From a virus (lineage: Duplodnaviria > Caudoviricetes): a stretch of 64,000 nucleotides of DNA. Shown piece after piece: positions 1-64,000 of the stretch. The first letter of the stretch is position 1, and the number at the start of each line of letters is the position of its first letter. The stretch is taken from IMG/VR virus record IMGVR_UViG_3300013212_000061, positions 1 through 64,000 of that record. One strand, written 5' to 3'. The notes beneath the pieces are model-generated. The model was not told the origin of the DNA and ran no database searches. It saw only the letters and a list, made by a program, of their open reading frames with translations. Both the position numbers and the translations under genes were made by a program.

Positions 1-267
1 GAAGAGTACATGATTTCTAACATGGGTAAATCTGATTTCGAAGAACTTAAAAATTGGTGGGAATCAAACGTAGCAGAATCAGTAGTTACTGAAGCTGAAG
101 TTAAATCTGACGAGGAATTTAAAGAATATGCAATGACTGTTTTAAAGAAAGCATTCGGAGATGACTTTGATGAGACTAAAGCTGGAGAAGTAGTAGATGG
201 TATTCTTAAAAAATGTGACGGAGACTATGGAGCATGTGTTGGAATGTTAACGAGCTCTTTAGGATAA
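1..267 (+). CDS. 3' part of a putative head-internal (poly)protein; frame is open from the window edge
   Basis: Frame of ORF 10..267 is open to base 1; acidic, with an ESVVTE linker typical of the head-protein family in this window. Confidence 0.6.
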   Translation, partial: EEYMISNMGKSDFEELKNWWESNVAESVVTEAEVKSDEEFKEYAMTVLKKAFGDDFDETKAGEVVDGILKKCDGDYGACVGMLTSSLG

Positions 268-539
268 TCAGTTGTTACTGAAGCATTTGATGCAAACTAT
301 TGGGAAGATTACCATGAAGATGCCCCAAAAATTAACAAAACAATCCAAGCGGAATTCAACTACAACAAGAAGTAGAAGCTGCTGTTGAGGAGTAGAATGA
401 TAACAACGAAATGGGTGAAGAAAACGAGGTAACACCTGCTAGAGAAAAGACAGTCTTAAAATTGGCAAAAGAATACGTTAAAGCAAAAGGATATATTTGT
501 CACGACGTTATCGACGCAATGATTATGCAGGAATCTTAA
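268..539 (+). pseudogene. Decayed C-terminal module of the preceding protein
   Basis: After LG-TAA the frame reads SVVTEAFDANYWEDYHE (TAA probably ex-GAA, restoring ESVVTEA). A frameshift near 340 and an in-frame TAG follow, ending ...DAMIMQES*. Confidence 0.55.
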
Positions 540-556
540 AAATAATCTAAATAAAT

Positions 557-589
557 AATACCTGATGTTTTACCATGCCAGGTATTTTT
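557..589 (+). terminator. Intrinsic terminator overlapping an early-type promoter
   Basis: AATACCTG...CAGGTATT followed by T run. Confidence 0.5.
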
Positions 590-601
590 ATTATATTTAC
601 A
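576..601 (+). promoter_or_regulatory. Class A (host-RNAP/early-type) promoter TGYC-N11-TTATATTTACA
   Basis: Same motif and spacing at 9454-9479 and 48458-48483. Confidence 0.6.
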
Positions 602-603
602 CT

Positions 604-876
604 ATGAAACATATTAACTTATTTGAAGACTTCTTAAATGAATCTGACTATGCAGAAGCAAGGGCTGACCTTTCGCTAAAGGCATCCGATCTACTCGCAA
701 AAAGAAAAGAACTTAGAAATAAAGTTAATAACCTTAATCAAAATGCAGATGACCCAAAATCTGCAATTCAAGCCCAAATAGCAACCCTTAAAATGCAGGC
801 TCTGGATCTTGATAATCAAAAAATAAGAATCAATTCTAATATACTTGATTTAAGTAAAAAATTAGAAAGTTTATAA
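604..876 (+). CDS. Small coiled-coil protein with capsid-targeting-like N-terminus
   Basis: Likely start ATG 604: MKHINLFEDFLNES. Confidence 0.7.
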   Translation: MKHINLFEDFLNESDYAEARADLSLKASDLLAKRKELRNKVNNLNQNADDPKSAIQAQIATLKMQALDLDNQKIRINSNILDLSKKLESL

Positions 877-878
877 CT

Positions 879-2168
879 ATGAAAACCAAAATCCTTAATT
901 TTAATCAGTTCATAACTGAAAGGTATGAAGTTAAATTGAATAAGCAATTGTTATTAGAGGGTGGAGCAGCCGGACATATGTCCCATCCATTCGATAATAA
1001 TGACCTAACATTTGGAGACTTCAAGAATATGATTATTGGTGGACTTCAAGGTGAACTAAACTTTGAAGAGGAACCTACTGAAAAAACCGACGGTCAAAAC
1101 GTATTTGCAACTATTCAAAATGGTGAGGTTAAATTTGCCAGAAATAAAACTGAGTTGCAAAACCCTATGAGTCTTAAGGATTTCCAAAATAAATTTGAGG
1201 GACATGCAAGTAAACTGGTACAAGATACTTTTCAATTTGCAGCCGCTGATTTAGCAACCCTGCTCATAAAGTTACCGGCAAAAACACAAGAGGAAGTGTT
1301 CCAGAATGGGCTGAACTTCATGAATATGGAGTTGATATATTCTGCAAACCCTAATGTAATTCACTATGATGTTGATGTAATTCAATTCCATGGTATCAAG
1401 AAGACTGATGGAGCTGGAAATATAGTTGGAGATGACAATAACGCGGCAAAAAGTGTTAGTGGAGTTCTTAAATCTTTAAACGCTGATGTTGGAAAAACAT
1501 TTACAATAATTCCACCGCAAGTTATTAAACTACAAAAAGATATAAATTTTGAAGAGAATCAGTCTAAATTCTTAGGAAAACTTGATGCTCTTAAAAATCG
1601 ATATAATTTAACTGATGCTGATGCAGTTGCCCGCTACCATGAAATGTGGTGGAGAGAACAAATTGAAGCAGCATTCGGTGACCTACCACAAAATATTAAA
1701 GAGGGACTATTATTAAGATGGGCTTATGACGACAAGAAAACCCTAAATATGCGTTCATTAGACAAAGAATTAACTCCAGCACAGGCTGAAGCAGTTAAGA
1801 AGTTTGACAAAGAGGACGTTAAAAAGAAATTCAAAGAAAACATCCGCCCATTTGAAGACCTATTCTTAGAATTGGGAAGTGTTATCTTAAAGAATGCTAG
1901 TAATTTTGTTGCTGCCTCTCCAGATAAAGAAATGCAAAGGCTACATAACGAAATTAGAACTGAAGCCGACAAGATTAAATTAAATGGAGATGTAACTCAA
2001 ATCGAAAAGGTTGCAAAAGAACTTGATAGACTTGAAAGAATTGGAGGAATCCAATCTATTATACCGACTGAAGGTATTGTATTTTCATACAAAGGACACA
2101 TGTACAAATTAACAGGAACATTCGCTGCAATAAATTCACTACTAGGTATTATTAAATATGGAAGATAA
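879..2168 (+). CDS. RNA/DNA-ligase-fold nucleotidyltransferase-like protein (DUF6267-like), putative virion-packaged
   Basis: TEKTDGQN (KxDG motif I), ARNK, NMEL, EGIVF (motif IV), YKLT (motif V); GGAAGHMSHPFD; N-terminal ILNFNQFITE. Confidence 0.6.
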   Translation: MKTKILNFNQFITERYEVKLNKQLLLEGGAAGHMSHPFDNNDLTFGDFKNMIIGGLQGELNFEEEPTEKTDGQNVFATIQNGEVKFARNKTELQNPMSLKDFQNKFEGHASKLVQDTFQFAAADLATLLIKLPAKTQEEVFQNGLNFMNMELIYSANPNVIHYDVDVIQFHGIKKTDGAGNIVGDDNNAAKSVSGVLKSLNADVGKTFTIIPPQVIKLQKDINFEENQSKFLGKLDALKNRYNLTDADAVARYHEMWWREQIEAAFGDLPQNIKEGLLLRWAYDDKKTLNMRSLDKELTPAQAEAVKKFDKEDVKKKFKENIRPFEDLFLELGSVILKNASNFVAASPDKEMQRLHNEIRTEADKIKLNGDVTQIEKVAKELDRLERIGGIQSIIPTEGIVFSYKGHMYKLTGTFAAINSLLGIIKYGR

Positions 2169-2169
2169 A

Positions 2170-2235
2170 ATGAAACACATAAAATTATTTGAAGAGTTTG
2201 TTGAAGCTGAACTTAATGAATCAACAATTAATTAA
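2170..2235 (+). CDS. Leader-only 21-aa peptide MKHIKLFEEFVEAELNESTIN
   Basis: ATG 2170 directly follows the previous stop and encodes only the shared N-terminal motif. Confidence 0.5.
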   Translation: MKHIKLFEEFVEAELNESTIN

Positions 2236-2248
2236 TAAAAACAAAGAG

Positions 2249-4120
2249 ATGGCACTACAAAAATTAAGAGAGTATTTTAACGAAACCAATAGAGAAACCT
2301 TTATTGATATGTTAAAAAATAGGGTGTTAGTAACTGAGAAGGTTGCAGCTCCCACATTTCTTGTTAAAAGAAATCTTGATGGGTTTGAATATTTTAAATC
2401 TTCAAATTCAGACAAATTAAATCTAATTGATAGAACTATTATCTCCCTATATGAGATTGCAATCAATTACATGCAAAGTTTGCCAAGTGGAACTAAAAAC
2501 CAAATGCCAATTGATTGGAGATTTGGATTTGAATACCTACCTGAAGTTAAAGCATCTAAAATTAAATACGAAAGAACTCCAAAAAATAACCTGATCTTGA
2601 CTCACATTCAACAAATGGGAGAGGGCAATAAGGTTAAGAAAACTATAAATGACCCAGTTATTCTAAACAAATGGGCTAAAATTCTTGATGTTCAACCGCC
2701 AAGCATCTTATTTGACGGTTACCTATCTCAACTGCAGCGAGATGAACTATTAGAATTATTGTCAATGAGTGATAGACAATTTAGTGAATCATTCGACTAT
2801 TTAGAAGAAACAAAAGACAAATTAAGTTTTACTAGTAGAATTATTAAACTTTTTAATCCTAGCGCCTTTGAAACTGCCCTAAATCCTGACATTGATGCAG
2901 AATTTGATGGATTGGTTGTTAATTTTATTGATGAAAAATCTATAAAATCTTTTAAATTAGAAGATTTTATCAGAAAGTCTACTGTTGATAACTCTTCAAG
3001 CCACACGTATCAAATTGCAGTGACGGATTTCTTAGAATTTGCAACTCAATTTAAAATTGATGAAGTTCAATTAGAAGACGAAAGAGCTGACTACAGATAT
3101 CTTAAAATAATGTCAATAATGTTTAATGAATATGTTGACAAGAACTCATCTAAATATATTGGAGTTAATTTTGAAAGCGCTGAATTTTCATCAGCACAGT
3201 CTTTTAAATTAAATACAAAATATATTACCGATGAAAAGACACTTAAATATACGTCAAATGATATTTTAGCTGAACTACTAAAAATGGTTTTAAGTTCTTT
3301 TAGAAAGAAACGAACTAAGACTTCAGATTTAATAGATAAGGACACTATGGCACGCCTAAATGAAATCATCGAAAAAATTAATAAGAAAATATTTGTGGAA
3401 AGTACAGAAGAAAATGCAATATATGACTATCAAAACTTTATGTTGCGTGATAAAATAAAATCTTCAGTTAACCTAAACGAGGCGCTTAAACTTACACATG
3501 TTGAACAAGGAAAACAGCCAGTAAATATGTTTGTTGGGCGATTCCAGCCATTTACACTTGGACACGCTAAAGTTTTAGAGACTATTCATAAAGAGAATGG
3601 CTACCCAGTAGTTGTATTTCTTGTTAAAGCAAAAACCAAAAAGAAAGGTGATGAATTTAGCAGACCGTACGACGAAAAGACACAAATTGAAATGTTTAAA
3701 AACGTTCAAAAACAATATTCATTCCTTAAAGAGATATATGTAATTCCAACCGGAGGTATCGATATTATGTTTAATGAAATGAGACCTAAATACGAACCAG
3801 TACTTTGGGGAACGGGAAGTGATAGAATGACAAGTTATGGTTATCAAGTTAATAATGACGCTTACAGAGATCAATTAAACTGTAGAGCTGATTTTGGACT
3901 TTTTGAAATTCCAAGAACCGACGATGATATTTCGGCTACCGCAGTCCGAAATGCCCTATTAGACGGTGATGAGAAACTATTCAACAATTTAACGCCAAAG
4001 GCAGTTCATTCGATGTATAATGAACTTAAATCTAAAATTGAAGATGCTATGGGAGTAGTTGCTGAAGGATTTACCAATGAGATTATGACATTCAAACAAT
4101 ATATTAACAAAGATATATAA
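2249..4120 (+). CDS. Degenerate ligase-like N-domain fused to a HIGH-superfamily nucleotidyltransferase (cytidylyltransferase/NadM-like)
   Basis: Likely start ATG 2249. N-part: TEKVAAP, FGFEY, FDGLVV. C-part after LNE: GRFQPFTLGH, GSDR, ISATAVR. Confidence 0.7.
   Translation: MALQKLREYFNETNRETFIDMLKNRVLVTEKVAAPTFLVKRNLDGFEYFKSSNSDKLNLIDRTIISLYEIAINYMQSLPSGTKNQMPIDWRFGFEYLPEVKASKIKYERTPKNNLILTHIQQMGEGNKVKKTINDPVILNKWAKILDVQPPSILFDGYLSQLQRDELLELLSMSDRQFSESFDYLEETKDKLSFTSRIIKLFNPSAFETALNPDIDAEFDGLVVNFIDEKSIKSFKLEDFIRKSTVDNSSSHTYQIAVTDFLEFATQFKIDEVQLEDERADYRYLKIMSIMFNEYVDKNSSKYIGVNFESAEFSSAQSFKLNTKYITDEKTLKYTSNDILAELLKMVLSSFRKKRTKTSDLIDKDTMARLNEIIEKINKKIFVESTEENAIYDYQNFMLRDKIKSSVNLNEALKLTHVEQGKQPVNMFVGRFQPFTLGHAKVLETIHKENGYPVVVFLVKAKTKKKGDEFSRPYDEKTQIEMFKNVQKQYSFLKEIYVIPTGGIDIMFNEMRPKYEPVLWGTGSDRMTSYGYQVNNDAYRDQLNCRADFGLFEIPRTDDDISATAVRNALLDGDEKLFNNLTPKAVHSMYNELKSKIEDAMGVVAEGFTNEIMTFKQYINKDI
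4112..4120 (+). promoter_or_regulatory. Class C late promoter GATATATAA
   Basis: Motif recurs just upstream of about 17 late/structural genes. Confidence 0.65.
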
Positions 4121-4143
4121 ACATAAATAAATATAGAAATCCT

Positions 4144-5685
4144 ATGAATTTTAATGAATTCCTAAATGAAGGTAGTACTTTAATTAAAGAATCAGTAGTT
4201 AATAAAAGAAACATCACAATCAAAAGACAATATACTGATAAAAATCCTGCAATTACTGTAGGTAAAGCAGCTAACGTTCGTAACAGAATGCTAGAAGCTA
4301 TTAAAGATGGTAAACTTTCTCAAGAAGATTTTAATAATATTCTTAAAGAAATGACCACAGATTCTAAAAGATGGTTGAGAAGAAACGCTCAGTATTTTAA
4401 TGTATCTGAAGACGGAATTACCCTATCAAAAACAGGTTCAAGAATCCTTAAAAATGTTATGGTTTCCGAAGCAACTACAAAGGCACCAAAGATTTGGGTT
4501 CCTGGAGGATTTGATAAAGAAATTTCAAAATACCCAAATAGTAAAATTACTAGAAAAAACGTATTTGATGCGGCACTTAAATGGGATGTTAATCCTGAAG
4601 AAGCAATTTCTTACGTAGAATATGGTTGGGCAGTAAACTTAAGCGAAAACAAAAACGATATGAAAACAAAATTTATTTACGAATCTTTTACAGAATTTGT
4701 TAAAAACCGGTTAAACGAAGGTAACTTAAACGAGGCATTTAAAAGTGCTAAATTGGCTAATCTTTTTGCAGTAGGAAGTGCCGGTACTAAAAACCTTGCA
4801 GGAGCATTCTATAACTTCTCAAAACTTGCAATTGACCAAATTCAAGACTATGATATTATTGAAATGGACCCTCAAACTGCCCGTAAAGAAAAAAGAGCTA
4901 ATGGTATTTACTTTTATGTAGTAACTAATCAAAAGACAAATCCATTCGCTGAAACTAGTAACCCATCAACTTGGAATAATGGACTTATTCAATCAAATAC
5001 TCTATTAGCAATAACAAGTGGGCAAAACGAATGGTACTCAACCGCTTATAGTAAATACGCAGGAGGTACTGAAACTTTAAAAATTACTAAAACAAGAGAG
5101 GATGCATCTGGATTTGATAAAAGAGACAGTAAAAGATATGATGGTTCTGGAATTACATCTCTTACCAAAGTAGCTGAATTGGCCGATATTGCATATGTTA
5201 TTGACTTAGACGTTCTTAAGGCGCGCTATTCTACAGCATCATTAGTATCAAAAAGAGCTGCAGATAAAAGTGGAGCTACTGCCTTTCAAAACGACAAAGA
5301 TTTTAAAGCGGCAAACAAGGCGCGTTATAACGAAATCTTAGCCCAAAAAGCATCTGAACTTCCAATGGATTCACTTGTATTAGGGGCTATTGATACTCTT
5401 GCTACTCAAATCAAAGATGCCTTAACTAAAGGTGAAAAAGGAAGATATGGAGAACTTATTGTTGGATTAGACCCTAAAGGTAGAGAAATCAAAATGAGTG
5501 ATGCATCTAACCTAATGAGAAACATCCTAGACGAGTACAATAGATACGTTGGATACGCTGTTGAATCTGAAAAAGAAGTTTCAACTGGATATAGTGGAAA
5601 ATTCTACGAAGATAGAATAAAAGAAAGTGCTAAAACAATCACTGATTACGTTAAGAAAGTAGACGCTAAAAATTACGCTTGGTAA
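4144..5685 (+). CDS. Putative head-internal polyprotein
   Basis: MNFNEFLNE start; second internal motif MKTKFIYESFTEFVKNRLNEGNLNE at ATG 4660. Confidence 0.65.
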   Translation: MNFNEFLNEGSTLIKESVVNKRNITIKRQYTDKNPAITVGKAANVRNRMLEAIKDGKLSQEDFNNILKEMTTDSKRWLRRNAQYFNVSEDGITLSKTGSRILKNVMVSEATTKAPKIWVPGGFDKEISKYPNSKITRKNVFDAALKWDVNPEEAISYVEYGWAVNLSENKNDMKTKFIYESFTEFVKNRLNEGNLNEAFKSAKLANLFAVGSAGTKNLAGAFYNFSKLAIDQIQDYDIIEMDPQTARKEKRANGIYFYVVTNQKTNPFAETSNPSTWNNGLIQSNTLLAITSGQNEWYSTAYSKYAGGTETLKITKTREDASGFDKRDSKRYDGSGITSLTKVAELADIAYVIDLDVLKARYSTASLVSKRAADKSGATAFQNDKDFKAANKARYNEILAQKASELPMDSLVLGAIDTLATQIKDALTKGEKGRYGELIVGLDPKGREIKMSDASNLMRNILDEYNRYVGYAVESEKEVSTGYSGKFYEDRIKESAKTITDYVKKVDAKNYAW

Positions 5686-5686
5686 A

Positions 5687-6202
5687 ATGAAACATATAAA
5701 ACTATTTAAACAATTTGTAAATGAATCTCTAAATGAAGGATTTTTGGTTGACATTAAAGATATTCACTTTGAAACAGATCCTGATAAACAAGAGCAACTT
5801 AAAAGGGCTTACGGTAAAAGTACTGGAGCAATGTCTACAAAGTCTCAAATAGAGTCTGCTGATTATGCTCTTGCTAAATTTAGAAGAGAAATTAAATATG
5901 ACAATGGCAAGTCAGGTAGTGAAGGTATTACCGACGTATTTATTCCAGGTTCATCAATGGCCGCATTCTCTACAATGGGAGATGGTCCCCATAAAAAAGC
6001 AATCAAGGCTAAAAAATGGAACCAAAAAGAATACAATCAATGGATTGAAGATATGGCCGGAAACGGAGGAGCAGAAAATGCATACGATATGGCACAAAAT
6101 GCTAAATTTGAACCGGGACTTATTGATTGGGTTAAGAAAAATGTAGCGTATGGCGAAAAACCCCTAGACCGAATTCAATACGATATTGAAGCATATTCAT
6201 AA
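5687..6202 (+). CDS. Putative head-internal protein
   Basis: MKHIKLFKQFVNESLNE start. Confidence 0.65.
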   Translation: MKHIKLFKQFVNESLNEGFLVDIKDIHFETDPDKQEQLKRAYGKSTGAMSTKSQIESADYALAKFRREIKYDNGKSGSEGITDVFIPGSSMAAFSTMGDGPHKKAIKAKKWNQKEYNQWIEDMAGNGGAENAYDMAQNAKFEPGLIDWVKKNVAYGEKPLDRIQYDIEAYS

Positions 6203-6216
6203 CAAAATAAAATATT

Positions 6217-6684
6217 ATGAAAAAATTATACATCTTATTGTTTTTATTATTAACATTTGTTGGGACTTCACAGAACCAACAAGCTACAACCATTAAAAAG
6301 GAATCTAATTCCCCTGGATTAATATGTTCTAATGAGAATAAAGATAAATGGTTTGCAATAATACCACATTTTGGAGAATACAATGGCATCTCTATACAAA
6401 ATTACCTAACAACGTTAAAATTAAATATTGGTAAATGCAGCAAAAGAGACGCAATAAGATTTACTTTTACTGATGGTAAATATATGACGATTCGATCAAA
6501 TATAGAATTAACATGCGAAGTACCAACAGAAATAACATTCCCTTTAAATCCAGTTCAATTGGCAGTTTTAGAAATGAAATCTATTAAATACATAAGATAT
6601 ACTAATGGAAATGATGGAAGCAATTTTTTATATTTGACAACAGAAGATAATAAAGACTATTTTAAACTTATATTAAAGAAATAA
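6217..6684 (+). CDS. Secreted/periplasmic protein with Sec signal peptide
   Basis: MKKLYILLFLLLTFVGTS-Q; several Cys. Confidence 0.65.
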   Translation: MKKLYILLFLLLTFVGTSQNQQATTIKKESNSPGLICSNENKDKWFAIIPHFGEYNGISIQNYLTTLKLNIGKCSKRDAIRFTFTDGKYMTIRSNIELTCEVPTEITFPLNPVQLAVLEMKSIKYIRYTNGNDGSNFLYLTTEDNKDYFKLILKK

Positions 6685-6689
6685 ACTAT

Positions 6690-7301
6690 ATGAAACACGT
6701 TAAAGAAGGAGAAGACCATGAGGTTGGAATGGCAATGAGTCAACTTAATGCAATTTCAAAAGCAGTTGGTGAATTACTTCAAAAAATTGGAAGAGAAGAA
6801 AAGGACTTACCGGGATGGTTGCAAGACCATATTTCACAGTCTTATAATTATATTAAACAGGCAAATGACGGTTATCATGAATTAGATGAGATGGTTTCTC
6901 CTGATAGTATTGGAGACATGGGAGCAACTGCTCTACCTTCACCGACTAAAGTAGGTTCCGGAGACGTTCCAAAGGGAAGAGGAGATGCTAGAGAAGAGGA
7001 GGAAGAGGAAAAGAAGAGACGTAAAGAGTTCTTAAAGAAGTTTAAATCCTTCGAACAATTCATGAATGAATCTGCGCAAAAAATCGTAGATTATAGTAAT
7101 TCTAAAAGTAAAATTTTAGTTGGTTTAAAAACTGATCTTTTGCGAAATATGAAAGAAAGATACGAATATAAAGAAGATGGAGATACCATTTATTTCTTTG
7201 ATAAAAATGGAAATCATTTCGGTACTCTTTTTGATTTAGGTAGTAGATACCAAGAACTTCGACATAATGGCAAATTAGATGATTACGGTTATTTAAAGTA
7301 A
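6690..7301 (+). CDS. Modular putative head protein
   Basis: MKHVKE start, DHEVGMAMSQL...LPGWLQDHI module, poly-E/K linker, internal FKSFEQFMNES. Confidence 0.6.
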   Translation: MKHVKEGEDHEVGMAMSQLNAISKAVGELLQKIGREEKDLPGWLQDHISQSYNYIKQANDGYHELDEMVSPDSIGDMGATALPSPTKVGSGDVPKGRGDAREEEEEEKKRRKEFLKKFKSFEQFMNESAQKIVDYSNSKSKILVGLKTDLLRNMKERYEYKEDGDTIYFFDKNGNHFGTLFDLGSRYQELRHNGKLDDYGYLK

Positions 7302-7316
7302 CAAATAATAAAAATT

Positions 7317-7343
7317 GAAACAATATTCTAAACCTCAGTATAA
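7317..7343 (+). promoter_or_regulatory. Class B promoter GAAAC-N17-TATAA
   Basis: Same spacing at 7605, 9739, 10537, 11920, 22337, 25956, 46649, 63602. Confidence 0.65.
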
Positions 7344-7359
7344 CTACTGAGGTTTTTTT
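7330..7359 (+). terminator. Intrinsic terminator
   Basis: AAACCTCAGTA/TACTGAGGTTT + T run. Confidence 0.7.
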
Positions 7360-7368
7360 AATTTAACA

Positions 7369-7644
7369 ATGATGCACTACTTTTTTAAACCAGACAACTT
7401 TGAAAAATGGTCAGAACTGGCCACTGAAAAAATCTGTGTAACAATTGACGAATGTGCCACACTAAGGCAACTAGAATCAGCCAAACAGATGATCGACACA
7501 TTCATAATGATTACTGCTCTTGAAGACAATATTCAAACAGAGGAGCTAGAATGGATTGTAAATCTATATTGGTTAAGAATAATTTTAAAAAAACAAATTA
7601 TTTTGAAACAAATTAAAAATCCTAAGTATAAACTACGAACTTAA
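7369..7644 (+). CDS. Hypothetical protein
   Basis: ORF behind a class B promoter. Confidence 0.55.
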   Translation: MMHYFFKPDNFEKWSELATEKICVTIDECATLRQLESAKQMIDTFIMITALEDNIQTEELEWIVNLYWLRIILKKQIILKQIKNPKYKLRT

Positions 7645-7655
7645 AAATAAACAAA

Positions 7656-9083
7656 ATGGAATTCTTAGACGCATTAAGACAAGAAGATATGGTAACTGAA
7701 AACGGGATGGCGACAAACTCAACTTCGTTGAATGCATGTGTTGACCTTTTCTTTAACATTGGAGCTATGAGAGGACAAGACAAACAACGTTTGATTGCAA
7801 CGTTCTCTAAAGCATTTAATGAGGACCCTAAGCGCGCTATGAAATTACTTTTCTGGGCCAGAGATGTCCGTGGAGGAGCTGGAGAACGTCAAGTTTTCAA
7901 AGACATTTTAGTTTATTTGGCAGAAAACCATGACTTGGTACTTAAACCAAACTTACATTTAATTTCAGAGTATGGTCGTTGGGATGATTTATTATCTTTA
8001 GCAGGAACATATCTTGAAAAAGATGCATTCACCCTAATTTCAGATGCATTAATCAACGAAAATGGTTTATGTGCTAAATGGATGCCACGTAAAGGAGCTG
8101 TAGCCGAAAAGTTACGTAAATTTACTGGAATGTCCCCAAAACAGTACAGAAAATCTCTTGTAGGTTTAACTAGTGTTGTTGAAACTAAAATGTGTGCTGG
8201 AGACTGGAATTCTATCGACTTCGGTAAATTACCATCAGTCGCTTCAGCAAGATACCAAAAAGCCTTTGGTAAAAATGCATACGAAAGTTATTCAGCGTAC
8301 ATTGCTTCTCTTGTAAAAGGTGAGGCTAAGATTAATGCAGGTGCAGTTTATCCTTACGATATTATTACATCATTAGAACGTGGAAATGCAACCGTAGCAA
8401 ACGAACAATGGAAAGCCTTGCCAAACTATTTGGAAGGTGCAAACGATATGATTTTACCAGTAGTAGACGTTTCAGGTTCTATGTCAAGTCCAGCTGGTGG
8501 AAGTAAAACTGTAACTTGTATGAATGTTGCAATCTCATTGGGTCTTTATATTTCTGAAAGAAATGAAGGTCCTTTCAAAGATGCATTTATTACATTCTCA
8601 AGTAAACCACAGTTACAAGTATTAAGTGGTTCACTGAATGATCGCTACACACAGATGTCGGACTCTGATTGGGGAATGTCAACAGATCTTGAGGCTACAT
8701 TCAAACTGATTTTAAATCAGGCCACTAAGCACAAATTGTCTCAAGACAAAATGCCAAACAAAATCTTAATCCTATCGGATATGGAGTTTAACACGGCAAC
8801 TGGAAGGGGTTATAGAAGAGAAGGAGGTACATGGAATCCAACTGCTCAGCAGTTGATTGAGAAAATGTACAACGACGCAGGTTACAAAATTCCTCAAATT
8901 GTTTACTGGAATATTCAATCCCGAAACGGAGGAGTACCAGTTGCATTTGATGCTAAAGGAACTGCATTAGTTTCAGGATTCTCTCCAGCAATTATGACAA
9001 GTTTACTTGGAGGAGATATTGAATCTCCACAACAAATAATGGATAAAACAATTTTGAGTGAGAGATACGCTCCAATTGTATAA
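7656..9083 (+). CDS. DUF2828-family TROVE/Ro60-like protein with vWA domain
   Basis: RDVRGGAGER, YGRWDDL, CAKWMPR helical region; MIDAS VVDVSGSM, ILSDMEF, YWNI, VSGFSP. Confidence 0.8.
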   Translation: MEFLDALRQEDMVTENGMATNSTSLNACVDLFFNIGAMRGQDKQRLIATFSKAFNEDPKRAMKLLFWARDVRGGAGERQVFKDILVYLAENHDLVLKPNLHLISEYGRWDDLLSLAGTYLEKDAFTLISDALINENGLCAKWMPRKGAVAEKLRKFTGMSPKQYRKSLVGLTSVVETKMCAGDWNSIDFGKLPSVASARYQKAFGKNAYESYSAYIASLVKGEAKINAGAVYPYDIITSLERGNATVANEQWKALPNYLEGANDMILPVVDVSGSMSSPAGGSKTVTCMNVAISLGLYISERNEGPFKDAFITFSSKPQLQVLSGSLNDRYTQMSDSDWGMSTDLEATFKLILNQATKHKLSQDKMPNKILILSDMEFNTATGRGYRREGGTWNPTAQQLIEKMYNDAGYKIPQIVYWNIQSRNGGVPVAFDAKGTALVSGFSPAIMTSLLGGDIESPQQIMDKTILSERYAPIV

Positions 9084-9100
9084 GAATATATAAAGAAAAT

Positions 9101-9156
9101 TGGTTCCTTACAGCAATCCATACAAGCAATTATAAATTACGCAAACATTGGAACCA
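9101..9156 (+). ncRNA. Candidate small RNA unit 1 (terminal stem + UACAGCAA)
   Basis: TGGTTCC(9101-9107)-TTACAGCAA...GGAACCA(9150-9156), just downstream of late promoter GAATATATAA 9084-9093. Confidence 0.5.
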
Positions 9157-9159
9157 GGT

Positions 9160-9396
9160 GGATCGGTACAGCAAAAAGTACAAACACAGCTATGATAGCC
9201 AGATGTATTACAGAGATAGTATCAAGTATAACAGGCAAATGGAAGTTTAACCAGGATAAAAAATGGATCGCAAGTCACACCACCCCAATAGGTAACCGGT
9301 AGGATGGGTCGAAGTTTAGTAGACGCTCGCGAAAGTAAATGCCGAAGACTATAAAATGGGTTATTCCGCCGGGAAGAAAATCACGAAAAACGATCC
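9160..9396 (+). ncRNA. Candidate RNA unit 2 (terminal stem + UACAGCAA), possibly enclosing a 36-codon ORF
   Basis: GGATCG(9160-9165)-GTACAGCAA...CGATCC(9391-9396); GC-richer than flanks; followed by a terminator. Confidence 0.45.
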
Positions 9397-9407
9397 CGTA
9401 ATAATTT

Positions 9408-9452
9408 AATCCTGACAAAATTGTTAATAACTTTTTTAGTCAGGATTTTTTT
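9408..9452 (+). terminator. Intrinsic terminator
   Basis: AATCCTGAC...GTCAGGATT + T run. Confidence 0.65.
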
Positions 9453-9502
9453 ATGTCGATTTTTTGTATTATATTTACATATCTAATTTAAACAAACATA
9501 TT

Positions 9503-9727
9503 ATGACTTCAATTTCAACACAAGAACGTTACAATCAAATTATGAATAACCAAACATACTTGACCCAAGAAGAGTATGATTTTTGTTTTAATATTAACCC
9601 ATCAGAAGTTCGCACATCGACTTCATATATTGGAGATTATTCAAAATATGGAGCTTACTTAAACTGTAATGTTTATAGTGAGCATGACCATGAAAAACGT
9701 CAGTTTGAAATGGAAACTGGTTGTTAA
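9503..9727 (+). CDS. Small hypothetical protein, early-type
   Basis: ATG 9503 downstream of class A promoter 9454-9479. Confidence 0.55.
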   Translation: MTSISTQERYNQIMNNQTYLTQEEYDFCFNINPSEVRTSTSYIGDYSKYGAYLNCNVYSEHDHEKRQFEMETGC

Positions 9728-9781
9728 TAAGTGCATAAAAAACAAAACCAATATATAACATATAATAACTAAACACAATTT

Positions 9782-9829
9782 ATGAATATTTTAGATGAAG
9801 CAAGCGGAATTGTAAATAACCGCTCATAA
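9782..9829 (+). pseudogene. Orphaned 5' fragment of the DUF6378-like gene
   Basis: MNILDEASGIVNNRS* matches MKNILEEANDIVNNRSEE at 10583. Confidence 0.7.
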
Positions 9830-9834
9830 TTTTT

Positions 9835-9936
9835 AAAGGTCCCTTTTACATAGATATTTATTTAGTTTGGTCGCTAAAATGATCTTCTTAAGGGACCTTT
9901 TATTTAGATGATATATAGTATGACCAACTAAATAAA
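9835..9936 (+). promoter_or_regulatory. Hairpin / anti-leader / late promoter control element of homing endonuclease 1
   Basis: AAAGGTCCCTT/AAGGGACCTTT stem; loop 9857-9872 complementary to 9922-9936; GATATATAG 9910-9918. Confidence 0.6.
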
Positions 9937-9946
9937 ATTATATCAT

Positions 9947-10533
9947 ATGTACATCTATAAGATAACTAACCTCATCAATAACAAAATCTATATTGGTCTA
10001 TCTACAAAATCAGTAGAAGAATCAACCAAATACTACGGTTCCGGTATATTAATTAAAGAAGCTATCCAAAAATATGGCAAAGAAAACTTTACTAAAGAGA
10101 TTATTGAAAACCATATAGAGAATTTCGATACTCTTAAAGTTAGAGAAATCTATTGGATAGAGTATTTTAAATCATATGCATCTTATGATAATTATAACCT
10201 AACACTAGGCGGAGATGGCTCACTAGGATTAAGTCCAACTAAATTTACTAAAAATAAAATATCTAAAACTTTAAAAGGATATATCCATTCAAAAGAAACT
10301 AAAGAAAAAATGTCTAATTCTGGAAAAGGTAGACAATTCTCAGAAGAAACCAAAGATAAATTATCTAAATCAAATAAAGGTCAAAAAGATCAGAAAAAAC
10401 AAAAGAAAATATATCAAAATCTTTAAAAGGAGTACCAAATCCTAAAAAGAACGTTCAATGCACTTTTTGCAACAAAATCGGAGCAAGTAATAACATGAAT
10501 AGGTATCATTTTAATAATTGTAAAAATAAATAA
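9947..10533 (+). mobile_element. GIY-YIG (Seg-like) homing endonuclease with NUMOD3 repeats; frameshifted before the C-terminal Cys/His finger
   Basis: YIYKITN...KIYIG, HSKETKEKMS repeats. ORF stops at 10426 but another frame continues KRSEKTKENIS...CTFCNKIG...RYHFNNCKNK* to 10533. Confidence 0.8.
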
Positions 10534-10582
10534 AATTAAACTATTATAATATCCTACATATAAAAATAAAAATAATAAATTT

Positions 10583-10879
10583 ATGAAAAACATTTTAGAA
10601 GAAGCAAACGATATCGTTAATAATCGATCAGAAGAGGCAGATAGACAGTACGGAGAATTCTCAGAAGGCATGGACCGAGCTGCAATGATTTTTAAAGGTA
10701 TGACCGGACTTGAAGTTACTGGCGAACACATGTTTAAAGCACTAGTTGCACTTAAATTCTCGAGAGAATCATACAATCACAAGCGTGATAACTTATTAGA
10801 TGCAGTTGCATATATCCAAGGATTAGACAATTACATCGAAGAAAACAAGAATGATATAGATGATGCTTTCAATGGTTAA
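10583..10879 (+). CDS. DUF6378-like all-alpha (MazG-like) nucleotide pyrophosphohydrolase-type protein
   Basis: ILEEA..IV..R...YG.F...ALKFSRE...HKRDNLLDAVAY. Confidence 0.6.
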   Translation: MKNILEEANDIVNNRSEEADRQYGEFSEGMDRAAMIFKGMTGLEVTGEHMFKALVALKFSRESYNHKRDNLLDAVAYIQGLDNYIEENKNDIDDAFNG

Positions 10880-11921
10880 TATTTACGAAGTTTTAGAATC
10901 ATTAAAGGGCAAGAAAATTGCAATTGATGATGTTGTAACTACTTATAGCTCAAAGAAGGCCTCTCATAAAAGTGCATGGGCCTTCTTATTAGCTAATCAA
11001 TTGAGGTCTCTAGGATTAGAAGTTGAAGTACTTACAAAGTCAGAAGATATTCACCAATATGATATCTGGCTAGTAGCGCTTCCAATGGAATTCCAAGGTT
11101 CTTATAATCTATTTGGTGGAGCTACTGATGAACCGGCAGAGAGAATTAAAAGATTCTTAGATTTTAGTGGAACTATATATTGTTTGAATCGAGAAATGCC
11201 AAATGTTGGCCAATTTGCCCAAAGTCGAATGAAATCATGCTCCCCTCTATGGGCATCTCTTAATACAGCAGAGCTTACCAAAAGAAGTTTAGAAACCCAA
11301 ACAATTGAATTAAAATTAGATTCAAAAACATTTGTATTGGGAGATTCTCATTCAGTTTCAGTGTACCATCCTGGTGCAAATATCAGCAGAAATGATGGTA
11401 AAACCTTATTTGGTGTTATGAAAGAAGGAATGGCCTCATATATTCCTGAAGGAACTGAGCATTTGATTACTTACTTTGGAAACATCGACGTTAGGCATCA
11501 CCTATGTCGACAAGAAAAACCTGTCGATGCTGTTAAATCTCTAGTAACAAATTACTTTGAGCACCTTAAATCTCTAGGTATTAAAAAGAATTCGATTGTA
11601 AAATTATTGCCAATCGAATTTGAAGGTCGTAGAATTCCAAAAACCGGGTACTACAAAAATACTCCATTTATAGGAACTCAACGAGAACGGACTCAATTGA
11701 TGGAGATATTTAATGAAGAGGTTGACAAACTCTCGGCTATATATAATATGAACGTAATCGAATGGCCAATTCACTGGTACTCAGCAGACCCACAATATTT
11801 TGCCGATACTTACATGGAAAAGCCAGGTTCTGTTCACCTATCTAGAGAGTTTTACCAATATGATTTCGAGACGTCCGAAAAAAATGTTGTCCTAAAGAAG
11901 ACTATCAATACTCTTTTTTGA
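10872..11921 (+). CDS. SGNH/GDSL-like hydrolase/acyltransferase-fold protein
   Basis: LGDSH, DGKTL, FGNIDVRHH, SVHLS; ATG 10872 overlaps the upstream stop. Confidence 0.5.
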   Translation: MVNIYEVLESLKGKKIAIDDVVTTYSSKKASHKSAWAFLLANQLRSLGLEVEVLTKSEDIHQYDIWLVALPMEFQGSYNLFGGATDEPAERIKRFLDFSGTIYCLNREMPNVGQFAQSRMKSCSPLWASLNTAELTKRSLETQTIELKLDSKTFVLGDSHSVSVYHPGANISRNDGKTLFGVMKEGMASYIPEGTEHLITYFGNIDVRHHLCRQEKPVDAVKSLVTNYFEHLKSLGIKKNSIVKLLPIEFEGRRIPKTGYYKNTPFIGTQRERTQLMEIFNEEVDKLSAIYNMNVIEWPIHWYSADPQYFADTYMEKPGSVHLSREFYQYDFETSEKNVVLKKTINTLF

Positions 11922-11971
11922 AACTTTTTAAATAAAACAAGTATAAAAATTATAAATTAAATTTTAAAAAA

Positions 11972-13159
11972 ATGAACAAAATTAAAGTAGGAATTATTGG
12001 AACTGGAAATTGCGCTAAATCTTTGGTTGAAGGTGTACAATATTACACAGAAAATCCAAATGATATTACCGGAATGATGAAGTCCGATATTGGAGGTTAC
12101 AAAGCAGAAAATATTGAATTTGTATGCGCCTTTGAAATTGATGAACGTAAAGTCAATCAAACATTAGGATATGCCTTAAAACAAAAACCAAACTGTGCTT
12201 ATGACATTGTTAATGTTATTACAAGCAAAGCACCGGTTTATGAATCACCTGTTATTGATGGTTATGCAGCTCTTATGGATAACTATCCAGAGCAAAATCG
12301 TTTCTTAGTTGACGAAAAACTAAGAAATTCTACAGACATGAATCGTACAGACTGGACACCAAAAAAATCACGCGAATGGAAGGACATTATTATTGCTAAA
12401 TTAAAAGACCATGGTGTTGAAGTACTTATTAATTACTTACCAGTAGGTTCTCAAAAAACAACTGAATTCTGGGCTGAAATTTGTCTTGAAACAGGAATCT
12501 CTTTAGTGAACTGTATTCCAGTTTTTATTGCATCTGATCCGGCTTGGGAGCAGCGATTTATCGATGCTGGAATTCCATTAATTGGCGATGATATGCGTTC
12601 TCAATTTGGAGCAAGTATTCTTTCTCAAATGCTACAAGAACTTGCCTTTGAAAGAGGACATCATGTAAAAGCACACATCCAAAGAAACGTTGGAGGTAAC
12701 ACAGACTTCTTGAACATGGAAGACAAATCTCGTCTAGCATCTAAAAAGATTTCTAAAGAAAACGTTATTCGTGCCCAAAACGAAATTCGTGGAATCTCAA
12801 CTGAAGATTCATTCTTACACGCAGGTCCTTCTGAATATATCGCATTCTATGGCGATAATAAAGTTGCTAACTTCCGTTTAGAACTTACAGGATTCGGTGG
12901 AGCACCAGTTCTTTTTGATGCTCAATTAAGTGTACAAGACTCTCCAAACTCTGCAGGAGTTGTAATCGACGCAGTTCGTTACTTAAGAGTTGCAAGAGAA
13001 TTAGGAGTTGTAGGAGCCTTAAGAGGTCCTTCAGCATTTACACAAAAAACCCCACCAGACCAAATGATGTTTGCTGATGCTGTTTATGAATGTACTGAAT
13101 TGGCTGCAAGACGCCTAACAGATTCTACAAGAAAACAGTTAGTTGCTAAAACAAAATAA
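11972..13159 (+). CDS. ino1: myo-inositol-1-phosphate synthase
   Basis: GIIGTGNCAKSLVEG, NYLPVGS, GDDMRSQFGA, NVGGNTDFLNM, SKKISK, GPSEY, DSPNSAGVVIDAVR. Confidence 0.92.
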   Translation: MNKIKVGIIGTGNCAKSLVEGVQYYTENPNDITGMMKSDIGGYKAENIEFVCAFEIDERKVNQTLGYALKQKPNCAYDIVNVITSKAPVYESPVIDGYAALMDNYPEQNRFLVDEKLRNSTDMNRTDWTPKKSREWKDIIIAKLKDHGVEVLINYLPVGSQKTTEFWAEICLETGISLVNCIPVFIASDPAWEQRFIDAGIPLIGDDMRSQFGASILSQMLQELAFERGHHVKAHIQRNVGGNTDFLNMEDKSRLASKKISKENVIRAQNEIRGISTEDSFLHAGPSEYIAFYGDNKVANFRLELTGFGGAPVLFDAQLSVQDSPNSAGVVIDAVRYLRVARELGVVGALRGPSAFTQKTPPDQMMFADAVYECTELAARRLTDSTRKQLVAKTK

Positions 13160-13180
13160 GTCTAACAATTTAATTAACCT

Positions 13181-13210
13181 AAAGGGAGAGAAATAACTCT
13201 CCCTTTTTTT
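13181..13210 (+). terminator. Intrinsic terminator/attenuator
   Basis: AAAGGGAGAG/CTCTCCCTTT + T run. Confidence 0.7.
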
Positions 13211-13225
13211 ATCAAAACTTTAAGC

Positions 13226-13624
13226 ATGTTAAATATTTTTAAAACAAAACAACCAAGCGATATCTACGGATATGATTTTGACGGAGTGGTATCAATTGGA
13301 ATAACTCCAAGAGCCACCACTGATTTTATTATCACTGGAAGATGCATTGATGAAAAGGACGAAGTTCGTGCAATCCTTAAAGAGAGAGGAATTAAATGCA
13401 AGGTCTATTTTAATCCAATGACTCTTGAAGAACGTGGAAACCACACAGTTGCTGCAAGAAGACATTCTGGACATCACAAAGCCCATACAATTAATCGTTT
13501 AAAAGGTGAAGGAGTTATTGTTTCTCGTTTTTTCGAAGATGACCCAATACAATATCAAATCCTTCAGGAAAATTGTCCTGACGTCGAATTGGTTAACATT
13601 GTGTCAAAATTAGTACAAAAATAA
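13226..13624 (+). CDS. Capless HAD-superfamily phosphatase
   Basis: DFDGV (motif I), ITGR (II), HK (III), FFEDD (IV). Confidence 0.8.
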   Translation: MLNIFKTKQPSDIYGYDFDGVVSIGITPRATTDFIITGRCIDEKDEVRAILKERGIKCKVYFNPMTLEERGNHTVAARRHSGHHKAHTINRLKGEGVIVSRFFEDDPIQYQILQENCPDVELVNIVSKLVQK

Positions 13625-13632
13625 AATACAAA

Positions 13633-14820
13633 ATGACTTCAAATAAACAACTGCTTGAGATGGATTCTCAGGCACTGTTGGATTTAATACCAGCAGAAAA
13701 AAAGCAGCTTATTCGAGATTTTATTCATGAAATGAATCGAAGAGAATATGAGGTTCGTTTTGCAAAAACATGTACCTTTGATACCTTTAGACATCGAGAA
13801 GGTACTGGAGAGGACATCTTTGGCCATGGATTTATAGTAGAGGGACGTTCAGTTCCATACTTCCATCCAAATCGTTCGTTTCATGATGAGATTATTTGGT
13901 TAAATGAAAATGTGTTCTACAATCCAGAATGTACGTTTGAAGACCGTCTAATTAATGCAGCGATTGTAAAGTTCTATGGACCGTCAAACACAATTAGTCT
14001 ATTAACGCATGACACTGGATTTCCATTTGTCAAATATGACCGACTTGTTAATGATGAGAAATATGTTCTACAGTGCATGGTTAATATGGAAAATGCCAGA
14101 AGACGTGGAGAAAAGATTTACGGCACTACAGAATTACGAACAAGTCTTCAAACTGAATCGAGAAACCATGCAAGGGTTCTTAAAACTCCTTATGATGTAT
14201 TAATTGGTGCCGAACCGGATCCAACTAGACAGAGCCGAACAAGTGATATGTTTTTTTGGTTTACTCTATTGGGCCCACGTTTTGCAGAATTTTATGCTAA
14301 AAAGCCGACAATGGAAGAGTCGTTTGATTTCTTAACATCTCATCGAGGAATTGGAAACTATTATGGGTACCATTTTAGCACTAACCTTGCCCGAATGCCA
14401 GAAATCGGTACTCCTGACTTATTAAGACCAAATAGTCTATCCGGAAATCTTAACGAAGACGATGACTTTGTTGCACCTGGAGTTGGAGCGATGACCACAA
14501 TCAACTGGTTCTATGAAGACTTAGGTTTTTCAATTTCATCAGACGTTGGAGCTAAAGTAATCAGACAAATCCGGGACACTCAGCACGAATTCTTTGATTT
14601 TACTGGAGAGAACCTTGACTATTTAGAAACAATCACAGAGACCGGAAGGTTTACAACCTTTGGTACTGAAATTAGTTGTTGTCAATTTGGTGTATTTTTA
14701 AGATTGAGAGATAGTAAAAAGATGGCCTTAAACCGTGCAAATGCTCCAATTTCAAAAGAACAAATTGGCGAATCTTGTGAGATTGAAGCTCCATCATTTA
14801 AAAGTTCATGTTTATTTTAA
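13633..14820 (+). CDS. aGPT-Pplase1/5-hmdU-associated helical (HhH-glycosylase-like) DNA base transferase homolog
   Basis: YFHPNRSFHDEIIWL, GIGNYYGYHF, EDDDFVAPGVGA, EISCCQFGVFLR resemble the family pattern F.NV.R..D / G.G.F.AY / END.F...GPGA / E..LCEF.KY.R. Confidence 0.55.
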   Translation: MTSNKQLLEMDSQALLDLIPAEKKQLIRDFIHEMNRREYEVRFAKTCTFDTFRHREGTGEDIFGHGFIVEGRSVPYFHPNRSFHDEIIWLNENVFYNPECTFEDRLINAAIVKFYGPSNTISLLTHDTGFPFVKYDRLVNDEKYVLQCMVNMENARRRGEKIYGTTELRTSLQTESRNHARVLKTPYDVLIGAEPDPTRQSRTSDMFFWFTLLGPRFAEFYAKKPTMEESFDFLTSHRGIGNYYGYHFSTNLARMPEIGTPDLLRPNSLSGNLNEDDDFVAPGVGAMTTINWFYEDLGFSISSDVGAKVIRQIRDTQHEFFDFTGENLDYLETITETGRFTTFGTEISCCQFGVFLRLRDSKKMALNRANAPISKEQIGESCEIEAPSFKSSCLF

Positions 14821-14862
14821 ACAAGTTCAAAATTACCTATAAAACTATTATATAAAAAACTT

Positions 14863-15330
14863 ATGGCAAATATAGACAATCAATGTAAAGACCTGGAAGT
14901 TAATGACTTCTATTCAGATTCGACCACTCACTTGGCGGATATCATGGAAAACCAAAAGAAAATGCAAGAGCAAACTTACGGTTTTAATTTCGAAAACATG
15001 ACACTTAGAGAGATTATGAACTTTTGGCATGTCAACACTCATGCTGTTATTGATGAAATTCATGAAATGACCGATGCCCTTGGAGGTATTAAAGATGGCA
15101 GTGGAAATGCAGTTTGGAAATACTGGAAAAAAGACTTTTCAAAATATGAAACCATGAAAATCAGCGACCTATCAGAAGGTGATAAAAAGGAATTGTATAT
15201 GGAATGGGTTGACATAATGCACTTCTTTATAAATTATGCAGCATCTATTGGATTAGACGCGAAAACAGCCTACAATTATTACTTTGCGAAAGCAGAAGCA
15301 AATGTTCAACGTCAGAAAAATAACTATTAA
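14863..15330 (+). CDS. gp56-like all-alpha dCTPase/dUTPase
   Basis: DEIHEMTDALGG, AVWKYWK, EWVDIMHFF, K...NVQRQKNNY. Confidence 0.8.
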   Translation: MANIDNQCKDLEVNDFYSDSTTHLADIMENQKKMQEQTYGFNFENMTLREIMNFWHVNTHAVIDEIHEMTDALGGIKDGSGNAVWKYWKKDFSKYETMKISDLSEGDKKELYMEWVDIMHFFINYAASIGLDAKTAYNYYFAKAEANVQRQKNNY

Positions 15331-16727
15331 TGATACTCGACATCGAACAGCGTGAAAAAGATGTTATCATTTCATACTACAATGACAAGGGAGAAGTAGC
15401 ATTCAAACAATACCCAGTGGATAAATTCCAAAATTGGTATGTTTGTGATGACAAAGACAAAGCGGCCAGTCCAGACTATAAAAACTGGGATGGCCGCCCT
15501 GTTAAACTAGGATATGGAAAACAATTCAATAAGTTTTCTATTCTTTATTTTTTAGATAATCTTTCAGAGAAGGACAAAAAAGACCTAACAGCATATAATA
15601 TGCCAAAAACCTATTTTGTCGATATTGAAACTGAAATTGTTGACGGCTTTCCAAAAGCCGAAGAGGCCAAAAGTAGAATTCTTTCATTCTCAATAATTAC
15701 TCCAGACCGTAAAGCAATCGTGCTTGGACTGGAAGATATGGCTTCAGATAAAATCCAAAAGATTCAAGATGATACTAATGAGTATTTCAAAGACTTTGAC
15801 CAGGACTGGGAATTTAAGTACCATAAGTTCAAGTCTGAGTACGACATGGTTTACACATTCTTAATGAAATTCTTACCAAAGTTTCCAATGATGACTGGGT
15901 GGAATTTTATCAACTATGACTGGCAATATATTGTTAATCGTTGTAAAAGACTTCAAATTGATATTAAAGAAGTTGGTATGACAAATTCAATCGATCATAC
16001 TGATGGTCGACCTCTTCATATCGGAATTCTTGACTACATGCAATTGTATGACAAATATGACCGAACGGTAAAAGTTAAAGAATCCAACTCATTAGATTAT
16101 GTTTCTAGTCAAGTTTTGAATGTTAACAAAATCAAGTTCACTGGTTCACTACAGGACTTATACCGTGATAACTTTGTTAAGTACATATATTATAACGTTG
16201 TCGATTCAGTGCTTGTGTATTACATTGACCAGAAGTTGAAGTCGATGGAGGTACTATTAACACTGGCAAATATTACAAATATGCCCTTATATAAAGCAAG
16301 TTCTCCAGTGGCAGTTACTGAATCTATTATGGCCAGAAAATTGGCTGAGCAAGGAATGCGAATTGGAAGTGAAGAGAAATCTGATAGTCAAAAAGATGGC
16401 CAATACGCTGGAGCATTCGTAAAAGAACCAATCTTAGGATTCTATGAAGGTGTAAGTGCATTCGATTTTGCTTCACTGTATCCTTCGATCATGAGACAAT
16501 TCAATATATCTCCAGATGCATACATCGAAAAGATTTATAAGAGTGAAATTGATGAACGTAGAAAGAACAAAGAGGTTATAGTTTGTGATAATGGTGTAGT
16601 TTACAAAACTGAAGATTCAATCTTAAGAAAGATATTAAGTGACCTATATGCACAGCGTAAAGATTATAAAAAAACTTCTTATGAATACTTCACAAAAGCT
16701 GACCGGTTGAAAAAACTGCTCCAATAA
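15330..16727 (+). CDS. gp43A: Family B DNA polymerase, N-terminal subunit (3'-5' exonuclease + motif A)
   Basis: DIETE, GWNFINYDW, YNVVD, FDFASLYPSI; ends after the first finger helix QRKDYKK. Confidence 0.88.
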   Translation: MILDIEQREKDVIISYYNDKGEVAFKQYPVDKFQNWYVCDDKDKAASPDYKNWDGRPVKLGYGKQFNKFSILYFLDNLSEKDKKDLTAYNMPKTYFVDIETEIVDGFPKAEEAKSRILSFSIITPDRKAIVLGLEDMASDKIQKIQDDTNEYFKDFDQDWEFKYHKFKSEYDMVYTFLMKFLPKFPMMTGWNFINYDWQYIVNRCKRLQIDIKEVGMTNSIDHTDGRPLHIGILDYMQLYDKYDRTVKVKESNSLDYVSSQVLNVNKIKFTGSLQDLYRDNFVKYIYYNVVDSVLVYYIDQKLKSMEVLLTLANITNMPLYKASSPVAVTESIMARKLAEQGMRIGSEEKSDSQKDGQYAGAFVKEPILGFYEGVSAFDFASLYPSIMRQFNISPDAYIEKIYKSEIDERRKNKEVIVCDNGVVYKTEDSILRKILSDLYAQRKDYKKTSYEYFTKADRLKKLLQ

Positions 16728-16771
16728 CATGTATATATATAAACCGCGAAACTTAAAAAAATAATTACTAA

Positions 16772-17749
16772 ATGAGCAATATCTTTGAAAAAAGGGTAAA
16801 CATTTTACCCTACGAATACCCATCCCTATTAGCATACAAAGACGCAATCCGCCATTCATACTGGATTCACACAGAATTTAACTTTACAACAGATATTGAT
16901 GACTTTATGACTAAAGTAACTGAATCAGAGCGTGAAGTAATTAAAAGATCGATGCTTGCAATCGCACAAATCGAGGTTAACGTTAAAACATTTTGGGCAG
17001 ATCTTTATAAAAGAATGCCAATCACTGAAATTGGAGATGTTGGAATGACATTTGCCGAAAGTGAAGTGCGACACAAAGATGCTTACGCACAATTATTAAG
17101 AGTCCTAGGATTAGAAGACGAATTCCAACATGTAGTAGAAATTCCAGCAATTAAAGATAGAATTGCATACTTAAGTAAGTATTTGGATGGTACAAGAAGT
17201 AAGGACAATAAAATGTATACGAAATCCGTACTGTTATTTTCATTGTTTATAGAACATGTTAGTCTATTTAGCCAATTCTTTATTATGATGTCCTTTAACA
17301 AAGAGAAAAACCTTTTTAAAGGTATTTCAAATGTAGTTGAAGCGACAAGTAAAGAGGAGGAAATCCACGGTAACTTCGGATCTGAATTGATTAACATTAT
17401 TAAGAGAGAGAATCCAGAATGGTTTGATGAGGAATTCGAACAACTTATAGATTCTGCCTGTAAAAAAGCGTACCTAGCAGAGGTTAAAATTCTTGATTGG
17501 ATTTTTGAAAAGGGTGAACTTGATTTCCTATCAAAGGAGACTATTAAACAATTTATCCAAAACCGTTTTAATAATTCCCTACAAAGAATTGGAATGAAAC
17601 CTGTATTTGATGTTGATTTTACAGAAATTGAAAAGTCCCTATGGTTTGACGTTGAGATTCTTTCAACTAAAGAGGGAGACTTTTTTTACAAGAAGCAAAT
17701 CGATTATTTTAAGAAAGGTAAGTCAATAACTGAAGACGATTTATTTTAA
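16772..17749 (+). CDS. nrdB: Class I ribonucleotide reductase beta subunit
   Basis: ESEVRHKDAY, IEHVSLFSQF, EEEIHG, DFF. Confidence 0.9.
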   Translation: MSNIFEKRVNILPYEYPSLLAYKDAIRHSYWIHTEFNFTTDIDDFMTKVTESEREVIKRSMLAIAQIEVNVKTFWADLYKRMPITEIGDVGMTFAESEVRHKDAYAQLLRVLGLEDEFQHVVEIPAIKDRIAYLSKYLDGTRSKDNKMYTKSVLLFSLFIEHVSLFSQFFIMMSFNKEKNLFKGISNVVEATSKEEEIHGNFGSELINIIKRENPEWFDEEFEQLIDSACKKAYLAEVKILDWIFEKGELDFLSKETIKQFIQNRFNNSLQRIGMKPVFDVDFTEIEKSLWFDVEILSTKEGDFFYKKQIDYFKKGKSITEDDLF

Positions 17750-17770
17750 AATTTAAAAACAAAGAACAAA

Positions 17771-19396
17771 ATGGAATATCAAAAGAATTACTGGCTTAAT
17801 GAAGACAGTAGAACATTTTTATCTAGAGGTTATATCACAGAATCTCCAGAGCAGCGAATTAAAGATGTAGCAAATACCGCAGAAAGAGACTTAAAAATTG
17901 AAGGATTTGCAAAAAAGTTTGAGGACTATATGACTAGAGGATTCTATAGTTTATCAACTCCAGTTTGGATTAATTATGGAAAAGACAAGGGACTTCCGGT
18001 TAGTTGTTATGGAAGTAACGTAGATGATACTTTAGATAGTATCTTAAATGGAAGTAGAGAAGTTGGAATGATGTCAAAATACGGAGGAGGAACTTCGGCA
18101 TTTTTAGGAAACATCAGGGCAAGAGGTACTAAAATTTCAACAGGTGGAACTGCAGATGGTCCAGTACATTATGCCAGATTATACGATACAACAGTTGATG
18201 TATGCAAACAATCAGAGGCCAGAAGAGGCGCATGTGCAGTTTGGTTACCAGTAGAACACAATGACATTCTAGAATTTTTAGATATCGGAACCGATGGTAA
18301 TCCAATTCAAAACCTACAATATGGTGTTACTGTCACCGACGCTTGGATTGCTGAGATGAAAGCAGGAGACGCAGATAAACGTAAAATCTGGGCTAAAATA
18401 ATCCAAAGACGTAATGAGTTTGGTTTTCCTTACATTATGTTTAAGGACAATACCAATAACAATTCGCCATATAAAGAATTGGGACTTGAAATTACCGCAA
18501 GTAACCTTTGTAGTGAAATTCAATTACCAACAGACAGTTTTAATTCATTTGTTTGTTGTTTAGGTTCTATCAATTTATTACATTGGGAAGAAATTAAAGA
18601 GACTGATGCAATCGAAGTTTATGTTCAGTTCTTAAACGCAGTTATGGACGAATTCGTCAACAAGTCTTATAATATGCCTGGAATGAAAAGAGCATGGAGA
18701 TTTGCAAATGACCACAGATCGTTAGGTCTTGGAGTATTGGGTTATCATTCACTATTTCAGGCTAAATTAATTAGCTTTGATTCACTTCAAGCAAAACAAT
18801 TAAACCATGAAATCTTTTCAACAATAAAAGAACGTAGCGAGGCGGCTTCAAGATGGTTGCACGATGAGAAAGGTTACCGTTCAATCCGTCCAGGTTATGC
18901 AAACACTACCCTAGTTGCGATTGCTCCTACAAAAAGTAGTTCATTTATCCTAGGACAGGTAAGTATGGGAATTGAACCAATCAAATCTAATTATTTTATT
19001 AAAGATTTGGCCAAGTCAAAAACAATTTATAAGAACCCTTTCTTAATTCAAGAGCTGGACAAATATGGTTTAAATACACCAGATGTTTGGGAAGGAATCT
19101 TAAAACGTGACGGGAGTGTACAACATTTAGACTTTCCAACTAAAGAGGTTTTTAAATCTTTTGTTGAAATCAGTCCAAAGGAAATAGTACTACAAGCGGC
19201 TCAAAGACAACAATTTATTGACCAATCACAGTCACTAAATTTAATGATACATCCATCAGTTTCGGCTAAGGACATTAATACACTATACCTTTACGCACAT
19301 GAGGAAGGGGTTAAAACCCTATACTATCAATTTAGTCAAAGTTCAGCCCAGTCTTTTGCAAGAGACATTCTTGAATGCACAAGCTGCGAGGCGTAA
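17771..19396 (+). CDS. nrdA: Class I ribonucleotide reductase alpha subunit (no ATP-cone)
   Basis: PVSC, GGGT, RRGA, SNLCSEI, APTKSSS, KTLYY, C-terminal CTSCEA. Confidence 0.92.
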   Translation: MEYQKNYWLNEDSRTFLSRGYITESPEQRIKDVANTAERDLKIEGFAKKFEDYMTRGFYSLSTPVWINYGKDKGLPVSCYGSNVDDTLDSILNGSREVGMMSKYGGGTSAFLGNIRARGTKISTGGTADGPVHYARLYDTTVDVCKQSEARRGACAVWLPVEHNDILEFLDIGTDGNPIQNLQYGVTVTDAWIAEMKAGDADKRKIWAKIIQRRNEFGFPYIMFKDNTNNNSPYKELGLEITASNLCSEIQLPTDSFNSFVCCLGSINLLHWEEIKETDAIEVYVQFLNAVMDEFVNKSYNMPGMKRAWRFANDHRSLGLGVLGYHSLFQAKLISFDSLQAKQLNHEIFSTIKERSEAASRWLHDEKGYRSIRPGYANTTLVAIAPTKSSSFILGQVSMGIEPIKSNYFIKDLAKSKTIYKNPFLIQELDKYGLNTPDVWEGILKRDGSVQHLDFPTKEVFKSFVEISPKEIVLQAAQRQQFIDQSQSLNLMIHPSVSAKDINTLYLYAHEEGVKTLYYQFSQSSAQSFARDILECTSCEA

Positions 19397-19455
19397 GAAA
19401 CCGGCAATCTGAAACATGATTGCATTTTAGGACCGGGACTAGTTCACGGAGGTGT

Positions 19456-19487
19456 AAAGCAGGGAATTCGCTACTCCCTGCTTTTTT
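19456..19487 (+). terminator. Intrinsic terminator
   Basis: AAAGCAGGGA/TCCCTGCTTT + T run. Confidence 0.75.
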
Positions 19488-19534
19488 ATGTTTAAAATCT
19501 AGGGATATATAAATAAAATAAAAATCTTTTGCAA

Positions 19535-20617
19535 ATGATTCCAATCAAGCTTTTCGAAGAATTCTTATACGAAGAAAATCTTAAAAACAAATACGCTAAG
19601 AAAGTGGCATGGATTATGAAGTCTCATGATATTCATGCAACTTCAGGCGATGTTAATGGCCGCGAAAAGAAATACAATATCGCCGCTAAAGGTAACCTAT
19701 TCTTAAACTATGCAACCAAAGAGGACTTTAAAGATGATGCAGTTGTAGTACCTGGAAATGTTCCAATACTTAATTATGGAGGAGCAGTAGACCCGGAGGC
19801 TATTGGATTCTTAAAGAATAAAGGAATCAACAATGATAATCTATACAACAAAAGAGAATTACTTCCACTATCAGGAGACAAGATAAAATTTGCTAAAGCA
19901 GCCGCAAAATTTGATTGGCTTCCAAAAACAGTTTTTACAAAAGAGGATGCCATTAAAGGAGACGTTGGTTTCCCGGTAATTGCAAAAATAAAAGATGGAC
20001 ACAGTGGAGTTGGAATTCAAAGGTTTGACACCGCCAAAGAATTAGAAGAGAGCAAAGATACATTCGATATCTTTTGTCAATTTATAGATTTTGCAAGAGA
20101 ATATAGAGTAATGTTTTGTAGAGACAAGATATTTGTTATCAACGAAAGAGTACCTAGAATTGAGGACGACCGTTCAATCAAAACTAAAACTGCCGATGAA
20201 AAAATCAGTTTTACTTATGTTTATCAAGACAGAAAGAAAGTTGACCCTGAATTTATTGAAAATGTGTTATCAATTTGCAAAGACGTTAAAACATTCTTAG
20301 ACCTAGACTTATGGGCCCTAGATATTGTAGTAGATAAAAAGGGTAAAATGTGGATTATGGAAACATCATCTGCTACCGGACTTGGAAGTGTTAAAATGTG
20401 CGAAGTTTATAAGGCAATGTATGAAGATTTTTACGGAGAAGCAATAGATGACGAATTCTTAGAGGACATTTACCTAAAATACGTAGTTCCTGGACATCAA
20501 AATTATTACCCAAAATTTAAAAAAGAAATCGATTCATCACAATGGCCGATGGATTACAAAATATTGACTGATCCGAAAGCAAAAGATGGATATAGATATT
20601 TTTTTAATTTAGATTAA
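19535..20617 (+). CDS. RimK-like ATP-grasp ligase with capsid-targeting-like N-terminus
   Basis: DKIKF, FPVIAK..DGHSGVG, QFID..REYRV, ALDIV, WIMETSSATG; starts MIPIKLFEEFLYEE behind late promoter 19504. Confidence 0.75.
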   Translation: MIPIKLFEEFLYEENLKNKYAKKVAWIMKSHDIHATSGDVNGREKKYNIAAKGNLFLNYATKEDFKDDAVVVPGNVPILNYGGAVDPEAIGFLKNKGINNDNLYNKRELLPLSGDKIKFAKAAAKFDWLPKTVFTKEDAIKGDVGFPVIAKIKDGHSGVGIQRFDTAKELEESKDTFDIFCQFIDFAREYRVMFCRDKIFVINERVPRIEDDRSIKTKTADEKISFTYVYQDRKKVDPEFIENVLSICKDVKTFLDLDLWALDIVVDKKGKMWIMETSSATGLGSVKMCEVYKAMYEDFYGEAIDDEFLEDIYLKYVVPGHQNYYPKFKKEIDSSQWPMDYKILTDPKAKDGYRYFFNLD

Positions 20618-20618
20618 T

Positions 20619-21677
20619 ATGAAAACAGGAATATTTAAAACATCGCTAAAGGAAAACGAAAAACGAATTCCAATCCACCCAGCCCATATTGAAAGGCTAT
20701 CCGGAGAAATAATTAAAGAACTCTTATTTGAAGAGGGATATGGAGATGACTATGGCTATTCAGACTCTCAACTCGAACAAATGGGTTGCAAGTTTGCCAG
20801 TCGTGCGGATCTTTTTAAAGAGTGCAACATAATTATATTACCAAAACCACTCGCTGAAGACCTAAAACAAATACAGGATGGTGCAACTCTATGCGGTTGG
20901 ACCCATGCAGTTCAACAGAGGGACATTACAGACATTGCTATCGAAAAAGGGTTAACACTTATTGCTTGGGAAGAGATGAACAGTGTTTCCAAAAACCAAA
21001 AGTTGCATACATTCTATCGGAACAATGAACTTGCTGGATACGCTGGCGTTATACATTACCTACAATTAGCAGGTCTTGATGGACACTATGGAGACCGTAA
21101 GAAGGTTGTTATTTTTGGATTTGGTTCTGTAAGTAAAGGAGCAATCTATGCCCTACAGGGTAGAGGTTTTAATAACATTACCGTTTATACTCAAAGACCT
21201 ACACACTTAGTTGCCGACAAAAATCCTGACGTCTGGTACAAAAACTTTAATGACGATGACGTTTGGGAAGACATGTATTCTGCCAATATTATATTTAATG
21301 GAGTCTTACAGGATGTAAATAATCCACTAATGTTTATTAAAGATTTGAATCAATTGGATCAACTACGCAGAAACTGCGCAATTATCGATATCAGTTGTGA
21401 CAGGGGAATGGGATTCTTTTTTGCAGAACCTACATCATTTGAAAATCCAATTATAAAATTAAGAAGAGGGATACAGTACTATTCAGTCGATCATACTCCA
21501 ACATACTTATGGAATGCAGCATCTAGAGAAATCTCTGCCGCGCTTGTACCTTACTTAGATACTATAATAGAACCTCAAAAATGGAAAGACAATCCAGTTA
21601 TTAATGCTTCTATCGATATTGCATGTGGAACTATTATTAATCAAAACATAAACAAATTTCAAAAAAGGAATATATAA
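20619..21677 (+). CDS. ceo: N5-(carboxyethyl)ornithine synthase-like opine dehydrogenase (AlaDH/PNT fold)
   Basis: KENEKRIPIHP, FEEGYG, GWTHAVQ, IAWEEM, NNELAGY, GFGSVSKGA, IDISCD, VDHTP. Confidence 0.75.
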   Translation: MKTGIFKTSLKENEKRIPIHPAHIERLSGEIIKELLFEEGYGDDYGYSDSQLEQMGCKFASRADLFKECNIIILPKPLAEDLKQIQDGATLCGWTHAVQQRDITDIAIEKGLTLIAWEEMNSVSKNQKLHTFYRNNELAGYAGVIHYLQLAGLDGHYGDRKKVVIFGFGSVSKGAIYALQGRGFNNITVYTQRPTHLVADKNPDVWYKNFNDDDVWEDMYSANIIFNGVLQDVNNPLMFIKDLNQLDQLRRNCAIIDISCDRGMGFFFAEPTSFENPIIKLRRGIQYYSVDHTPTYLWNAASREISAALVPYLDTIIEPQKWKDNPVINASIDIACGTIINQNINKFQKRNI

Positions 21678-21700
21678 ATAAAAAAAAATAAAAAACGATA

Positions 21701-22144
21701 ATAAAACACATTAAACTATACGAAGAATTTGTAAACGAAGACTTAGGAATAATTGACATTGCATTAGGAGCCGCAGTTGGAGTTGCAGGTCTATTGGCAT
21801 TAGTTCAAGGTTTACCGGTAGTAGGTAGGGTTCTTGGAGATGCTGCTGAAGCATTAGCAAATAGGACTGAAGCAAAAGCTAAGCAAGCAGCAAAAGGTAA
21901 AAGAAAAGAATTAATTGGAGAAATCATTAAGAAATTTGAAGGAGATACAAAACTTAAACAAATGTATCAAGACTTGCCTGAGTATGGCGCAATGGGAAGT
22001 AGTCAAAAAACACTTAAAGCCAATAGTGAAAGAAGAAACCAATTAACAACAATCGGAAATTATATTAAATCTAAACTAACACAAGAGGAAATGGAATACT
22101 TTACCGATATTTCTTCTATGCTAAGAACTGGAGACGTAAGATAA
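21701..22144 (+). CDS. Putative head-packaged membrane-active protein with ATA or lost start codon
   Basis: In-frame extension of ORF 21794: (I)KHIKLYEEFVNEDLGIIDIALGAAVGVAGLLAL...; in-frame stop at 21689 and no ATG. Confidence 0.55.
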   Translation: MKHIKLYEEFVNEDLGIIDIALGAAVGVAGLLALVQGLPVVGRVLGDAAEALANRTEAKAKQAAKGKRKELIGEIIKKFEGDTKLKQMYQDLPEYGAMGSSQKTLKANSERRNQLTTIGNYIKSKLTQEEMEYFTDISSMLRTGDVR

Positions 22145-22161
22145 AAATATCATTTAATGTA

Positions 22162-22254
22162 ATGGACCCAGCGCCAAATTGCCTACCCTTCTTTATTGGA
22201 ATAATTGGTATATTTTTTATAGTCATGATACTTAATGAATTTAAAAAAAATTAA
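22162..22254 (+). CDS. 30-aa single-TM peptide
   Basis: MDPAPNCLPFFIGIIGIFFIVMILNEFKKN. Confidence 0.4.
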   Translation: MDPAPNCLPFFIGIIGIFFIVMILNEFKKN

Positions 22255-22305
22255 ATAATTAACCTCTCCTCAGGATAGAATCGGAGGACCGACTCATACG
22301 AGTTT

Positions 22306-22332
22306 AACCTGTCAGTAATGGCAGGTTTTTTT
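22306..22332 (+). terminator. Intrinsic terminator
   Basis: AACCTGTCA/TGGCAGGTT + T run. Confidence 0.7.
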
Positions 22333-22388
22333 ATGTGAAACAAAACCCCCTTTTTGTCTATAATACTTAAATAATTTAAACACTAAAT

Positions 22389-23144
22389 ATGAAAATTAAA
22401 ATTGACAAAGTAGACCAAAACAATTTCATCGGTTTTGTGAATAGACTTAAGGTTATAGATACCTTTATCTACTTTAAAATCAAGGATGAAGTGGTACAGG
22501 CATCCGCCTATCTTCCACAAAGAGATGCTGTTAAACATCACAGAATTCCAGTGTCGCAAGTATTCCAATTAGAAGACGGTGCTATTAACACATCAAAAGA
22601 ATTAAAAATTGCCTTCTTTGATGCTGGTCGTTTAACTGACGCATTTAAACAATTTGAATTTGGAAACATCCAAGCTGAAATTGAATTCGTAGAAAATGAC
22701 GAGGATTTCGTAGCAACTGAGTTCCGTATTTTCAACAATGAATTGGAAATTAAACTTGCATGTTCTGAGCCTTCATTAGGTTATAAAGACCTTACAGATG
22801 CTCAAATTGCAGGAATCTTTAATATTGACGCAGCAAACTATGTATTTGACATGGATTATACTGCAACTTCAAAAGTTCGTTCTCTTTTTGGATTGGACAA
22901 AGAAGAAACTTTCACTATCTCAACTAATGCAGAAGGTGTCCGAATGAAAGGTAAAACTTACAACTACCTTGTAACCGATTCATTCCAAGGAACCAATCCT
23001 GGAAATGTAACTCTTTTCAAAAAATATTTAAACCTATTAGACAAAGAAGATTATTCAGCAAATGTTATGGATAACCGAGTAGTATTACGCTCAAAAGATT
23101 CAGAAACATTACTAACTATCGCTACTTGCCAAACAGCTGAATAA
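22389..23144 (+). CDS. Probable sliding clamp (gp45/PCNA-like)
   Basis: About 250 aa, acidic alpha/beta pattern, directly before the polymerase C-subunit. Confidence 0.5.
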   Translation: MKIKIDKVDQNNFIGFVNRLKVIDTFIYFKIKDEVVQASAYLPQRDAVKHHRIPVSQVFQLEDGAINTSKELKIAFFDAGRLTDAFKQFEFGNIQAEIEFVENDEDFVATEFRIFNNELEIKLACSEPSLGYKDLTDAQIAGIFNIDAANYVFDMDYTATSKVRSLFGLDKEETFTISTNAEGVRMKGKTYNYLVTDSFQGTNPGNVTLFKKYLNLLDKEDYSANVMDNRVVLRSKDSETLLTIATCQTAE

Positions 23145-23147
23145 TTT

Positions 23148-24344
23148 ATGACAATCGAAGAACTAATACTAAAACCAGAGAGTGATTTATCACAAGATGA
23201 AATTAAAACATTGGTTGAGCATTATTCTATGTTGTCAGCAAAGTTTGGAGCCTATGAACAAGCAGTAAAAGTAATGCTTAACTCGATCTATGGCGCCTTC
23301 GGTAACAAATGGTTTCACTTTTTTAATATAGACATCGCAGAATCTATTACCCTACAGGGACAGTCTGCGATTCTATATTCTGAGAAGATACTAAATAAGT
23401 ATTTTCAAGAGTTTTGGACTAAAGACAAGGCAGTTCATGAGTTTTTTAACATTCAAGTTAAAAATAAACTTGTGCGACCTTCAGTAGTCTATATTGATAC
23501 CGATTCTTGTTATGTACAGTTTGAAGAGATGTATGAATCTATTGAATGGCTTGGAGACAAGATATCGATTGACCAATTCATTATGAAATTGTATAACTTT
23601 AGACTTAAAGATTATATTTTTAAGTGTATGGAGAAATATGCAGAAGCCACTAATACTGAAAACTTCCTCCAGTTTGAATTGGAAACGATTGCCTACTCTG
23701 GAATTTGGTTAGCTAAGAAAAAATACCTGCAAAATATTGCTTGGGAAGATAAAATTGGAATTGAAGAACGTTACCCTTCACTTAAGAAGGTTAAAACTAT
23801 TGGTTTTGATACAATTCAAAGTTCAACACCAGCTCTTGCAAGAAAGCAGTTGACCGATATTCTTAAATTGATTCTTTCAGAAAAACCTACAGCGTCCCTA
23901 TTAAAAAGACTAGTAGATTATTTGAAACAATGTAAAAAAGAATTCCAATTAGCAAGTGTTGATGAGATATGTTTTAATAAAAGAACTAACAATATCGAAA
24001 AATATATTGTAGATGATACGGTAGAATTTCAATATGGTTTAAAATGTCCACCAAACGTTAAAGCTGCAGGATTTTATAATTTCTTAATGAATCAAAATCC
24101 AAAGTTCAAGAACAAGTATAAGATGATTGGTAATGGTGAAAAGCTAAAACTATATCATTGTAAACATGGGACATGTGAAATATTTGCATACCAACCAGGA
24201 GCTCATCCTTATGAAATTGCCCCTCAAGTTGACTATGAAACACAATTCGAAAAGAGTGTTATAGATCCATTGAACCGGGTTCTTACCGCAGTTGGTTTAC
24301 ATACACTAAATAGAAACTTAATTTATTCAACTTCATTATTTTAA
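23148..24344 (+). CDS. gp43B: Family B DNA polymerase, C-terminal subunit (motifs B, C, thumb)
   Basis: QAVKVMLNSIYGAFGN, ITLQGQ, YIDTDS, KKKY, C-terminal SLF. Confidence 0.9.
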   Translation: MTIEELILKPESDLSQDEIKTLVEHYSMLSAKFGAYEQAVKVMLNSIYGAFGNKWFHFFNIDIAESITLQGQSAILYSEKILNKYFQEFWTKDKAVHEFFNIQVKNKLVRPSVVYIDTDSCYVQFEEMYESIEWLGDKISIDQFIMKLYNFRLKDYIFKCMEKYAEATNTENFLQFELETIAYSGIWLAKKKYLQNIAWEDKIGIEERYPSLKKVKTIGFDTIQSSTPALARKQLTDILKLILSEKPTASLLKRLVDYLKQCKKEFQLASVDEICFNKRTNNIEKYIVDDTVEFQYGLKCPPNVKAAGFYNFLMNQNPKFKNKYKMIGNGEKLKLYHCKHGTCEIFAYQPGAHPYEIAPQVDYETQFEKSVIDPLNRVLTAVGLHTLNRNLIYSTSLF

Positions 24345-24345
24345 T

Positions 24346-24537
24346 ATGGATATAGATATCGATGACTTAACATCAGACCAAAAATACTACGTCAATCAAT
24401 ACAAGAGAATTAATTCTAGACTAGAATCTCTTATGGCGCAAATGGCAATAATACAAAAGGAAACTAAAGGACTAATAGAGGAACTTGAAGACCTTAGAAA
24501 AAAAGAAACAAAACAATACAAAAATGGCAAAAAATAG
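24346..24537 (+). CDS. Small coiled-coil hypothetical protein
   Basis: Tightly packed ORF in the replication operon. Confidence 0.55.
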   Translation: MDIDIDDLTSDQKYYVNQYKRINSRLESLMAQMAIIQKETKGLIEELEDLRKKETKQYKNGKK

Positions 24538-25642
24538 ATTTACATTTGACGATTTAAACGCAGAACTTGCAGGATTAAATCCACTAGGTTCTGTTATGGA
24601 TAAATCAGACTTTTCGGAAGTTACTGAATGGATTCATACTGGAAACTATCATTTAAACGCATGTCTGTCTGGGGATTTATTTGGTGGATGGCCAAATAAT
24701 AGGTCTTGCTCGATTGCTGGACCATCAGGAACAGGTAAAACTTTCTTGACACTGAATTCAGTTCGAGAGGCAATCAACATGGGTTATTACGTAATCTATT
24801 ATGATTCAGAAGCTGCAGTTGACAAAGACCAAATGGTAAAATTTGGTATTGATGTAACTAAAGTAAACTACCAACCTGTAAATACAGTACAGGCATTTAG
24901 AACTTCGGTAACCTCAATTACCCAAAAAATGCAAGAGGTTAAAAGAAAAGGTGGAGAGATTCAAAAGATTATGATTATCTTAGATAGTGCCGGTAACCTT
25001 GCAACACAAAAAGAAATTGATGATGCTGCAACTGGAAGTGAGAAGGCAGATATGACACGTTCTAAAATGTTAAAGTCAATCTTTAGAATTATCATGACGC
25101 CATTGGCTGACTTAAAGATCCCGTTCTTATTTACAAATCACACATACCAAACCCAAGATTTCATCTCACGTCAGGTTGCCGGAGGTGGTACTGGACCAGA
25201 GTATGCCGCTTCAATAGTTCTTATGTTAAATAAGGCGCAATTGAAAGATGGTGATAAAAAAGTTGGTATCGTTGTAACCGCCAAGCCTGACAAGAATCGT
25301 TTCGCAAAACCCCACCCAATTAAATTCCACCTCGACTTTACTAAAGGTATGAATCCTTACGTTGGATTAGAACAATATGCTACATGGGATATTTGTGGAA
25401 TCACAAGAGGTTCTATTGAAAAGGGTGTTAAAACTCCTAAATCAACTGCAAGAGGATGGATTTGTAAACACCTTGATGAGACTGTTTCTAATGCAGAATT
25501 CTTTACTGAAAAGGTATTTACAAGAGAGGTGCTTGAACAAATTAATGAGTACCTTAAGCCAATTTTTAATTATAATACTTCGGCTGAAACTCTTAATAAT
25601 GAAATTGGAGACTTATTAAACGAGGACTTAGATACTGAATAA
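24524..25642 (+). CDS. uvsX: UvsX/RecA-like recombinase
   Basis: GPSGTGKT, YYDSEAA, ILDSAGNL, NHTY, GGGTGPEYAAS, KNRF; likely ATG 24524. Confidence 0.9.
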   Translation: MAKNRFTFDDLNAELAGLNPLGSVMDKSDFSEVTEWIHTGNYHLNACLSGDLFGGWPNNRSCSIAGPSGTGKTFLTLNSVREAINMGYYVIYYDSEAAVDKDQMVKFGIDVTKVNYQPVNTVQAFRTSVTSITQKMQEVKRKGGEIQKIMIILDSAGNLATQKEIDDAATGSEKADMTRSKMLKSIFRIIMTPLADLKIPFLFTNHTYQTQDFISRQVAGGGTGPEYAASIVLMLNKAQLKDGDKKVGIVVTAKPDKNRFAKPHPIKFHLDFTKGMNPYVGLEQYATWDICGITRGSIEKGVKTPKSTARGWICKHLDETVSNAEFFTEKVFTREVLEQINEYLKPIFNYNTSAETLNNEIGDLLNEDLDTE

Positions 25643-25643
25643 T

Positions 25644-25955
25644 ATGGAAGTGAATCTTAATCGACTAGATGAAGACAAACTACCCATTAAATATATTTTA
25701 GGCATCCATGAACAACTAGAAAGTTTTCCGGATGCCTTTGATATTATACATGTTTATGTTGTCGAAACTATGAAAAAACCAGACCGACCACGAATCAATT
25801 TTACAAAACACTCATTGATGACATATCATGCATGCGGTAATATTGAAAATGCGGAGAAAGGTTTAGAACAGGCAATTGGCCTAGGTTTAATTGAGCAAAC
25901 CCATTTTGAAGATGGAAAAGAAACATACAAAATATTAATGAACCCGTTCCAATAA
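25644..25955 (+). CDS. Hypothetical protein
   Basis: ORF packed between uvsX and the helicase. Confidence 0.6.
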   Translation: MEVNLNRLDEDKLPIKYILGIHEQLESFPDAFDIIHVYVVETMKKPDRPRINFTKHSLMTYHACGNIENAEKGLEQAIGLGLIEQTHFEDGKETYKILMNPFQ

Positions 25956-25995
25956 GAAACTTTACCCCAAACAGGCTTATAATCTAAAAAAATAT

Positions 25996-27309
25996 ATGAA
26001 ATTCGGACAAGATTTTGAAAAAATATTCTTTAAGTTATCTTTGGCAAAACCAAAGTACTTAGAAAAAATACATAAAGGTTTTTATACTTCAGATGAAATA
26101 GATACGATGCACTTTTTAGCAACGAAGTTCTATGAGAAATTCCATGAAGCGCCAAAAGCAGATCAGATGAAAATCCTTTCTCAAAGTCCTAAATTTAAAG
26201 GAAAAGTAGATGAGAATATTATTGAATTGGTTTATAAAACGGACCTTACCCAATATGATGATGAATGGTTAGTTTCTACTGCTGAAGCCTGGATTAAATG
26301 GAGAACATTCGATACTACTTTAATAGACACTATTGAGTATATTAAAACAACTGAAGTTACTCCAGAGAATGCTGATTCAATCATCTCAAAAGTTAAAAGT
26401 TTAATTAATGACCGAAATTCAATTGTATTTAACTCAGATATTGGATTAGATTTCTTTAATGCAGGAGACCACTATCAAGAGGGTAGAGCTAAATTTTCAA
26501 CTGGATATAACTTTTTAGACCGATTACTTTCCGGAGGTTATGACAAAGATGGTTCATTAATAGTTTATGTTGGAGAACAAAATATCGGTAAGTCTATTTT
26601 CTTAGCAAATGATGCCGCAAATTTTGTTAAAATGGGAGTTAACACTGCATTTGTTTCAGCAGAGATGGCAGCTCATAAAGTTCTTAAAAGAATTGGAGCA
26701 AACCTACTTACAATTCCAATGAATGAATATGATGCAAAAGCCCAAAATAAAGACTTGATTAAAAGAAAGCTTGAAAATGTAGGTGATGGTTTAACACCAC
26801 CTGGAAATCTTTTTGTAAAACAATTTCCAACATCTCAAGCTACCGTACCAGATATTGAAGCCCATCTAAAACAAATCGAAGAGGAACGTAAAATAAAACT
26901 AGGAGCTATTGTTATTGACTATATAAATATCCTAGCAAATTATAGAAATCCAAACTCTGAAAATATGTACCTTAAAATCAAGCAAATTGCTGAAGATTTA
27001 CGTGCAATGGGAGTAAGAAATAATTGGTTGATAGTTACTGCAACACAGATTAATCGAAATAATTATAATTCAAGTGATATTGGAATGGGAGATGTTGCAG
27101 AATCCGCAGGACTTTCACATACCGCAGATTTAATGCTTGGAATTATTCAAGATGATATTATGCGAGCATCATTTGAATATTGGCTTAAAGTCTTAAAAAT
27201 TAGAGATGGTGAAGGTAAGGGTGTTAAATGCCGATTAGATATTAATTATCAATATATGAGACTTACCGAAACAGATGACGTTACAAATTCAAACATACAC
27301 AACTTATAA
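25996..27309 (+). CDS. gp41: DnaB-like replicative helicase
   Basis: GEQNIGKS, SAEM, IDYINI, TATQINR, AESAG, KIRDG. Confidence 0.9.
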   Translation: MKFGQDFEKIFFKLSLAKPKYLEKIHKGFYTSDEIDTMHFLATKFYEKFHEAPKADQMKILSQSPKFKGKVDENIIELVYKTDLTQYDDEWLVSTAEAWIKWRTFDTTLIDTIEYIKTTEVTPENADSIISKVKSLINDRNSIVFNSDIGLDFFNAGDHYQEGRAKFSTGYNFLDRLLSGGYDKDGSLIVYVGEQNIGKSIFLANDAANFVKMGVNTAFVSAEMAAHKVLKRIGANLLTIPMNEYDAKAQNKDLIKRKLENVGDGLTPPGNLFVKQFPTSQATVPDIEAHLKQIEEERKIKLGAIVIDYINILANYRNPNSENMYLKIKQIAEDLRAMGVRNNWLIVTATQINRNNYNSSDIGMGDVAESAGLSHTADLMLGIIQDDIMRASFEYWLKVLKIRDGEGKGVKCRLDINYQYMRLTETDDVTNSNIHNL

Positions 27310-27312
27310 AAA

Positions 27313-27756
27313 ATGAGAACACAAAGAGACAAAATATTCGACAACACATTTGCTGAGAGTGAATTTGAATTAGACAGTTCATTTTCTTTTGAAATTGCTC
27401 CAAGCTACTTAGACAATCGAGATGAAGAGGACAAAATTGAAACACAAATCATAATCACAAAGATTCATGAGTTAATTGAATCCTCAAGATTCAAACACTT
27501 CAATAACATTAATGAATTTAACGAGACTGTTAAATTAAAAAAGAATGAAATTAACGAAATCTATGAATTTATTTCAGATGAGCTCCGACCAAATCATTCA
27601 ATCATTGAAGTATTTTCAGAATTGTGTGATTACTTTAATGTTAATCCAACAAAATTCTACCAGTCACTAGGAAACAAATTTAAAGAGGAACTAATCGAGG
27701 TATTAGACAAGAAGACAAACGTACTTAAGAAAAAGCATATAAATAGATTATTCTAA
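27313..27756 (+). CDS. Hypothetical protein, possibly gp33-like late transcription co-activator
   Basis: C-terminal IIEVFSELCDYFNVNPTKFYQSLGNKFKEEL resembles the gp33 helical pattern (weak). Confidence 0.35.
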   Translation: MRTQRDKIFDNTFAESEFELDSSFSFEIAPSYLDNRDEEDKIETQIIITKIHELIESSRFKHFNNINEFNETVKLKKNEINEIYEFISDELRPNHSIIEVFSELCDYFNVNPTKFYQSLGNKFKEELIEVLDKKTNVLKKKHINRLF

Positions 27757-27758
27757 CT

Positions 27759-28871
27759 ATGATTCAACAAGCAAATTTAAACAAGCCAGTTAAAAGAATT
27801 TGGATTCTAGGTGATATGCACTTAGGAGTCCGATCAAGTTCATTGGAATGGTTAGAAATGCAAAAGGATTTTTATGACAATCAATTTATTCCGACTCTAT
27901 TAGAAAACTATGAAGATGGAGATATATTGGTTCAAGTTGGAGACGCTTTCGATAATAGACAAAGTGTAAACATTAGAGTTCTACATTATGCAATCGATCT
28001 TTTTGAAAGACTTGGAAATATTCTACCAACCCATATAATTTGTGGAAACCATGATATATGGGCAAAGAAAAGCAATGATGTAAGTTCTATTGATGCTCTT
28101 AAATGGATTCCAAATGTAAGCATCTATAAAGAACCTCAAACATTTCATTGGGGTGGAACAGAAGTCCTATTGATGCCATGGAGGAGAGACGTTGAACATG
28201 AAGTAGAAACTTTAGATTTGTTTCCAAACTCTGAAATTGTATTTTGCCATTCAGAAGTGCGAGGTATTAAATTAAATAAGAAGGTTGATAATCACCACGG
28301 TACTGATTCAACTACTTATGACCGATTTACTGCAGTTTATTCAGGACATATTCATTATAGACAGCGCCGAGGCCAGTTGCGAATGGTTGGTACCCCTTAT
28401 GAATTGACGCGATCTGATATGGACAATACTAAAGGATTTGACCTTGTTAATTTAGAAGACATGCAGGAAACTTTCTTTGAGAATACAATATCACCAAAGT
28501 TTGTTAAATTTAATCTAACTAATCTTTACAATACACCTCTTGGAGAATTTAAAGATGCTATTAGAAATAATTTTGTAGACCTTTATGTCCCATCAAATAT
28601 TGCAACTACATCTGCTCTTTCCAGACTTATTAATAAAGTACAAACAATAAGTAGAAAAATAGACCCTAATATCTACGAGCAAGACACGTTCTTAGACGAG
28701 GATTCATACGACATGGACCAAATCGAAGACCTATACAAAAACTATAATATCTTACATCTTTGTAATATCTATGTAGACAATACAATGCATGCTGAAGATG
28801 TTAAAATACAAATCAAAGATCGTTTGAAGAAACTTCATGATTTTTATGCATATAATAATCAAATGGATTAA
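27759..28871 (+). CDS. gp47: Mre11/SbcD-like nuclease
   Basis: GDMHLG, GDAFD, GNHD, SGHIH. Confidence 0.9.
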   Translation: MIQQANLNKPVKRIWILGDMHLGVRSSSLEWLEMQKDFYDNQFIPTLLENYEDGDILVQVGDAFDNRQSVNIRVLHYAIDLFERLGNILPTHIICGNHDIWAKKSNDVSSIDALKWIPNVSIYKEPQTFHWGGTEVLLMPWRRDVEHEVETLDLFPNSEIVFCHSEVRGIKLNKKVDNHHGTDSTTYDRFTAVYSGHIHYRQRRGQLRMVGTPYELTRSDMDNTKGFDLVNLEDMQETFFENTISPKFVKFNLTNLYNTPLGEFKDAIRNNFVDLYVPSNIATTSALSRLINKVQTISRKIDPNIYEQDTFLDEDSYDMDQIEDLYKNYNILHLCNIYVDNTMHAEDVKIQIKDRLKKLHDFYAYNNQMD

Positions 28872-28873
28872 AT

Positions 28874-30547
28874 ATGAAAATACAAAGTATTGAACTAAAA
28901 AACTTTGCATCTTACGGTAATCAAGTTCAAACTATAAAATTTGAAGATGATAAATCTGAGCTATTTTTAACCTTAGGAAAAAATGGTGAAGGCAAAACAA
29001 CTATTGCTAACGCGATAGTTTTTGCGCTTTACGGTAAAGTTGAAGGTGTTAAAATGTCCGACCTTCCAAATAGAATTAATAAAGAACTTTGGGTCAGAAT
29101 AACCTTACAATGTAAAAGTGTTGAGGTTGTTATTGAGCGTGGTTTGGCTCCTGGAATTTTTAAAGTTCTCCTTAATGGAATTGAATTCGACAAGGCAGGA
29201 AAACGTTCAGTACAAGAATACCTTGAAGAGGAAATCTTTGGTATTCCATACCATGTATTTAAAAACATTATCATTCTCTCTGTTAATGACTTTAAGTCTT
29301 TTTTAACAATGAGTAATAGTGACAAGCGCCAGATTATTGATAAAATGTTTGGATTTTCTATCTTAAATGATATGCAAAATGCACTTAAAGAAGAGAGAAG
29401 AACTCTTAAAAGCGATATTGATGCATTTGGCAGAGAGTTAGGCCAAATAAATGAGAATATAAAACAAGTTCAAATTAAGCTAGACCAGTTGATGGTTGAA
29501 AGCCAAGAAAAGGACAAAAAGAAAATTCAACATCTTAAAGATTCTCTTGTTAAATATGACGAGAATAAAAAGAAGTTGGAAGAGGCCCAGGGTAAAATCA
29601 CTGCAAGCATTAAGGGTTTAAATTTGGATCTACAATCAAATCAGTCGACCGAAACTGAATTAAAGTTTAAAATAGCAGAACTTAAAAAGAAATTGGAGTT
29701 GTATGAAAATAATTCATGTCCAACTTGCGAACATGAGCTTACTGGAGAGTTTCACAACTCTAGACGGGATGAACTTGAATCTGAACTAAAAGATATTCCA
29801 AATCAACTAGAAGAGGTTACACAAGAAGTGTCAACTATTAAAACACAAATCAGCGATCTTAGAGATAAAGATAGTGTTGTTCGTGATAGGGTATCTTCAT
29901 TAAATATAAACATTGCAAACTTTAAAAAAGAACTCTTAGCAATTTCAGCATCAATTAAAGGTACAACTGATTTTTCTCACATGGAGCAAATTATATCTGA
30001 CTTTGAAACACAAGAGCTGGAGAAGGGAAATCTTAAAGATACTAAAACTATTGACTACAATTTCTTAGAAATGGTTGAAGAGGTTCTTGGAGAGGATGGA
30101 GTTAAAAATCTTGCAATCAAGACTATATTACCCGGGTTGAATGCAAATATCGCAGCTATGACCCAGACAATGCACCTTCACTTCCACCTCCGATTTGATG
30201 AGAAATTCAATTGTATTATCAATCACTTAGGAGAGGAAATAAATCCAATGACCCTTTCAACAGGTGAACGAAAGAAGGCAGACTTTATAATTATTATTGC
30301 AATTATAAAAATTTTAAAATTAAGATTCCCACAACTAAACCTGTTATTCTTAGATGAGTTGCTAAGTTCTGTCGATCAAGATGGAATCCACAATATCCTA
30401 AAAATCTTAAGTGGAGTAATTAAAGAGAGCAAAATTAACTGTTTTGTTATCAACCACACCCCCTTACCTCATGAAATCTTTGACAAAAAAATTCAAATCT
30501 TCAGAGAAAATGGATTCTCCAAATTTAATATTGAGCTAATAGAATAG
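28874..30547 (+). CDS. gp46: Rad50/SbcC-like ATPase
   Basis: GKNGEGKT, CPTC zinc hook, LSTGE, FLDE. Confidence 0.92.
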   Translation: MKIQSIELKNFASYGNQVQTIKFEDDKSELFLTLGKNGEGKTTIANAIVFALYGKVEGVKMSDLPNRINKELWVRITLQCKSVEVVIERGLAPGIFKVLLNGIEFDKAGKRSVQEYLEEEIFGIPYHVFKNIIILSVNDFKSFLTMSNSDKRQIIDKMFGFSILNDMQNALKEERRTLKSDIDAFGRELGQINENIKQVQIKLDQLMVESQEKDKKKIQHLKDSLVKYDENKKKLEEAQGKITASIKGLNLDLQSNQSTETELKFKIAELKKKLELYENNSCPTCEHELTGEFHNSRRDELESELKDIPNQLEEVTQEVSTIKTQISDLRDKDSVVRDRVSSLNINIANFKKELLAISASIKGTTDFSHMEQIISDFETQELEKGNLKDTKTIDYNFLEMVEEVLGEDGVKNLAIKTILPGLNANIAAMTQTMHLHFHLRFDEKFNCIINHLGEEINPMTLSTGERKKADFIIIIAIIKILKLRFPQLNLLFLDELLSSVDQDGIHNILKILSGVIKESKINCFVINHTPLPHEIFDKKIQIFRENGFSKFNIELIE

Positions 30548-30559
30548 GATATATAATCC

Positions 30560-33055
30560 ATGGCAAGTTACAATCAAAAATTTAATTCCGATGATAGTGT
30601 AGTTAGACACATCATTATAGGTTTTTTAGCCGATTTGAATACCAAATTGTATTTTCATCGACAAATAACCAATGACGAAAGAGTAGTAGTGGATGTTCCA
30701 TTTTATTACTCAATAACAGGGGATGACCAATTCCTTAGAGACAATTTTCTATTTTCAACACCATCAGGACCAAATTGTACTCCAGATAAAGCGCATGCGG
30801 ATGCAAACTATGATGTTGTACCAAGAGGAATTGTAAACTTTTCAGGACTTGCTATTGATTCTGGAAAATTAGTCAATAAAAGAACTACAGGTCAGTACAC
30901 TAAAATGAACTCTGAAGGGATCATTGAATCTTATGTTGCTGAATTTGACATGATTCCAATAACTATTAGTTTTGATGTTGAAATCCTAGTATCTTCAACA
31001 CTTGATTCTTTTAAAATCACTGAGGCAATAATCAAAAGAATGTACAAATCCAACTATTTTAATGTTGAAGTTGGGCATTTAGAGGAGGGTAATTATAGAA
31101 TCGCATCTTATTATGCACTACCTGATGATTACACTCTTGAAAGACCTGTTGGATTTACATATGATGACAAAGACCGATTTAAAATAACTTTTCCTATTGA
31201 AGTTAATTCATTTATACCTTCATTTCATTTAGGTAATGAAGAAGGTTTTGGATCAAATCAACTTTCTACTGAGCGTTTTGCTGGAAACAGAATGTTTACT
31301 ATAGATGCTATTATAAACTCTACTGATGTTAATCAAATTACTTCCGGACAATATTTCGGAGATATTGTAGAAGTTCCAGGAACATCGCAACCTGGCGGAA
31401 GTTCTCTATTTGGAACCCAAGGTCCTGTAGGACCTGCAGGGGATAGAGGACCTCAAGGACGTCAAGGAACGCAAGGAGCACAAGGTACTCAAGGTTACCA
31501 AGGTACCCAAGGAAACCAAGGAACACAAGGTTACCAAGGAGACCAAGGAACACAAGGTTACCAAGGAGACCAGGGAACTCAAGGTTACCAAGGAGACCAG
31601 GGAACTCAAGGTTACCAAGGAGACCAGGGAACTCAAGGAACACAAGGTACTCAAGGAGACCAAGGAACACAAGGTTACCAAGGAGACCAGGGAACTCAAG
31701 GTTACCAGGGAGACCAAGGAACACAAGGTTACCAAGGAGACCAGGGAACTCAAGGTTACCAGGGAGACCAGGGAACTCAAGGTACTCAAGGAGACCAAGG
31801 AACCCAGGGATTCCAAGGTGCTCAAGGATTCCAAGGTGCTCAAGGAGTTCAAGGTGCTCAAGGTGCTCAAGGAGTTCAAGGTGCTCAAGGAGTTCAAGGA
31901 GTTCAAGGTGCTCAAGGAGTTCAAGGTGCTCAAGGTGCTCAAGGAGTTCAAGGTGCCCAAGGAGTTCAAGGCTTACAGGGAATTCAAGGTGCCCAAGGAT
32001 TTCAAGGTGCTCAAGGAGTTCAAGGCTTACAGGGAGTTCAAGGTGCTCAAGGACGCCAAGGTTCTCAAGGGTTTCAAGGACAAAAAGGTGAAACTGGATC
32101 TTTCGGTGGTGCAACATTTGAGTTCTATTATGATAATGACACAACAGATCCCGTAAATTTGACACCAGGGCATGTAAGAATTAATGAATTTGGTACGGAA
32201 ATGTACATTTCATATTTAGACATTAACTCTATAAGTATTCAATCATTTTTACAAACAATTGATGATTCAACTTCTCAAATTAAAGGTTTATTTAAACTAA
32301 CATCATATACTGACCCGTTACTTTATGCAATATTTAATATAGTAGGTAGCCATACAGAGCATACAGACCATTTCAATGTTCCAGTTGCATTTATTTCCAG
32401 TCCTATTGCTGGAACTGTTCCTCCCGACCAATTAGCATATATTACTTTCCAAAGAACAGGAGACATTGGAGATAGAGGACCTCAAGGTTTTCAAGGTGCC
32501 CAAGGAACGCGAGGTTTTCAAGGAGCCCAAGGTTTTCAAGGAGTACAAGGAGCCCAAGGTTTTCAGGGAATACAAGGAGTACAGGGTGCCCAAGGAACTC
32601 AAGGTTTCCAGGGAATACAAGGAACTCAAGGAACTCAAGGAGTACAAGGATTCCAAGGTGCTCAAGGAGTACAAGGATTCCAAGGACCTCAAGGTTTTCA
32701 AGGAGCCCAAGGTACTCAAGGAACTGGAGCCCAAGGGTTTCAAGGTGTTCAAGGACCCCAAAGTTCAGGTGCAGGTGGAAGTATTAAATCAATAAATGTA
32801 ATAAGTAGCAACACCACCGCCGGAAGCAATGCAAGTACTGAATATACATATCTTGCTTCAGGAACTATTGATATTACTCTTCCAACTGCCGTAGGAAATA
32901 CAAATAACTATTACATTAAAAATACCGGAACCGGCACAGTAACAATTAAAACAACTTCAACTGAAACAATAGATGGAAGTTTAACAGCCCCATTGCGGGT
33001 TCAATACACAGCATTAACATTAGTAAGCGATGGTACAAACTGGTTTATAATATAA
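30560..33055 (+). CDS. gp15-like tail terminator fused to collagen-like (Gly-X-Gln) fibre and C-terminal tip domain
   Basis: N-terminal VRHII..F, VPFYY, VPRG, IPITISFDVEI, SFKITEAII; two GXQ blocks; C-terminal ITLPTA...TIDG...LVSDGTNW. Confidence 0.65.
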   Translation: MASYNQKFNSDDSVVRHIIIGFLADLNTKLYFHRQITNDERVVVDVPFYYSITGDDQFLRDNFLFSTPSGPNCTPDKAHADANYDVVPRGIVNFSGLAIDSGKLVNKRTTGQYTKMNSEGIIESYVAEFDMIPITISFDVEILVSSTLDSFKITEAIIKRMYKSNYFNVEVGHLEEGNYRIASYYALPDDYTLERPVGFTYDDKDRFKITFPIEVNSFIPSFHLGNEEGFGSNQLSTERFAGNRMFTIDAIINSTDVNQITSGQYFGDIVEVPGTSQPGGSSLFGTQGPVGPAGDRGPQGRQGTQGAQGTQGYQGTQGNQGTQGYQGDQGTQGYQGDQGTQGYQGDQGTQGYQGDQGTQGTQGTQGDQGTQGYQGDQGTQGYQGDQGTQGYQGDQGTQGYQGDQGTQGTQGDQGTQGFQGAQGFQGAQGVQGAQGAQGVQGAQGVQGVQGAQGVQGAQGAQGVQGAQGVQGLQGIQGAQGFQGAQGVQGLQGVQGAQGRQGSQGFQGQKGETGSFGGATFEFYYDNDTTDPVNLTPGHVRINEFGTEMYISYLDINSISIQSFLQTIDDSTSQIKGLFKLTSYTDPLLYAIFNIVGSHTEHTDHFNVPVAFISSPIAGTVPPDQLAYITFQRTGDIGDRGPQGFQGAQGTRGFQGAQGFQGVQGAQGFQGIQGVQGAQGTQGFQGIQGTQGTQGVQGFQGAQGVQGFQGPQGFQGAQGTQGTGAQGFQGVQGPQSSGAGGSIKSINVISSNTTAGSNASTEYTYLASGTIDITLPTAVGNTNNYYIKNTGTGTVTIKTTSTETIDGSLTAPLRVQYTALTLVSDGTNWFII
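31412..32100 (+). repeat. Collagen-like tandem repeat block 1 (9-bp unit; 27-bp GTQ-GYQ-GDQ superunit, then GAQ/GVQ)
   Basis: Directly visible CAAGG-periodic repeats, roughly 75 triplets. Confidence 0.95.
32460..32762 (+). repeat. Collagen-like repeat block 2
   Basis: GXQ triplets, roughly 33. Confidence 0.95.
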
Positions 33056-33067
33056 AAACAAAACAAT

Positions 33068-33514
33068 ATGGCATATAATCCTAATAATCCAAACGGACAA
33101 GCTACGTCAGCAAATTCAGCTCCTGTCGTAATTGCATCAGATCAAACCGCAGTTAATACATCCCTACAGGAAGTAGCAACAGGAGGAGCAAGTGTGTTTC
33201 ACCTGGTATCAACTGCATCAACTAATGCAACCAACATTAAGGCATCCGCTGGAAAGGTGACCGGTTGGTACATTTTTAATTCAAACGGATCTGCTAGAAA
33301 AGTAGCATTTCATAACACGGCTGGTACTCCTACCGCAGGTGCTTCCGTTTATTTTTCTATTGTAATCCCTGCGCTATCAGGTGCAAACTGTCCCTTCCCA
33401 GCTGGAATAAATTTTAGCACAGGTATTGCAATAACAACCGCAACTGGACTTGCAGATAGTGATGCTGTAGCAGTAGCTGCAAATGATTTAATAATTAATA
33501 TATTTTACAAATAA
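33068..33514 (+). CDS. Putative virion fibre-associated protein
   Basis: A/T/S-rich beta-type protein in the fibre cassette. Confidence 0.55.
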   Translation: MAYNPNNPNGQATSANSAPVVIASDQTAVNTSLQEVATGGASVFHLVSTASTNATNIKASAGKVTGWYIFNSNGSARKVAFHNTAGTPTAGASVYFSIVIPALSGANCPFPAGINFSTGIAITTATGLADSDAVAVAANDLIINIFYK

Positions 33515-33515
33515 A

Positions 33516-33839
33516 ATGAAAATTCAACAAACACAGTCAGTTCAGCTTCCCTTATTAGGAATAGCTGATACCCTAGAGATTAGGGTTAATTCATTCCCTC
33601 TATTTCCATCCTCAATTGAAGTGTTTTGGAAAGTAAGTGGTGATGTAATAAGTAAGGAAGGGACAATTGTTCTTCCTCAAGAAATAGTACAAAACTGGGG
33701 AACAGACGATACCATAGTAAAAGAGTATATACTTCAACAATTGGGTCTCGTAGAGGACACAACGCCAGATCCTGTGGTAACCTCGCCATTACAGGGTCCT
33801 GTAGATGACACTGCTCTAACAGAAGAAACTCCACAATAA
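33516..33839 (+). CDS. Hypothetical fibre-cassette protein
   Basis: WGTDDTIV..YILQQLGL; packed ORF. Confidence 0.55.
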   Translation: MKIQQTQSVQLPLLGIADTLEIRVNSFPLFPSSIEVFWKVSGDVISKEGTIVLPQEIVQNWGTDDTIVKEYILQQLGLVEDTTPDPVVTSPLQGPVDDTALTEETPQ

Positions 33840-33850
33840 AAAGTTATTAA

Positions 33851-36541
33851 ATGGCAGCTAAGTATTGGTATGTAGCAGGTAATGGAAGTGCAGATTGGAG
33901 TGTCGCAGCTAATTGGTATTTAGGATCTGGGGGTACTGGAGGCGCTGCAGGTTTACCAACAGCATCCGATACAGTGTACTTAAGCCAGGCATCTGGTAGC
34001 GGTACATTAACAATTGGAAGTGGTACTACTGCATCGTGCAACGGTTTAATATGTACGGGTTTTATAGGAACACTAGCTGGAGCAACTTCATTGACTATAA
34101 CCGATACAACATCACCTGTAACACAACTACTTGAGTTTTCTCCTACTATGGGTATAACTTATAGCGGAACCTTTACAATTAATGGATCAGGAAATGGGAG
34201 TAATATTATTTTTAACGGACAAACTTTTCCTGGTAATATTACATTAGCCAAAAGTTCAACTACAGGTACTACACAGGTTACTTTTGTTGACACAGCAAGA
34301 ATTACTGGTCTTTTAACAATATCAAGTGGGTTTATATTTTTAACATCTCAGTTATTTACAGGAAGGTTTTCTATGTCCGGCACAGGTTCATCAACCAATA
34401 GAGATATATTCGGTGGAACTATATATTTAACAGGATCTGGCGCAGTATTAACAGTATCAACAACTGGAACATATAGCAATAACCTTTCATATGAACTTAC
34501 TGATACTACAAGTAATACAAAGACCGTAGTATCTACTGTTACTACGGCATCTGGGTTTGAACCCTTTATAAATATAACAGGTGGAGGTACTGGTAGTTAT
34601 TCATTAACAGGAAATTTTGCTAATATATCTGTTAATAATTCAGGAGGTGCTACTTTTAGTTTTGGCGCATCTAATATATGGGCACTATTCTTTAATAATT
34701 CAAATGTAAATTGGAATAATGCTGTTGTAGCCCTTGCAATTCGTGATGCTTTATACCTTAGTTCTAATATGACGGTAACTGCCACACCGACAATTACTTT
34801 TAATGGTCAAAGCAGAGTACGATGTAATACTAAAAGATTAACAGGTGCAGTATCTGTAACTTTAGGAAATATTTTAACAGCAGAAGATGATTTTCGTTTA
34901 GCTAATACATTAACTTTAACTAATGGTTCATTTGCTGGTGGAGATGCGTACATAAATTCTATATCATCATCAAGTAGTAATTTTAGAGATATTACGATAA
35001 CTAACTTATATCTTACCGGTACTGGTACTTTAGCTACTACTACTACTGCAACAAATTTAACCGTTACGATAGTTGCGATATACATACAAGATACATCTAA
35101 CACGGGTCAAACTAAAACGCTAACATTTGGTTCTGTATTTGGGTCACCTATTGTTTATATAGCAGGAACCGGCACCGGTCTAATTACTTTAGCGCCGGCT
35201 AATACGCTCGTACCGTATGTATATGTAACTAATATAGGAGGAAGCGTATCTTTTGCATCTGGTACTATTGGTAATTTGGTATTTGTTGATGGGACTACAT
35301 GCACATGGTCAAACGCAATTACTCAAACACTAAATATAGTTAATGATTTAACTTTTGCGGTTGGTCAGCCATTAAGCACCGTAACGCCAGCATTAGTATT
35401 TAATCAAGGAGTTTCAATTATAACAATGAATGGTAACCGTTTAGTTGCAGGAGCACTTACAGCCGGTTATACTAGTGGCGCAACAGTATTTACTGACAAC
35501 TTTACCACTAATGCAGCCGTAACAATTACCGACACATATACCGATTCAGCAGCCGCAGGTAATTTTACTTGTTCTACTCTTACTCTAACTGGTTCAGGAG
35601 TTTTCACATTTAAAAAAAATCTAACTGCAACTGTAACTGCCATTAGTGGAAACGCTGGAGTATCTATAGCAGGACTTATTTCACCCGGGGTTTACTTTCA
35701 ATCAGTTGTTAATATAACTACGCTTACCGTTAGTTCTGCTAATTCAGACCCTCTTACTATAAATGGTGGAACTTTTACATGCACATCGATATCTAATTCA
35801 AGTACATATCCTATCGCAATCAATAGTGGCTCCACTTTAAATTGCTCATCTATTTCTTTAACGGCTGGCTCAAGTTTAAATGCATCCGGAAATAGCATTA
35901 TCAGATGTAATGGTGCATTTCTTAGTACCGCTGGTAATGTTAATTTTACAAATTCTACTGCTACTTTTTTAACTTTTGGTTTAAGTGGAGTCACTAGCAA
36001 TTATAATGTGAACAATAGTAAAATTTATATAACTGGTGCCACAACTACTGCCTTTTCATTAGCTGCTACTATAGCATCTTACACATCAAGTCAAACATCA
36101 ATAGAATTTACTAATAACACAAATGCAAATACTACGTTTGCAGGAGGAGGATTTACATACTATGAATTGATATTCAATAGAGGAGCAGTCACCGGTTTTA
36201 ATAATGTTATAACCGGAAGTAATACATTTACCAATCTCAGAGACTTTGGCACAGCGGCTCATTTTTTGCTATTTCCTTCAGGTGGAACAACCAATATAGG
36301 ACATCTAGATGTTCATGGAGCTCCGGGTGCTGTAATAACCATCGGAAGAACTTCAACAACTGCTACCCTATTAACTAAATCTCCAGCGGGTCTTGTTATT
36401 TGTGATTATGTTGCAGTAGTTAATGTTCCTGTTAGTGAAACTAACACATTTTATGCTGGACCAAATAGTACAGTGACTACTTCTGCTAACTGGATAAATT
36501 CTGGTAAGGTAAGAAATCAAGGTGCCCTAGGTGTAGGATAA
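33851..36541 (+). CDS. Large T/S/G/N-rich beta-solenoid virion protein (fibre/spike/adhesin-like)
   Basis: YWYVAG.G...W....NW...GG..GA..PT..D.V N-terminus; repetitive beta-strand pattern. Confidence 0.65.
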   Translation: MAAKYWYVAGNGSADWSVAANWYLGSGGTGGAAGLPTASDTVYLSQASGSGTLTIGSGTTASCNGLICTGFIGTLAGATSLTITDTTSPVTQLLEFSPTMGITYSGTFTINGSGNGSNIIFNGQTFPGNITLAKSSTTGTTQVTFVDTARITGLLTISSGFIFLTSQLFTGRFSMSGTGSSTNRDIFGGTIYLTGSGAVLTVSTTGTYSNNLSYELTDTTSNTKTVVSTVTTASGFEPFINITGGGTGSYSLTGNFANISVNNSGGATFSFGASNIWALFFNNSNVNWNNAVVALAIRDALYLSSNMTVTATPTITFNGQSRVRCNTKRLTGAVSVTLGNILTAEDDFRLANTLTLTNGSFAGGDAYINSISSSSSNFRDITITNLYLTGTGTLATTTTATNLTVTIVAIYIQDTSNTGQTKTLTFGSVFGSPIVYIAGTGTGLITLAPANTLVPYVYVTNIGGSVSFASGTIGNLVFVDGTTCTWSNAITQTLNIVNDLTFAVGQPLSTVTPALVFNQGVSIITMNGNRLVAGALTAGYTSGATVFTDNFTTNAAVTITDTYTDSAAAGNFTCSTLTLTGSGVFTFKKNLTATVTAISGNAGVSIAGLISPGVYFQSVVNITTLTVSSANSDPLTINGGTFTCTSISNSSTYPIAINSGSTLNCSSISLTAGSSLNASGNSIIRCNGAFLSTAGNVNFTNSTATFLTFGLSGVTSNYNVNNSKIYITGATTTAFSLAATIASYTSSQTSIEFTNNTNANTTFAGGGFTYYELIFNRGAVTGFNNVITGSNTFTNLRDFGTAAHFLLFPSGGTTNIGHLDVHGAPGAVITIGRTSTTATLLTKSPAGLVICDYVAVVNVPVSETNTFYAGPNSTVTTSANWINSGKVRNQGALGVG

Positions 36542-36601
36542 CTAATAGACAAAAACTATTTTAATAAAGAGATATATAAATAAAATAAAATAATAAACAA
36601 T

Positions 36602-37681
36602 ATGACAACTAATATTCTTGCACCATTTGTTAAATTAGATGAATCTTTCCAATTTTATGTAAGCGGAAGACTTTTCGAAATGAATGAAACTGAAATTAAA
36701 GAAGTTGAAGGAACAGACAACTCAACCTTAATTAATGCAATTAATGCATTTGAATCTTTTCAATTTACTGAAGATTCTGTTAGATGGTTCCATGGGCCAA
36801 GTAAATTCATCTACAATTTAGCTGAAGGTATTTTTCAACACAACAATTCAGAAATTATTGGAAGCACATTTTCAAATCATATCATGGCCGCCGGTCATAT
36901 CAGATATGCTGAAAAACCGATTGCTGAATTATTTGAATCACTTCCTACCCTATTAGAAAATTTTGTAACTCTTGATTTTGCTGCAACATTTGAAGGAAAC
37001 AACACAACTGTAAATCTTTTTGTATTAAACGAAAATGTTTACGTTGCACGTAATAACCACTCAAATAAAATTGCAAAATTCTTTAAAGCAAACAGTGCTA
37101 ATGAAGCTGCTGAATATGTTACTAAGGAGACTGGAGAATCTGCCCTTTCTTTCTTAAAAGAGATGGTTGAAGGAGAATCTGCTGAACTTGCAATTAAAGA
37201 GGAAAAACTCCAAACTTACGAATCAATTATTTCTTTCTTAAAAGACCAAAAGGGTTTATTGGCAAACGCTGATAGAAACGATGAGGCTATTAAAGAAGCT
37301 GAATCTTTAATCAATGGAGAAATTAAAGCATGGAAGGACAAGATTACCCAATTAGATGAAGCCGTTAAGTTTATTGATTTTCGTTTTAATTCACATCTAG
37401 ACCATAACCCATCATGTGATATTTTAGAAGGACACTTGGACAAAGATACCTTTATAACTTATGGAATCTATGTTAAAGACGCTGGCTCTAGAAAAGTTGG
37501 AGATGAATTTATGGAATATTACACAGGTGGTAATTACGTGCCTACTTCATTAAAGACAAGCCGATCGATGTTTTACACTGTTGATAAAATACCAGCAAAG
37601 TATAAAGCTGCTTGGGAAGAATTGCGCACTACTTACCAAAATGAATATAAAGGTTCAGGAGTATCGACAAGAAATAGATAA
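36602..37681 (+). CDS. Hypothetical late protein (possible head/core protein)
   Basis: Late promoter 36571; LDE/LNE-type sites; coiled-coil then an appended module. Confidence 0.55.
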   Translation: MTTNILAPFVKLDESFQFYVSGRLFEMNETEIKEVEGTDNSTLINAINAFESFQFTEDSVRWFHGPSKFIYNLAEGIFQHNNSEIIGSTFSNHIMAAGHIRYAEKPIAELFESLPTLLENFVTLDFAATFEGNNTTVNLFVLNENVYVARNNHSNKIAKFFKANSANEAAEYVTKETGESALSFLKEMVEGESAELAIKEEKLQTYESIISFLKDQKGLLANADRNDEAIKEAESLINGEIKAWKDKITQLDEAVKFIDFRFNSHLDHNPSCDILEGHLDKDTFITYGIYVKDAGSRKVGDEFMEYYTGGNYVPTSLKTSRSMFYTVDKIPAKYKAAWEELRTTYQNEYKGSGVSTRNR

Positions 37682-37717
37682 TATAAATAAGATAGTAGTA
37701 TAAATATATTAAATTTT

Positions 37718-37742
37718 AAAGGGGTCGCCAAGCGTCCCCTTT
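37718..37742 (+). terminator. Hairpin terminator
   Basis: AAAGGGGTCGC/GCGTCCCCTTT. Confidence 0.55.
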
Positions 37743-37809
37743 GGTGTCTAAACTGGAATTGAAACAGAATCAACACTTCGTTATATAAGATTAAACTAAA
37801 AGAATTAAA

Positions 37810-38181
37810 ATGGCTAAAACTAAAAACTATTTAAACAATAAGGACCTTCATGATGCAATGAGTGAATCCAAAAATCTGGATAAACTAACTCCAACTGCAG
37901 AGAAAATGTTAATCCTATTAGCAGAACGTGCAATTAATAGAATGTCCTATGTTAATAAAGACGACCGAGATGATTGTCTTCAGTTTGCAATGTTAGACCT
38001 CTTAAAATACTGGAGAGGATTTAACCCAGTATATCCAAACGCATTTGCCTATTTTACAGAAATTGCAAAGAGAGGATATGCAAAAGGTTGGAATAAAATT
38101 CACCCACAAAAATACAAAGGTACCATCTCTATGAGCAGAACATCAGGTGATGATGATAGCGGCGGGATTTATTCTATTTAA
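37810..38181 (+). CDS. gp55: Late-transcription sigma factor (short gp55-like)
   Basis: NYLNNKDL, DDCLQFA, FNP..PNAFAYFTEIA. Confidence 0.75.
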   Translation: MAKTKNYLNNKDLHDAMSESKNLDKLTPTAEKMLILLAERAINRMSYVNKDDRDDCLQFAMLDLLKYWRGFNPVYPNAFAYFTEIAKRGYAKGWNKIHPQKYKGTISMSRTSGDDDSGGIYSI

Positions 38182-38669
38182 TGTCGATTAAGAATTTAAA
38201 ACCAACCAAAAAGTCCGGATTTAATCAAGGATATTTTAATCCCAAGAACCTTGAAAAATATATAGGTCCATCACCTATTATTTACAGGAGCTCTTGGGAA
38301 TATAAGTTTATGATATGGTGTGACATCAATGACAAAGTCCTTTGTTGGTCGAGTGAACCAGTTGAAATTAAATATTGGTCACGCCAGGGAAATAAGCAGC
38401 GAACATACCACCCAGACTTTTACTTTAAAATCTTAAAACAGGATGGCTCAAACGAAGAGTTTCTTGCCGAAATCAAGCCAAAAAATCAAATACAAAAGCC
38501 AAAACCTCCGACAAATCCAACTAAAAAAAGTGTTGCATCTTATAAGTTTCTTACAGAACAATACATAAAAAATATGGATAAATATAATGCTGCTAAAGAA
38601 TACGCAGCAAGTCGTTGTTGGCGATTTATTGTCCTAACAGAAGATACTATTAAAAATGGGTTACATTAA
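38181..38669 (+). CDS. gp4: Head completion nuclease (TnsA-like)
   Basis: YRSSWE..FM.WCD, WSSE, YHPDF, EIKP. Confidence 0.85.
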   Translation: MSIKNLKPTKKSGFNQGYFNPKNLEKYIGPSPIIYRSSWEYKFMIWCDINDKVLCWSSEPVEIKYWSRQGNKQRTYHPDFYFKILKQDGSNEEFLAEIKPKNQIQKPKPPTNPTKKSVASYKFLTEQYIKNMDKYNAAKEYAASRCWRFIVLTEDTIKNGLH

Positions 38670-39291
38670 GAAGAGAATAGCCGAGTTAAGCAAAGAATTT
38701 GGAGGTAAAATAAGAGCCTCTCGAGCATGTATGGATTGGTATGAGGCTGGAATTAAATCTAAAAGTGTAGCTGAGGCTAAACTAACCCGATCGCGCTTTC
38801 AACCTGGAAAGATTTATGTTTTTAAATACGATCCAAAATATGCAAAAAAACTTCCATGGTTTGATGCAAATCCAGTAGTATTAGCCATTGAACAAGTTAA
38901 TAATAATGACCTTGGAATTAATTTAAACCTGCTACCAGTTCCTTATAAAGAGAAATTGTTGGATGAGTTATTTACCCGTATGAATATAAAAGTAGATGTA
39001 CAAGAAACAAACATAATTTCAGAAATTCTTGGAATTGAAACACCGAGTGGAATTGATGCACTTAAAGAAAAACCTCTCCGGATAACTTATGCAGGAATTA
39101 AAGCATACCTTGAAAAAGATGGATATGATTTTGCCATAAGACAATATATACCTTCAAGAAAGAGTAACCAAGCAGTTGTTAGTTATTCAAAATGGCCAGA
39201 AATAGCACTATGTGATTTTATGGATTTTAACAAAACAAATGTAATGAAGGTCAGATTAATGTTTAATGACTATTTAAAAAAGAATATATAA
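38656..39291 (+). CDS. gp2: DNA end protector protein
   Basis: PGKIYVFKYDPK...LPWFD.NPVVL, GINLNLLP. Confidence 0.75.
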   Translation: MGYIKKRIAELSKEFGGKIRASRACMDWYEAGIKSKSVAEAKLTRSRFQPGKIYVFKYDPKYAKKLPWFDANPVVLAIEQVNNNDLGINLNLLPVPYKEKLLDELFTRMNIKVDVQETNIISEILGIETPSGIDALKEKPLRITYAGIKAYLEKDGYDFAIRQYIPSRKSNQAVVSYSKWPEIALCDFMDFNKTNVMKVRLMFNDYLKKNI

Positions 39292-39313
39292 CTTAAATTA
39301 ATATAATAATATA

Positions 39314-40912
39314 ATGGCAGGATTTGTACAAAGAAATGGTCCATTGACTAAACAACCATTCAACTTAAGTAGCACCCTTAAGAAGTTATCTTCTTTCGGT
39401 ATGTACTATGATGATTTGGTGCTTAGACAATCTCAAGCAATCGGACCGGTAGAAGATGCAATTGGTTACGGTCAAATGAACCCAACAGGTCTCGATAGCG
39501 ATGATATGTATGGAGCATTTGCAGCCCTTTCGATGGCTGATACTACAATGCGTAAAAATATTCCATTTTTTGACCAAGCATATCGTGGTAAAAGAGATGA
39601 ACTTAGAGCATTTGCACAGCATGACGAAATTGAAGACATCTTAGATATACTCTGTGATGAGTCAATTGTATATGATAGCAAAAACTTCATGGCCAATCCA
39701 GAGATTATCGGTATGGAAGTTTCTGAAGATGTGCAGAAATATCTTAATAAAGCATATAGAGACCTCTATCAATATTTTGGATTCAATCTAGACCAATCAG
39801 CTTGGTACTTCTATAGAAAATGGTTAATTGATGGTTACCTATCGTTTGAGATTATTTATAATCCTGAAATGTCGGAAGTTATTGGATTTAAAGAAATTGA
39901 TCCAATCACATTGGTCCCAGGATATAACCATGAAGATGGTAAAAAAGTTTGGATTCAGTTTAAAGACGATCCAGTTAAACAGAGAAAATTGTATGATTCA
40001 CAGATTGTGTACATATCATACTCTTCAATTACTACAGCATCAAGGGTTTCTTACCTTGAGCGACTTGTAAGAGCATTCAACTTAATGAGAATTATGGAAC
40101 ATACCAGAGTTATTTGGGCTGTGACAAATTCATCTTATAGAATGAAATTTATTATACCAGTTGGTGGTAAATCTAAAACCAGAGCAAAACAATCCCTTGC
40201 TCAATTAATGAATAACTATAAAGAAGTTGTAGATTTTGATTGGGACAGTGCATCTCTTACAACTAATGGTAAACCAATGTTACAATTTAACAAAGAATAT
40301 TGGTTACCTAGCAAGGACGGAGAACAACCTGAAATTGAAACCTTAGGTGGAGAAGGTCCAGAATTAAGCGACACTGAATCATTAAAATACTTCTCAGATA
40401 AACTTAAAGCAGTTTCAAAAATTCCTTACAATAGATTCATGTATGAAGATGGTGGAGGAGATTTCAATCTAGCTGCCGATGGTATGATTAGAGATGAGAT
40501 TAAATTCAGCAAATTTATTAATCGTTTACGTAGTTCATTCCAAGAGATATTGATTAAACCCTTATGGATTCAAATGTGTCTTAAATTTCCAGAATTTAAG
40601 GAGGATGCAGGATTTAGAACCCAAATTGCACTCCGATTTAATGAGGATAATATGTTCTCTGAATTAAAGACAATGGAAATCATGCAAAAGAGACTTGATT
40701 TTATTACTACAATGAAAGATTCACTGGTTAAAACAGATCCAATGACAATGGAAGAAACTCCATATTTTGACATGGACTTCTTAGTTGATAGATACCTTAA
40801 ATTAAGTCCAGATGATAAAGCAGCTAATGATGCATATAAAGCCCGAACTGCTGCTGCCAAAGCTGCCGAACCAGAAGTAGAGGATCCAATGGGCTTAGGA
40901 ATGGGAATGTAA
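39314..40912 (+). CDS. gp20: Portal protein
   Basis: WLIDG, SYLE, LMRIME, EYWLP, IETLGG, KIPYNR, IRDEIKFSKFI.RLR. Confidence 0.9.
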   Translation: MAGFVQRNGPLTKQPFNLSSTLKKLSSFGMYYDDLVLRQSQAIGPVEDAIGYGQMNPTGLDSDDMYGAFAALSMADTTMRKNIPFFDQAYRGKRDELRAFAQHDEIEDILDILCDESIVYDSKNFMANPEIIGMEVSEDVQKYLNKAYRDLYQYFGFNLDQSAWYFYRKWLIDGYLSFEIIYNPEMSEVIGFKEIDPITLVPGYNHEDGKKVWIQFKDDPVKQRKLYDSQIVYISYSSITTASRVSYLERLVRAFNLMRIMEHTRVIWAVTNSSYRMKFIIPVGGKSKTRAKQSLAQLMNNYKEVVDFDWDSASLTTNGKPMLQFNKEYWLPSKDGEQPEIETLGGEGPELSDTESLKYFSDKLKAVSKIPYNRFMYEDGGGDFNLAADGMIRDEIKFSKFINRLRSSFQEILIKPLWIQMCLKFPEFKEDAGFRTQIALRFNEDNMFSELKTMEIMQKRLDFITTMKDSLVKTDPMTMEETPYFDMDFLVDRYLKLSPDDKAANDAYKARTAAAKAAEPEVEDPMGLGMGM

Positions 40913-40933
40913 TTAAATAAAAATATAAATAAA

Positions 40934-41275
40934 ATGAAAATAATTAAAACATTTGAGGAATTTACAAGTTCACTTCAAGAAGATGCAATTGATGCAGGAG
41001 AAGATTCAAAAGTAGTAATTGATGATGTCACACTTGACTCAGGAAAAGAAATTAAATCTACTGAAATTTTAGGGACTATTCTGTCTTCAAAAAGTGAAAA
41101 AGAATTTAAAGAATATTTCTACAGTGAATATGGAAATACTGCATTTACCGAAGAGGATATGTTTACTCTAGTTAAATTTTATAGCGATTATCAAGAAGAA
41201 ACTGCTCAAAAAGAAAAGGATGCTGAAAAAGATGCAGAAGGTGGCGAAGAAAAAGATCCACTAGCCGATCTATAA
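40934..41275 (+). CDS. Acidic prohead core protein (gp67/68-like position)
   Basis: MKIIKTFEEF start; between portal and protease. Confidence 0.55.
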   Translation: MKIIKTFEEFTSSLQEDAIDAGEDSKVVIDDVTLDSGKEIKSTEILGTILSSKSEKEFKEYFYSEYGNTAFTEEDMFTLVKFYSDYQEETAQKEKDAEKDAEGGEEKDPLADL

Positions 41276-41345
41276 AAATTTAAAATTTTTAAAAATCTTC
41301 AAAAATTAACTGGATATATAATAGAAATATAATAAAATAATACTT

Positions 41346-43265
41346 ATGACTAATAACTTACTGATCTTAGAAAGATCGTCAACGGAATTAGAGTTTAAAC
41401 AAGATGGTGGAACCTATGTTCTAGAGGGTATCTTTGGAGAAATCGATAAGAAAAATCGTAATAACCGAATCTATACTGAATCTGAATACTTACCACAGAT
41501 TGAAGCTCTACAGGCAAAAATTAAATCATCAAAGTTACTAGGTGAATTAGATCACCCACAAACATTTGATGTTTCCTTAAAAAATGTGTCACACATTATT
41601 GAAGAGCTTACTTATGATACCAATACAAAGCAAGTTAAAGGACGTATTAGACTATTAGATACTGATGCTGGAAGACAGGCAAAAGCCCTTGTAGACGCTG
41701 GTGTTCCCCTACAAATTTCAAGTAGAGCAGCTGGTGCAGTTGAATCTAATGGAACTGTAAAAATCAAACAATTGTTTACTTATGATTTAGTTGCAGACCC
41801 TGGGTTTGAAAATGCTGAATTGAAAAGAGTTAATGAATCTTATGGATTTGTTAATGAAGGAAACGACCTATTTATTTACGAGATAAATAATACAAATGAA
41901 AAACAATCAATCGAAAATATAAACGAAACAAAAATGGCAGAGTCTAAATTTATTACGACTGAGGATTTTAATAAGTACTCTAAATATCTTTCTGAAGAAA
42001 TCAAATCTATTAAAGAAAGTATGAATTCTTTAACAGAATCAGAGTCTACTAGTTCTCAATTAGAAACACTTAAAGAATACACTGATTATTTAGCTAAGAA
42101 ATTAGATGAATCAATCGCATATTCAGAACACATTGCTGAAAAAGCAGACCAAGGTATTCAATACTCAGAAAATCTTGCAGAGAAAGTTGACCAAGGTATT
42201 CAATATTCTGAGCATATCGCTGAAAGCGTTGATGCTATTAAAAACTACACTAACTATTTAGCTGAATCTTATAATGAAGGTTCTACTTCTTACGATAACT
42301 TAATTAAATATACTGAATATTTAAGAGAAAACTTAGAGAAAGTAACTGAATATGCAGAATACGTTGCAGAAACTGTTAACACTAACCTATTATTAGAAGA
42401 CGAAGCAGGTTTACCAGCTGAAGACCTTAAAGATGAAACAGAAGATGTTTCTCCAGATGTAGTAGATGCTGATGGTAACGTAATCACTGGAAAACCAGAA
42501 GATGTAGAAGGTGAATTAGACCTTAAAGGAGTAGACGGTGCCGGTAAAGAAGTTACTGAAGCAAATGATGGAACTGAAGCAGGTTTACCAGCTGAAGACA
42601 TTAAAAAAGCTACTAAAGATGTTACAGTAGATGTAGTTGATGCTGATGGTAATGTAATCACTGGAAAACCAGAAGATGTAGAAAAAGACTTAGAACTTGC
42701 TGGTAAAGGAGACGCTGCTGGTAAACAAGTTGACCAGATGGAGGCTTACAAAAATTCAATCACTTCTAAATTAGAAGCTATTGTTGAAAAAGTAAATGCT
42801 AAAAAATCAGAAAATCCAGCATTCTTTAAATTTATCTCTGAAGAGAAAGTAAATGAATTTAATGCATTATCTACTGAAGAAAAATCTAAAGTTGTAACTG
42901 CTGTTGAAGGTCGCGGTTACCTTACTGAAGGACAAATATTAGCCCTATGGAACACTTCATTATCAGGAGTTGTAGAAACTAATAATGCTCCTACAGTTAT
43001 TAAATTAATGCCAACTGAATACCATGATACTTGGGCTAAATGTTCTGAAGGTAAGAAAAATCAAATCATAGCACAATCTAAATATCACAAACTAGAAACA
43101 CCTTACCAAGTTGCAAACTTCTGGCAAACTAGAGACCTTAGAGAGGTTGCTCCAGTAATGGAAAAAATTGCTATGGTAAATGAATCTACTGTTGAAGAAG
43201 TTAAAACTTTAGGTTATGATGCATCTGAATTAGGAGCTGAAATTGCAAAAAGATTTAGAAAATAA
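41346..43265 (+). CDS. gp21: Prohead protease fused to scaffold/core domain (gp21+gp22-like)
   Basis: LEGIF, NRNNRIY, LGELDHP, SSRAAG, YDLVADPG, followed by an acidic coiled-coil with YxEYLAE repeats. Confidence 0.85.
   Translation: MTNNLLILERSSTELEFKQDGGTYVLEGIFGEIDKKNRNNRIYTESEYLPQIEALQAKIKSSKLLGELDHPQTFDVSLKNVSHIIEELTYDTNTKQVKGRIRLLDTDAGRQAKALVDAGVPLQISSRAAGAVESNGTVKIKQLFTYDLVADPGFENAELKRVNESYGFVNEGNDLFIYEINNTNEKQSIENINETKMAESKFITTEDFNKYSKYLSEEIKSIKESMNSLTESESTSSQLETLKEYTDYLAKKLDESIAYSEHIAEKADQGIQYSENLAEKVDQGIQYSEHIAESVDAIKNYTNYLAESYNEGSTSYDNLIKYTEYLRENLEKVTEYAEYVAETVNTNLLLEDEAGLPAEDLKDETEDVSPDVVDADGNVITGKPEDVEGELDLKGVDGAGKEVTEANDGTEAGLPAEDIKKATKDVTVDVVDADGNVITGKPEDVEKDLELAGKGDAAGKQVDQMEAYKNSITSKLEAIVEKVNAKKSENPAFFKFISEEKVNEFNALSTEEKSKVVTAVEGRGYLTEGQILALWNTSLSGVVETNNAPTVIKLMPTEYHDTWAKCSEGKKNQIIAQSKYHKLETPYQVANFWQTRDLREVAPVMEKIAMVNESTVEEVKTLGYDASELGAEIAKRFRK
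42402..42725 (+). repeat. Tandem duplication with 174-bp (58-aa) period in the scaffold domain
   Basis: GAAGCAGGTTTACCAGCTGAAGAC at 42402 and 42576; EAGLPAED...DVVDADGNVITGKPEDVE twice. Confidence 0.9.
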
Positions 43266-43426
43266 TCTTATTTTTGGGTTTTTTTAAAAAAATCAAAAAA
43301 AACGTAGATATATAATACTTATTAAAACATATTCGATGCTCAGTTAAGAAGCAAAAAACTGAAATTATATCGAAAACTCGTAATATACGAAAAACATAAA
43401 ACCATTAAAAAAAAATAAATTTACAA

Positions 43427-44929
43427 ATGGCAAATTTAATTAATGAAGCAGAAATCAGAGCAACGTGGGCTCCGATTATCGAATCTGCGACAGGTATCAA
43501 CGATGCAAGCAAATTAGCTTGGATGTCAGAATACTGTCACAACCACAAATTATACGAAGATGCTTCTCAAATGAGCTTAGGTACTGCTGGTAACATCTTT
43601 GGTATGGGTGCTACAACTTTACCTGGTAATACATTCTCAAATGGTATGTCTACTACTAAAGGTTCTGGTGATAAAGCTCCTTCTTTACTTCCTTTAGCAA
43701 TGCAAGTTGCTGCTCAAACTATCGGTCTTGACTTAGTACCAGTAGTTCCTATGGCTGGTCCAATGGGATTATTGTCTTACTTAGACTTCGTTTACGAAGG
43801 TGGTAAATTAGGTGGAACTGTTGCTCCAACTTACATTAAAGCTAACCCAGTTGCTGGTGTTATTGATATCGCTGCTGCTACTTCTGGTACTCCAGCTGTT
43901 GCAATCTCAGCTGCATATACTTTCATTGGAAAATCTCGTATCGATGGTTATTCAATCTTCAAAGTAGTTGGTGCACCTGTTGCTGCTAACGTTGCTGCGG
44001 ATTTATTAATCGCAGTAAATGCTGTATTATCTCCTGATACTACTGCTACAATCTTAGATGTACAATTAGTAAAAGCTTTAGAGGATCACGTTAAAGGATT
44101 CGCTGCTTCTACTGCTACTGGTACTCCATTCTCAAGAGAAGCTGGAGAACAAACTCCAGATAAAATCATGGGATTATCTTTATTCTCTAAAAGCGTTACA
44201 GCTGAAACTTTCCAAGTTGCTGCTGCCGTTACAAGAGAACAAGTTCAAGATTTAAAACAATTCGGAGTTGATGCTGTTGCTCAAGTTGAAGCTGTTTTAA
44301 CTAATGAATTAACTCAAGGTATTAACCAATACATCTTAGGAAGAATCAGAACATTAGGTGCTCTTAACGTTACTAGAGCGTTCAGTTCTAATGCATTTGA
44401 CTTAAGCTTACCTACTGCTGCATCTTTATCAGGTGGAGAAACTTTACCTTCTGTTCACAGAAGAATTCTTTCTCAAATCTTAGCTTCTGCTAACTTGATC
44501 GCTAACAGAGGTAGAAGAGGTGCTGGTAACTTCGCAGTATGTGGACCACAAACTGCTACAGTTTTACAATCAATTGCTGGTTTCGTTGCAAACCCAATGG
44601 CAAATACTTTCGCACAAGCTGCTGGAGCTATCTACCCATTAGGATCTGTTGCTGGAATTAACATTTATACTGACCCTACAATGGACTGGTTTGATTATTC
44701 AATCGCAGTTGGTAGAAAAGGAGACGGAAACGGACCTGGTATCGTATTCATGCCTTACTTAATGGCTGAATCAGTTCAAGCAATTGCTGAAGGAACTATG
44801 GCTCCTAAAGTAGCTGTTAAATCTAGATTCGCTCTAGTTGATGCAGGATTCCACCCTGAAACTCAATACGTTGAGTTTAACGTAACTGTTGCAGGTAGTG
44901 CTACAGCTAACTTATTAACATTAGCTTAA
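43427..44929 (+). CDS. gp23: Major capsid protein
   Basis: WAPIIE, LVPVVPMAGPMG, EQVQDLK, L.NEL...IN, RRGAGNF, FMPY, P...KSRFAL; strong codon bias. Confidence 0.92.
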   Translation: MANLINEAEIRATWAPIIESATGINDASKLAWMSEYCHNHKLYEDASQMSLGTAGNIFGMGATTLPGNTFSNGMSTTKGSGDKAPSLLPLAMQVAAQTIGLDLVPVVPMAGPMGLLSYLDFVYEGGKLGGTVAPTYIKANPVAGVIDIAAATSGTPAVAISAAYTFIGKSRIDGYSIFKVVGAPVAANVAADLLIAVNAVLSPDTTATILDVQLVKALEDHVKGFAASTATGTPFSREAGEQTPDKIMGLSLFSKSVTAETFQVAAAVTREQVQDLKQFGVDAVAQVEAVLTNELTQGINQYILGRIRTLGALNVTRAFSSNAFDLSLPTAASLSGGETLPSVHRRILSQILASANLIANRGRRGAGNFAVCGPQTATVLQSIAGFVANPMANTFAQAAGAIYPLGSVAGINIYTDPTMDWFDYSIAVGRKGDGNGPGIVFMPYLMAESVQAIAEGTMAPKVAVKSRFALVDAGFHPETQYVEFNVTVAGSATANLLTLA

Positions 44930-44964
44930 TATTTTAAATTAGAACTAACATTCTAATTATATTT

Positions 44965-44996
44965 AAAGGGAACTGAGAAATCAGTTCCCTTTTTTT
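44965..44996 (+). terminator. Intrinsic terminator
   Basis: AAAGGGAACTGA-GAAA-TCAGTTCCCTTT + T run. Confidence 0.85.
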
Positions 44997-45030
44997 GTGA
45001 TATATAATCTATAACAAAATAAATTAAAAT

Positions 45031-46140
45031 ATGGACGCATTTGAAAATTGGTATACTAATATACTTGAAGAGGTTGCAACAGCACCTGCTAAAACACTAG
45101 CAGGAGATGTCGATACTATTATAAATTCTTTAGATACTCTTGTTAAAGAATTGACTGAAGAACTTGATTCTCCAGAATTTAATGAATTAAATGAAGCTGG
45201 TGAAGAAGGTCCAAGTAAAGTTTGGCAATGGATTTGGTGGATGCCAAAAGCCAGAAAGGCACAGCAAAAGGTTAATAAAATAAAATTGAATGTTGCTGAT
45301 ATGGAATCCGCGGCTGAAGATGCTAAAGATGCAGAACAAAAGGCAAAAATTAATGCAAAAGCAACAATGACAAAGGATCAGGCAAATGAACTTCAAAGAT
45401 TAGTTGATGACAAATACAGTGCAAAAGGAGAACTTGTTGCAAAGGCACTTCATACTGAAAAAATCCTAGGGCAAATTGCATCAATTAAAAGAGTTTCAGG
45501 ATTAGAAGACGATCCGGAAAAAAAGGCTAGTTATAAAGAAAAAATGGCCGAACTTCAGCAAAAATGGAAAGAGGATCAGATTGCAATTAAAGAACTTGAA
45601 CCTTCCGAGGAGGATAAAGCTGCTGAAATTGAAAAAAAGAAAGAAGAGCAAAGACTAGCAAAAGAAAAACAAGATAAATTAGATGCTGATGCCGAATCGG
45701 CTAAAAAAGAAAAAGAGGAAGAGCCTAAAGAAGAACCAAAGGAAGAGCCAGAATCTACTGAAAAAGACCCAAAGGTAAAAGCGTTAGAGGATGAAATTAC
45801 TAAATTAGAACAACAATTAGCAGATTCTGAAAAATCTCCAGATAAGAATAAAGAAGGAATTGAAACACTTAAAGGTGCAATTGTAGGTAAAAAGAATGCA
45901 TTACAAAAATTAAAAGATAAAACAGAACCAAAAGAATCTTTAGTTAATAGAGCCACTGCCTCCGGTTTAGATGAATTAGCATCTGAAATCGCTTCTAAAC
46001 TTGATTGGCAATTAGATGAAGGAACTGTCTTATATCAAAAATATGACAATATCATTAAAAAGACTGAATACTCAAAATCTTTAAATGAGTCAAAGTACCA
46101 AAATCTAAGTGTTAAAGATAGATTCTCTAGATTACTATAA
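45031..46140 (+). CDS. K/E-rich coiled-coil late protein (putative head-internal)
   Basis: Late promoter 44999; LNE sites; EEPK repeats. Confidence 0.6.
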   Translation: MDAFENWYTNILEEVATAPAKTLAGDVDTIINSLDTLVKELTEELDSPEFNELNEAGEEGPSKVWQWIWWMPKARKAQQKVNKIKLNVADMESAAEDAKDAEQKAKINAKATMTKDQANELQRLVDDKYSAKGELVAKALHTEKILGQIASIKRVSGLEDDPEKKASYKEKMAELQQKWKEDQIAIKELEPSEEDKAAEIEKKKEEQRLAKEKQDKLDADAESAKKEKEEEPKEEPKEEPESTEKDPKVKALEDEITKLEQQLADSEKSPDKNKEGIETLKGAIVGKKNALQKLKDKTEPKESLVNRATASGLDELASEIASKLDWQLDEGTVLYQKYDNIIKKTEYSKSLNESKYQNLSVKDRFSRLL

Positions 46141-46635
46141 TTTAGAATTCTTTCTAGCAATATTTAAAAACTCCTTTTGTTGATTCAATAGGAGTTTTTT
46201 TACGTGTTGTTGGAAGGCAACCGAAGATTTTAGGATTCTACCATCCACCATCTTACCACCAAGAGTATCGTGATAGTCAGGATGGACAAAGTTTTCCGCT
46301 CCAAAGTTATTTATATTAGACCTGATAGGTTCTCCAGAAAGGGCACAAGTCCAATCAATTGTATCGTAACTATCCGAAAGCTCTTCGCTCTTCATTAGTT
46401 CCCCAGTAGACCAATCATAATAATACCTGTCCCGTTTTGAATCGTTTTTATGCTTACACATTTCAAAGATAATATGTAGGAACTTGTCAGATTGGGCCCT
46501 TTCTTTTATTAGTGGATTCTCTAGTAGTAATCGACGCTGTTGCCGTGAGAGTCCTTCATAACATACACCATATCTATTCCTTGGATAGGGTCCTCCAGTT
46601 CGACGAATCTTTGGGTATTTGTTATTAAAAGCCAT
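46135..46635 (-). CDS. Hypothetical protein, the only convincing minus-strand gene
   Basis: Fills a 500-bp gap; GATAAATA late-like box 4 nt upstream on the minus strand. Confidence 0.65.
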   Translation of the reverse strand: MAFNNKYPKIRRTGGPYPRNRYGVCYEGLSRQQRRLLLENPLIKERAQSDKFLHIIFEMCKHKNDSKRDRYYYDWSTGELMKSEELSDSYDTIDWTCALSGEPIRSNINNFGAENFVHPDYHDTLGGKMVDGRILKSSVAFQQHVKKLLLNQQKEFLNIARKNSKL

Positions 46636-46699
46636 AAGATATTTATCTGAAACTTATTGGTTCTGTCTTATATAATACCTATAAACTTAAACCTAAAAA

Positions 46700-47650
46700 A
46701 TGATTCAAGCACTTTTTACAGAAAAATATAGACCAAAAAATCTAGAAGATTTAATCCTTCCAGAACGTGTAATGTCAAAATTTGAAAATGGATTAACACA
46801 GAACATGCTATTAGCAGGTAGTCCTGGAACTGGTAAAACTTCAACTGCAAAAGCTATTGTTAACCAATTTGGATTACCATACCTTTATATTAATGCATCT
46901 ACTGATACTTCAGTTGATGTAATTAGAACCCGGATCACTGATTTCTGTTCAACGATGTCAATCCTAGATGACCAAGGAAAATTTAAGGTTGTAATATTAG
47001 ATGAGGTTGATGGTGTATCTGACCAATTCTTTAAAGCGCTTCGTGCAACCATGGAGCAGTTTGCAAGTAACTCCCGTTTTATTGCAACTTGCAATTATGT
47101 TAATAAAATCCCAGATCCAATTCTTTCCAGGTTTGAAGTTATTAATTTTGACTTTGATAAATCCGAAGAGAATGAATTGACCAAGAAATATATTAGAAGG
47201 GTTTATGATATTTGTGGAAAGGAAGGAATGACAATTGAAAAACCTGCATTGGTAGAATTTGTTAAAAGAAACTTTCCGGACCTAAGAAGTACTCTTAATA
47301 AATTACAAGGTTATAAAACGCAAGGTACTCAAAACATTACAGTTGATGATGTTAAAAAGTTTAATTCAGTCTATAAAGACATGTTTGACCTTATTTTTAA
47401 TCAAATGGACCCTGTAGTTAACTATAAGTATATTGTAGGAGAATATTCAAATAGGGTAGATGATGTGTTGCAAACGCTTGGTCAAGAATTTATTGAGTAC
47501 ATACAAACAGAAAAACCTCAAAATGCTCGACACATTCCACAAATTGCAATTTGCGTTGCAGAACATCAAGCACAGAGAACATTAGTAATCGATCCGGTTA
47601 TTACATTGCTTTCATGTGTTTATAAAATTCAAACAATAGTTAACGGTTAA
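46700..47650 (+). CDS. gp44: Clamp loader AAA+ subunit
   Basis: EKYRP, GSPGTGKT, INAS, ILDEVD, SRF, FPDLR. Confidence 0.92.
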   Translation: MIQALFTEKYRPKNLEDLILPERVMSKFENGLTQNMLLAGSPGTGKTSTAKAIVNQFGLPYLYINASTDTSVDVIRTRITDFCSTMSILDDQGKFKVVILDEVDGVSDQFFKALRATMEQFASNSRFIATCNYVNKIPDPILSRFEVINFDFDKSEENELTKKYIRRVYDICGKEGMTIEKPALVEFVKRNFPDLRSTLNKLQGYKTQGTQNITVDDVKKFNSVYKDMFDLIFNQMDPVVNYKYIVGEYSNRVDDVLQTLGQEFIEYIQTEKPQNARHIPQIAICVAEHQAQRTLVIDPVITLLSCVYKIQTIVNG

Positions 47651-47651
47651 G

Positions 47652-48440
47652 ATGGAAAAAGTAGCAATAATTTGCCCAATCAAAGATGAAAATACATTTA
47701 TTCATAAATTCTTTGAGTATTACAAGCAACATTTAGATAGTAAGGATATTTATATTCTAGATTTTGGTTCGTCTGAAGAGTATATAAAAGATGTAATTAG
47801 TCCCAATGCAAATGTAATCCATACCAATGCTGATATTCTAGATGCACCTGGAGTTTTTAATGAAATAAAAAGGCAAATGGTATTGTTAAAATCTAATGGA
47901 TATGATTTTGTGATTCCATTAGATGTTGATGAGATATTATGCTATCATGAAGAGGGAGGACTAAAAGGATTCTTACAAGGTTTAACAAAATCTGACAATA
48001 TAGCTACATGTAGAGGTTATGAAGTAATCCACATTCCAACCCTACAAGAAGACCTAAAAAAGGATGAACCATGGGCACCTCAAATTAAATACTGGTACCC
48101 TGACCAACAGTGGTATGGAAAAACTTTAATTTCAAGAGATCAATTAGATTGGGGAATAGGTTTCCATAAGTATAAAATAAATAATGTTTGGCAACCTGAT
48201 ACAATGGTTGATAATAGATTATTTTTAATTCACATGCATAAAAGTGATTTTAAAACAACAATTGAACGTCACCAAAAATGGTCTTCAATGACTTGGTCCG
48301 ATGAAACTATCGAAAATGGTTACAACTACCATTATAGAATGACCGAAAAGCAAAAAATAATAGATTGGTATTTTGAACCAATCTTAAACAATCCAATATA
48401 CGAAATTCCAGAGATAATAAAAAATAACATAAAAATATAA
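47652..48440 (+). CDS. GT2-like glycosyltransferase
   Basis: CPIKDE, ILDFGS, LDVDE, GFH. Confidence 0.7.
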   Translation: MEKVAIICPIKDENTFIHKFFEYYKQHLDSKDIYILDFGSSEEYIKDVISPNANVIHTNADILDAPGVFNEIKRQMVLLKSNGYDFVIPLDVDEILCYHEEGGLKGFLQGLTKSDNIATCRGYEVIHIPTLQEDLKKDEPWAPQIKYWYPDQQWYGKTLISRDQLDWGIGFHKYKINNVWQPDTMVDNRLFLIHMHKSDFKTTIERHQKWSSMTWSDETIENGYNYHYRMTEKQKIIDWYFEPILNNPIYEIPEIIKNNIKI

Positions 48441-48501
48441 CACAAAATATTTTACCGTGTCAGATTTTTTTATTATATTTACATAAATAAATTATAGAAC
48501 T

Positions 48502-49734
48502 ATGAAACTAGGAAAACACACACTTATTATCGACGGAAATTACTTCGTGCATAGCAGACTTTTTGTACTTCCACGCCCTAAAAAAGAACAATTATTAGGA
48601 GACAGAGATGGACAAGAACAATTCATGCGAAAACTATGTATTGACTTTGCATCAGAGGTCCGAAAAATGACTCCATTTGTCGACCAAATTGTGGTTGCAG
48701 TCGATTCAAAATCATGGCGTAAAGACCTGTTTCCAACAGCAGAATATAAAGGTACCCGAGTTGCTGATAGTTCAGTTAACTGGGAAAATGTATTTAATGT
48801 TTACACAGAATTCCAAGACATTCTTGCAAAGCAAGGTGTTATTATACATAAAGTTCCTGGTGCAGAAGCTGATGATATTCTATTCGGTTGGTCGACCCAA
48901 TTAAACAATGAAGGTAAAAACTGTATCGTTTGGACTGGTGACCGTGACCTTATTCAATTAGTTAATTATAATGAAGCTACAGATGCATATACCCTATGGT
49001 ATTACAATTCTAAACGTAGATTGTTAGCATTTGAAGGTTTCGAAAACCTTATTAATAAACCTAATGAGGTAGAAATTTCAAATGATGACCTATTATTTAA
49101 CATGGGTTCTGCTGATGTACTTAATAACCAACTTAAAGGTGATTTTATTAGTTGGATAGCTAAAAATGGTGTTGAGATTGAAGAGATTAATTGTGATGAT
49201 TTTATCTTCTCTAAAATCTTACAGGGAGATAAAAGTGATAACATCCAATCTGTAGTTTCATGGACTAAAAGAACTAGTACTGGTTCTATCCGAAACTATT
49301 CAATCACTGAAAAGCAGGCAATTCAAATCCTAGAAAAATATCGTGAAATTGAAGGTAACTTCCACATTGACCATTTTTTCTCTGAGGAACAGGTTAAAAC
49401 AATAGTTGATATGATTCATGATGTTGTTGGTAAATCTACAATTGATGAAATACGTCTACGATTTAACCAAAATCTTGACTTAATGCTCCTGCATTATAAC
49501 ACAATACCTGGTGGAATTCAAAAAGCAATATATAATGAAATTGAGAAAGATTTTACAGTTGAAACTCGATTGGCCGGACTAACTCAGATGGAAAAGATAT
49601 TGGAAGGATCTCAGTGGAATTCTAAAGGTTCAGCCGGAAGTGGAGCTCCAAAAAGTTTTGACCCATTTGCAACGTTGCAATTAGACAAAGTCTCTCAACT
49701 ACCTGAAACTAAAAAAATAAATACACTATTTTAA
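48502..49734 (+). CDS. rnh: 5'-3' exonuclease / T4 RNase H-like
   Basis: IIDGNY, SWRK...YKGTR, EADD, TGDRDLIQL, GDKSDNI. Confidence 0.88.
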   Translation: MKLGKHTLIIDGNYFVHSRLFVLPRPKKEQLLGDRDGQEQFMRKLCIDFASEVRKMTPFVDQIVVAVDSKSWRKDLFPTAEYKGTRVADSSVNWENVFNVYTEFQDILAKQGVIIHKVPGAEADDILFGWSTQLNNEGKNCIVWTGDRDLIQLVNYNEATDAYTLWYYNSKRRLLAFEGFENLINKPNEVEISNDDLLFNMGSADVLNNQLKGDFISWIAKNGVEIEEINCDDFIFSKILQGDKSDNIQSVVSWTKRTSTGSIRNYSITEKQAIQILEKYREIEGNFHIDHFFSEEQVKTIVDMIHDVVGKSTIDEIRLRFNQNLDLMLLHYNTIPGGIQKAIYNEIEKDFTVETRLAGLTQMEKILEGSQWNSKGSAGSGAPKSFDPFATLQLDKVSQLPETKKINTLF

Positions 49735-49735
49735 A

Positions 49736-49906
49736 ATGACTAGCGAGGATATTTTAACAGAAATCTTAATTGAAGCTCATAAAGACGGTGACTTTGACAA
49801 AGTTATTGCAGAGGTAAACAAATTAAAAAAAACCGATATAAAAAGTACACAACTTGAACTTTTTGAAAAAGCAATAAAAAATGTTAGACGAAACAAAACT
49901 GTTTGA
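49736..49906 (+). CDS. 56-aa hypothetical protein
   Basis: MTSEDILTEILIEAHK... fills the gap; below the ORF-track cutoff. Confidence 0.45.
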   Translation: MTSEDILTEILIEAHKDGDFDKVIAEVNKLKKTDIKSTQLELFEKAIKNVRRNKTV

Positions 49907-50309
49907 TTTTATAAAAATCTTATTTACCAAGCCTGCTGAATACAAAAAAATAAGTAACCATAATAAGAAGCGACATCATTTCATGATTAATCGCTTCTTT
50001 TCGATTCAATACCCTACAAATGCCCAATTATTTAATAAAAATGGGATTAATCCACTTGCAGTAATTGATAGTTGGTCTCTTGTTGCAGCCAGATTTAAGA
50101 GTGTGCCCGCTTGGATTTATACCAAGACCAAAAAGTCCGAAAAAGAAGTGACTTCAAAAAGCAAATATATACCATCAGAAGAGGCCATCTCATTCTTTAT
50201 GCAAAGAAATGAAATTGGCAAAAGAGAATTTAAAGAACTTGAAAAATTTGCTAAAGAAGAACTTTATATCTCTTTACAGAGGATAGAGAATTCGATGCAG
50301 GTATATTAA
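49881..50309 (+). CDS. Clamp loader small subunit-like
   Basis: LFDFIK, FMINRFFS pattern typical of gp62. Confidence 0.5.
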   Translation: MLDETKLFDFIKILFTKPAEYKKISNHNKKRHHFMINRFFSIQYPTNAQLFNKNGINPLAVIDSWSLVAARFKSVPAWIYTKTKKSEKEVTSKSKYIPSEEAISFFMQRNEIGKREFKELEKFAKEELYISLQRIENSMQVY

Positions 50310-50318
50310 TATCCGACT

Positions 50319-50963
50319 ATGCAACAATTTGAATTTAGTTCGATGCCAACGGCGATCGACGTTACACTATACAAATATAATTACATTGATAATAAATTAT
50401 GGGCACAAATCCAAAACGATACTGATTTTATCGAACTTGGGAATGACTCTATAATGATATCGTCAACTCAATTAAAATTTGTACTAGATAAATATTATCA
50501 AAGTTCTATCAATAAAATTAAATCAGTTGGTTCTGATTTTATCCATAAGGAAATCAATACAGTGTTTTTTCTTTTTCAAATTCTACTAGAAATGGAGAAT
50601 TTGCAATATATTAAATTAACGCTTAACAAGGATAAAAAGTACTCTAGAATAATTGAAACTGATGGTGTAAAAATGATTCAATTCAGTTTTAAGTTACTAA
50701 CAGCGACTCTAAGACTTTATGATTTATATGAAGATGATGAACTTCCACTGGTTAATAAAATTCTAGAAGAACTTGAAGTATTTGAAGAGGGAATTCCATA
50801 TGTCAGACTTAATGCAAAAGAACTTTATGATAGTATACTTTTCTATCTTGAAGAAAAAGACCCAGAAGATCTGGAGGCTGGAATAGTTACTGACATTTTA
50901 GATATACTTGAGTCTAAAATTGAGAAAGAGGACCCATTAATCCTATTAATTACTGACTACTAA
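50319..50963 (+). CDS. Hypothetical protein
   Basis: ORF only. Confidence 0.6.
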   Translation: MQQFEFSSMPTAIDVTLYKYNYIDNKLWAQIQNDTDFIELGNDSIMISSTQLKFVLDKYYQSSINKIKSVGSDFIHKEINTVFFLFQILLEMENLQYIKLTLNKDKKYSRIIETDGVKMIQFSFKLLTATLRLYDLYEDDELPLVNKILEELEVFEEGIPYVRLNAKELYDSILFYLEEKDPEDLEAGIVTDILDILESKIEKEDPLILLITDY

Positions 50964-50997
50964 TATTTCGTGAATATATAAAAGAAAAACATTTGAT

Positions 50998-51402
50998 ATG
51001 AATTTCTTTAGTAATTTTGGTAAAAGAGAAGCATTAATCTATATTATAGTCGCTCTTTGGGTAGGGATGGGACTTTTTGGAGCCTTTAAAGAGGCAAGCT
51101 TTACAGACCTTTCGATATATTTTGGATCCCTAACCGCATACGCTGCAACTTATATATGGGCTGAATCTAAAAAACCAAGTTCAAAATCATCAATTCTTAA
51201 AAAGGGACCAAATTCCAGAAAAGAGGTAATGATCTATGTTATTGTTATTCTTTGGGCTATCGCAGGATGCGGAGCCATTTACTTTAAAGCAAACTTAGGA
51301 GAACTTGCACTTTATTTTGTATCATTAACTGGATTTGTAGCATCTTGGCTAGCTGGAGAGGTTTATGCTCCACAAGACACGATAAATAAAAATAAAGACT
51401 AA
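50998..51402 (+). CDS. Four-TM membrane protein with internal duplication (holin candidate)
   Basis: KREALIYIIVALW...LSIYFGSLT / RKEVMIYVIVILW...LALYFVSLT; late promoter 50972. Confidence 0.6.
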   Translation: MNFFSNFGKREALIYIIVALWVGMGLFGAFKEASFTDLSIYFGSLTAYAATYIWAESKKPSSKSSILKKGPNSRKEVMIYVIVILWAIAGCGAIYFKANLGELALYFVSLTGFVASWLAGEVYAPQDTINKNKD

Positions 51403-51404
51403 TA

Positions 51405-53339
51405 ATGGTAACTAAATATACAGCAAATGAATATGGTGATTTTTTTGTCGCATCTATTCAACAACCATATCTTAATGTAATTCGCGTACTTGATTGGAAC
51501 ATCGTTGCGGGTGTTAAAAAAAGAAACATGACTGGTAATGTAACCGGATCAAGCGCATCAACTCATGTCTATGGATATGAAACTCAATTTGATACATCAT
51601 TTGCTGGTGGAGATTCTATAATTATTGGTAATATAACATATCAAATAGATGTTGTTATTAGCAATACTGAATTGACTGTTACTGAACCTTTACAATATAA
51701 TTTTACAAATGCTCAATACTATACAACACCAGATACTGTAACTTTTTTTGAGTATGAATTTAGATGGTCCACAACCGGCAAATCTTTTTCTGAGTTTGTT
51801 CCATTAAATCATGAAATAGGACCTGGAGACATACAAGGAATTACATTTGACCACCTAAAACCTCTTTACATTGATGTTAAGTCTGAAGTTGCTGGATTAG
51901 CTACTGGAAATACTATAACATTCCTTTCAATAGAATTTACAATTGAAACTGAGGCCGGAATAATTGAATCATGTCCTAATTTTTGTACTGATTGTACCGA
52001 CCCTTTTGCAATGAATGGTTGTGCAAATATTCAAGTTACATGCAATACATTAAATCAATTCAATCCTTATGCTCTTACCAAATCGGTTAAAATGTATAAG
52101 CAACTTGTCAATATTGTTAATGGCATCTTTGGACATCAAGTTACTTATTTTAAGACAGAACCCGATGCAAGAACAACGGATGTTATTTTAATGGAATATT
52201 CATTGCATAACGTAACCGACAAGCAAACAATAAAGATAATGGTTCCAGATAATGAATTTCCAACTGAATCACATACTTATGATATATTTGGAATTGAATT
52301 AGAGGATTTTGAAATTCATATAACTGCTGAAGAATTTGAAACACATTTTGGAGCAGGAAAATATCCAAGAAACAAGGACTATATGTTTATTCCGATCATT
52401 AATAAAATGTACGAAATAAATTCTGTTTCCCTAGCAGATGAATTTAATAGAAGCCACTCATATTGGAAAGTTAAACTTGTTAAATATCAAGACCGCGGGG
52501 ATGTTATCAAAGGACAATTTGATGATGACACTGACGTGCTAATAACTGGAATTGAAGAAATATTTGGAGAGAGAATTCAAGACGAATATAAAAAGAATCT
52601 TAAGCCGGAAATATTCCAAACAGTTATTGATAAACATCACGATGGAATCCGAACTTTTGTTGATAGAAAACTTAGAATAGTTGATTATGAATTAAAAAAT
52701 AGATGGACTATTGTCAGCAAAAATCATTACAATTTTTTAAATATGACAACAGGAGATTCTGCTGTAATTTATGAAGCACAATCCGAAGTTAAGTCTGGAA
52801 ATAGTATTGCATTCTCTTCATGGTTTGCCCCTCGATTTGCAACAAATTCAACTTTAAATTACAGATTAATTGGAGATACTGCAGATAAGTTTGAAATAAC
52901 AATAAGTAATACTGAATTAGTTGTTACAACTCCACAAGGTACACAATACTTTATGCATGGAATAACGTTTAACCCTGCAAAATGGTATGGCTATGTTGTT
53001 AATATCAATAATGAATTTCTTCAAATGTCTGCATCAATATACAGTCTTGATACTTCAAACAATATGATGCTTCCTCAAAGTGCTGAAAATAATTTAACTA
53101 ATGAATTTACTCAGATAGTACCTCAACTTGAAGAGCAAATCTGGACTTCTCAAGCAAAATTTGAATTAGTTGCAAATCAAATGTTAATGACAAACATTAG
53201 AGTATTTAGTACTCCTATTGAATTTGAACAGCATTCAAATATTTTAAATCAATATGTTGTGCGAGATAATCAACTTGCAATTATTGTTGATAATGCAATT
53301 CCAAGCATAGGATTCCAAAAATATGCCAACCCTCGTTAA
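51405..53339 (+). CDS. Extended gp14-like neck protein
   Basis: FGHQVTYF, FGIELED.EIHI...F, P..KDYMFIP..NKMYEI..V core with extra N- and C-terminal domains. Confidence 0.55.
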   Translation: MVTKYTANEYGDFFVASIQQPYLNVIRVLDWNIVAGVKKRNMTGNVTGSSASTHVYGYETQFDTSFAGGDSIIIGNITYQIDVVISNTELTVTEPLQYNFTNAQYYTTPDTVTFFEYEFRWSTTGKSFSEFVPLNHEIGPGDIQGITFDHLKPLYIDVKSEVAGLATGNTITFLSIEFTIETEAGIIESCPNFCTDCTDPFAMNGCANIQVTCNTLNQFNPYALTKSVKMYKQLVNIVNGIFGHQVTYFKTEPDARTTDVILMEYSLHNVTDKQTIKIMVPDNEFPTESHTYDIFGIELEDFEIHITAEEFETHFGAGKYPRNKDYMFIPIINKMYEINSVSLADEFNRSHSYWKVKLVKYQDRGDVIKGQFDDDTDVLITGIEEIFGERIQDEYKKNLKPEIFQTVIDKHHDGIRTFVDRKLRIVDYELKNRWTIVSKNHYNFLNMTTGDSAVIYEAQSEVKSGNSIAFSSWFAPRFATNSTLNYRLIGDTADKFEITISNTELVVTTPQGTQYFMHGITFNPAKWYGYVVNINNEFLQMSASIYSLDTSNNMMLPQSAENNLTNEFTQIVPQLEEQIWTSQAKFELVANQMLMTNIRVFSTPIEFEQHSNILNQYVVRDNQLAIIVDNAIPSIGFQKYANPR

Positions 53340-53371
53340 TTTCGATATATAATTTAATAAAACAAATTTAT

Positions 53372-54016
53372 ATGTCAGAAAATAAAAGTATAAAAGACCA
53401 GGCAGAGGATATCCGAAAGGACCTAGATGAGTTAATTGGAGCCAGCGCCGGAGAAATATCTCAAGTAATCGAAACTGATGTAGAACTTCCAGCAAGAAGA
53501 CCTCAAAATCATGTCAGTTTTGCTGAACTTAAAGAGAGCTCTACCAGAAAGGCTAAGAAAACTATTACCGCCTTAATGAAGTTCTACTTAGACGCAGATA
53601 TTATAGAGCAAGACGAGTATATTCAAGCTAAAAAGAAGATGGACGAAATGACAATGAGTTCATTAGTCTATCAACTTCAAGCCGGAGAGCGGGCTCTTAC
53701 AACCCTATTGGATGCTATTGAAGATGGAGAAGTTGCACCAAGAATGTTTGAAGTACTGGCAACACTACAAAAATCAATGCTCGATATAATCAAATCTCAA
53801 ACAATGTATTTAATGGCAACTGAAGAAAGTGCCAAAAGAATTGCAAGAGATATTGAGATATACAGAAAACGAGATAACATCAGAGAAATAGAAGTTTCAG
53901 GTGGAGACCCAGGCTCAGGAAATGTTCAAAGAGGTACTAAAGACCTAATGAGAATGATTCGCGAAGGAATTGATTCTGCCGAAACTGACGTTCAAGATGT
54001 TGAAATAACCGAATAA
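53372..54016 (+). CDS. gp16: Terminase small subunit
   Basis: PRMFEVLATL, GTKDLM; directly before terL. Confidence 0.7.
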   Translation: MSENKSIKDQAEDIRKDLDELIGASAGEISQVIETDVELPARRPQNHVSFAELKESSTRKAKKTITALMKFYLDADIIEQDEYIQAKKKMDEMTMSSLVYQLQAGERALTTLLDAIEDGEVAPRMFEVLATLQKSMLDIIKSQTMYLMATEESAKRIARDIEIYRKRDNIREIEVSGGDPGSGNVQRGTKDLMRMIREGIDSAETDVQDVEITE

Positions 54017-54017
54017 T

Positions 54018-55853
54018 ATGTCAAATGAAAACTATATAGGTGATAATAAATGGATCCCTAGTGGAGATTCAGAAAAGGATGCACAAAAACTAGTATGGTC
54101 AACTAAGATTATTAATGACTTAATGGTTGCCTTGGATAAAGGTTATAGACCCCAAGTCAGTATGCCTTTCTACGAAGGAAAACAATTCTTACGTAGAGGT
54201 AATATTGTATTTGAGTATACTGAAGCAGAACTTAAAGAAATTACAAAGTGCGCAAATGATATTGTTTACTTTGCAGAGAAATATGCAGTTGTAATGACTG
54301 ATAATGGTATTCAACAAGTAAAACTTAGAGAATACCAAAAAGACCTATTAAGGGACTTTCAACACAACCGATTTAATATTGTCCTAGCATCCAGACAGAT
54401 GGGTAAAACTGTAACTGCCAGTATTTTTAATGCATGGTACCTTACATTTAACTATGACAAAACAACCTTACTACTTGCAAATAAATCTGAATCAACAAAA
54501 GAGATTATTGACAAGGCTAAAGTTGTAATTGAGAACCTTCCATTCTTTATGAAGCCGGGAATTATCAAATATGATGTAATGAACGTAAGGGCTGATAATG
54601 GTTGTAGACTTGTTGGTCAGTCAACTACAGCTAAGTCAGGTATTGGTTTTACTATTCACAATTTATATCTTGATGAGTTTGCTCACGTTCATCCAACGAT
54701 TGTAAACTCATTCTATGAAAACGTTTACCCTACACTTTCTGCCTCAAAGATTTCTAGAATCAATATTACCAGTACACCAAATGGATTTAATAAGTTCTAT
54801 GAAATTTATTCCGATGCTGAAAAAGGTAATAATGAGTACAAAGCAACCCGAATAGATTGGTGGCAACATCCTGATAGGGACGATGCTTGGTATAAAAGAG
54901 AACTTGGAAACTTAGGTTCTGAGGATGCTTTTAATAGACAATATGGTAATGAGTTTACCAGCTCATCTAGTTTATTGCTAAGTCCTGGTACGATGAAAAA
55001 TATCAGAAAGAATGCTAAGAAATTTGTTTGGCATGATATTGAAGAGTTTGAAAATGCCCATATTGATACTCAAGGATTCCTTTCATTTAACCCTGGCTTT
55101 GATATTGAAGAGGCCGCAAACGAAGAAAAATATTACCTATTTACAGTTGATATTGCAGAAGGGAATGGAGGAGACTATTCGGTTATAAATATGTTTGAAG
55201 TTGAACCACTTCCGGATAAAGACATAGAAAATTATATTAATCCAGGAGCGATGTATGATTTTTTTAGAATTAATCAAGTTGGAATATTCCGAAGCAATGA
55301 GCATCCAATCGAAGACTTTGCAAAAATCTTATACATATTGGCCCTTGATGTATTTAATGCTGAAAATGTTAAATTGATTATTGAATATAATACTTATGGA
55401 AGTATCTTATTACAGTACCTTTCAACAGTTTTCCCAGGGAGAAATGAATTTGAAGATGAATTGGTCCTAAGATTTAAACATCGACATGATGCAAAAGCAC
55501 CAAAACCTGGAATTAGATTAAAGTCTGATAATAAATCAGTTTTCTGTCAAAACTTTAAAAAGTTTATAGAAATTAATCGCGTTAAGATAAATGATATACA
55601 AACAGTCCAAGAGGCCAGTCTTTTTGGAATCGTTAAAAATGGAAGCTATGGAGCCCAGATGGGAAATGATGATTCAATCATGACATGCATTACAGCAACT
55701 GAATTTTTTACAACGGTAGATTATGCAGATTATGTTGAAGAGCTATTGGATATTATAGAACCTGAAAAGCACTCACTTATGGAAAAAATATTATATAAAA
55801 ATAATGATTTTCAAGGAGATTTACAATTTGATATTTATTCATTACTAGACTAA
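54018..55853 (+). CDS. gp17: Terminase large subunit
   Basis: LREYQ, SRQMGKT, YLDEFAHV, TSTPNG, VDIAEG.GGDYS, DDSIM. Confidence 0.93.
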   Translation: MSNENYIGDNKWIPSGDSEKDAQKLVWSTKIINDLMVALDKGYRPQVSMPFYEGKQFLRRGNIVFEYTEAELKEITKCANDIVYFAEKYAVVMTDNGIQQVKLREYQKDLLRDFQHNRFNIVLASRQMGKTVTASIFNAWYLTFNYDKTTLLLANKSESTKEIIDKAKVVIENLPFFMKPGIIKYDVMNVRADNGCRLVGQSTTAKSGIGFTIHNLYLDEFAHVHPTIVNSFYENVYPTLSASKISRINITSTPNGFNKFYEIYSDAEKGNNEYKATRIDWWQHPDRDDAWYKRELGNLGSEDAFNRQYGNEFTSSSSLLLSPGTMKNIRKNAKKFVWHDIEEFENAHIDTQGFLSFNPGFDIEEAANEEKYYLFTVDIAEGNGGDYSVINMFEVEPLPDKDIENYINPGAMYDFFRINQVGIFRSNEHPIEDFAKILYILALDVFNAENVKLIIEYNTYGSILLQYLSTVFPGRNEFEDELVLRFKHRHDAKAPKPGIRLKSDNKSVFCQNFKKFIEINRVKINDIQTVQEASLFGIVKNGSYGAQMGNDDSIMTCITATEFFTTVDYADYVEELLDIIEPEKHSLMEKILYKNNDFQGDLQFDIYSLLD

Positions 55854-55854
55854 T

Positions 55855-55970
55855 AAAGGTCTCTGATACTACGTTATATTTGGTCGTTCTTTGTTTCATA
55901 AGTATACCTCCAGAGACCTTTTTAATTTCAATAAGGAAATAAAGATATATAGAATAACGACTAAATATAA
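55855..55970 (+). promoter_or_regulatory. Hairpin / anti-leader / late promoter control element of homing endonuclease 2
   Basis: AAAGGTCTCTG/CAGAGACCTTT stem; loop 55874-55888 complementary to 55956-55970; GATATATAG 55944-55952. Confidence 0.6.
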
Positions 55971-55980
55971 TTATTAACTT

Positions 55981-56583
55981 ATGATAAAATATCACTATGT
56001 GTATAGAATAACTAACACAAAACTCAACAAACACTATTATGGTTCAAGAACATCTCAAATAGAACCTGCAAAAGATTTGGGACATAAGTACTTTTCAAGT
56101 TCTTTTGATAAAGAATTTATCAAAGACCAAAAGAACAATCCACAGGATTATAAATACGTGATAGTTTCTAAATTTAATTCACGAAAAGAGGCTCTAGAAT
56201 TAGAAGTTAAACTACACACAAAATTTAACGTAGGAGTTAACAATAATTTTTATAATAAAGCTAGAGCAACTTCTTCAAAATTCACAATGGAAGGAACCAA
56301 AATATCGGAAGAAACTAGACTAAAGCATATTGGCGAAAATAATGGAATGTATGCTAAAAATCATACAATTGAATCTAGAATTAAAATGAGTCAATCTAGT
56401 AAAAATCCATCCGAAGCTACTCGAAAAAAAATGTCTGAAAATCATGCGGACGTTTCAGGAGATAAAAATCCAATGTATAATAAAAATCATACAATTGAAT
56501 CTAGAATTAAAATGTCAAAGCCAAAGACCGAAGAACATCGTCGCAAAATGTCCGAAGCGGCAAAAAGAAGATACTCTAAATAA
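55981..56583 (+). mobile_element. Free-standing GIY-YIG-type (Seg-like) homing endonuclease with NUMOD3 repeats
   Basis: HYVYRITN...HYYGSR, FYNK; 34-bp exact repeat 56355/56481 encoding KNHTIESRIKM. Confidence 0.8.
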
Positions 56584-56661
56584 AAAGACATATACGATTT
56601 ATTGGTATAAAATCCATTTTAATTTAGATATCTAATAAAAGAAAAAAATATAATTAAAATT

Positions 56662-58941
56662 ATGGCACTAAGTCCGCAATTATTAAATTTTAAGAGCTCA
56701 GGAGTTTATAGACTTGAGTTTGATAAATCTCAAACAGCAAATATAAATGTTGAGACTCTTAGATTAATGGTAGGTCACTCTAAAAAAGGTCCTTACAACA
56801 CACCAGTTTTGATTGATTCAGTTGAGACACTTACTAATGTGTTTGGAAACATTGATAAAAGTTTAGAAAAAAAAGGAATGTTTTTCCACAGATCGTGTAT
56901 CGAAGCTCTTTCAAGAGGTCCTATATTGGCCTTAAATCTTGAACAATTCACAAACTTAGATATTACATCTTACCAAAGTCCAGTAACTTGTGGAGGCGCT
57001 GGAGCAGTTAACATTACATCAGACAGTGGTACTGATGAATATAGCAAGTTTTTTGATAATGATAAATTCATGGTTCCTTCAGATACTGCTACACTAGCAA
57101 CTATTAACCCTGATAACGATCACATTTTAAACTTTGTAAATATTAAACAAGATTCAATTACAATTATTGTAAGACAAGCACAAGACGTTAAAGAATTTGA
57201 CTTAACTGCAAGAGAATGGTATGGTGTTGGAAATGTCCCAGAATACTTAAATGATTTTGACAAAATGTCAGATTTTATGATTGACGTATTCGTATTCAAA
57301 GGAGAATTTGATGCTGCAACAATGGCAAATGACCCGATTTATTCTGCTTACTTTACAGCAGACGGTTTAGATAAAACAAAACTTGCACAATTTGCAAACT
57401 TAAGACAAGTTAGTTTAATTGCACAATACACCGGTTCTATCTTACCAGGATTTAAAGACCTTGAAGGTAGAAACTTATACATTGAATCAACTATTAATGC
57501 AGAGGCCAGAAGAACTGGTTTATTCTGTGCAGTTAATGAAGATGCAGTTATGGACGAACAAGGAACTCAAGTTGATTTTGTTGGACATGTACATAATAGT
57601 GCTAATAGTTACGAACTACTATCTCACTATGTTCCTGTAGGTGATAGAGAAACTACTGAAACTTTTGTTGATGGTACTATTGGAACTAATACTTCTTTAG
57701 GTTTTTCAAATTTCACTGTAACTTATGCAACAGGAGATGAACCTACAACATTCCCAATTACAGTTGGACAATATGTTGATGCCGCTACTACTGATAGACT
57801 TGCAAGAGTTAATAGAGTTGCAAAAGCAATCGATGGTGGAGATACTATTTTTACAGTTTATACTGATGTAGAACCTGCTTATAATGATAGAATTATTGAA
57901 TCTTATGAAGCTGCTTCTCTAGTTTATAAAACTTTTGTATTGACAAAAGCATCTATAACTGGAAAAGAAATAAGCGACTATTTATCAGTTCTTTCTGGTG
58001 GTAATGGAATCTATGATGCCTTAGTTGACAAAGACATTATCGATTTTAGATATGTCGTAGATACTTTTACATCTTTTGATGAGAATGGATTAAATAACAA
58101 ACGTAATCTTTCTCAATTAGCAAAAGACAGACAAAATGCTGCTGCAATCTTAAATGCACCAACAATTGAAGATTTCAAAAAATCTACAGACCCATCTTTC
58201 ACCGATGAGAATTTAGCATTTGATACAGCTTATATCGCATCAGGTGGTAATCAAGATAAAAACCCAACCAAAATATATGCCCTACCAAGTATTAATGAAG
58301 GTGCAAATTATGCATTCTACTACGGACCTGGTTTAATCGTAAGTGACAATGGAAAAGACATTATTGTTCCTCCAGCTGCTTATGTTGCTAACAACTATAT
58401 CGACAAATACACGAATGCTCTTCCATGGTCAATCGTTGCTGGTCCAAGAAGAGGAGTTGTTGCAGGTACTAATGTTAAAGGAGTTGAGTATTCATTTGAT
58501 AAAGGTGATAGAGATATTCTAGAGCCATTCGGAATTAACCCAATTGTATTCCAAAGAGGAACAGGTTTAACTATCTTAGGTAATAAAACTGCTCAACAAT
58601 CTATTAAATCTGCGCTTTCTTCTGCTCACGTAAGAGAGGTACTTATTTATATCCAAGACGGTATGGCAAATATTCTTAAAGATTACATATTTGAATTTAA
58701 TACTGCACAAACAAGACTTGAAATCAAGACCCTTGCAGATGCGTTCTTACAAGGTGTTAAACAAGATAATGGTGTTTATGAGTTTAAAAATGTAATGGAC
58801 TCAACAAACAATACAAATGAGGTTATTGATAATAATATTGGTATAATTGATACTTACGTAGAACCTGTTAAAGGTTTAGAAATTGTAGTTCACAGAACAA
58901 CAGTTTTAAATACTGGAGAAATTCAATCAGGTAACCTATAA
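56662..58941 (+). CDS. gp18: Tail sheath protein
   Basis: SSGVY..E.D, GPYNTP, PWSIVAGPRRG, INPI, GNKT, VREVLIYI, FEFN. Confidence 0.9.
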   Translation: MALSPQLLNFKSSGVYRLEFDKSQTANINVETLRLMVGHSKKGPYNTPVLIDSVETLTNVFGNIDKSLEKKGMFFHRSCIEALSRGPILALNLEQFTNLDITSYQSPVTCGGAGAVNITSDSGTDEYSKFFDNDKFMVPSDTATLATINPDNDHILNFVNIKQDSITIIVRQAQDVKEFDLTAREWYGVGNVPEYLNDFDKMSDFMIDVFVFKGEFDAATMANDPIYSAYFTADGLDKTKLAQFANLRQVSLIAQYTGSILPGFKDLEGRNLYIESTINAEARRTGLFCAVNEDAVMDEQGTQVDFVGHVHNSANSYELLSHYVPVGDRETTETFVDGTIGTNTSLGFSNFTVTYATGDEPTTFPITVGQYVDAATTDRLARVNRVAKAIDGGDTIFTVYTDVEPAYNDRIIESYEAASLVYKTFVLTKASITGKEISDYLSVLSGGNGIYDALVDKDIIDFRYVVDTFTSFDENGLNNKRNLSQLAKDRQNAAAILNAPTIEDFKKSTDPSFTDENLAFDTAYIASGGNQDKNPTKIYALPSINEGANYAFYYGPGLIVSDNGKDIIVPPAAYVANNYIDKYTNALPWSIVAGPRRGVVAGTNVKGVEYSFDKGDRDILEPFGINPIVFQRGTGLTILGNKTAQQSIKSALSSAHVREVLIYIQDGMANILKDYIFEFNTAQTRLEIKTLADAFLQGVKQDNGVYEFKNVMDSTNNTNEVIDNNIGIIDTYVEPVKGLEIVVHRTTVLNTGEIQSGNL

Positions 58942-58975
58942 TCGTGATATATAAAAAAATAAAAATTAATTAAAC

Positions 58976-59530
58976 ATGGGATTACCACACTATAATCAAG
59001 ACCAAACGTCTAGAAAAGGTAGAAATTTTGAACCAATCCAGCCTAACCTGTTTGAAGTTACCGTACTTCCACCAGCTGGTGTTGCAGATGCTCCACTACT
59101 TTTACAGCACGTTAATTCAATCTCAGGATTAGAATTATATAAAGAAATTGCTGCAGTAGAACAAAAATACAAATGGGTTACTAGATCTTTTGCTGGTATG
59201 CCTGACGAAACTGCAGTTGATGTAACTATTAACTTCTCATTAAACTTAAATGAAGCAAATCAGGCTTATTTATACAAGTCAATGAGACAATGGTATAACT
59301 TAAGATATGACCCTCAAACAGGTACAATGGGACTTAAAAAAGATTACGTAGGTACTATTGTTATTGTACAGTTCAACAGAGCTGGAGATATTTATAGAAC
59401 AGTAACTTTAGAAGATTGCCAAATTTCTTCAGCTTTAGGTTTTACTACTGAATTAAACTACGAAACTAAAGATGCAGCTGCGTTAGAAGTAACATGGAGA
59501 TGTGATGCTTGGAAAGAAATACTAGCATAA
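58976..59530 (+). CDS. gp19: Tail tube protein
   Basis: PNLFEV, RQWY, KKDY, L.Y...EVTWRCDAW; follows the sheath gene. Confidence 0.8.
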   Translation: MGLPHYNQDQTSRKGRNFEPIQPNLFEVTVLPPAGVADAPLLLQHVNSISGLELYKEIAAVEQKYKWVTRSFAGMPDETAVDVTINFSLNLNEANQAYLYKSMRQWYNLRYDPQTGTMGLKKDYVGTIVIVQFNRAGDIYRTVTLEDCQISSALGFTTELNYETKDAAALEVTWRCDAWKEILA

Positions 59531-59543
59531 TTATTTAACAAAG

Positions 59544-59578
59544 TATAGGGAATGATTGATTTGTTCCCTATATTTTTT
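59544..59578 (+). terminator. Intrinsic terminator
   Basis: TATAGGGAA/TTCCCTATA + T run. Confidence 0.6.
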
Positions 59579-59613
59579 GAAACAAAAACATAATATAATG
59601 ATAATATAATATA

Positions 59614-59832
59614 TTGATGGATAAACTAACCAAGAAGTTACAGGTCCTATTATCAGAAGATGAAGTAGCTTTAATTAATCGAATAATACTCACTGAAGCT
59701 ATCGAAAACGGACAGCGACCAATTTCAATTTCAGCATTTATTAGAGATGTTATAAGGACCGAAATAGACAAAAGATCAGAAACAATCACAAAATTTAATA
59801 AAATCGACATTAAAAAACTTAAAAACAAATAA
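59614..59832 (+). CDS. Ribbon-helix-helix-like DNA-binding protein
   Basis: KKLQVLLSEDE...SISAFIRDVI. Confidence 0.55.
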   Translation: MMDKLTKKLQVLLSEDEVALINRIILTEAIENGQRPISISAFIRDVIRTEIDKRSETITKFNKIDIKKLKNK

Positions 59833-59835
59833 TTT

Positions 59836-60813
59836 ATGAGTACAGAAACCGATTCAAATCTAGAAGAACAATATAAAAATATGGTTCAATCTGTCGAAAA
59901 CCAAGAAGTTCCACAAAATGCAGTTCCGGAACCAGTACAAGAAGCACCTTTAAATTTAGGAAAGGTTAACATGGAAAGATTTACTGGTGAAAAGGCCGAA
60001 GATGCAGATTTCCACCTAGGTTATCATACAATTCCATTACTTTCACTACCTTCAGGAGGTATGTTTTACCCAGAAGGAACTCAACTTTCAATTAGATCTG
60101 CAAAAGTTGCAGAAGTTAGACATTTTTCAACTATCGATGAGACAAATGTTTTAGATATTGATGAGAAATTAAATACAATTGTAGATTCTTGTACAAGAAT
60201 TACATGTACATCAAAAAGATTATCTTATAAAGACCTTTTAGAAGAGGACCGTTTTTATGTTATTCTTTCTATTAGAGACCTAACTTTTCCAGAGCCAGAA
60301 TCAAGTTTAAAAATTGAGCACACTAGCAAAAAAGGAGAGAAACACGACATTGAAATTAAAAAAGACTATTTTCAATACTTTAAAATTCCAACAGAACTTG
60401 ACAAGTATTATGATTCTGAGTCAAAATCTTTCTTAGTTGAAACTCGATCATTTGGTACTATTGAAATGAAACCGCCTGCTATCGGAGTTATGCAAAAAAT
60501 TACTGCATATATTAAAGAGAAACAGCAAAAAGGACTTAAAGTTGACCAGTCAGTACTTCAAATTATTCCATACTTGCACAAGGATTGGAGAACTTTTAGT
60601 GATAAAACAATTTTTGAATTTGAAATTGAATTAAACGGATGGACTAATAAAAAATACAATTTGGTTTATACATTGGCTGAAAAAATGAAAGTTGGAATTC
60701 AACCAAATATGCTAGTACAATTAGGGGACGAGGAGGAAGAGGTTCCCATCAGTTTTCGCGACGGAATCAAATCTCTTTTCATTGTTCAAGATATCGCTGG
60801 AGAACTTCTTTAA
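59836..60813 (+). CDS. Baseplate hub / tail assembly chaperone (gp26-like)
   Basis: LPSGGMFYP, DLLEEDRFYVILSIRDLT; between tube and tape measure. Confidence 0.6.
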   Translation: MSTETDSNLEEQYKNMVQSVENQEVPQNAVPEPVQEAPLNLGKVNMERFTGEKAEDADFHLGYHTIPLLSLPSGGMFYPEGTQLSIRSAKVAEVRHFSTIDETNVLDIDEKLNTIVDSCTRITCTSKRLSYKDLLEEDRFYVILSIRDLTFPEPESSLKIEHTSKKGEKHDIEIKKDYFQYFKIPTELDKYYDSESKSFLVETRSFGTIEMKPPAIGVMQKITAYIKEKQQKGLKVDQSVLQIIPYLHKDWRTFSDKTIFEFEIELNGWTNKKYNLVYTLAEKMKVGIQPNMLVQLGDEEEEVPISFRDGIKSLFIVQDIAGELL

Positions 60814-61030
60814 AACGAAGTTTCAAATATATCTTAAACTACATATGCAACCATCGGAGCTTGAGAGATTGGAATACTATGAATTCCATTATCTTGTTAA
60901 AGACTTGATAGAGCATATCAAAGAGGAGAATAAACAGAACCAAGGTCAAAATGATGCAACATCTGGCATGATGGGTAACATGAAAATGCCAAACATGAAA
61001 ATGCCAAACATCAGTATGCCGAAAATGTAA
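60782..61030 (+). CDS. gp51-like / gpT-like tail chaperone C-part
   Basis: SLENFFKTKF...SELERLEYYE; TTG start only, overlapping the upstream gene in the +1 frame. Confidence 0.55.
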   Translation: MFKISLENFFKTKFQIYLKLHMQPSELERLEYYEFHYLVKDLIEHIKEENKQNQGQNDATSGMMGNMKMPNMKMPNISMPKM

Positions 61031-61033
61031 AAT

Positions 61034-61060
61034 AAAGGGTCCCTAATCGGGCCCTTTTTT
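61034..61060 (+). terminator. Intrinsic terminator
   Basis: AAAGGGTCC/GGGCCCTTT + T run. Confidence 0.7.
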
Positions 61061-61111
61061 ATTTGGATATATAACAAAGATAAAGATTTATCTTAAAAAA
61101 ATCGACAATAG

Positions 61112-63604
61112 GTGACTCAAAACGTTAAACAACTTTCGCTACTAACAAGCCCTTTAAATAAAATTCAAGACGCTACCGAAGCAACTGCAGTTATTCTTAA
61201 TAGAATTGCTGAAGTTATTCTTAATGGAGCAAGTAGTAAATCAGGAGAAACCACTTCAGATGAGCTTAAAAAACAAACAACAATACTTACCGATATTCGA
61301 AGCATCTTAAGGGAGCAGAATAAAGTATTAGCAAGAGGAACTGGAGCTAAAGGCGGAGCCAGTGGTGGAATGTTTTCCCCGATGTCAGCCAAAGATACTG
61401 GATTAACTGCATTGATGATAGTTGGAGTTGCTGGAGCAATTGTTGGAGCAGCTGCATTATTTACATTAGTTCCGGTTATTTCAATAGGACAGTTGCTTAC
61501 TATACTTGCAGTTGCAGGAATTTTTGCACTTATTGCACCTACGTTTGTTAGAATAGCAGAAATACTCAGTGGACAAACCGATCTTGCTGGAAATGGAAAA
61601 GTAGGAGATTTAAGTAAGCCAAAATCTATGTTTGCACTTGCCGGTGCAACAACGCTTGCAATGGTAGGAATTGCAATATCTATAGTATTAAGTGGAGCAA
61701 TTTTTACACTAATGCCAGTTATTACAGGTGGTCAGTTTTTAACAGCATTGGCAGTTGCACTTATATTGATTCCAGCTGCGTTTGCATATTCATTAATTCT
61801 TAAAGCAACCAAAGGCCTTAAAAAAGAACAATTATTATTTGCAGCAGTTGCAATTCCATTAATAGCACTTGGTATTGTTGCAGCGGCTTATATATTCATG
61901 GCTCTTCCAGAAGGAGACAATTTAATGGCGCCAGACCCTTTATGGACTCTTAAATCTGCTTTTGCAATTGGACTATTTGCAGTTGGTTTTTATTATATTA
62001 TGAAAGCAATTAAAGGTTCTAAACCGGAAGAAATTGCATTTGGAGCTTTTGCAATTCCATTAATTGCAATTAGTATTCTTCTAGTATCTTATATTTTTAT
62101 GGCTCTTCCACAAGGAGACAATGTGATGGCACCAGACCCTCTATGGGTTCTTAAAGCTGGTTTTGCCATGCTTATTTTTGCAATTCCTTTTTATATAGTT
62201 TCAAAAGCCATTAAAGGAATGGGAATTAAAGAGATGTTATTTATGGCATTTGCAATTCCAATAATTGCATTTGGAATTCTTGCAACCGCATGGATTTTCC
62301 AAGGACTTGCTGGAATTGCATTCCAAGCACCTGACCCTATTTGGAGTCTTAAAGCAGCGCTTACTGTTATATTATTTGGCGCTGTGATGTATCTTTCAAG
62401 TAAAACTATTGGAAAATTAAGCATGCCTGACATGCTTAAATCCCTATTAGGAGTCGTTGTAACATCATTTGCAATACTTGCAACTGCATGGCTATTTCAA
62501 CTTTTACCAAGCACATTCACTGCCCCACCCATGGATTGGACATTAGCAGCTGCTCTTTCAATTGGAGCTTTTGCAGTTGTTATCAAAGAAGTTGGTATAG
62601 CTATACAAGCATTGACTCCTGCAACACTTCTTTTAGGAGCATTGGGTATTATAGTAATTGCAATAACTATTGTGGCAGTCGGTTGGATTCTTTCCCTATT
62701 AGAACCGGCGATGCCAGCACTTAAAGGAGTTGCAAGTGGATTTGTAGATATTGTAATGATGCCAGTACATGCTATTATTAGTGCATTTGCCCGATTTAAA
62801 GATGAAATTGGAATTGAAAATATGATTCCTCTTGCTATTGGTGTTGCCGCTTTAGGTGGTGCATGGTTAATATTTTCTGCAGCAGTAGCAGGTGGGGATG
62901 TTGCAGGATTACTTGGTTCCGCCGCTGGAGCAATTGGAGCAATTTTTAATGGAATTGGTTCTCTTTTTGGAGGAGACCAACCATCACCTTTAGATATATT
63001 AAAAGAACTTGCAGTGCTTGGACCTCAAATACAAACACTTGCAAAACCACTGGTTGCAGTTGGAACTGGATTTGCTCTTATTAATAAATCAGCAAACGGA
63101 GTTTCTAAAGCATTTACAAGTGTTACCAAATTTGTTGGAGATACCGATACCGATGATTTAACAGCAAATGCAAAATCATTAAGTAGCATCGCAAATTCTT
63201 ATGTTAAAATTTCAAATGCAAGTAGAACATTAAATGTAAAAGCAATTGAATCTACTACAAACATGTTTAAAGCCCTTACAGATCTTGCCAAAAATAATGG
63301 ACAATCTGCAATGGGAATCTTGGCCGATAAATTACTAGTTGCTGTTAAAGAACTTACCGGAGCCGCTAAAAATCTTGAAGACAGCGTTTCAAAACAAGGT
63401 GATAATACTAGTGCTGCCGCAGATGTGTTGTCCGGAACGTTTAACAATATTAAAGAAACTGTTACTGGAGTTAAGAAAGATGTTAGTAAAATGACAGCAG
63501 ATGCAAAAGGAGTCTTAGACATTCAACCACTTATTGATGCAATAACATCATTAGAAGAACGTTTCGACACATTTATTACTGTTAAAATTAAACCGGAAGA
63601 ATAA
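61112..63604 (+). CDS. Tape-measure-like protein with long hydrophobic repeats
   Basis: GTG start, late promoter 61066, A/G/I/L-rich, APDPLW repeats about every 67 aa. Confidence 0.65.
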   Translation: MTQNVKQLSLLTSPLNKIQDATEATAVILNRIAEVILNGASSKSGETTSDELKKQTTILTDIRSILREQNKVLARGTGAKGGASGGMFSPMSAKDTGLTALMIVGVAGAIVGAAALFTLVPVISIGQLLTILAVAGIFALIAPTFVRIAEILSGQTDLAGNGKVGDLSKPKSMFALAGATTLAMVGIAISIVLSGAIFTLMPVITGGQFLTALAVALILIPAAFAYSLILKATKGLKKEQLLFAAVAIPLIALGIVAAAYIFMALPEGDNLMAPDPLWTLKSAFAIGLFAVGFYYIMKAIKGSKPEEIAFGAFAIPLIAISILLVSYIFMALPQGDNVMAPDPLWVLKAGFAMLIFAIPFYIVSKAIKGMGIKEMLFMAFAIPIIAFGILATAWIFQGLAGIAFQAPDPIWSLKAALTVILFGAVMYLSSKTIGKLSMPDMLKSLLGVVVTSFAILATAWLFQLLPSTFTAPPMDWTLAAALSIGAFAVVIKEVGIAIQALTPATLLLGALGIIVIAITIVAVGWILSLLEPAMPALKGVASGFVDIVMMPVHAIISAFARFKDEIGIENMIPLAIGVAALGGAWLIFSAAVAGGDVAGLLGSAAGAIGAIFNGIGSLFGGDQPSPLDILKELAVLGPQIQTLAKPLVAVGTGFALINKSANGVSKAFTSVTKFVGDTDTDDLTANAKSLSSIANSYVKISNASRTLNVKAIESTTNMFKALTDLAKNNGQSAMGILADKLLVAVKELTGAAKNLEDSVSKQGDNTSAAADVLSGTFNNIKETVTGVKKDVSKMTADAKGVLDIQPLIDAITSLEERFDTFITVKIKPEE

Positions 63605-63646
63605 ACAAATTCAGCGTTTTTTATATAATATAAAAATATAAAATCT

Positions 63647-63901
63647 ATGAAATATCTCTATTTTAGTGCACCTTGGTGCGGACCTTGTAAACAATTAGCG
63701 CCAAAAATGGAATTGGTTGCAGAACAAATTGCTGTTGAAAAAATCTTAGTAGATTCAGATGCAGAAACAACACAAAAGTATGGAATCCGAAATATTCCAA
63801 CAGTAGTATTAATTGATGAGAATGGAGTTGAACTTGAAAGATTCGTAGGAGTTAATCCAGTTGAGTTCTATCTTGAAAAATGGGAGAATCATGTTAACTA
63901 A
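63647..63901 (+). CDS. trxA: Thioredoxin
   Basis: FSAPWCGPCK, IRNIPT. Confidence 0.9.
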   Translation: MKYLYFSAPWCGPCKQLAPKMELVAEQIAVEKILVDSDAETTQKYGIRNIPTVVLIDENGVELERFVGVNPVEFYLEKWENHVN

Positions 63902-64000
63902 AGCATCTATTGTTCAAAGATTATTGGACGAGAAACTAATAACTACCGAAGAGGCAGTGGTCCTGTTAAAAGGAGAAGATTTTAATGGAATAAAATACGT
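63891..64000 (+). CDS. Hypothetical protein, truncated by the window end
   Basis: MLTKASIVQRLLDEKLITTEEAVVLLK... Confidence 0.5.
   Translation, partial: MLTKASIVQRLLDEKLITTEEAVVLLKGEDFNGIKY

What the first reader, a model, noticed from the sequence alone, without database searches (positions are those of the whole stretch)
10583..16727. Candidate inositol-based DNA hypermodification pathway
Seen: one co-oriented, tightly packed run of DUF6378-like all-alpha protein, SGNH-like protein, myo-inositol-1-phosphate synthase, HAD phosphatase, a helical aGPT-Pplase1-like protein and a gp56-like dCTPase/dUTPase. It is translationally coupled (TAATG) to the DNA polymerase exo/palm subunit and carries class B promoters. 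Known: MIPS plus a phosphatase makes free myo-inositol from glucose-6-P; aGPT-Pplase-type enzymes install nucleophiles (amino acids, amines) on activated 5-hydroxymethyl-pyrimidines in phage DNA; gp56-type enzymes purge a canonical dNTP. Inference: the phage makes inositol (or inositol-P) and attaches it to a DNA base, possibly acylated further by the SGNH protein, as an anti-restriction/anti-CRISPR coat. I know of no described inositol-modified nucleobase. The pyrimidine hydroxymethylase and kinase that would be needed are not in this window.
Basis: partly seen in the sequence, partly recalled or inferred. Interest (0 to 1): 0.9.

Follow-up and report, generated by a model that had tools for sequence, protein, structure and literature searches.

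The report
Inositol-linked phage DNA hypermodification gene cluster
A T4-like phage carries genes for making inositol packed next to enzymes of the kind that decorate bases in phage DNA, and the same pairing recurs in many unrelated phages, which points to a still undescribed inositol-based coat on viral DNA.

Summary
All six ORFs exist as described. They are DUF6378, a two-domain SGNH protein, a myo-inositol-phosphate synthase (MIPS), a minimal HAD phosphatase (HADl), a helical HMUDK_hel protein (HEL) and a gp56-type dCTPase. The dCTPase is joined to the split DNA polymerase by TAATG.

HEL folds like an HhH DNA glycosylase. Its best solved match is the PaMx11 5-PmdU glycinyltransferase, and it keeps that enzyme's Glu-x3-Cys dyad.

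MIPS and HADl are a strict pair. They occupy the same 19 of 50,697 phage records, and HADl is present in 92 of 92 unique metagenomic loci that reach far enough. The pair lies beside DNA-hypermodification genes in many gene-order contexts: HEL+SGNH, ADDT with Tet_JBP and a P-loop kinase, HMUDK_hel+HMUD2, or QueC/DpdA.

SGNH and HEL are fused in both orders elsewhere. Near-identical larger contigs encode a dCMP-hydroxymethylase-type thymidylate synthase homolog.

The base is most likely 5-hmC. No kinase was found, and SGNH looks like a core partner of HEL. The chemistry is untested, and I found no paper describing it.

The parts
10583..10879 (+). DUF6378 small all-alpha protein. Its role is unknown, but it is a conserved first gene of the cluster.
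   Evidence: Pfam PF19905 at 1.6e-9. It is kept in the related loci. In the L078/L113 lineage it sits between the TS-like gene and a dUTPase. No relation to dGTP_diPhyd_N was detected by hhalign.
10860..11921 (+). Two-domain 'SGNH' protein. The N-terminal ~150 aa weakly resemble the N-domain of a T4 beta-glucosyltransferase homolog. The C-terminal ~190 aa form an SGNH hydrolase/acyltransferase-type domain. It is a partner of HEL.
   Evidence: GDSH 161-164, GNID 207-210 and H326 are invariant in 31 sequences. Lipase_GDSL is below cut-off at 0.0043. It matches phrog_13881 and the N-half of phrog_17781. hhalign of residues 20-131 against the b-gt homolog gives probability 44.7 and E 2.3e-4. Fusions with HEL are seen.
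11972..13159 (+). myo-Inositol-3(1)-phosphate synthase (MIPS).
   Evidence: Pfam Inos-1-P_synth 2.3e-22. TIGR03450 scores 286.8 bits, below the equivalog cut-off of 638. 1gr0 matches at 8.7e-77, against the five-membered cyclitol synthase 6k96 at 3.2e-41. It is 83-99% identical across loci whose neighbouring genes fall to 24-70%.
13181..13206 (+). Terminator-like hairpin plus T-run between MIPS and HADl.
   Evidence: Consensus scan: 10-bp stem with 5 GC pairs, then TTTTTATC. Function not tested.
13226..13624 (+). Minimal, cap-less HAD phosphatase (HADl), an obligate partner of MIPS.
   Evidence: The HAD motifs are invariant. PHROG 415 'polynucleotide kinase' (phosphatase part) at 6.7e-5. It occurs in the same 19 phage records as MIPS and in 92 of 92 unique loci that reach.
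13633..14820 (+). HEL: an HhH-DNA-glycosylase-fold protein of Pfam HMUDK_hel with an invariant Glu346-x3-Cys350-Gln351. It is the proposed base-flipping group transferase.
   Evidence: The catalytic dyad Glu243/Cys247 of PaMx11 gp46 is described in PMC11472151 (passages read).
14863..15330 (+). gp56-type dCTPase/dUTPase (all-alpha NTP pyrophosphatase).
   Evidence: phrog_173 at 2.1e-12. tblastn to gp56 of phage JSE (35%, 8e-16) and of Aeromonas phage 31 (30.5%, 9e-14).
15330..16727 (+). N-terminal (exonuclease/palm) part of a split family-B DNA polymerase. It is a neighbour joined by TAATG and is not itself part of the pathway.
   Evidence: Pfam DNA_pol_B_exo1 and DNA_pol_B. The junction is shown. 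The C-terminal part is at 23148-24344.

Best explanation
The region is the core of a post-replicative DNA hypermodification pathway of a distant T4-like phage. The appended group is derived from inositol that the phage makes itself.

Proposed steps:
1. A gp56-type dCTPase (in the window) and a dCMP-hydroxymethylase-type thymidylate synthase homolog replace dC by 5-hydroxymethyl-dC in phage DNA. The homolog lies outside this 80-kb fragment but is present in near-identical larger contigs.
2. MIPS cyclises glucose-6-phosphate to inositol-3-phosphate.
3. The cap-less HAD phosphatase removes the phosphate, either from the free cyclitol or after it has been attached to DNA.
4. HEL flips the modified pyrimidine out of the helix. 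Like the amino-acid:DNA transferases (AADT), it uses its Cys (Glu-x3-Cys dyad) to add to C6, which creates an exocyclic methylene at C5. A hydroxyl of inositol or inositol phosphate captures this methylene, giving an ether-linked inosityl-methyl-cytosine.
5. The SGNH protein works in complex with HEL. I infer that it takes the place of the 5-hmdU DNA kinase by turning the hydroxymethyl into a leaving group (an O-acyl ester), or else that it edits the product.
6. A variable slot between HADl and HEL adds a further decoration. It holds an FkbM-type methyltransferase in most relatives, a beta-glucosyltransferase homolog in some, and nothing in this window.

Shown here: gene content, folds, motifs, fusions and co-occurrence. 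Inferred: every chemical step, the identity of the base, and the role in escaping restriction.
For: (a) HEL.
- Pfam HMUDK_hel above cut-off.
- Confident model, pLDDT 90.7.
- Best solved match is PaMx11 gp46 (Z 9.8, rmsd 4.2, 228 aligned residues). The QNG1 queuine-salvage enzymes follow at ranks 2-3, and ranks 4-23 are all HhH DNA glycosylases.
- Matches in the viral model library to the SP10 5-hmdU DNA kinase (5.4e-4), to HMUDK_hel proteins and to Pplase1.
- E346, C350 and Q351 are invariant in 45 sequences. The same E-x3-C is invariant in the ADDT-type proteins next to MIPS. It matches Glu243/Cys247 of PaMx11 gp46 (PMC11472151). Both residues are essential in M6 gp51 and ViI gp247 (PMC8989533).

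(b) The MIPS-HADl pair.
- tblastn finds each in exactly the same 19 of 50,697 phage records.
- All 21 distant loci found with a HADl profile carry MIPS.
- 92 of 92 unique loci that reach carry HADl.

(c) Context of the pair.
- Cr30: ADDT (1.3e-52) and a b-gt-like protein lie directly upstream.
- RP13: HMUDK_hel (3e-47) and an HMUD2 kinase.
- L178: Tet_JBP-ADDT-MIPS-HADl-Ploopntkinase3.
- L175: FkbM-ADDT-MIPS-HADl.
- L174 and L185: TS-like ... MIPS-HADl-HEL.
- L078 and L113: TS-like-DUF6378-dUTPase-SGNH-MIPS-HADl-HEL-PolB.
- Of 43 unique loci with wide reach, 40 carry HEL or ADDT.

(d) SGNH-HEL linkage.
- SGNH-HEL fusion in Aeromonas phages 31 and 44RR2.8t.
- HEL-SGNH fusion in P0122.
- 34 of 35 HEL loci carry SGNH, and 0 of 5 ADDT loci do.
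- An FkbM-HEL fusion, P0121, also exists.

(e) The 5-hmC link.
- The TS-like gene in G001-G003 keeps the catalytic Cys. It has Asp at the position of E. coli L143, Asp at 169, and Asp at 177 as in T4 gp42. The criteria come from PMC13326640, section 28.
- The dCTPase is gp56-like.
- A T4 b-gt homolog occupies the variable slot in L055/L007, where HEL is 98% identical.
- Phages 44RR and 31 have genes 42 and 56 but no glucosyltransferases (PMC2993671).
Against: - There are no chemical data of any kind.
- The window's own contig holds no hydroxymethylase. CheckV puts it at only 28% complete.
- No DNA kinase (HMUD2) and no ADDT was found in five related records, so the activating step is a guess.
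- HEL does not match Pfam ADDT. hhalign of HEL against the ADDT-type proteins is not significant (E 0.23, 13 columns).
- Foldseek against the PDB gave no hit at E <= 0.001. The VIA tool warns that Z below about 13 can be a chance arrangement for helical proteins.
- The Aeromonas phages have SGNH-HEL without MIPS, so SGNH-HEL does not need phage-made inositol.
- Three wide-reach loci (two of Menderavirus size, plus L181) have MIPS-HADl without any HhH-type gene, in a 7-deazaguanine context.
- Most of the 163 loci belong to one clade and are not independent.
- MIPS is below the TIGR03450 equivalog cut-off.
Confidence: 0.55

Rival explanations
1. SGNH-HEL modifies hydroxymethyl-pyrimidine DNA with a group unrelated to inositol, for example an O-acyl group taken from a host donor. 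MIPS-HADl then feeds a different step of the same or another modification, such as a glycosyl-inositol, a co-substrate or a cofactor.
For: The Aeromonas phages carry the SGNH-HEL fusion with gene 42/56 homologs but without MIPS or HADl. The SGNH catalytic residues are intact. GT4 glycosyltransferases, the family of the mycothiol enzyme MshA (a family assignment I recall), lie between MIPS and HADl in L170 and L183.
Against: MIPS-HADl abuts the HhH-type gene directly in most contexts (ADDT-MIPS-HADl or MIPS-HADl-HEL). In L178 the only genes without an assigned role in a complete Tet_JBP/kinase/ADDT set are MIPS and HADl.
Confidence: 0.2
2. The target is not DNA but a free nucleotide, tRNA or other RNA. 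HEL would act like the HhH-fold queuosine-nucleotide hydrolase QNG1, on a nucleotide-level substrate.
For: The QNG1/DUF2419 structures are the second and third best fold matches, at Z 9.2 and 8.2. The cluster sits among nucleotide-metabolism genes: dCTPase and RNR.
Against: The characterised relatives (5-HMUDK, AADT) act on DNA polymers (PMC8989533). Some HEL homologs carry an extra C-terminal domain that looks to me like a winged helix (judged by eye). A DNA beta-glucosyltransferase homolog occupies the adjacent slot.
Confidence: 0.08
3. MIPS-HADl is an auxiliary metabolic module that supplies inositol to the infected cell (osmolyte, lipid head group). Its position beside DNA-modification genes reflects only a shared early/replication expression module.
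For: MIPS plus a phosphatase is the textbook route to free inositol. MIPS is far more conserved than its neighbours, as expected of a housekeeping-type enzyme.
Against: The pair lies within a few genes of the single HhH-type or QueC-type modification gene in many different gene orders. HADl is fused to a QueC-like domain (P0231; Cap9 match 2.7e-7) and to SAM methyltransferase-like domains. HADl is cap-less; from my own knowledge of the HAD superfamily, that form usually serves large substrates.
Confidence: 0.07
4. The MIPS homolog makes a different cyclitol phosphate, as the five-membered cyclitol synthase Ari2 does, for a carbocyclic or otherwise unusual appendage.
For: 6k96 is the second-best solved relative, at 3.2e-41. 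The TIGR03450 equivalog cut-off is not reached.
Against: The protein is much closer to genuine Ino1: 262 bits for 1gr0 against 145 bits for 6k96.
Confidence: 0.05

Closest known systems
Thymidine hypermodification pathways of phages M6, ViI, PaMx11, SP10 and PhiW-14 (5-hmdU DNA kinase plus amino-acid:DNA transferase, AADT/aGPT-Pplase2)
   Same: Post-replicative chemistry on a 5-hydroxymethyl-pyrimidine. HEL belongs to the kinase's helical-domain family (Pfam HMUDK_hel). It folds most like PaMx11 gp46 and keeps a Glu-x3-Cys dyad. Hydroxyl nucleophiles are precedented: serine O-linkage by ViI gp247 (PMC8989533).
   Different: No P-loop kinase and no ADDT-family protein in this lineage. An SGNH protein is the fixed partner instead. 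The predicted base is cytosine-derived. The nucleophile would be a phage-made cyclitol rather than an amino acid or polyamine.
T-even 5-hmC glucosylation (gp42, gp56, alpha/beta-glucosyltransferases)
   Same: gp56-like dCTPase in the cluster. gp42-like dCMP-type TS homolog in relatives. A beta-gt homolog occupies the variable slot of a 98%-identical relative.
   Different: The window has no b-gt homolog. The conserved enzymes are HEL, SGNH, MIPS and HADl, none of which T4 has.
Aeromonas phage 31 / 44RR2.8t ORF233c (795 aa, uncharacterised)
   Same: A direct fusion of the window's SGNH protein and HEL: phrog_17781; 40.6% identity to HEL; Foldseek E 3.7e-25. These phages have genes 42 and 56 but no glucosyltransferases (PMC2993671).
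   Different: No MIPS or HADl in those genomes. The gene lies in an early region near motA.
RB69/DLP3 arabinosyl-5-hydroxycytosine pathway (PMC13326640)
   Same: The phage encodes both the base-precursor enzyme (a TS homolog) and a small biosynthetic route for the appended group, including a small HAD-type phosphatase (passages read).
   Different: There the donor is an NDP-sugar used by GT-B glycosyltransferases on 5-hydroxyC. Here the TS homolog keeps Asp169, so it does not show the 5hoC signature, and no nucleotidyl-activation step is evident.
First steps of mycothiol biosynthesis (Ino1, then the GT4 MshA, then a phosphatase); recalled from general knowledge
   Same: The MIPS is most similar to actinobacterial Ino1. 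In L170 and L183 a GT4 glycosyltransferase lies between MIPS and HADl.
   Different: The window has no GT4 gene in the cluster. The context is DNA modification, not thiol metabolism.

Membership tests
Pfam HMUDK_hel (PF18723), helical domain of 5-hmdU DNA kinases | Profile match above the curated cut-off | tested here: met
   32.1 bits against a cut-off of 25, E 9.8e-8, profile positions 53-273 of 281. The same holds in four related records.
5-hmdU DNA kinase (5-HMUDK) proper | P-loop kinase domain joined to the helical domain | tested here: not met
   HEL is stand-alone, with no kinase-family hit. No HMUD2 match in G000-G004, though the control genomes did not ring either. Its fusions are to SGNH or FkbM domains instead.
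Amino-acid:DNA transferase (ADDT / aGPT-Pplase2, PF18724) | Profile match to PF18724 | tested here: not met
   No hit even at E <= 10. No ADDT match in five records.
Amino-acid:DNA transferase (ADDT / aGPT-Pplase2, PF18724) | HhH-glycosylase-like fold resembling a solved AADT | tested here: inconclusive
   Best of 48,161 chains is 8z2m_A at Z 9.8, followed by a consistent run of HhH glycosylases. The tool warns that Z below ~13 is weak for helical proteins, and Foldseek on the PDB found nothing at E <= 0.001.
Amino-acid:DNA transferase (ADDT / aGPT-Pplase2, PF18724) | Essential Cys with a nearby Glu (Glu243/Cys247 in PaMx11 gp46) | tested here: inconclusive
   E346-x3-C350 is invariant in 45 sequences, with the same spacing as in ADDT-type proteins and gp46. 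The profile alignment covering the motif is not significant (E 0.23), and residue-level structural equivalence was not checked.
myo-Inositol-1-phosphate synthase | Pfam Inos-1-P_synth domain and close similarity to a characterised enzyme | tested here: met
   79.7 bits against a cut-off of 27. 1gr0 matches at 8.7e-77.
myo-Inositol-1-phosphate synthase | NCBIfam equivalog TIGR03450 cut-off | tested here: not met
   286.8 bits against a cut-off of 638.
HAD phosphatase superfamily | Four catalytic motifs (DxD, T/S, K, DD) | tested here: met
   D17, D19, T37, K85 and E104-D105-D106 are invariant in A4 (15 sequences) and A9 (23 sequences).
HAD phosphatase superfamily | Match to a curated HAD profile | tested here: not met
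   No Pfam or NCBIfam family. Only PHROG 415 at 6.7e-5.
SGNH/GDSL hydrolase superfamily | Conserved Ser, Gly, Asn and His blocks | tested here: met
   GDSH 161-164, (N178-D179-G180), GNID 207-210 and H326.
SGNH/GDSL hydrolase superfamily | Pfam Lipase_GDSL above cut-off; SGNH fold | tested here: not met
   17.6 bits against a cut-off of 23.6. The fold could not be judged: the single-sequence model failed (pLDDT 38.6).
T4 gp56 dCTPase/dUTPase | Sequence homology to gp56 | tested here: met
   tblastn to annotated gp56 genes, 8e-16 to 9e-14. Substrate preference was not tested.
dCMP hydroxymethylase (T4 gp42 type), in relatives only | Catalytic Cys; Asp at the positions of E. coli L143 and N177; Asp169 kept | tested here: met
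   Alignments A2 and A3, with criteria from PMC13326640 section 28. The gene is in G001-G003, L078 and L113, not in the window's contig.

The most novel reading that the evidence does not exclude
Phages have a widespread, undescribed class of cyclitol (inositol) DNA hypermodifications, fed by a dedicated MIPS plus cap-less HAD module. The cyclitol is grafted onto 5-hydroxymethyl-pyrimidines by HhH-fold Glu/Cys transferases (HEL or ADDT). In other lineages it is grafted onto 7-deazaguanine through a QueC-like ligase. In the HEL lineages an SGNH-domain partner replaces the DNA kinase, giving a kinase-independent (acyl-ester) way of activating the hydroxymethyl group. FkbM methyltransferases or glycosyltransferases then diversify the coat.
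Probability: 0.3. Interest if true: 0.9.

Novelty: new variant of a known kind. Interest (0 to 1): 0.8.

Why it matters
The known groups appended to phage DNA are sugars, amino acids, polyamines and their derivatives. A cyclitol made by the phage itself would be a new chemical class. An ether-linked inositol would be isobaric with hexose and stable to acid, so it would be easy to mistake for glucosylation in mass spectra.

The MIPS-HADl pair gives a simple two-gene marker. The HADl profile finds 212 family representatives at E <= 1e-10 among 1.84 billion. The marker picks out modification clusters of several architectures, including one that offers a candidate function for ORF233c of Aeromonas phages 31 and 44RR.

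If SGNH replaces the DNA kinase, it would be a new way of activating a nucleobase. That is of interest for restriction and CRISPR evasion, and for enzymatic DNA labelling.

Tried and rejected
- Megablast of the region against 50,697 phage records found no match.
- The single-sequence AlphaFold model of the SGNH protein was unusable (pLDDT 38.6). Both fold jobs were then spent, so the SGNH fold and its N-domain rest on motifs and a weak hhalign.
- Foldseek of the HEL model against the PDB found nothing at E <= 0.001. The profile of HEL against PDB sequences found nothing meaningful.
- ADDT-type proteins did not retrieve 8z2m by sequence.
- hhalign of HEL against ADDT-type proteins was not significant.
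- DUF6378 shows no relation to dGTP_diPhyd_N.
- The HMUD2 and ADDT searches of five related records were empty. The records are fragments, so absence is not proven.
- The b-gt homolog of L055 was not found in G000-G004.
- The protein atlas search for the SGNH protein returned its own viral clusters and a GDSL lead at 0.90.
- The Iyer et al. 2013 paper that defined these families is not held, so statements about it come from how later papers cite it.
- The SGNH+HEL complex prediction never entered the queue (11 attempts), so there is no result.
- Four literature searches for an inositol-based DNA modification found nothing on the subject: inositol-1-phosphate synthase + phage + DNA modification; inositol-1-phosphate synthase + bacteriophage; inositol + hypermodified + phage + thymidine; inositol + hypermodification + bacteriophage + nucleobase. 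The only papers returned mention inositol in enzyme names. Supplements were not read.

Full report
**What is there.** The window is the first 64 kb of an 80-kb viral contig that CheckV estimates at 28% complete. It is AT-rich, about 33% G+C. It encodes T4-type portal, prohead protease, gp23 capsid, clamp loader, terminase and sheath proteins, and a family-B DNA polymerase split into two genes at 15330-16727 and 23148-24344.

The finding's six ORFs exist, are co-oriented and are tightly packed. The gp56-like gene ends in TAATG, which starts the polymerase gene. The family assignments are:
- DUF6378, above the Pfam cut-off.
- MIPS, above the Pfam cut-off and closest to M. tuberculosis Ino1.
- The helical protein HEL, in Pfam HMUDK_hel above cut-off.
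- The last gene, a homolog of T4-type gp56 dCTPases.
- The 'SGNH-like' protein, below the Pfam cut-off. Its family conserves the Ser, Gly, Asn and His blocks of SGNH enzymes.
- The 'HAD' protein, with no curated family hit. All four HAD motifs are invariant in it. At 132 aa it has no cap domain.

The promoter statement could not be confirmed.

**The helical protein.** An alignment-based model is confident, with pLDDT 90.7.
- Foldseek against the PDB found nothing significant.
- An exhaustive structural comparison ranked the PaMx11 5-PmdU glycinyltransferase gp46 first (Z 9.8). The HhH-fold queuine-salvage enzymes followed, and then twenty HhH DNA glycosylases. The tool warns that such Z values are weak for helical proteins, but the list is uniform.
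- Among predicted viral structures, the model matches the SP10 5-hmdU DNA kinase, several HMUDK_hel proteins and Pplase1.
- Forty-five homologs keep E346-x3-C350-Q351. PaMx11 gp46 uses Glu243 and Cys247 on a flipped-out thymine (PMC11472151, passages). The Cys and Glu of M6 gp51 and ViI gp247 are essential (PMC8989533, passages).
- The ADDT-type proteins found next to MIPS in other phages keep E-x3-C as well. The profile-profile alignment that pairs the two motifs is not significant, however.

So HEL works like an AADT on the evidence available, but it is not a member of Pfam ADDT.

**MIPS and the small phosphatase are one module.**
- In 50,697 phage records, MIPS and HADl are each found in the same 19: 16 Stenotrophomonas Menderavirus records, 2 Cr30 records and 1 RP13 record.
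- A HADl profile scan of IMG/VR gave 21 distant loci, and all 21 carry MIPS.
- Over the 163 metagenomic loci gathered there are 93 distinct MIPS DNAs. HADl is present in 92 of the 92 that reach far enough.
- The HADl profile finds 352 representatives at E <= 1e-3, 212 at <= 1e-10 and 70 at <= 1e-30 among 1.84 billion.

**The module always keeps the same kind of company.**
- In the window's own clade the order DUF6378-SGNH-MIPS-HADl-(slot)-HEL-dCTPase-PolB is kept. HEL itself falls into at least two clades (70-98% and 24-29% identity) while MIPS stays at 83-99%.
- A different lineage, with an unsplit polymerase and a GroES/GroEL pair, has TS-like-DUF6378-dUTPase-SGNH-MIPS-HADl-HEL-PolB.
- Cr30 has ADDT (1.3e-52) and a beta-glucosyl-HMC-glucosyltransferase-like protein immediately upstream of MIPS.
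- RP13 has an HMUDK_hel protein, an HMUD2 kinase and a dUMP-type TS homolog.
- L178 reads Tet_JBP-ADDT-MIPS-HADl-Ploopntkinase3.
- L187 reads Tet_JBP-FkbM-(ADDT-like)-MIPS-HADl-Ploopntkinase3.
- L175 reads FkbM-ADDT-MIPS-HADl.
- L174 and L185 read TS-like ... MIPS-HADl-HEL.
- L170 and L183 add GT4 glycosyltransferases and C5 DNA methylases.
- Of 43 distinct loci with at least 3 kb upstream and 4 kb downstream, 40 hold HEL (35) or ADDT (5). The three exceptions lie in 7-deazaguanine (QueC) contexts.

These loci are not phylogenetically independent, and most come from one clade. The weight of the argument lies in the number of different gene orders, not in the counts.

**SGNH belongs to HEL.**
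- The two are fused as SGNH-HEL in Aeromonas phages 31 and 44RR2.8t.
- They are fused as HEL-SGNH in P0122 (32% identity, 1e-43).
- 34 of 35 HEL loci carry SGNH, and none of the 5 ADDT loci do. Of the ADDT-type loci read with Pfam, L178 and L187 carry a P-loop kinase right after HADl; L175 does not.
- I read this complementary pattern as SGNH filling the activating role of the kinase. This is inference.
- The N-terminal part of the SGNH protein weakly resembles the N-domain of a beta-glucosyltransferase homolog (probability 44.7). That would fit a domain that recognises hmC DNA.

**Which base.**
- Near-identical larger contigs (HEL 95-98% identical) carry a canonical ThyA and a second, divergent TS homolog.
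- That homolog keeps the catalytic Cys. It has Asp where E. coli ThyA has L143 and N177, as T4 gp42 does, and it keeps Asp169.
- By the criteria summarised in PMC13326640 (section 28), this is the signature of a dCMP hydroxymethylase. It is not that of a thymidylate synthase or a 5-hydroxy-dCMP synthase.
- With the gp56-type dCTPase in the cluster, 5-hmC is the likely precursor in this lineage. RP13, with Asn at that position and an HMUD2 kinase, would use 5-hmU.
- The slot between HADl and HEL holds an FkbM methyltransferase in most relatives. In L055/L007 it holds a T4 beta-glucosyltransferase homolog. In the window it holds nothing.
- An FkbM-HEL fusion also exists.
- Aeromonas phages 44RR and 31 are known to have genes 42 and 56 but no glucosyltransferases (PMC2993671, passages). 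Their SGNH-HEL fusion is a candidate for the missing hmC-modifying enzyme.

**Mechanism proposed.** It is set out under Best explanation. The parts shown here are content, fold, motifs, fusions and co-occurrence. The parts inferred are every chemical step.

Points against:
- SGNH-HEL exists without MIPS in the Aeromonas phages.
- MIPS-HADl exists without an HhH-type gene in the 7-deazaguanine phages.
- No kinase was found.
- The window's contig itself lacks the hydroxymethylase.
- The fold match is of middling strength.

**Known or new.** Post-replicative hypermodification of hydroxymethyl-pyrimidines by HhH-fold transferases is known. A cyclitol appendage with its own two-gene supply, and an SGNH partner in place of the kinase, are not described in any paper that four full-text searches returned. 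The phage genome papers only annotate the synthase (listing). I therefore rate it a new variant of a known kind. Interest is high, and confidence in the specific chemistry is moderate.

Noticed in passing
window 13624-13633; L010:7292-7993; L055:9655-10692: There is a variable slot between HADl and HEL. The window has only 8 bases there. Most relatives carry a 225-243-aa FkbM-family methyltransferase. L055/L007 (HEL 98% identical) carry a 345-aa homolog of T4 beta-glucosyltransferase instead. The FkbM gene diverges together with HEL (45% and 26% identity) while MIPS stays at 95%.
   Followed up: partly
L001 (phage Marzo) 5098-10621; L169; L181; protein P0231: In Menderavirus phages and two metagenomic lineages, MIPS-HADl lies inside a 7-deazaguanine cluster (FolE, QueC, DpdA-type transglycosylase, QueD). 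One representative (P0231, 393 aa) is a fusion of HADl with a QueC-like PP-loop domain, which matches Cap9 9nto_B at 2.7e-7. This suggests an inositol derivative of a 7-deazaguanine base.
   Followed up: partly
L178:3883-8661 and L187:3449-8950: These loci hold compact sets: Tet_JBP oxygenase, ADDT (or an ADDT-like protein), MIPS, HADl and Ploopntkinase3. They form a complete oxidise/phosphorylate/transfer pathway in which MIPS and HADl are the only genes left without a role.
   Followed up: partly
proteins P0140, P0166, P0241, P0181: HADl is fused to C-terminal SAM-methyltransferase-like domains. P0140 matches 3dh0 at 5e-4; the others were judged by motif only. L169 has a Methyltransf_11 gene between MIPS and HADl.
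   Followed up: partly
proteins P0014-P0049 (480-567 aa): Many HEL homologs carry an extra C-terminal low-complexity linker plus a small conserved domain (...NWKESW..LQ.LVKKG...) that looks like a winged-helix DNA-binding domain. This was not tested.
   Followed up: no
window 13181-13206: A strong terminator-like hairpin with a T-run lies between MIPS and HADl, although the two genes always travel together.
   Followed up: no
window 15330-24344: The two halves of the split family-B DNA polymerase are separated by about 6.4 kb. This stretch holds both RNR subunits, an R2K-type ATP-grasp protein (19529-20617), an AlaDH/PNT-like dehydrogenase (20619-21677) and small ORFs. Relatives vary in whether the ATP-grasp/AlaDH pair is present.
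   Followed up: no
window 9947-10426 and 55981-56583: GIY-YIG/NUMOD3 and NUMOD3 homing-endonuclease-like genes. Several HADl representatives elsewhere have homing-endonuclease-like N-terminal parts (P0193, P0198, P0247, P0253).
   Followed up: no
window 7656-9083: A DUF2828/DUF7788 protein (phrog_850, 'RNA-binding protein', 8e-155) is conserved just upstream of the cluster in close relatives.
   Followed up: no
window 2189-4120: A 643-aa protein with a C-terminal cytidylyltransferase-like domain (PF01467, 1.8e-7). I could not tell whether it relates to cyclitol activation or to NAD metabolism.
   Followed up: no
L042:2180-3103 (record G001): A 307-aa DUF6445 protein (5.7e-12), with an HxD...H pattern that I saw by eye, lies directly beside the dCMP-hydroxymethylase-like gene.
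   Followed up: no
window 30560-33055: An 831-aa protein joins a weak gp15-like tail-sheath-stabiliser match (PF16724, 2e-5, 24.4 bits against a cut-off of 25) to long collagen triple-helix repeats (1.2e-50).
   Followed up: no
L116 8631-9221; L170 487-975: Anti-CBASS Acb1 homologs lie within a few genes of the MIPS clusters of RP13 and L170.
   Followed up: no
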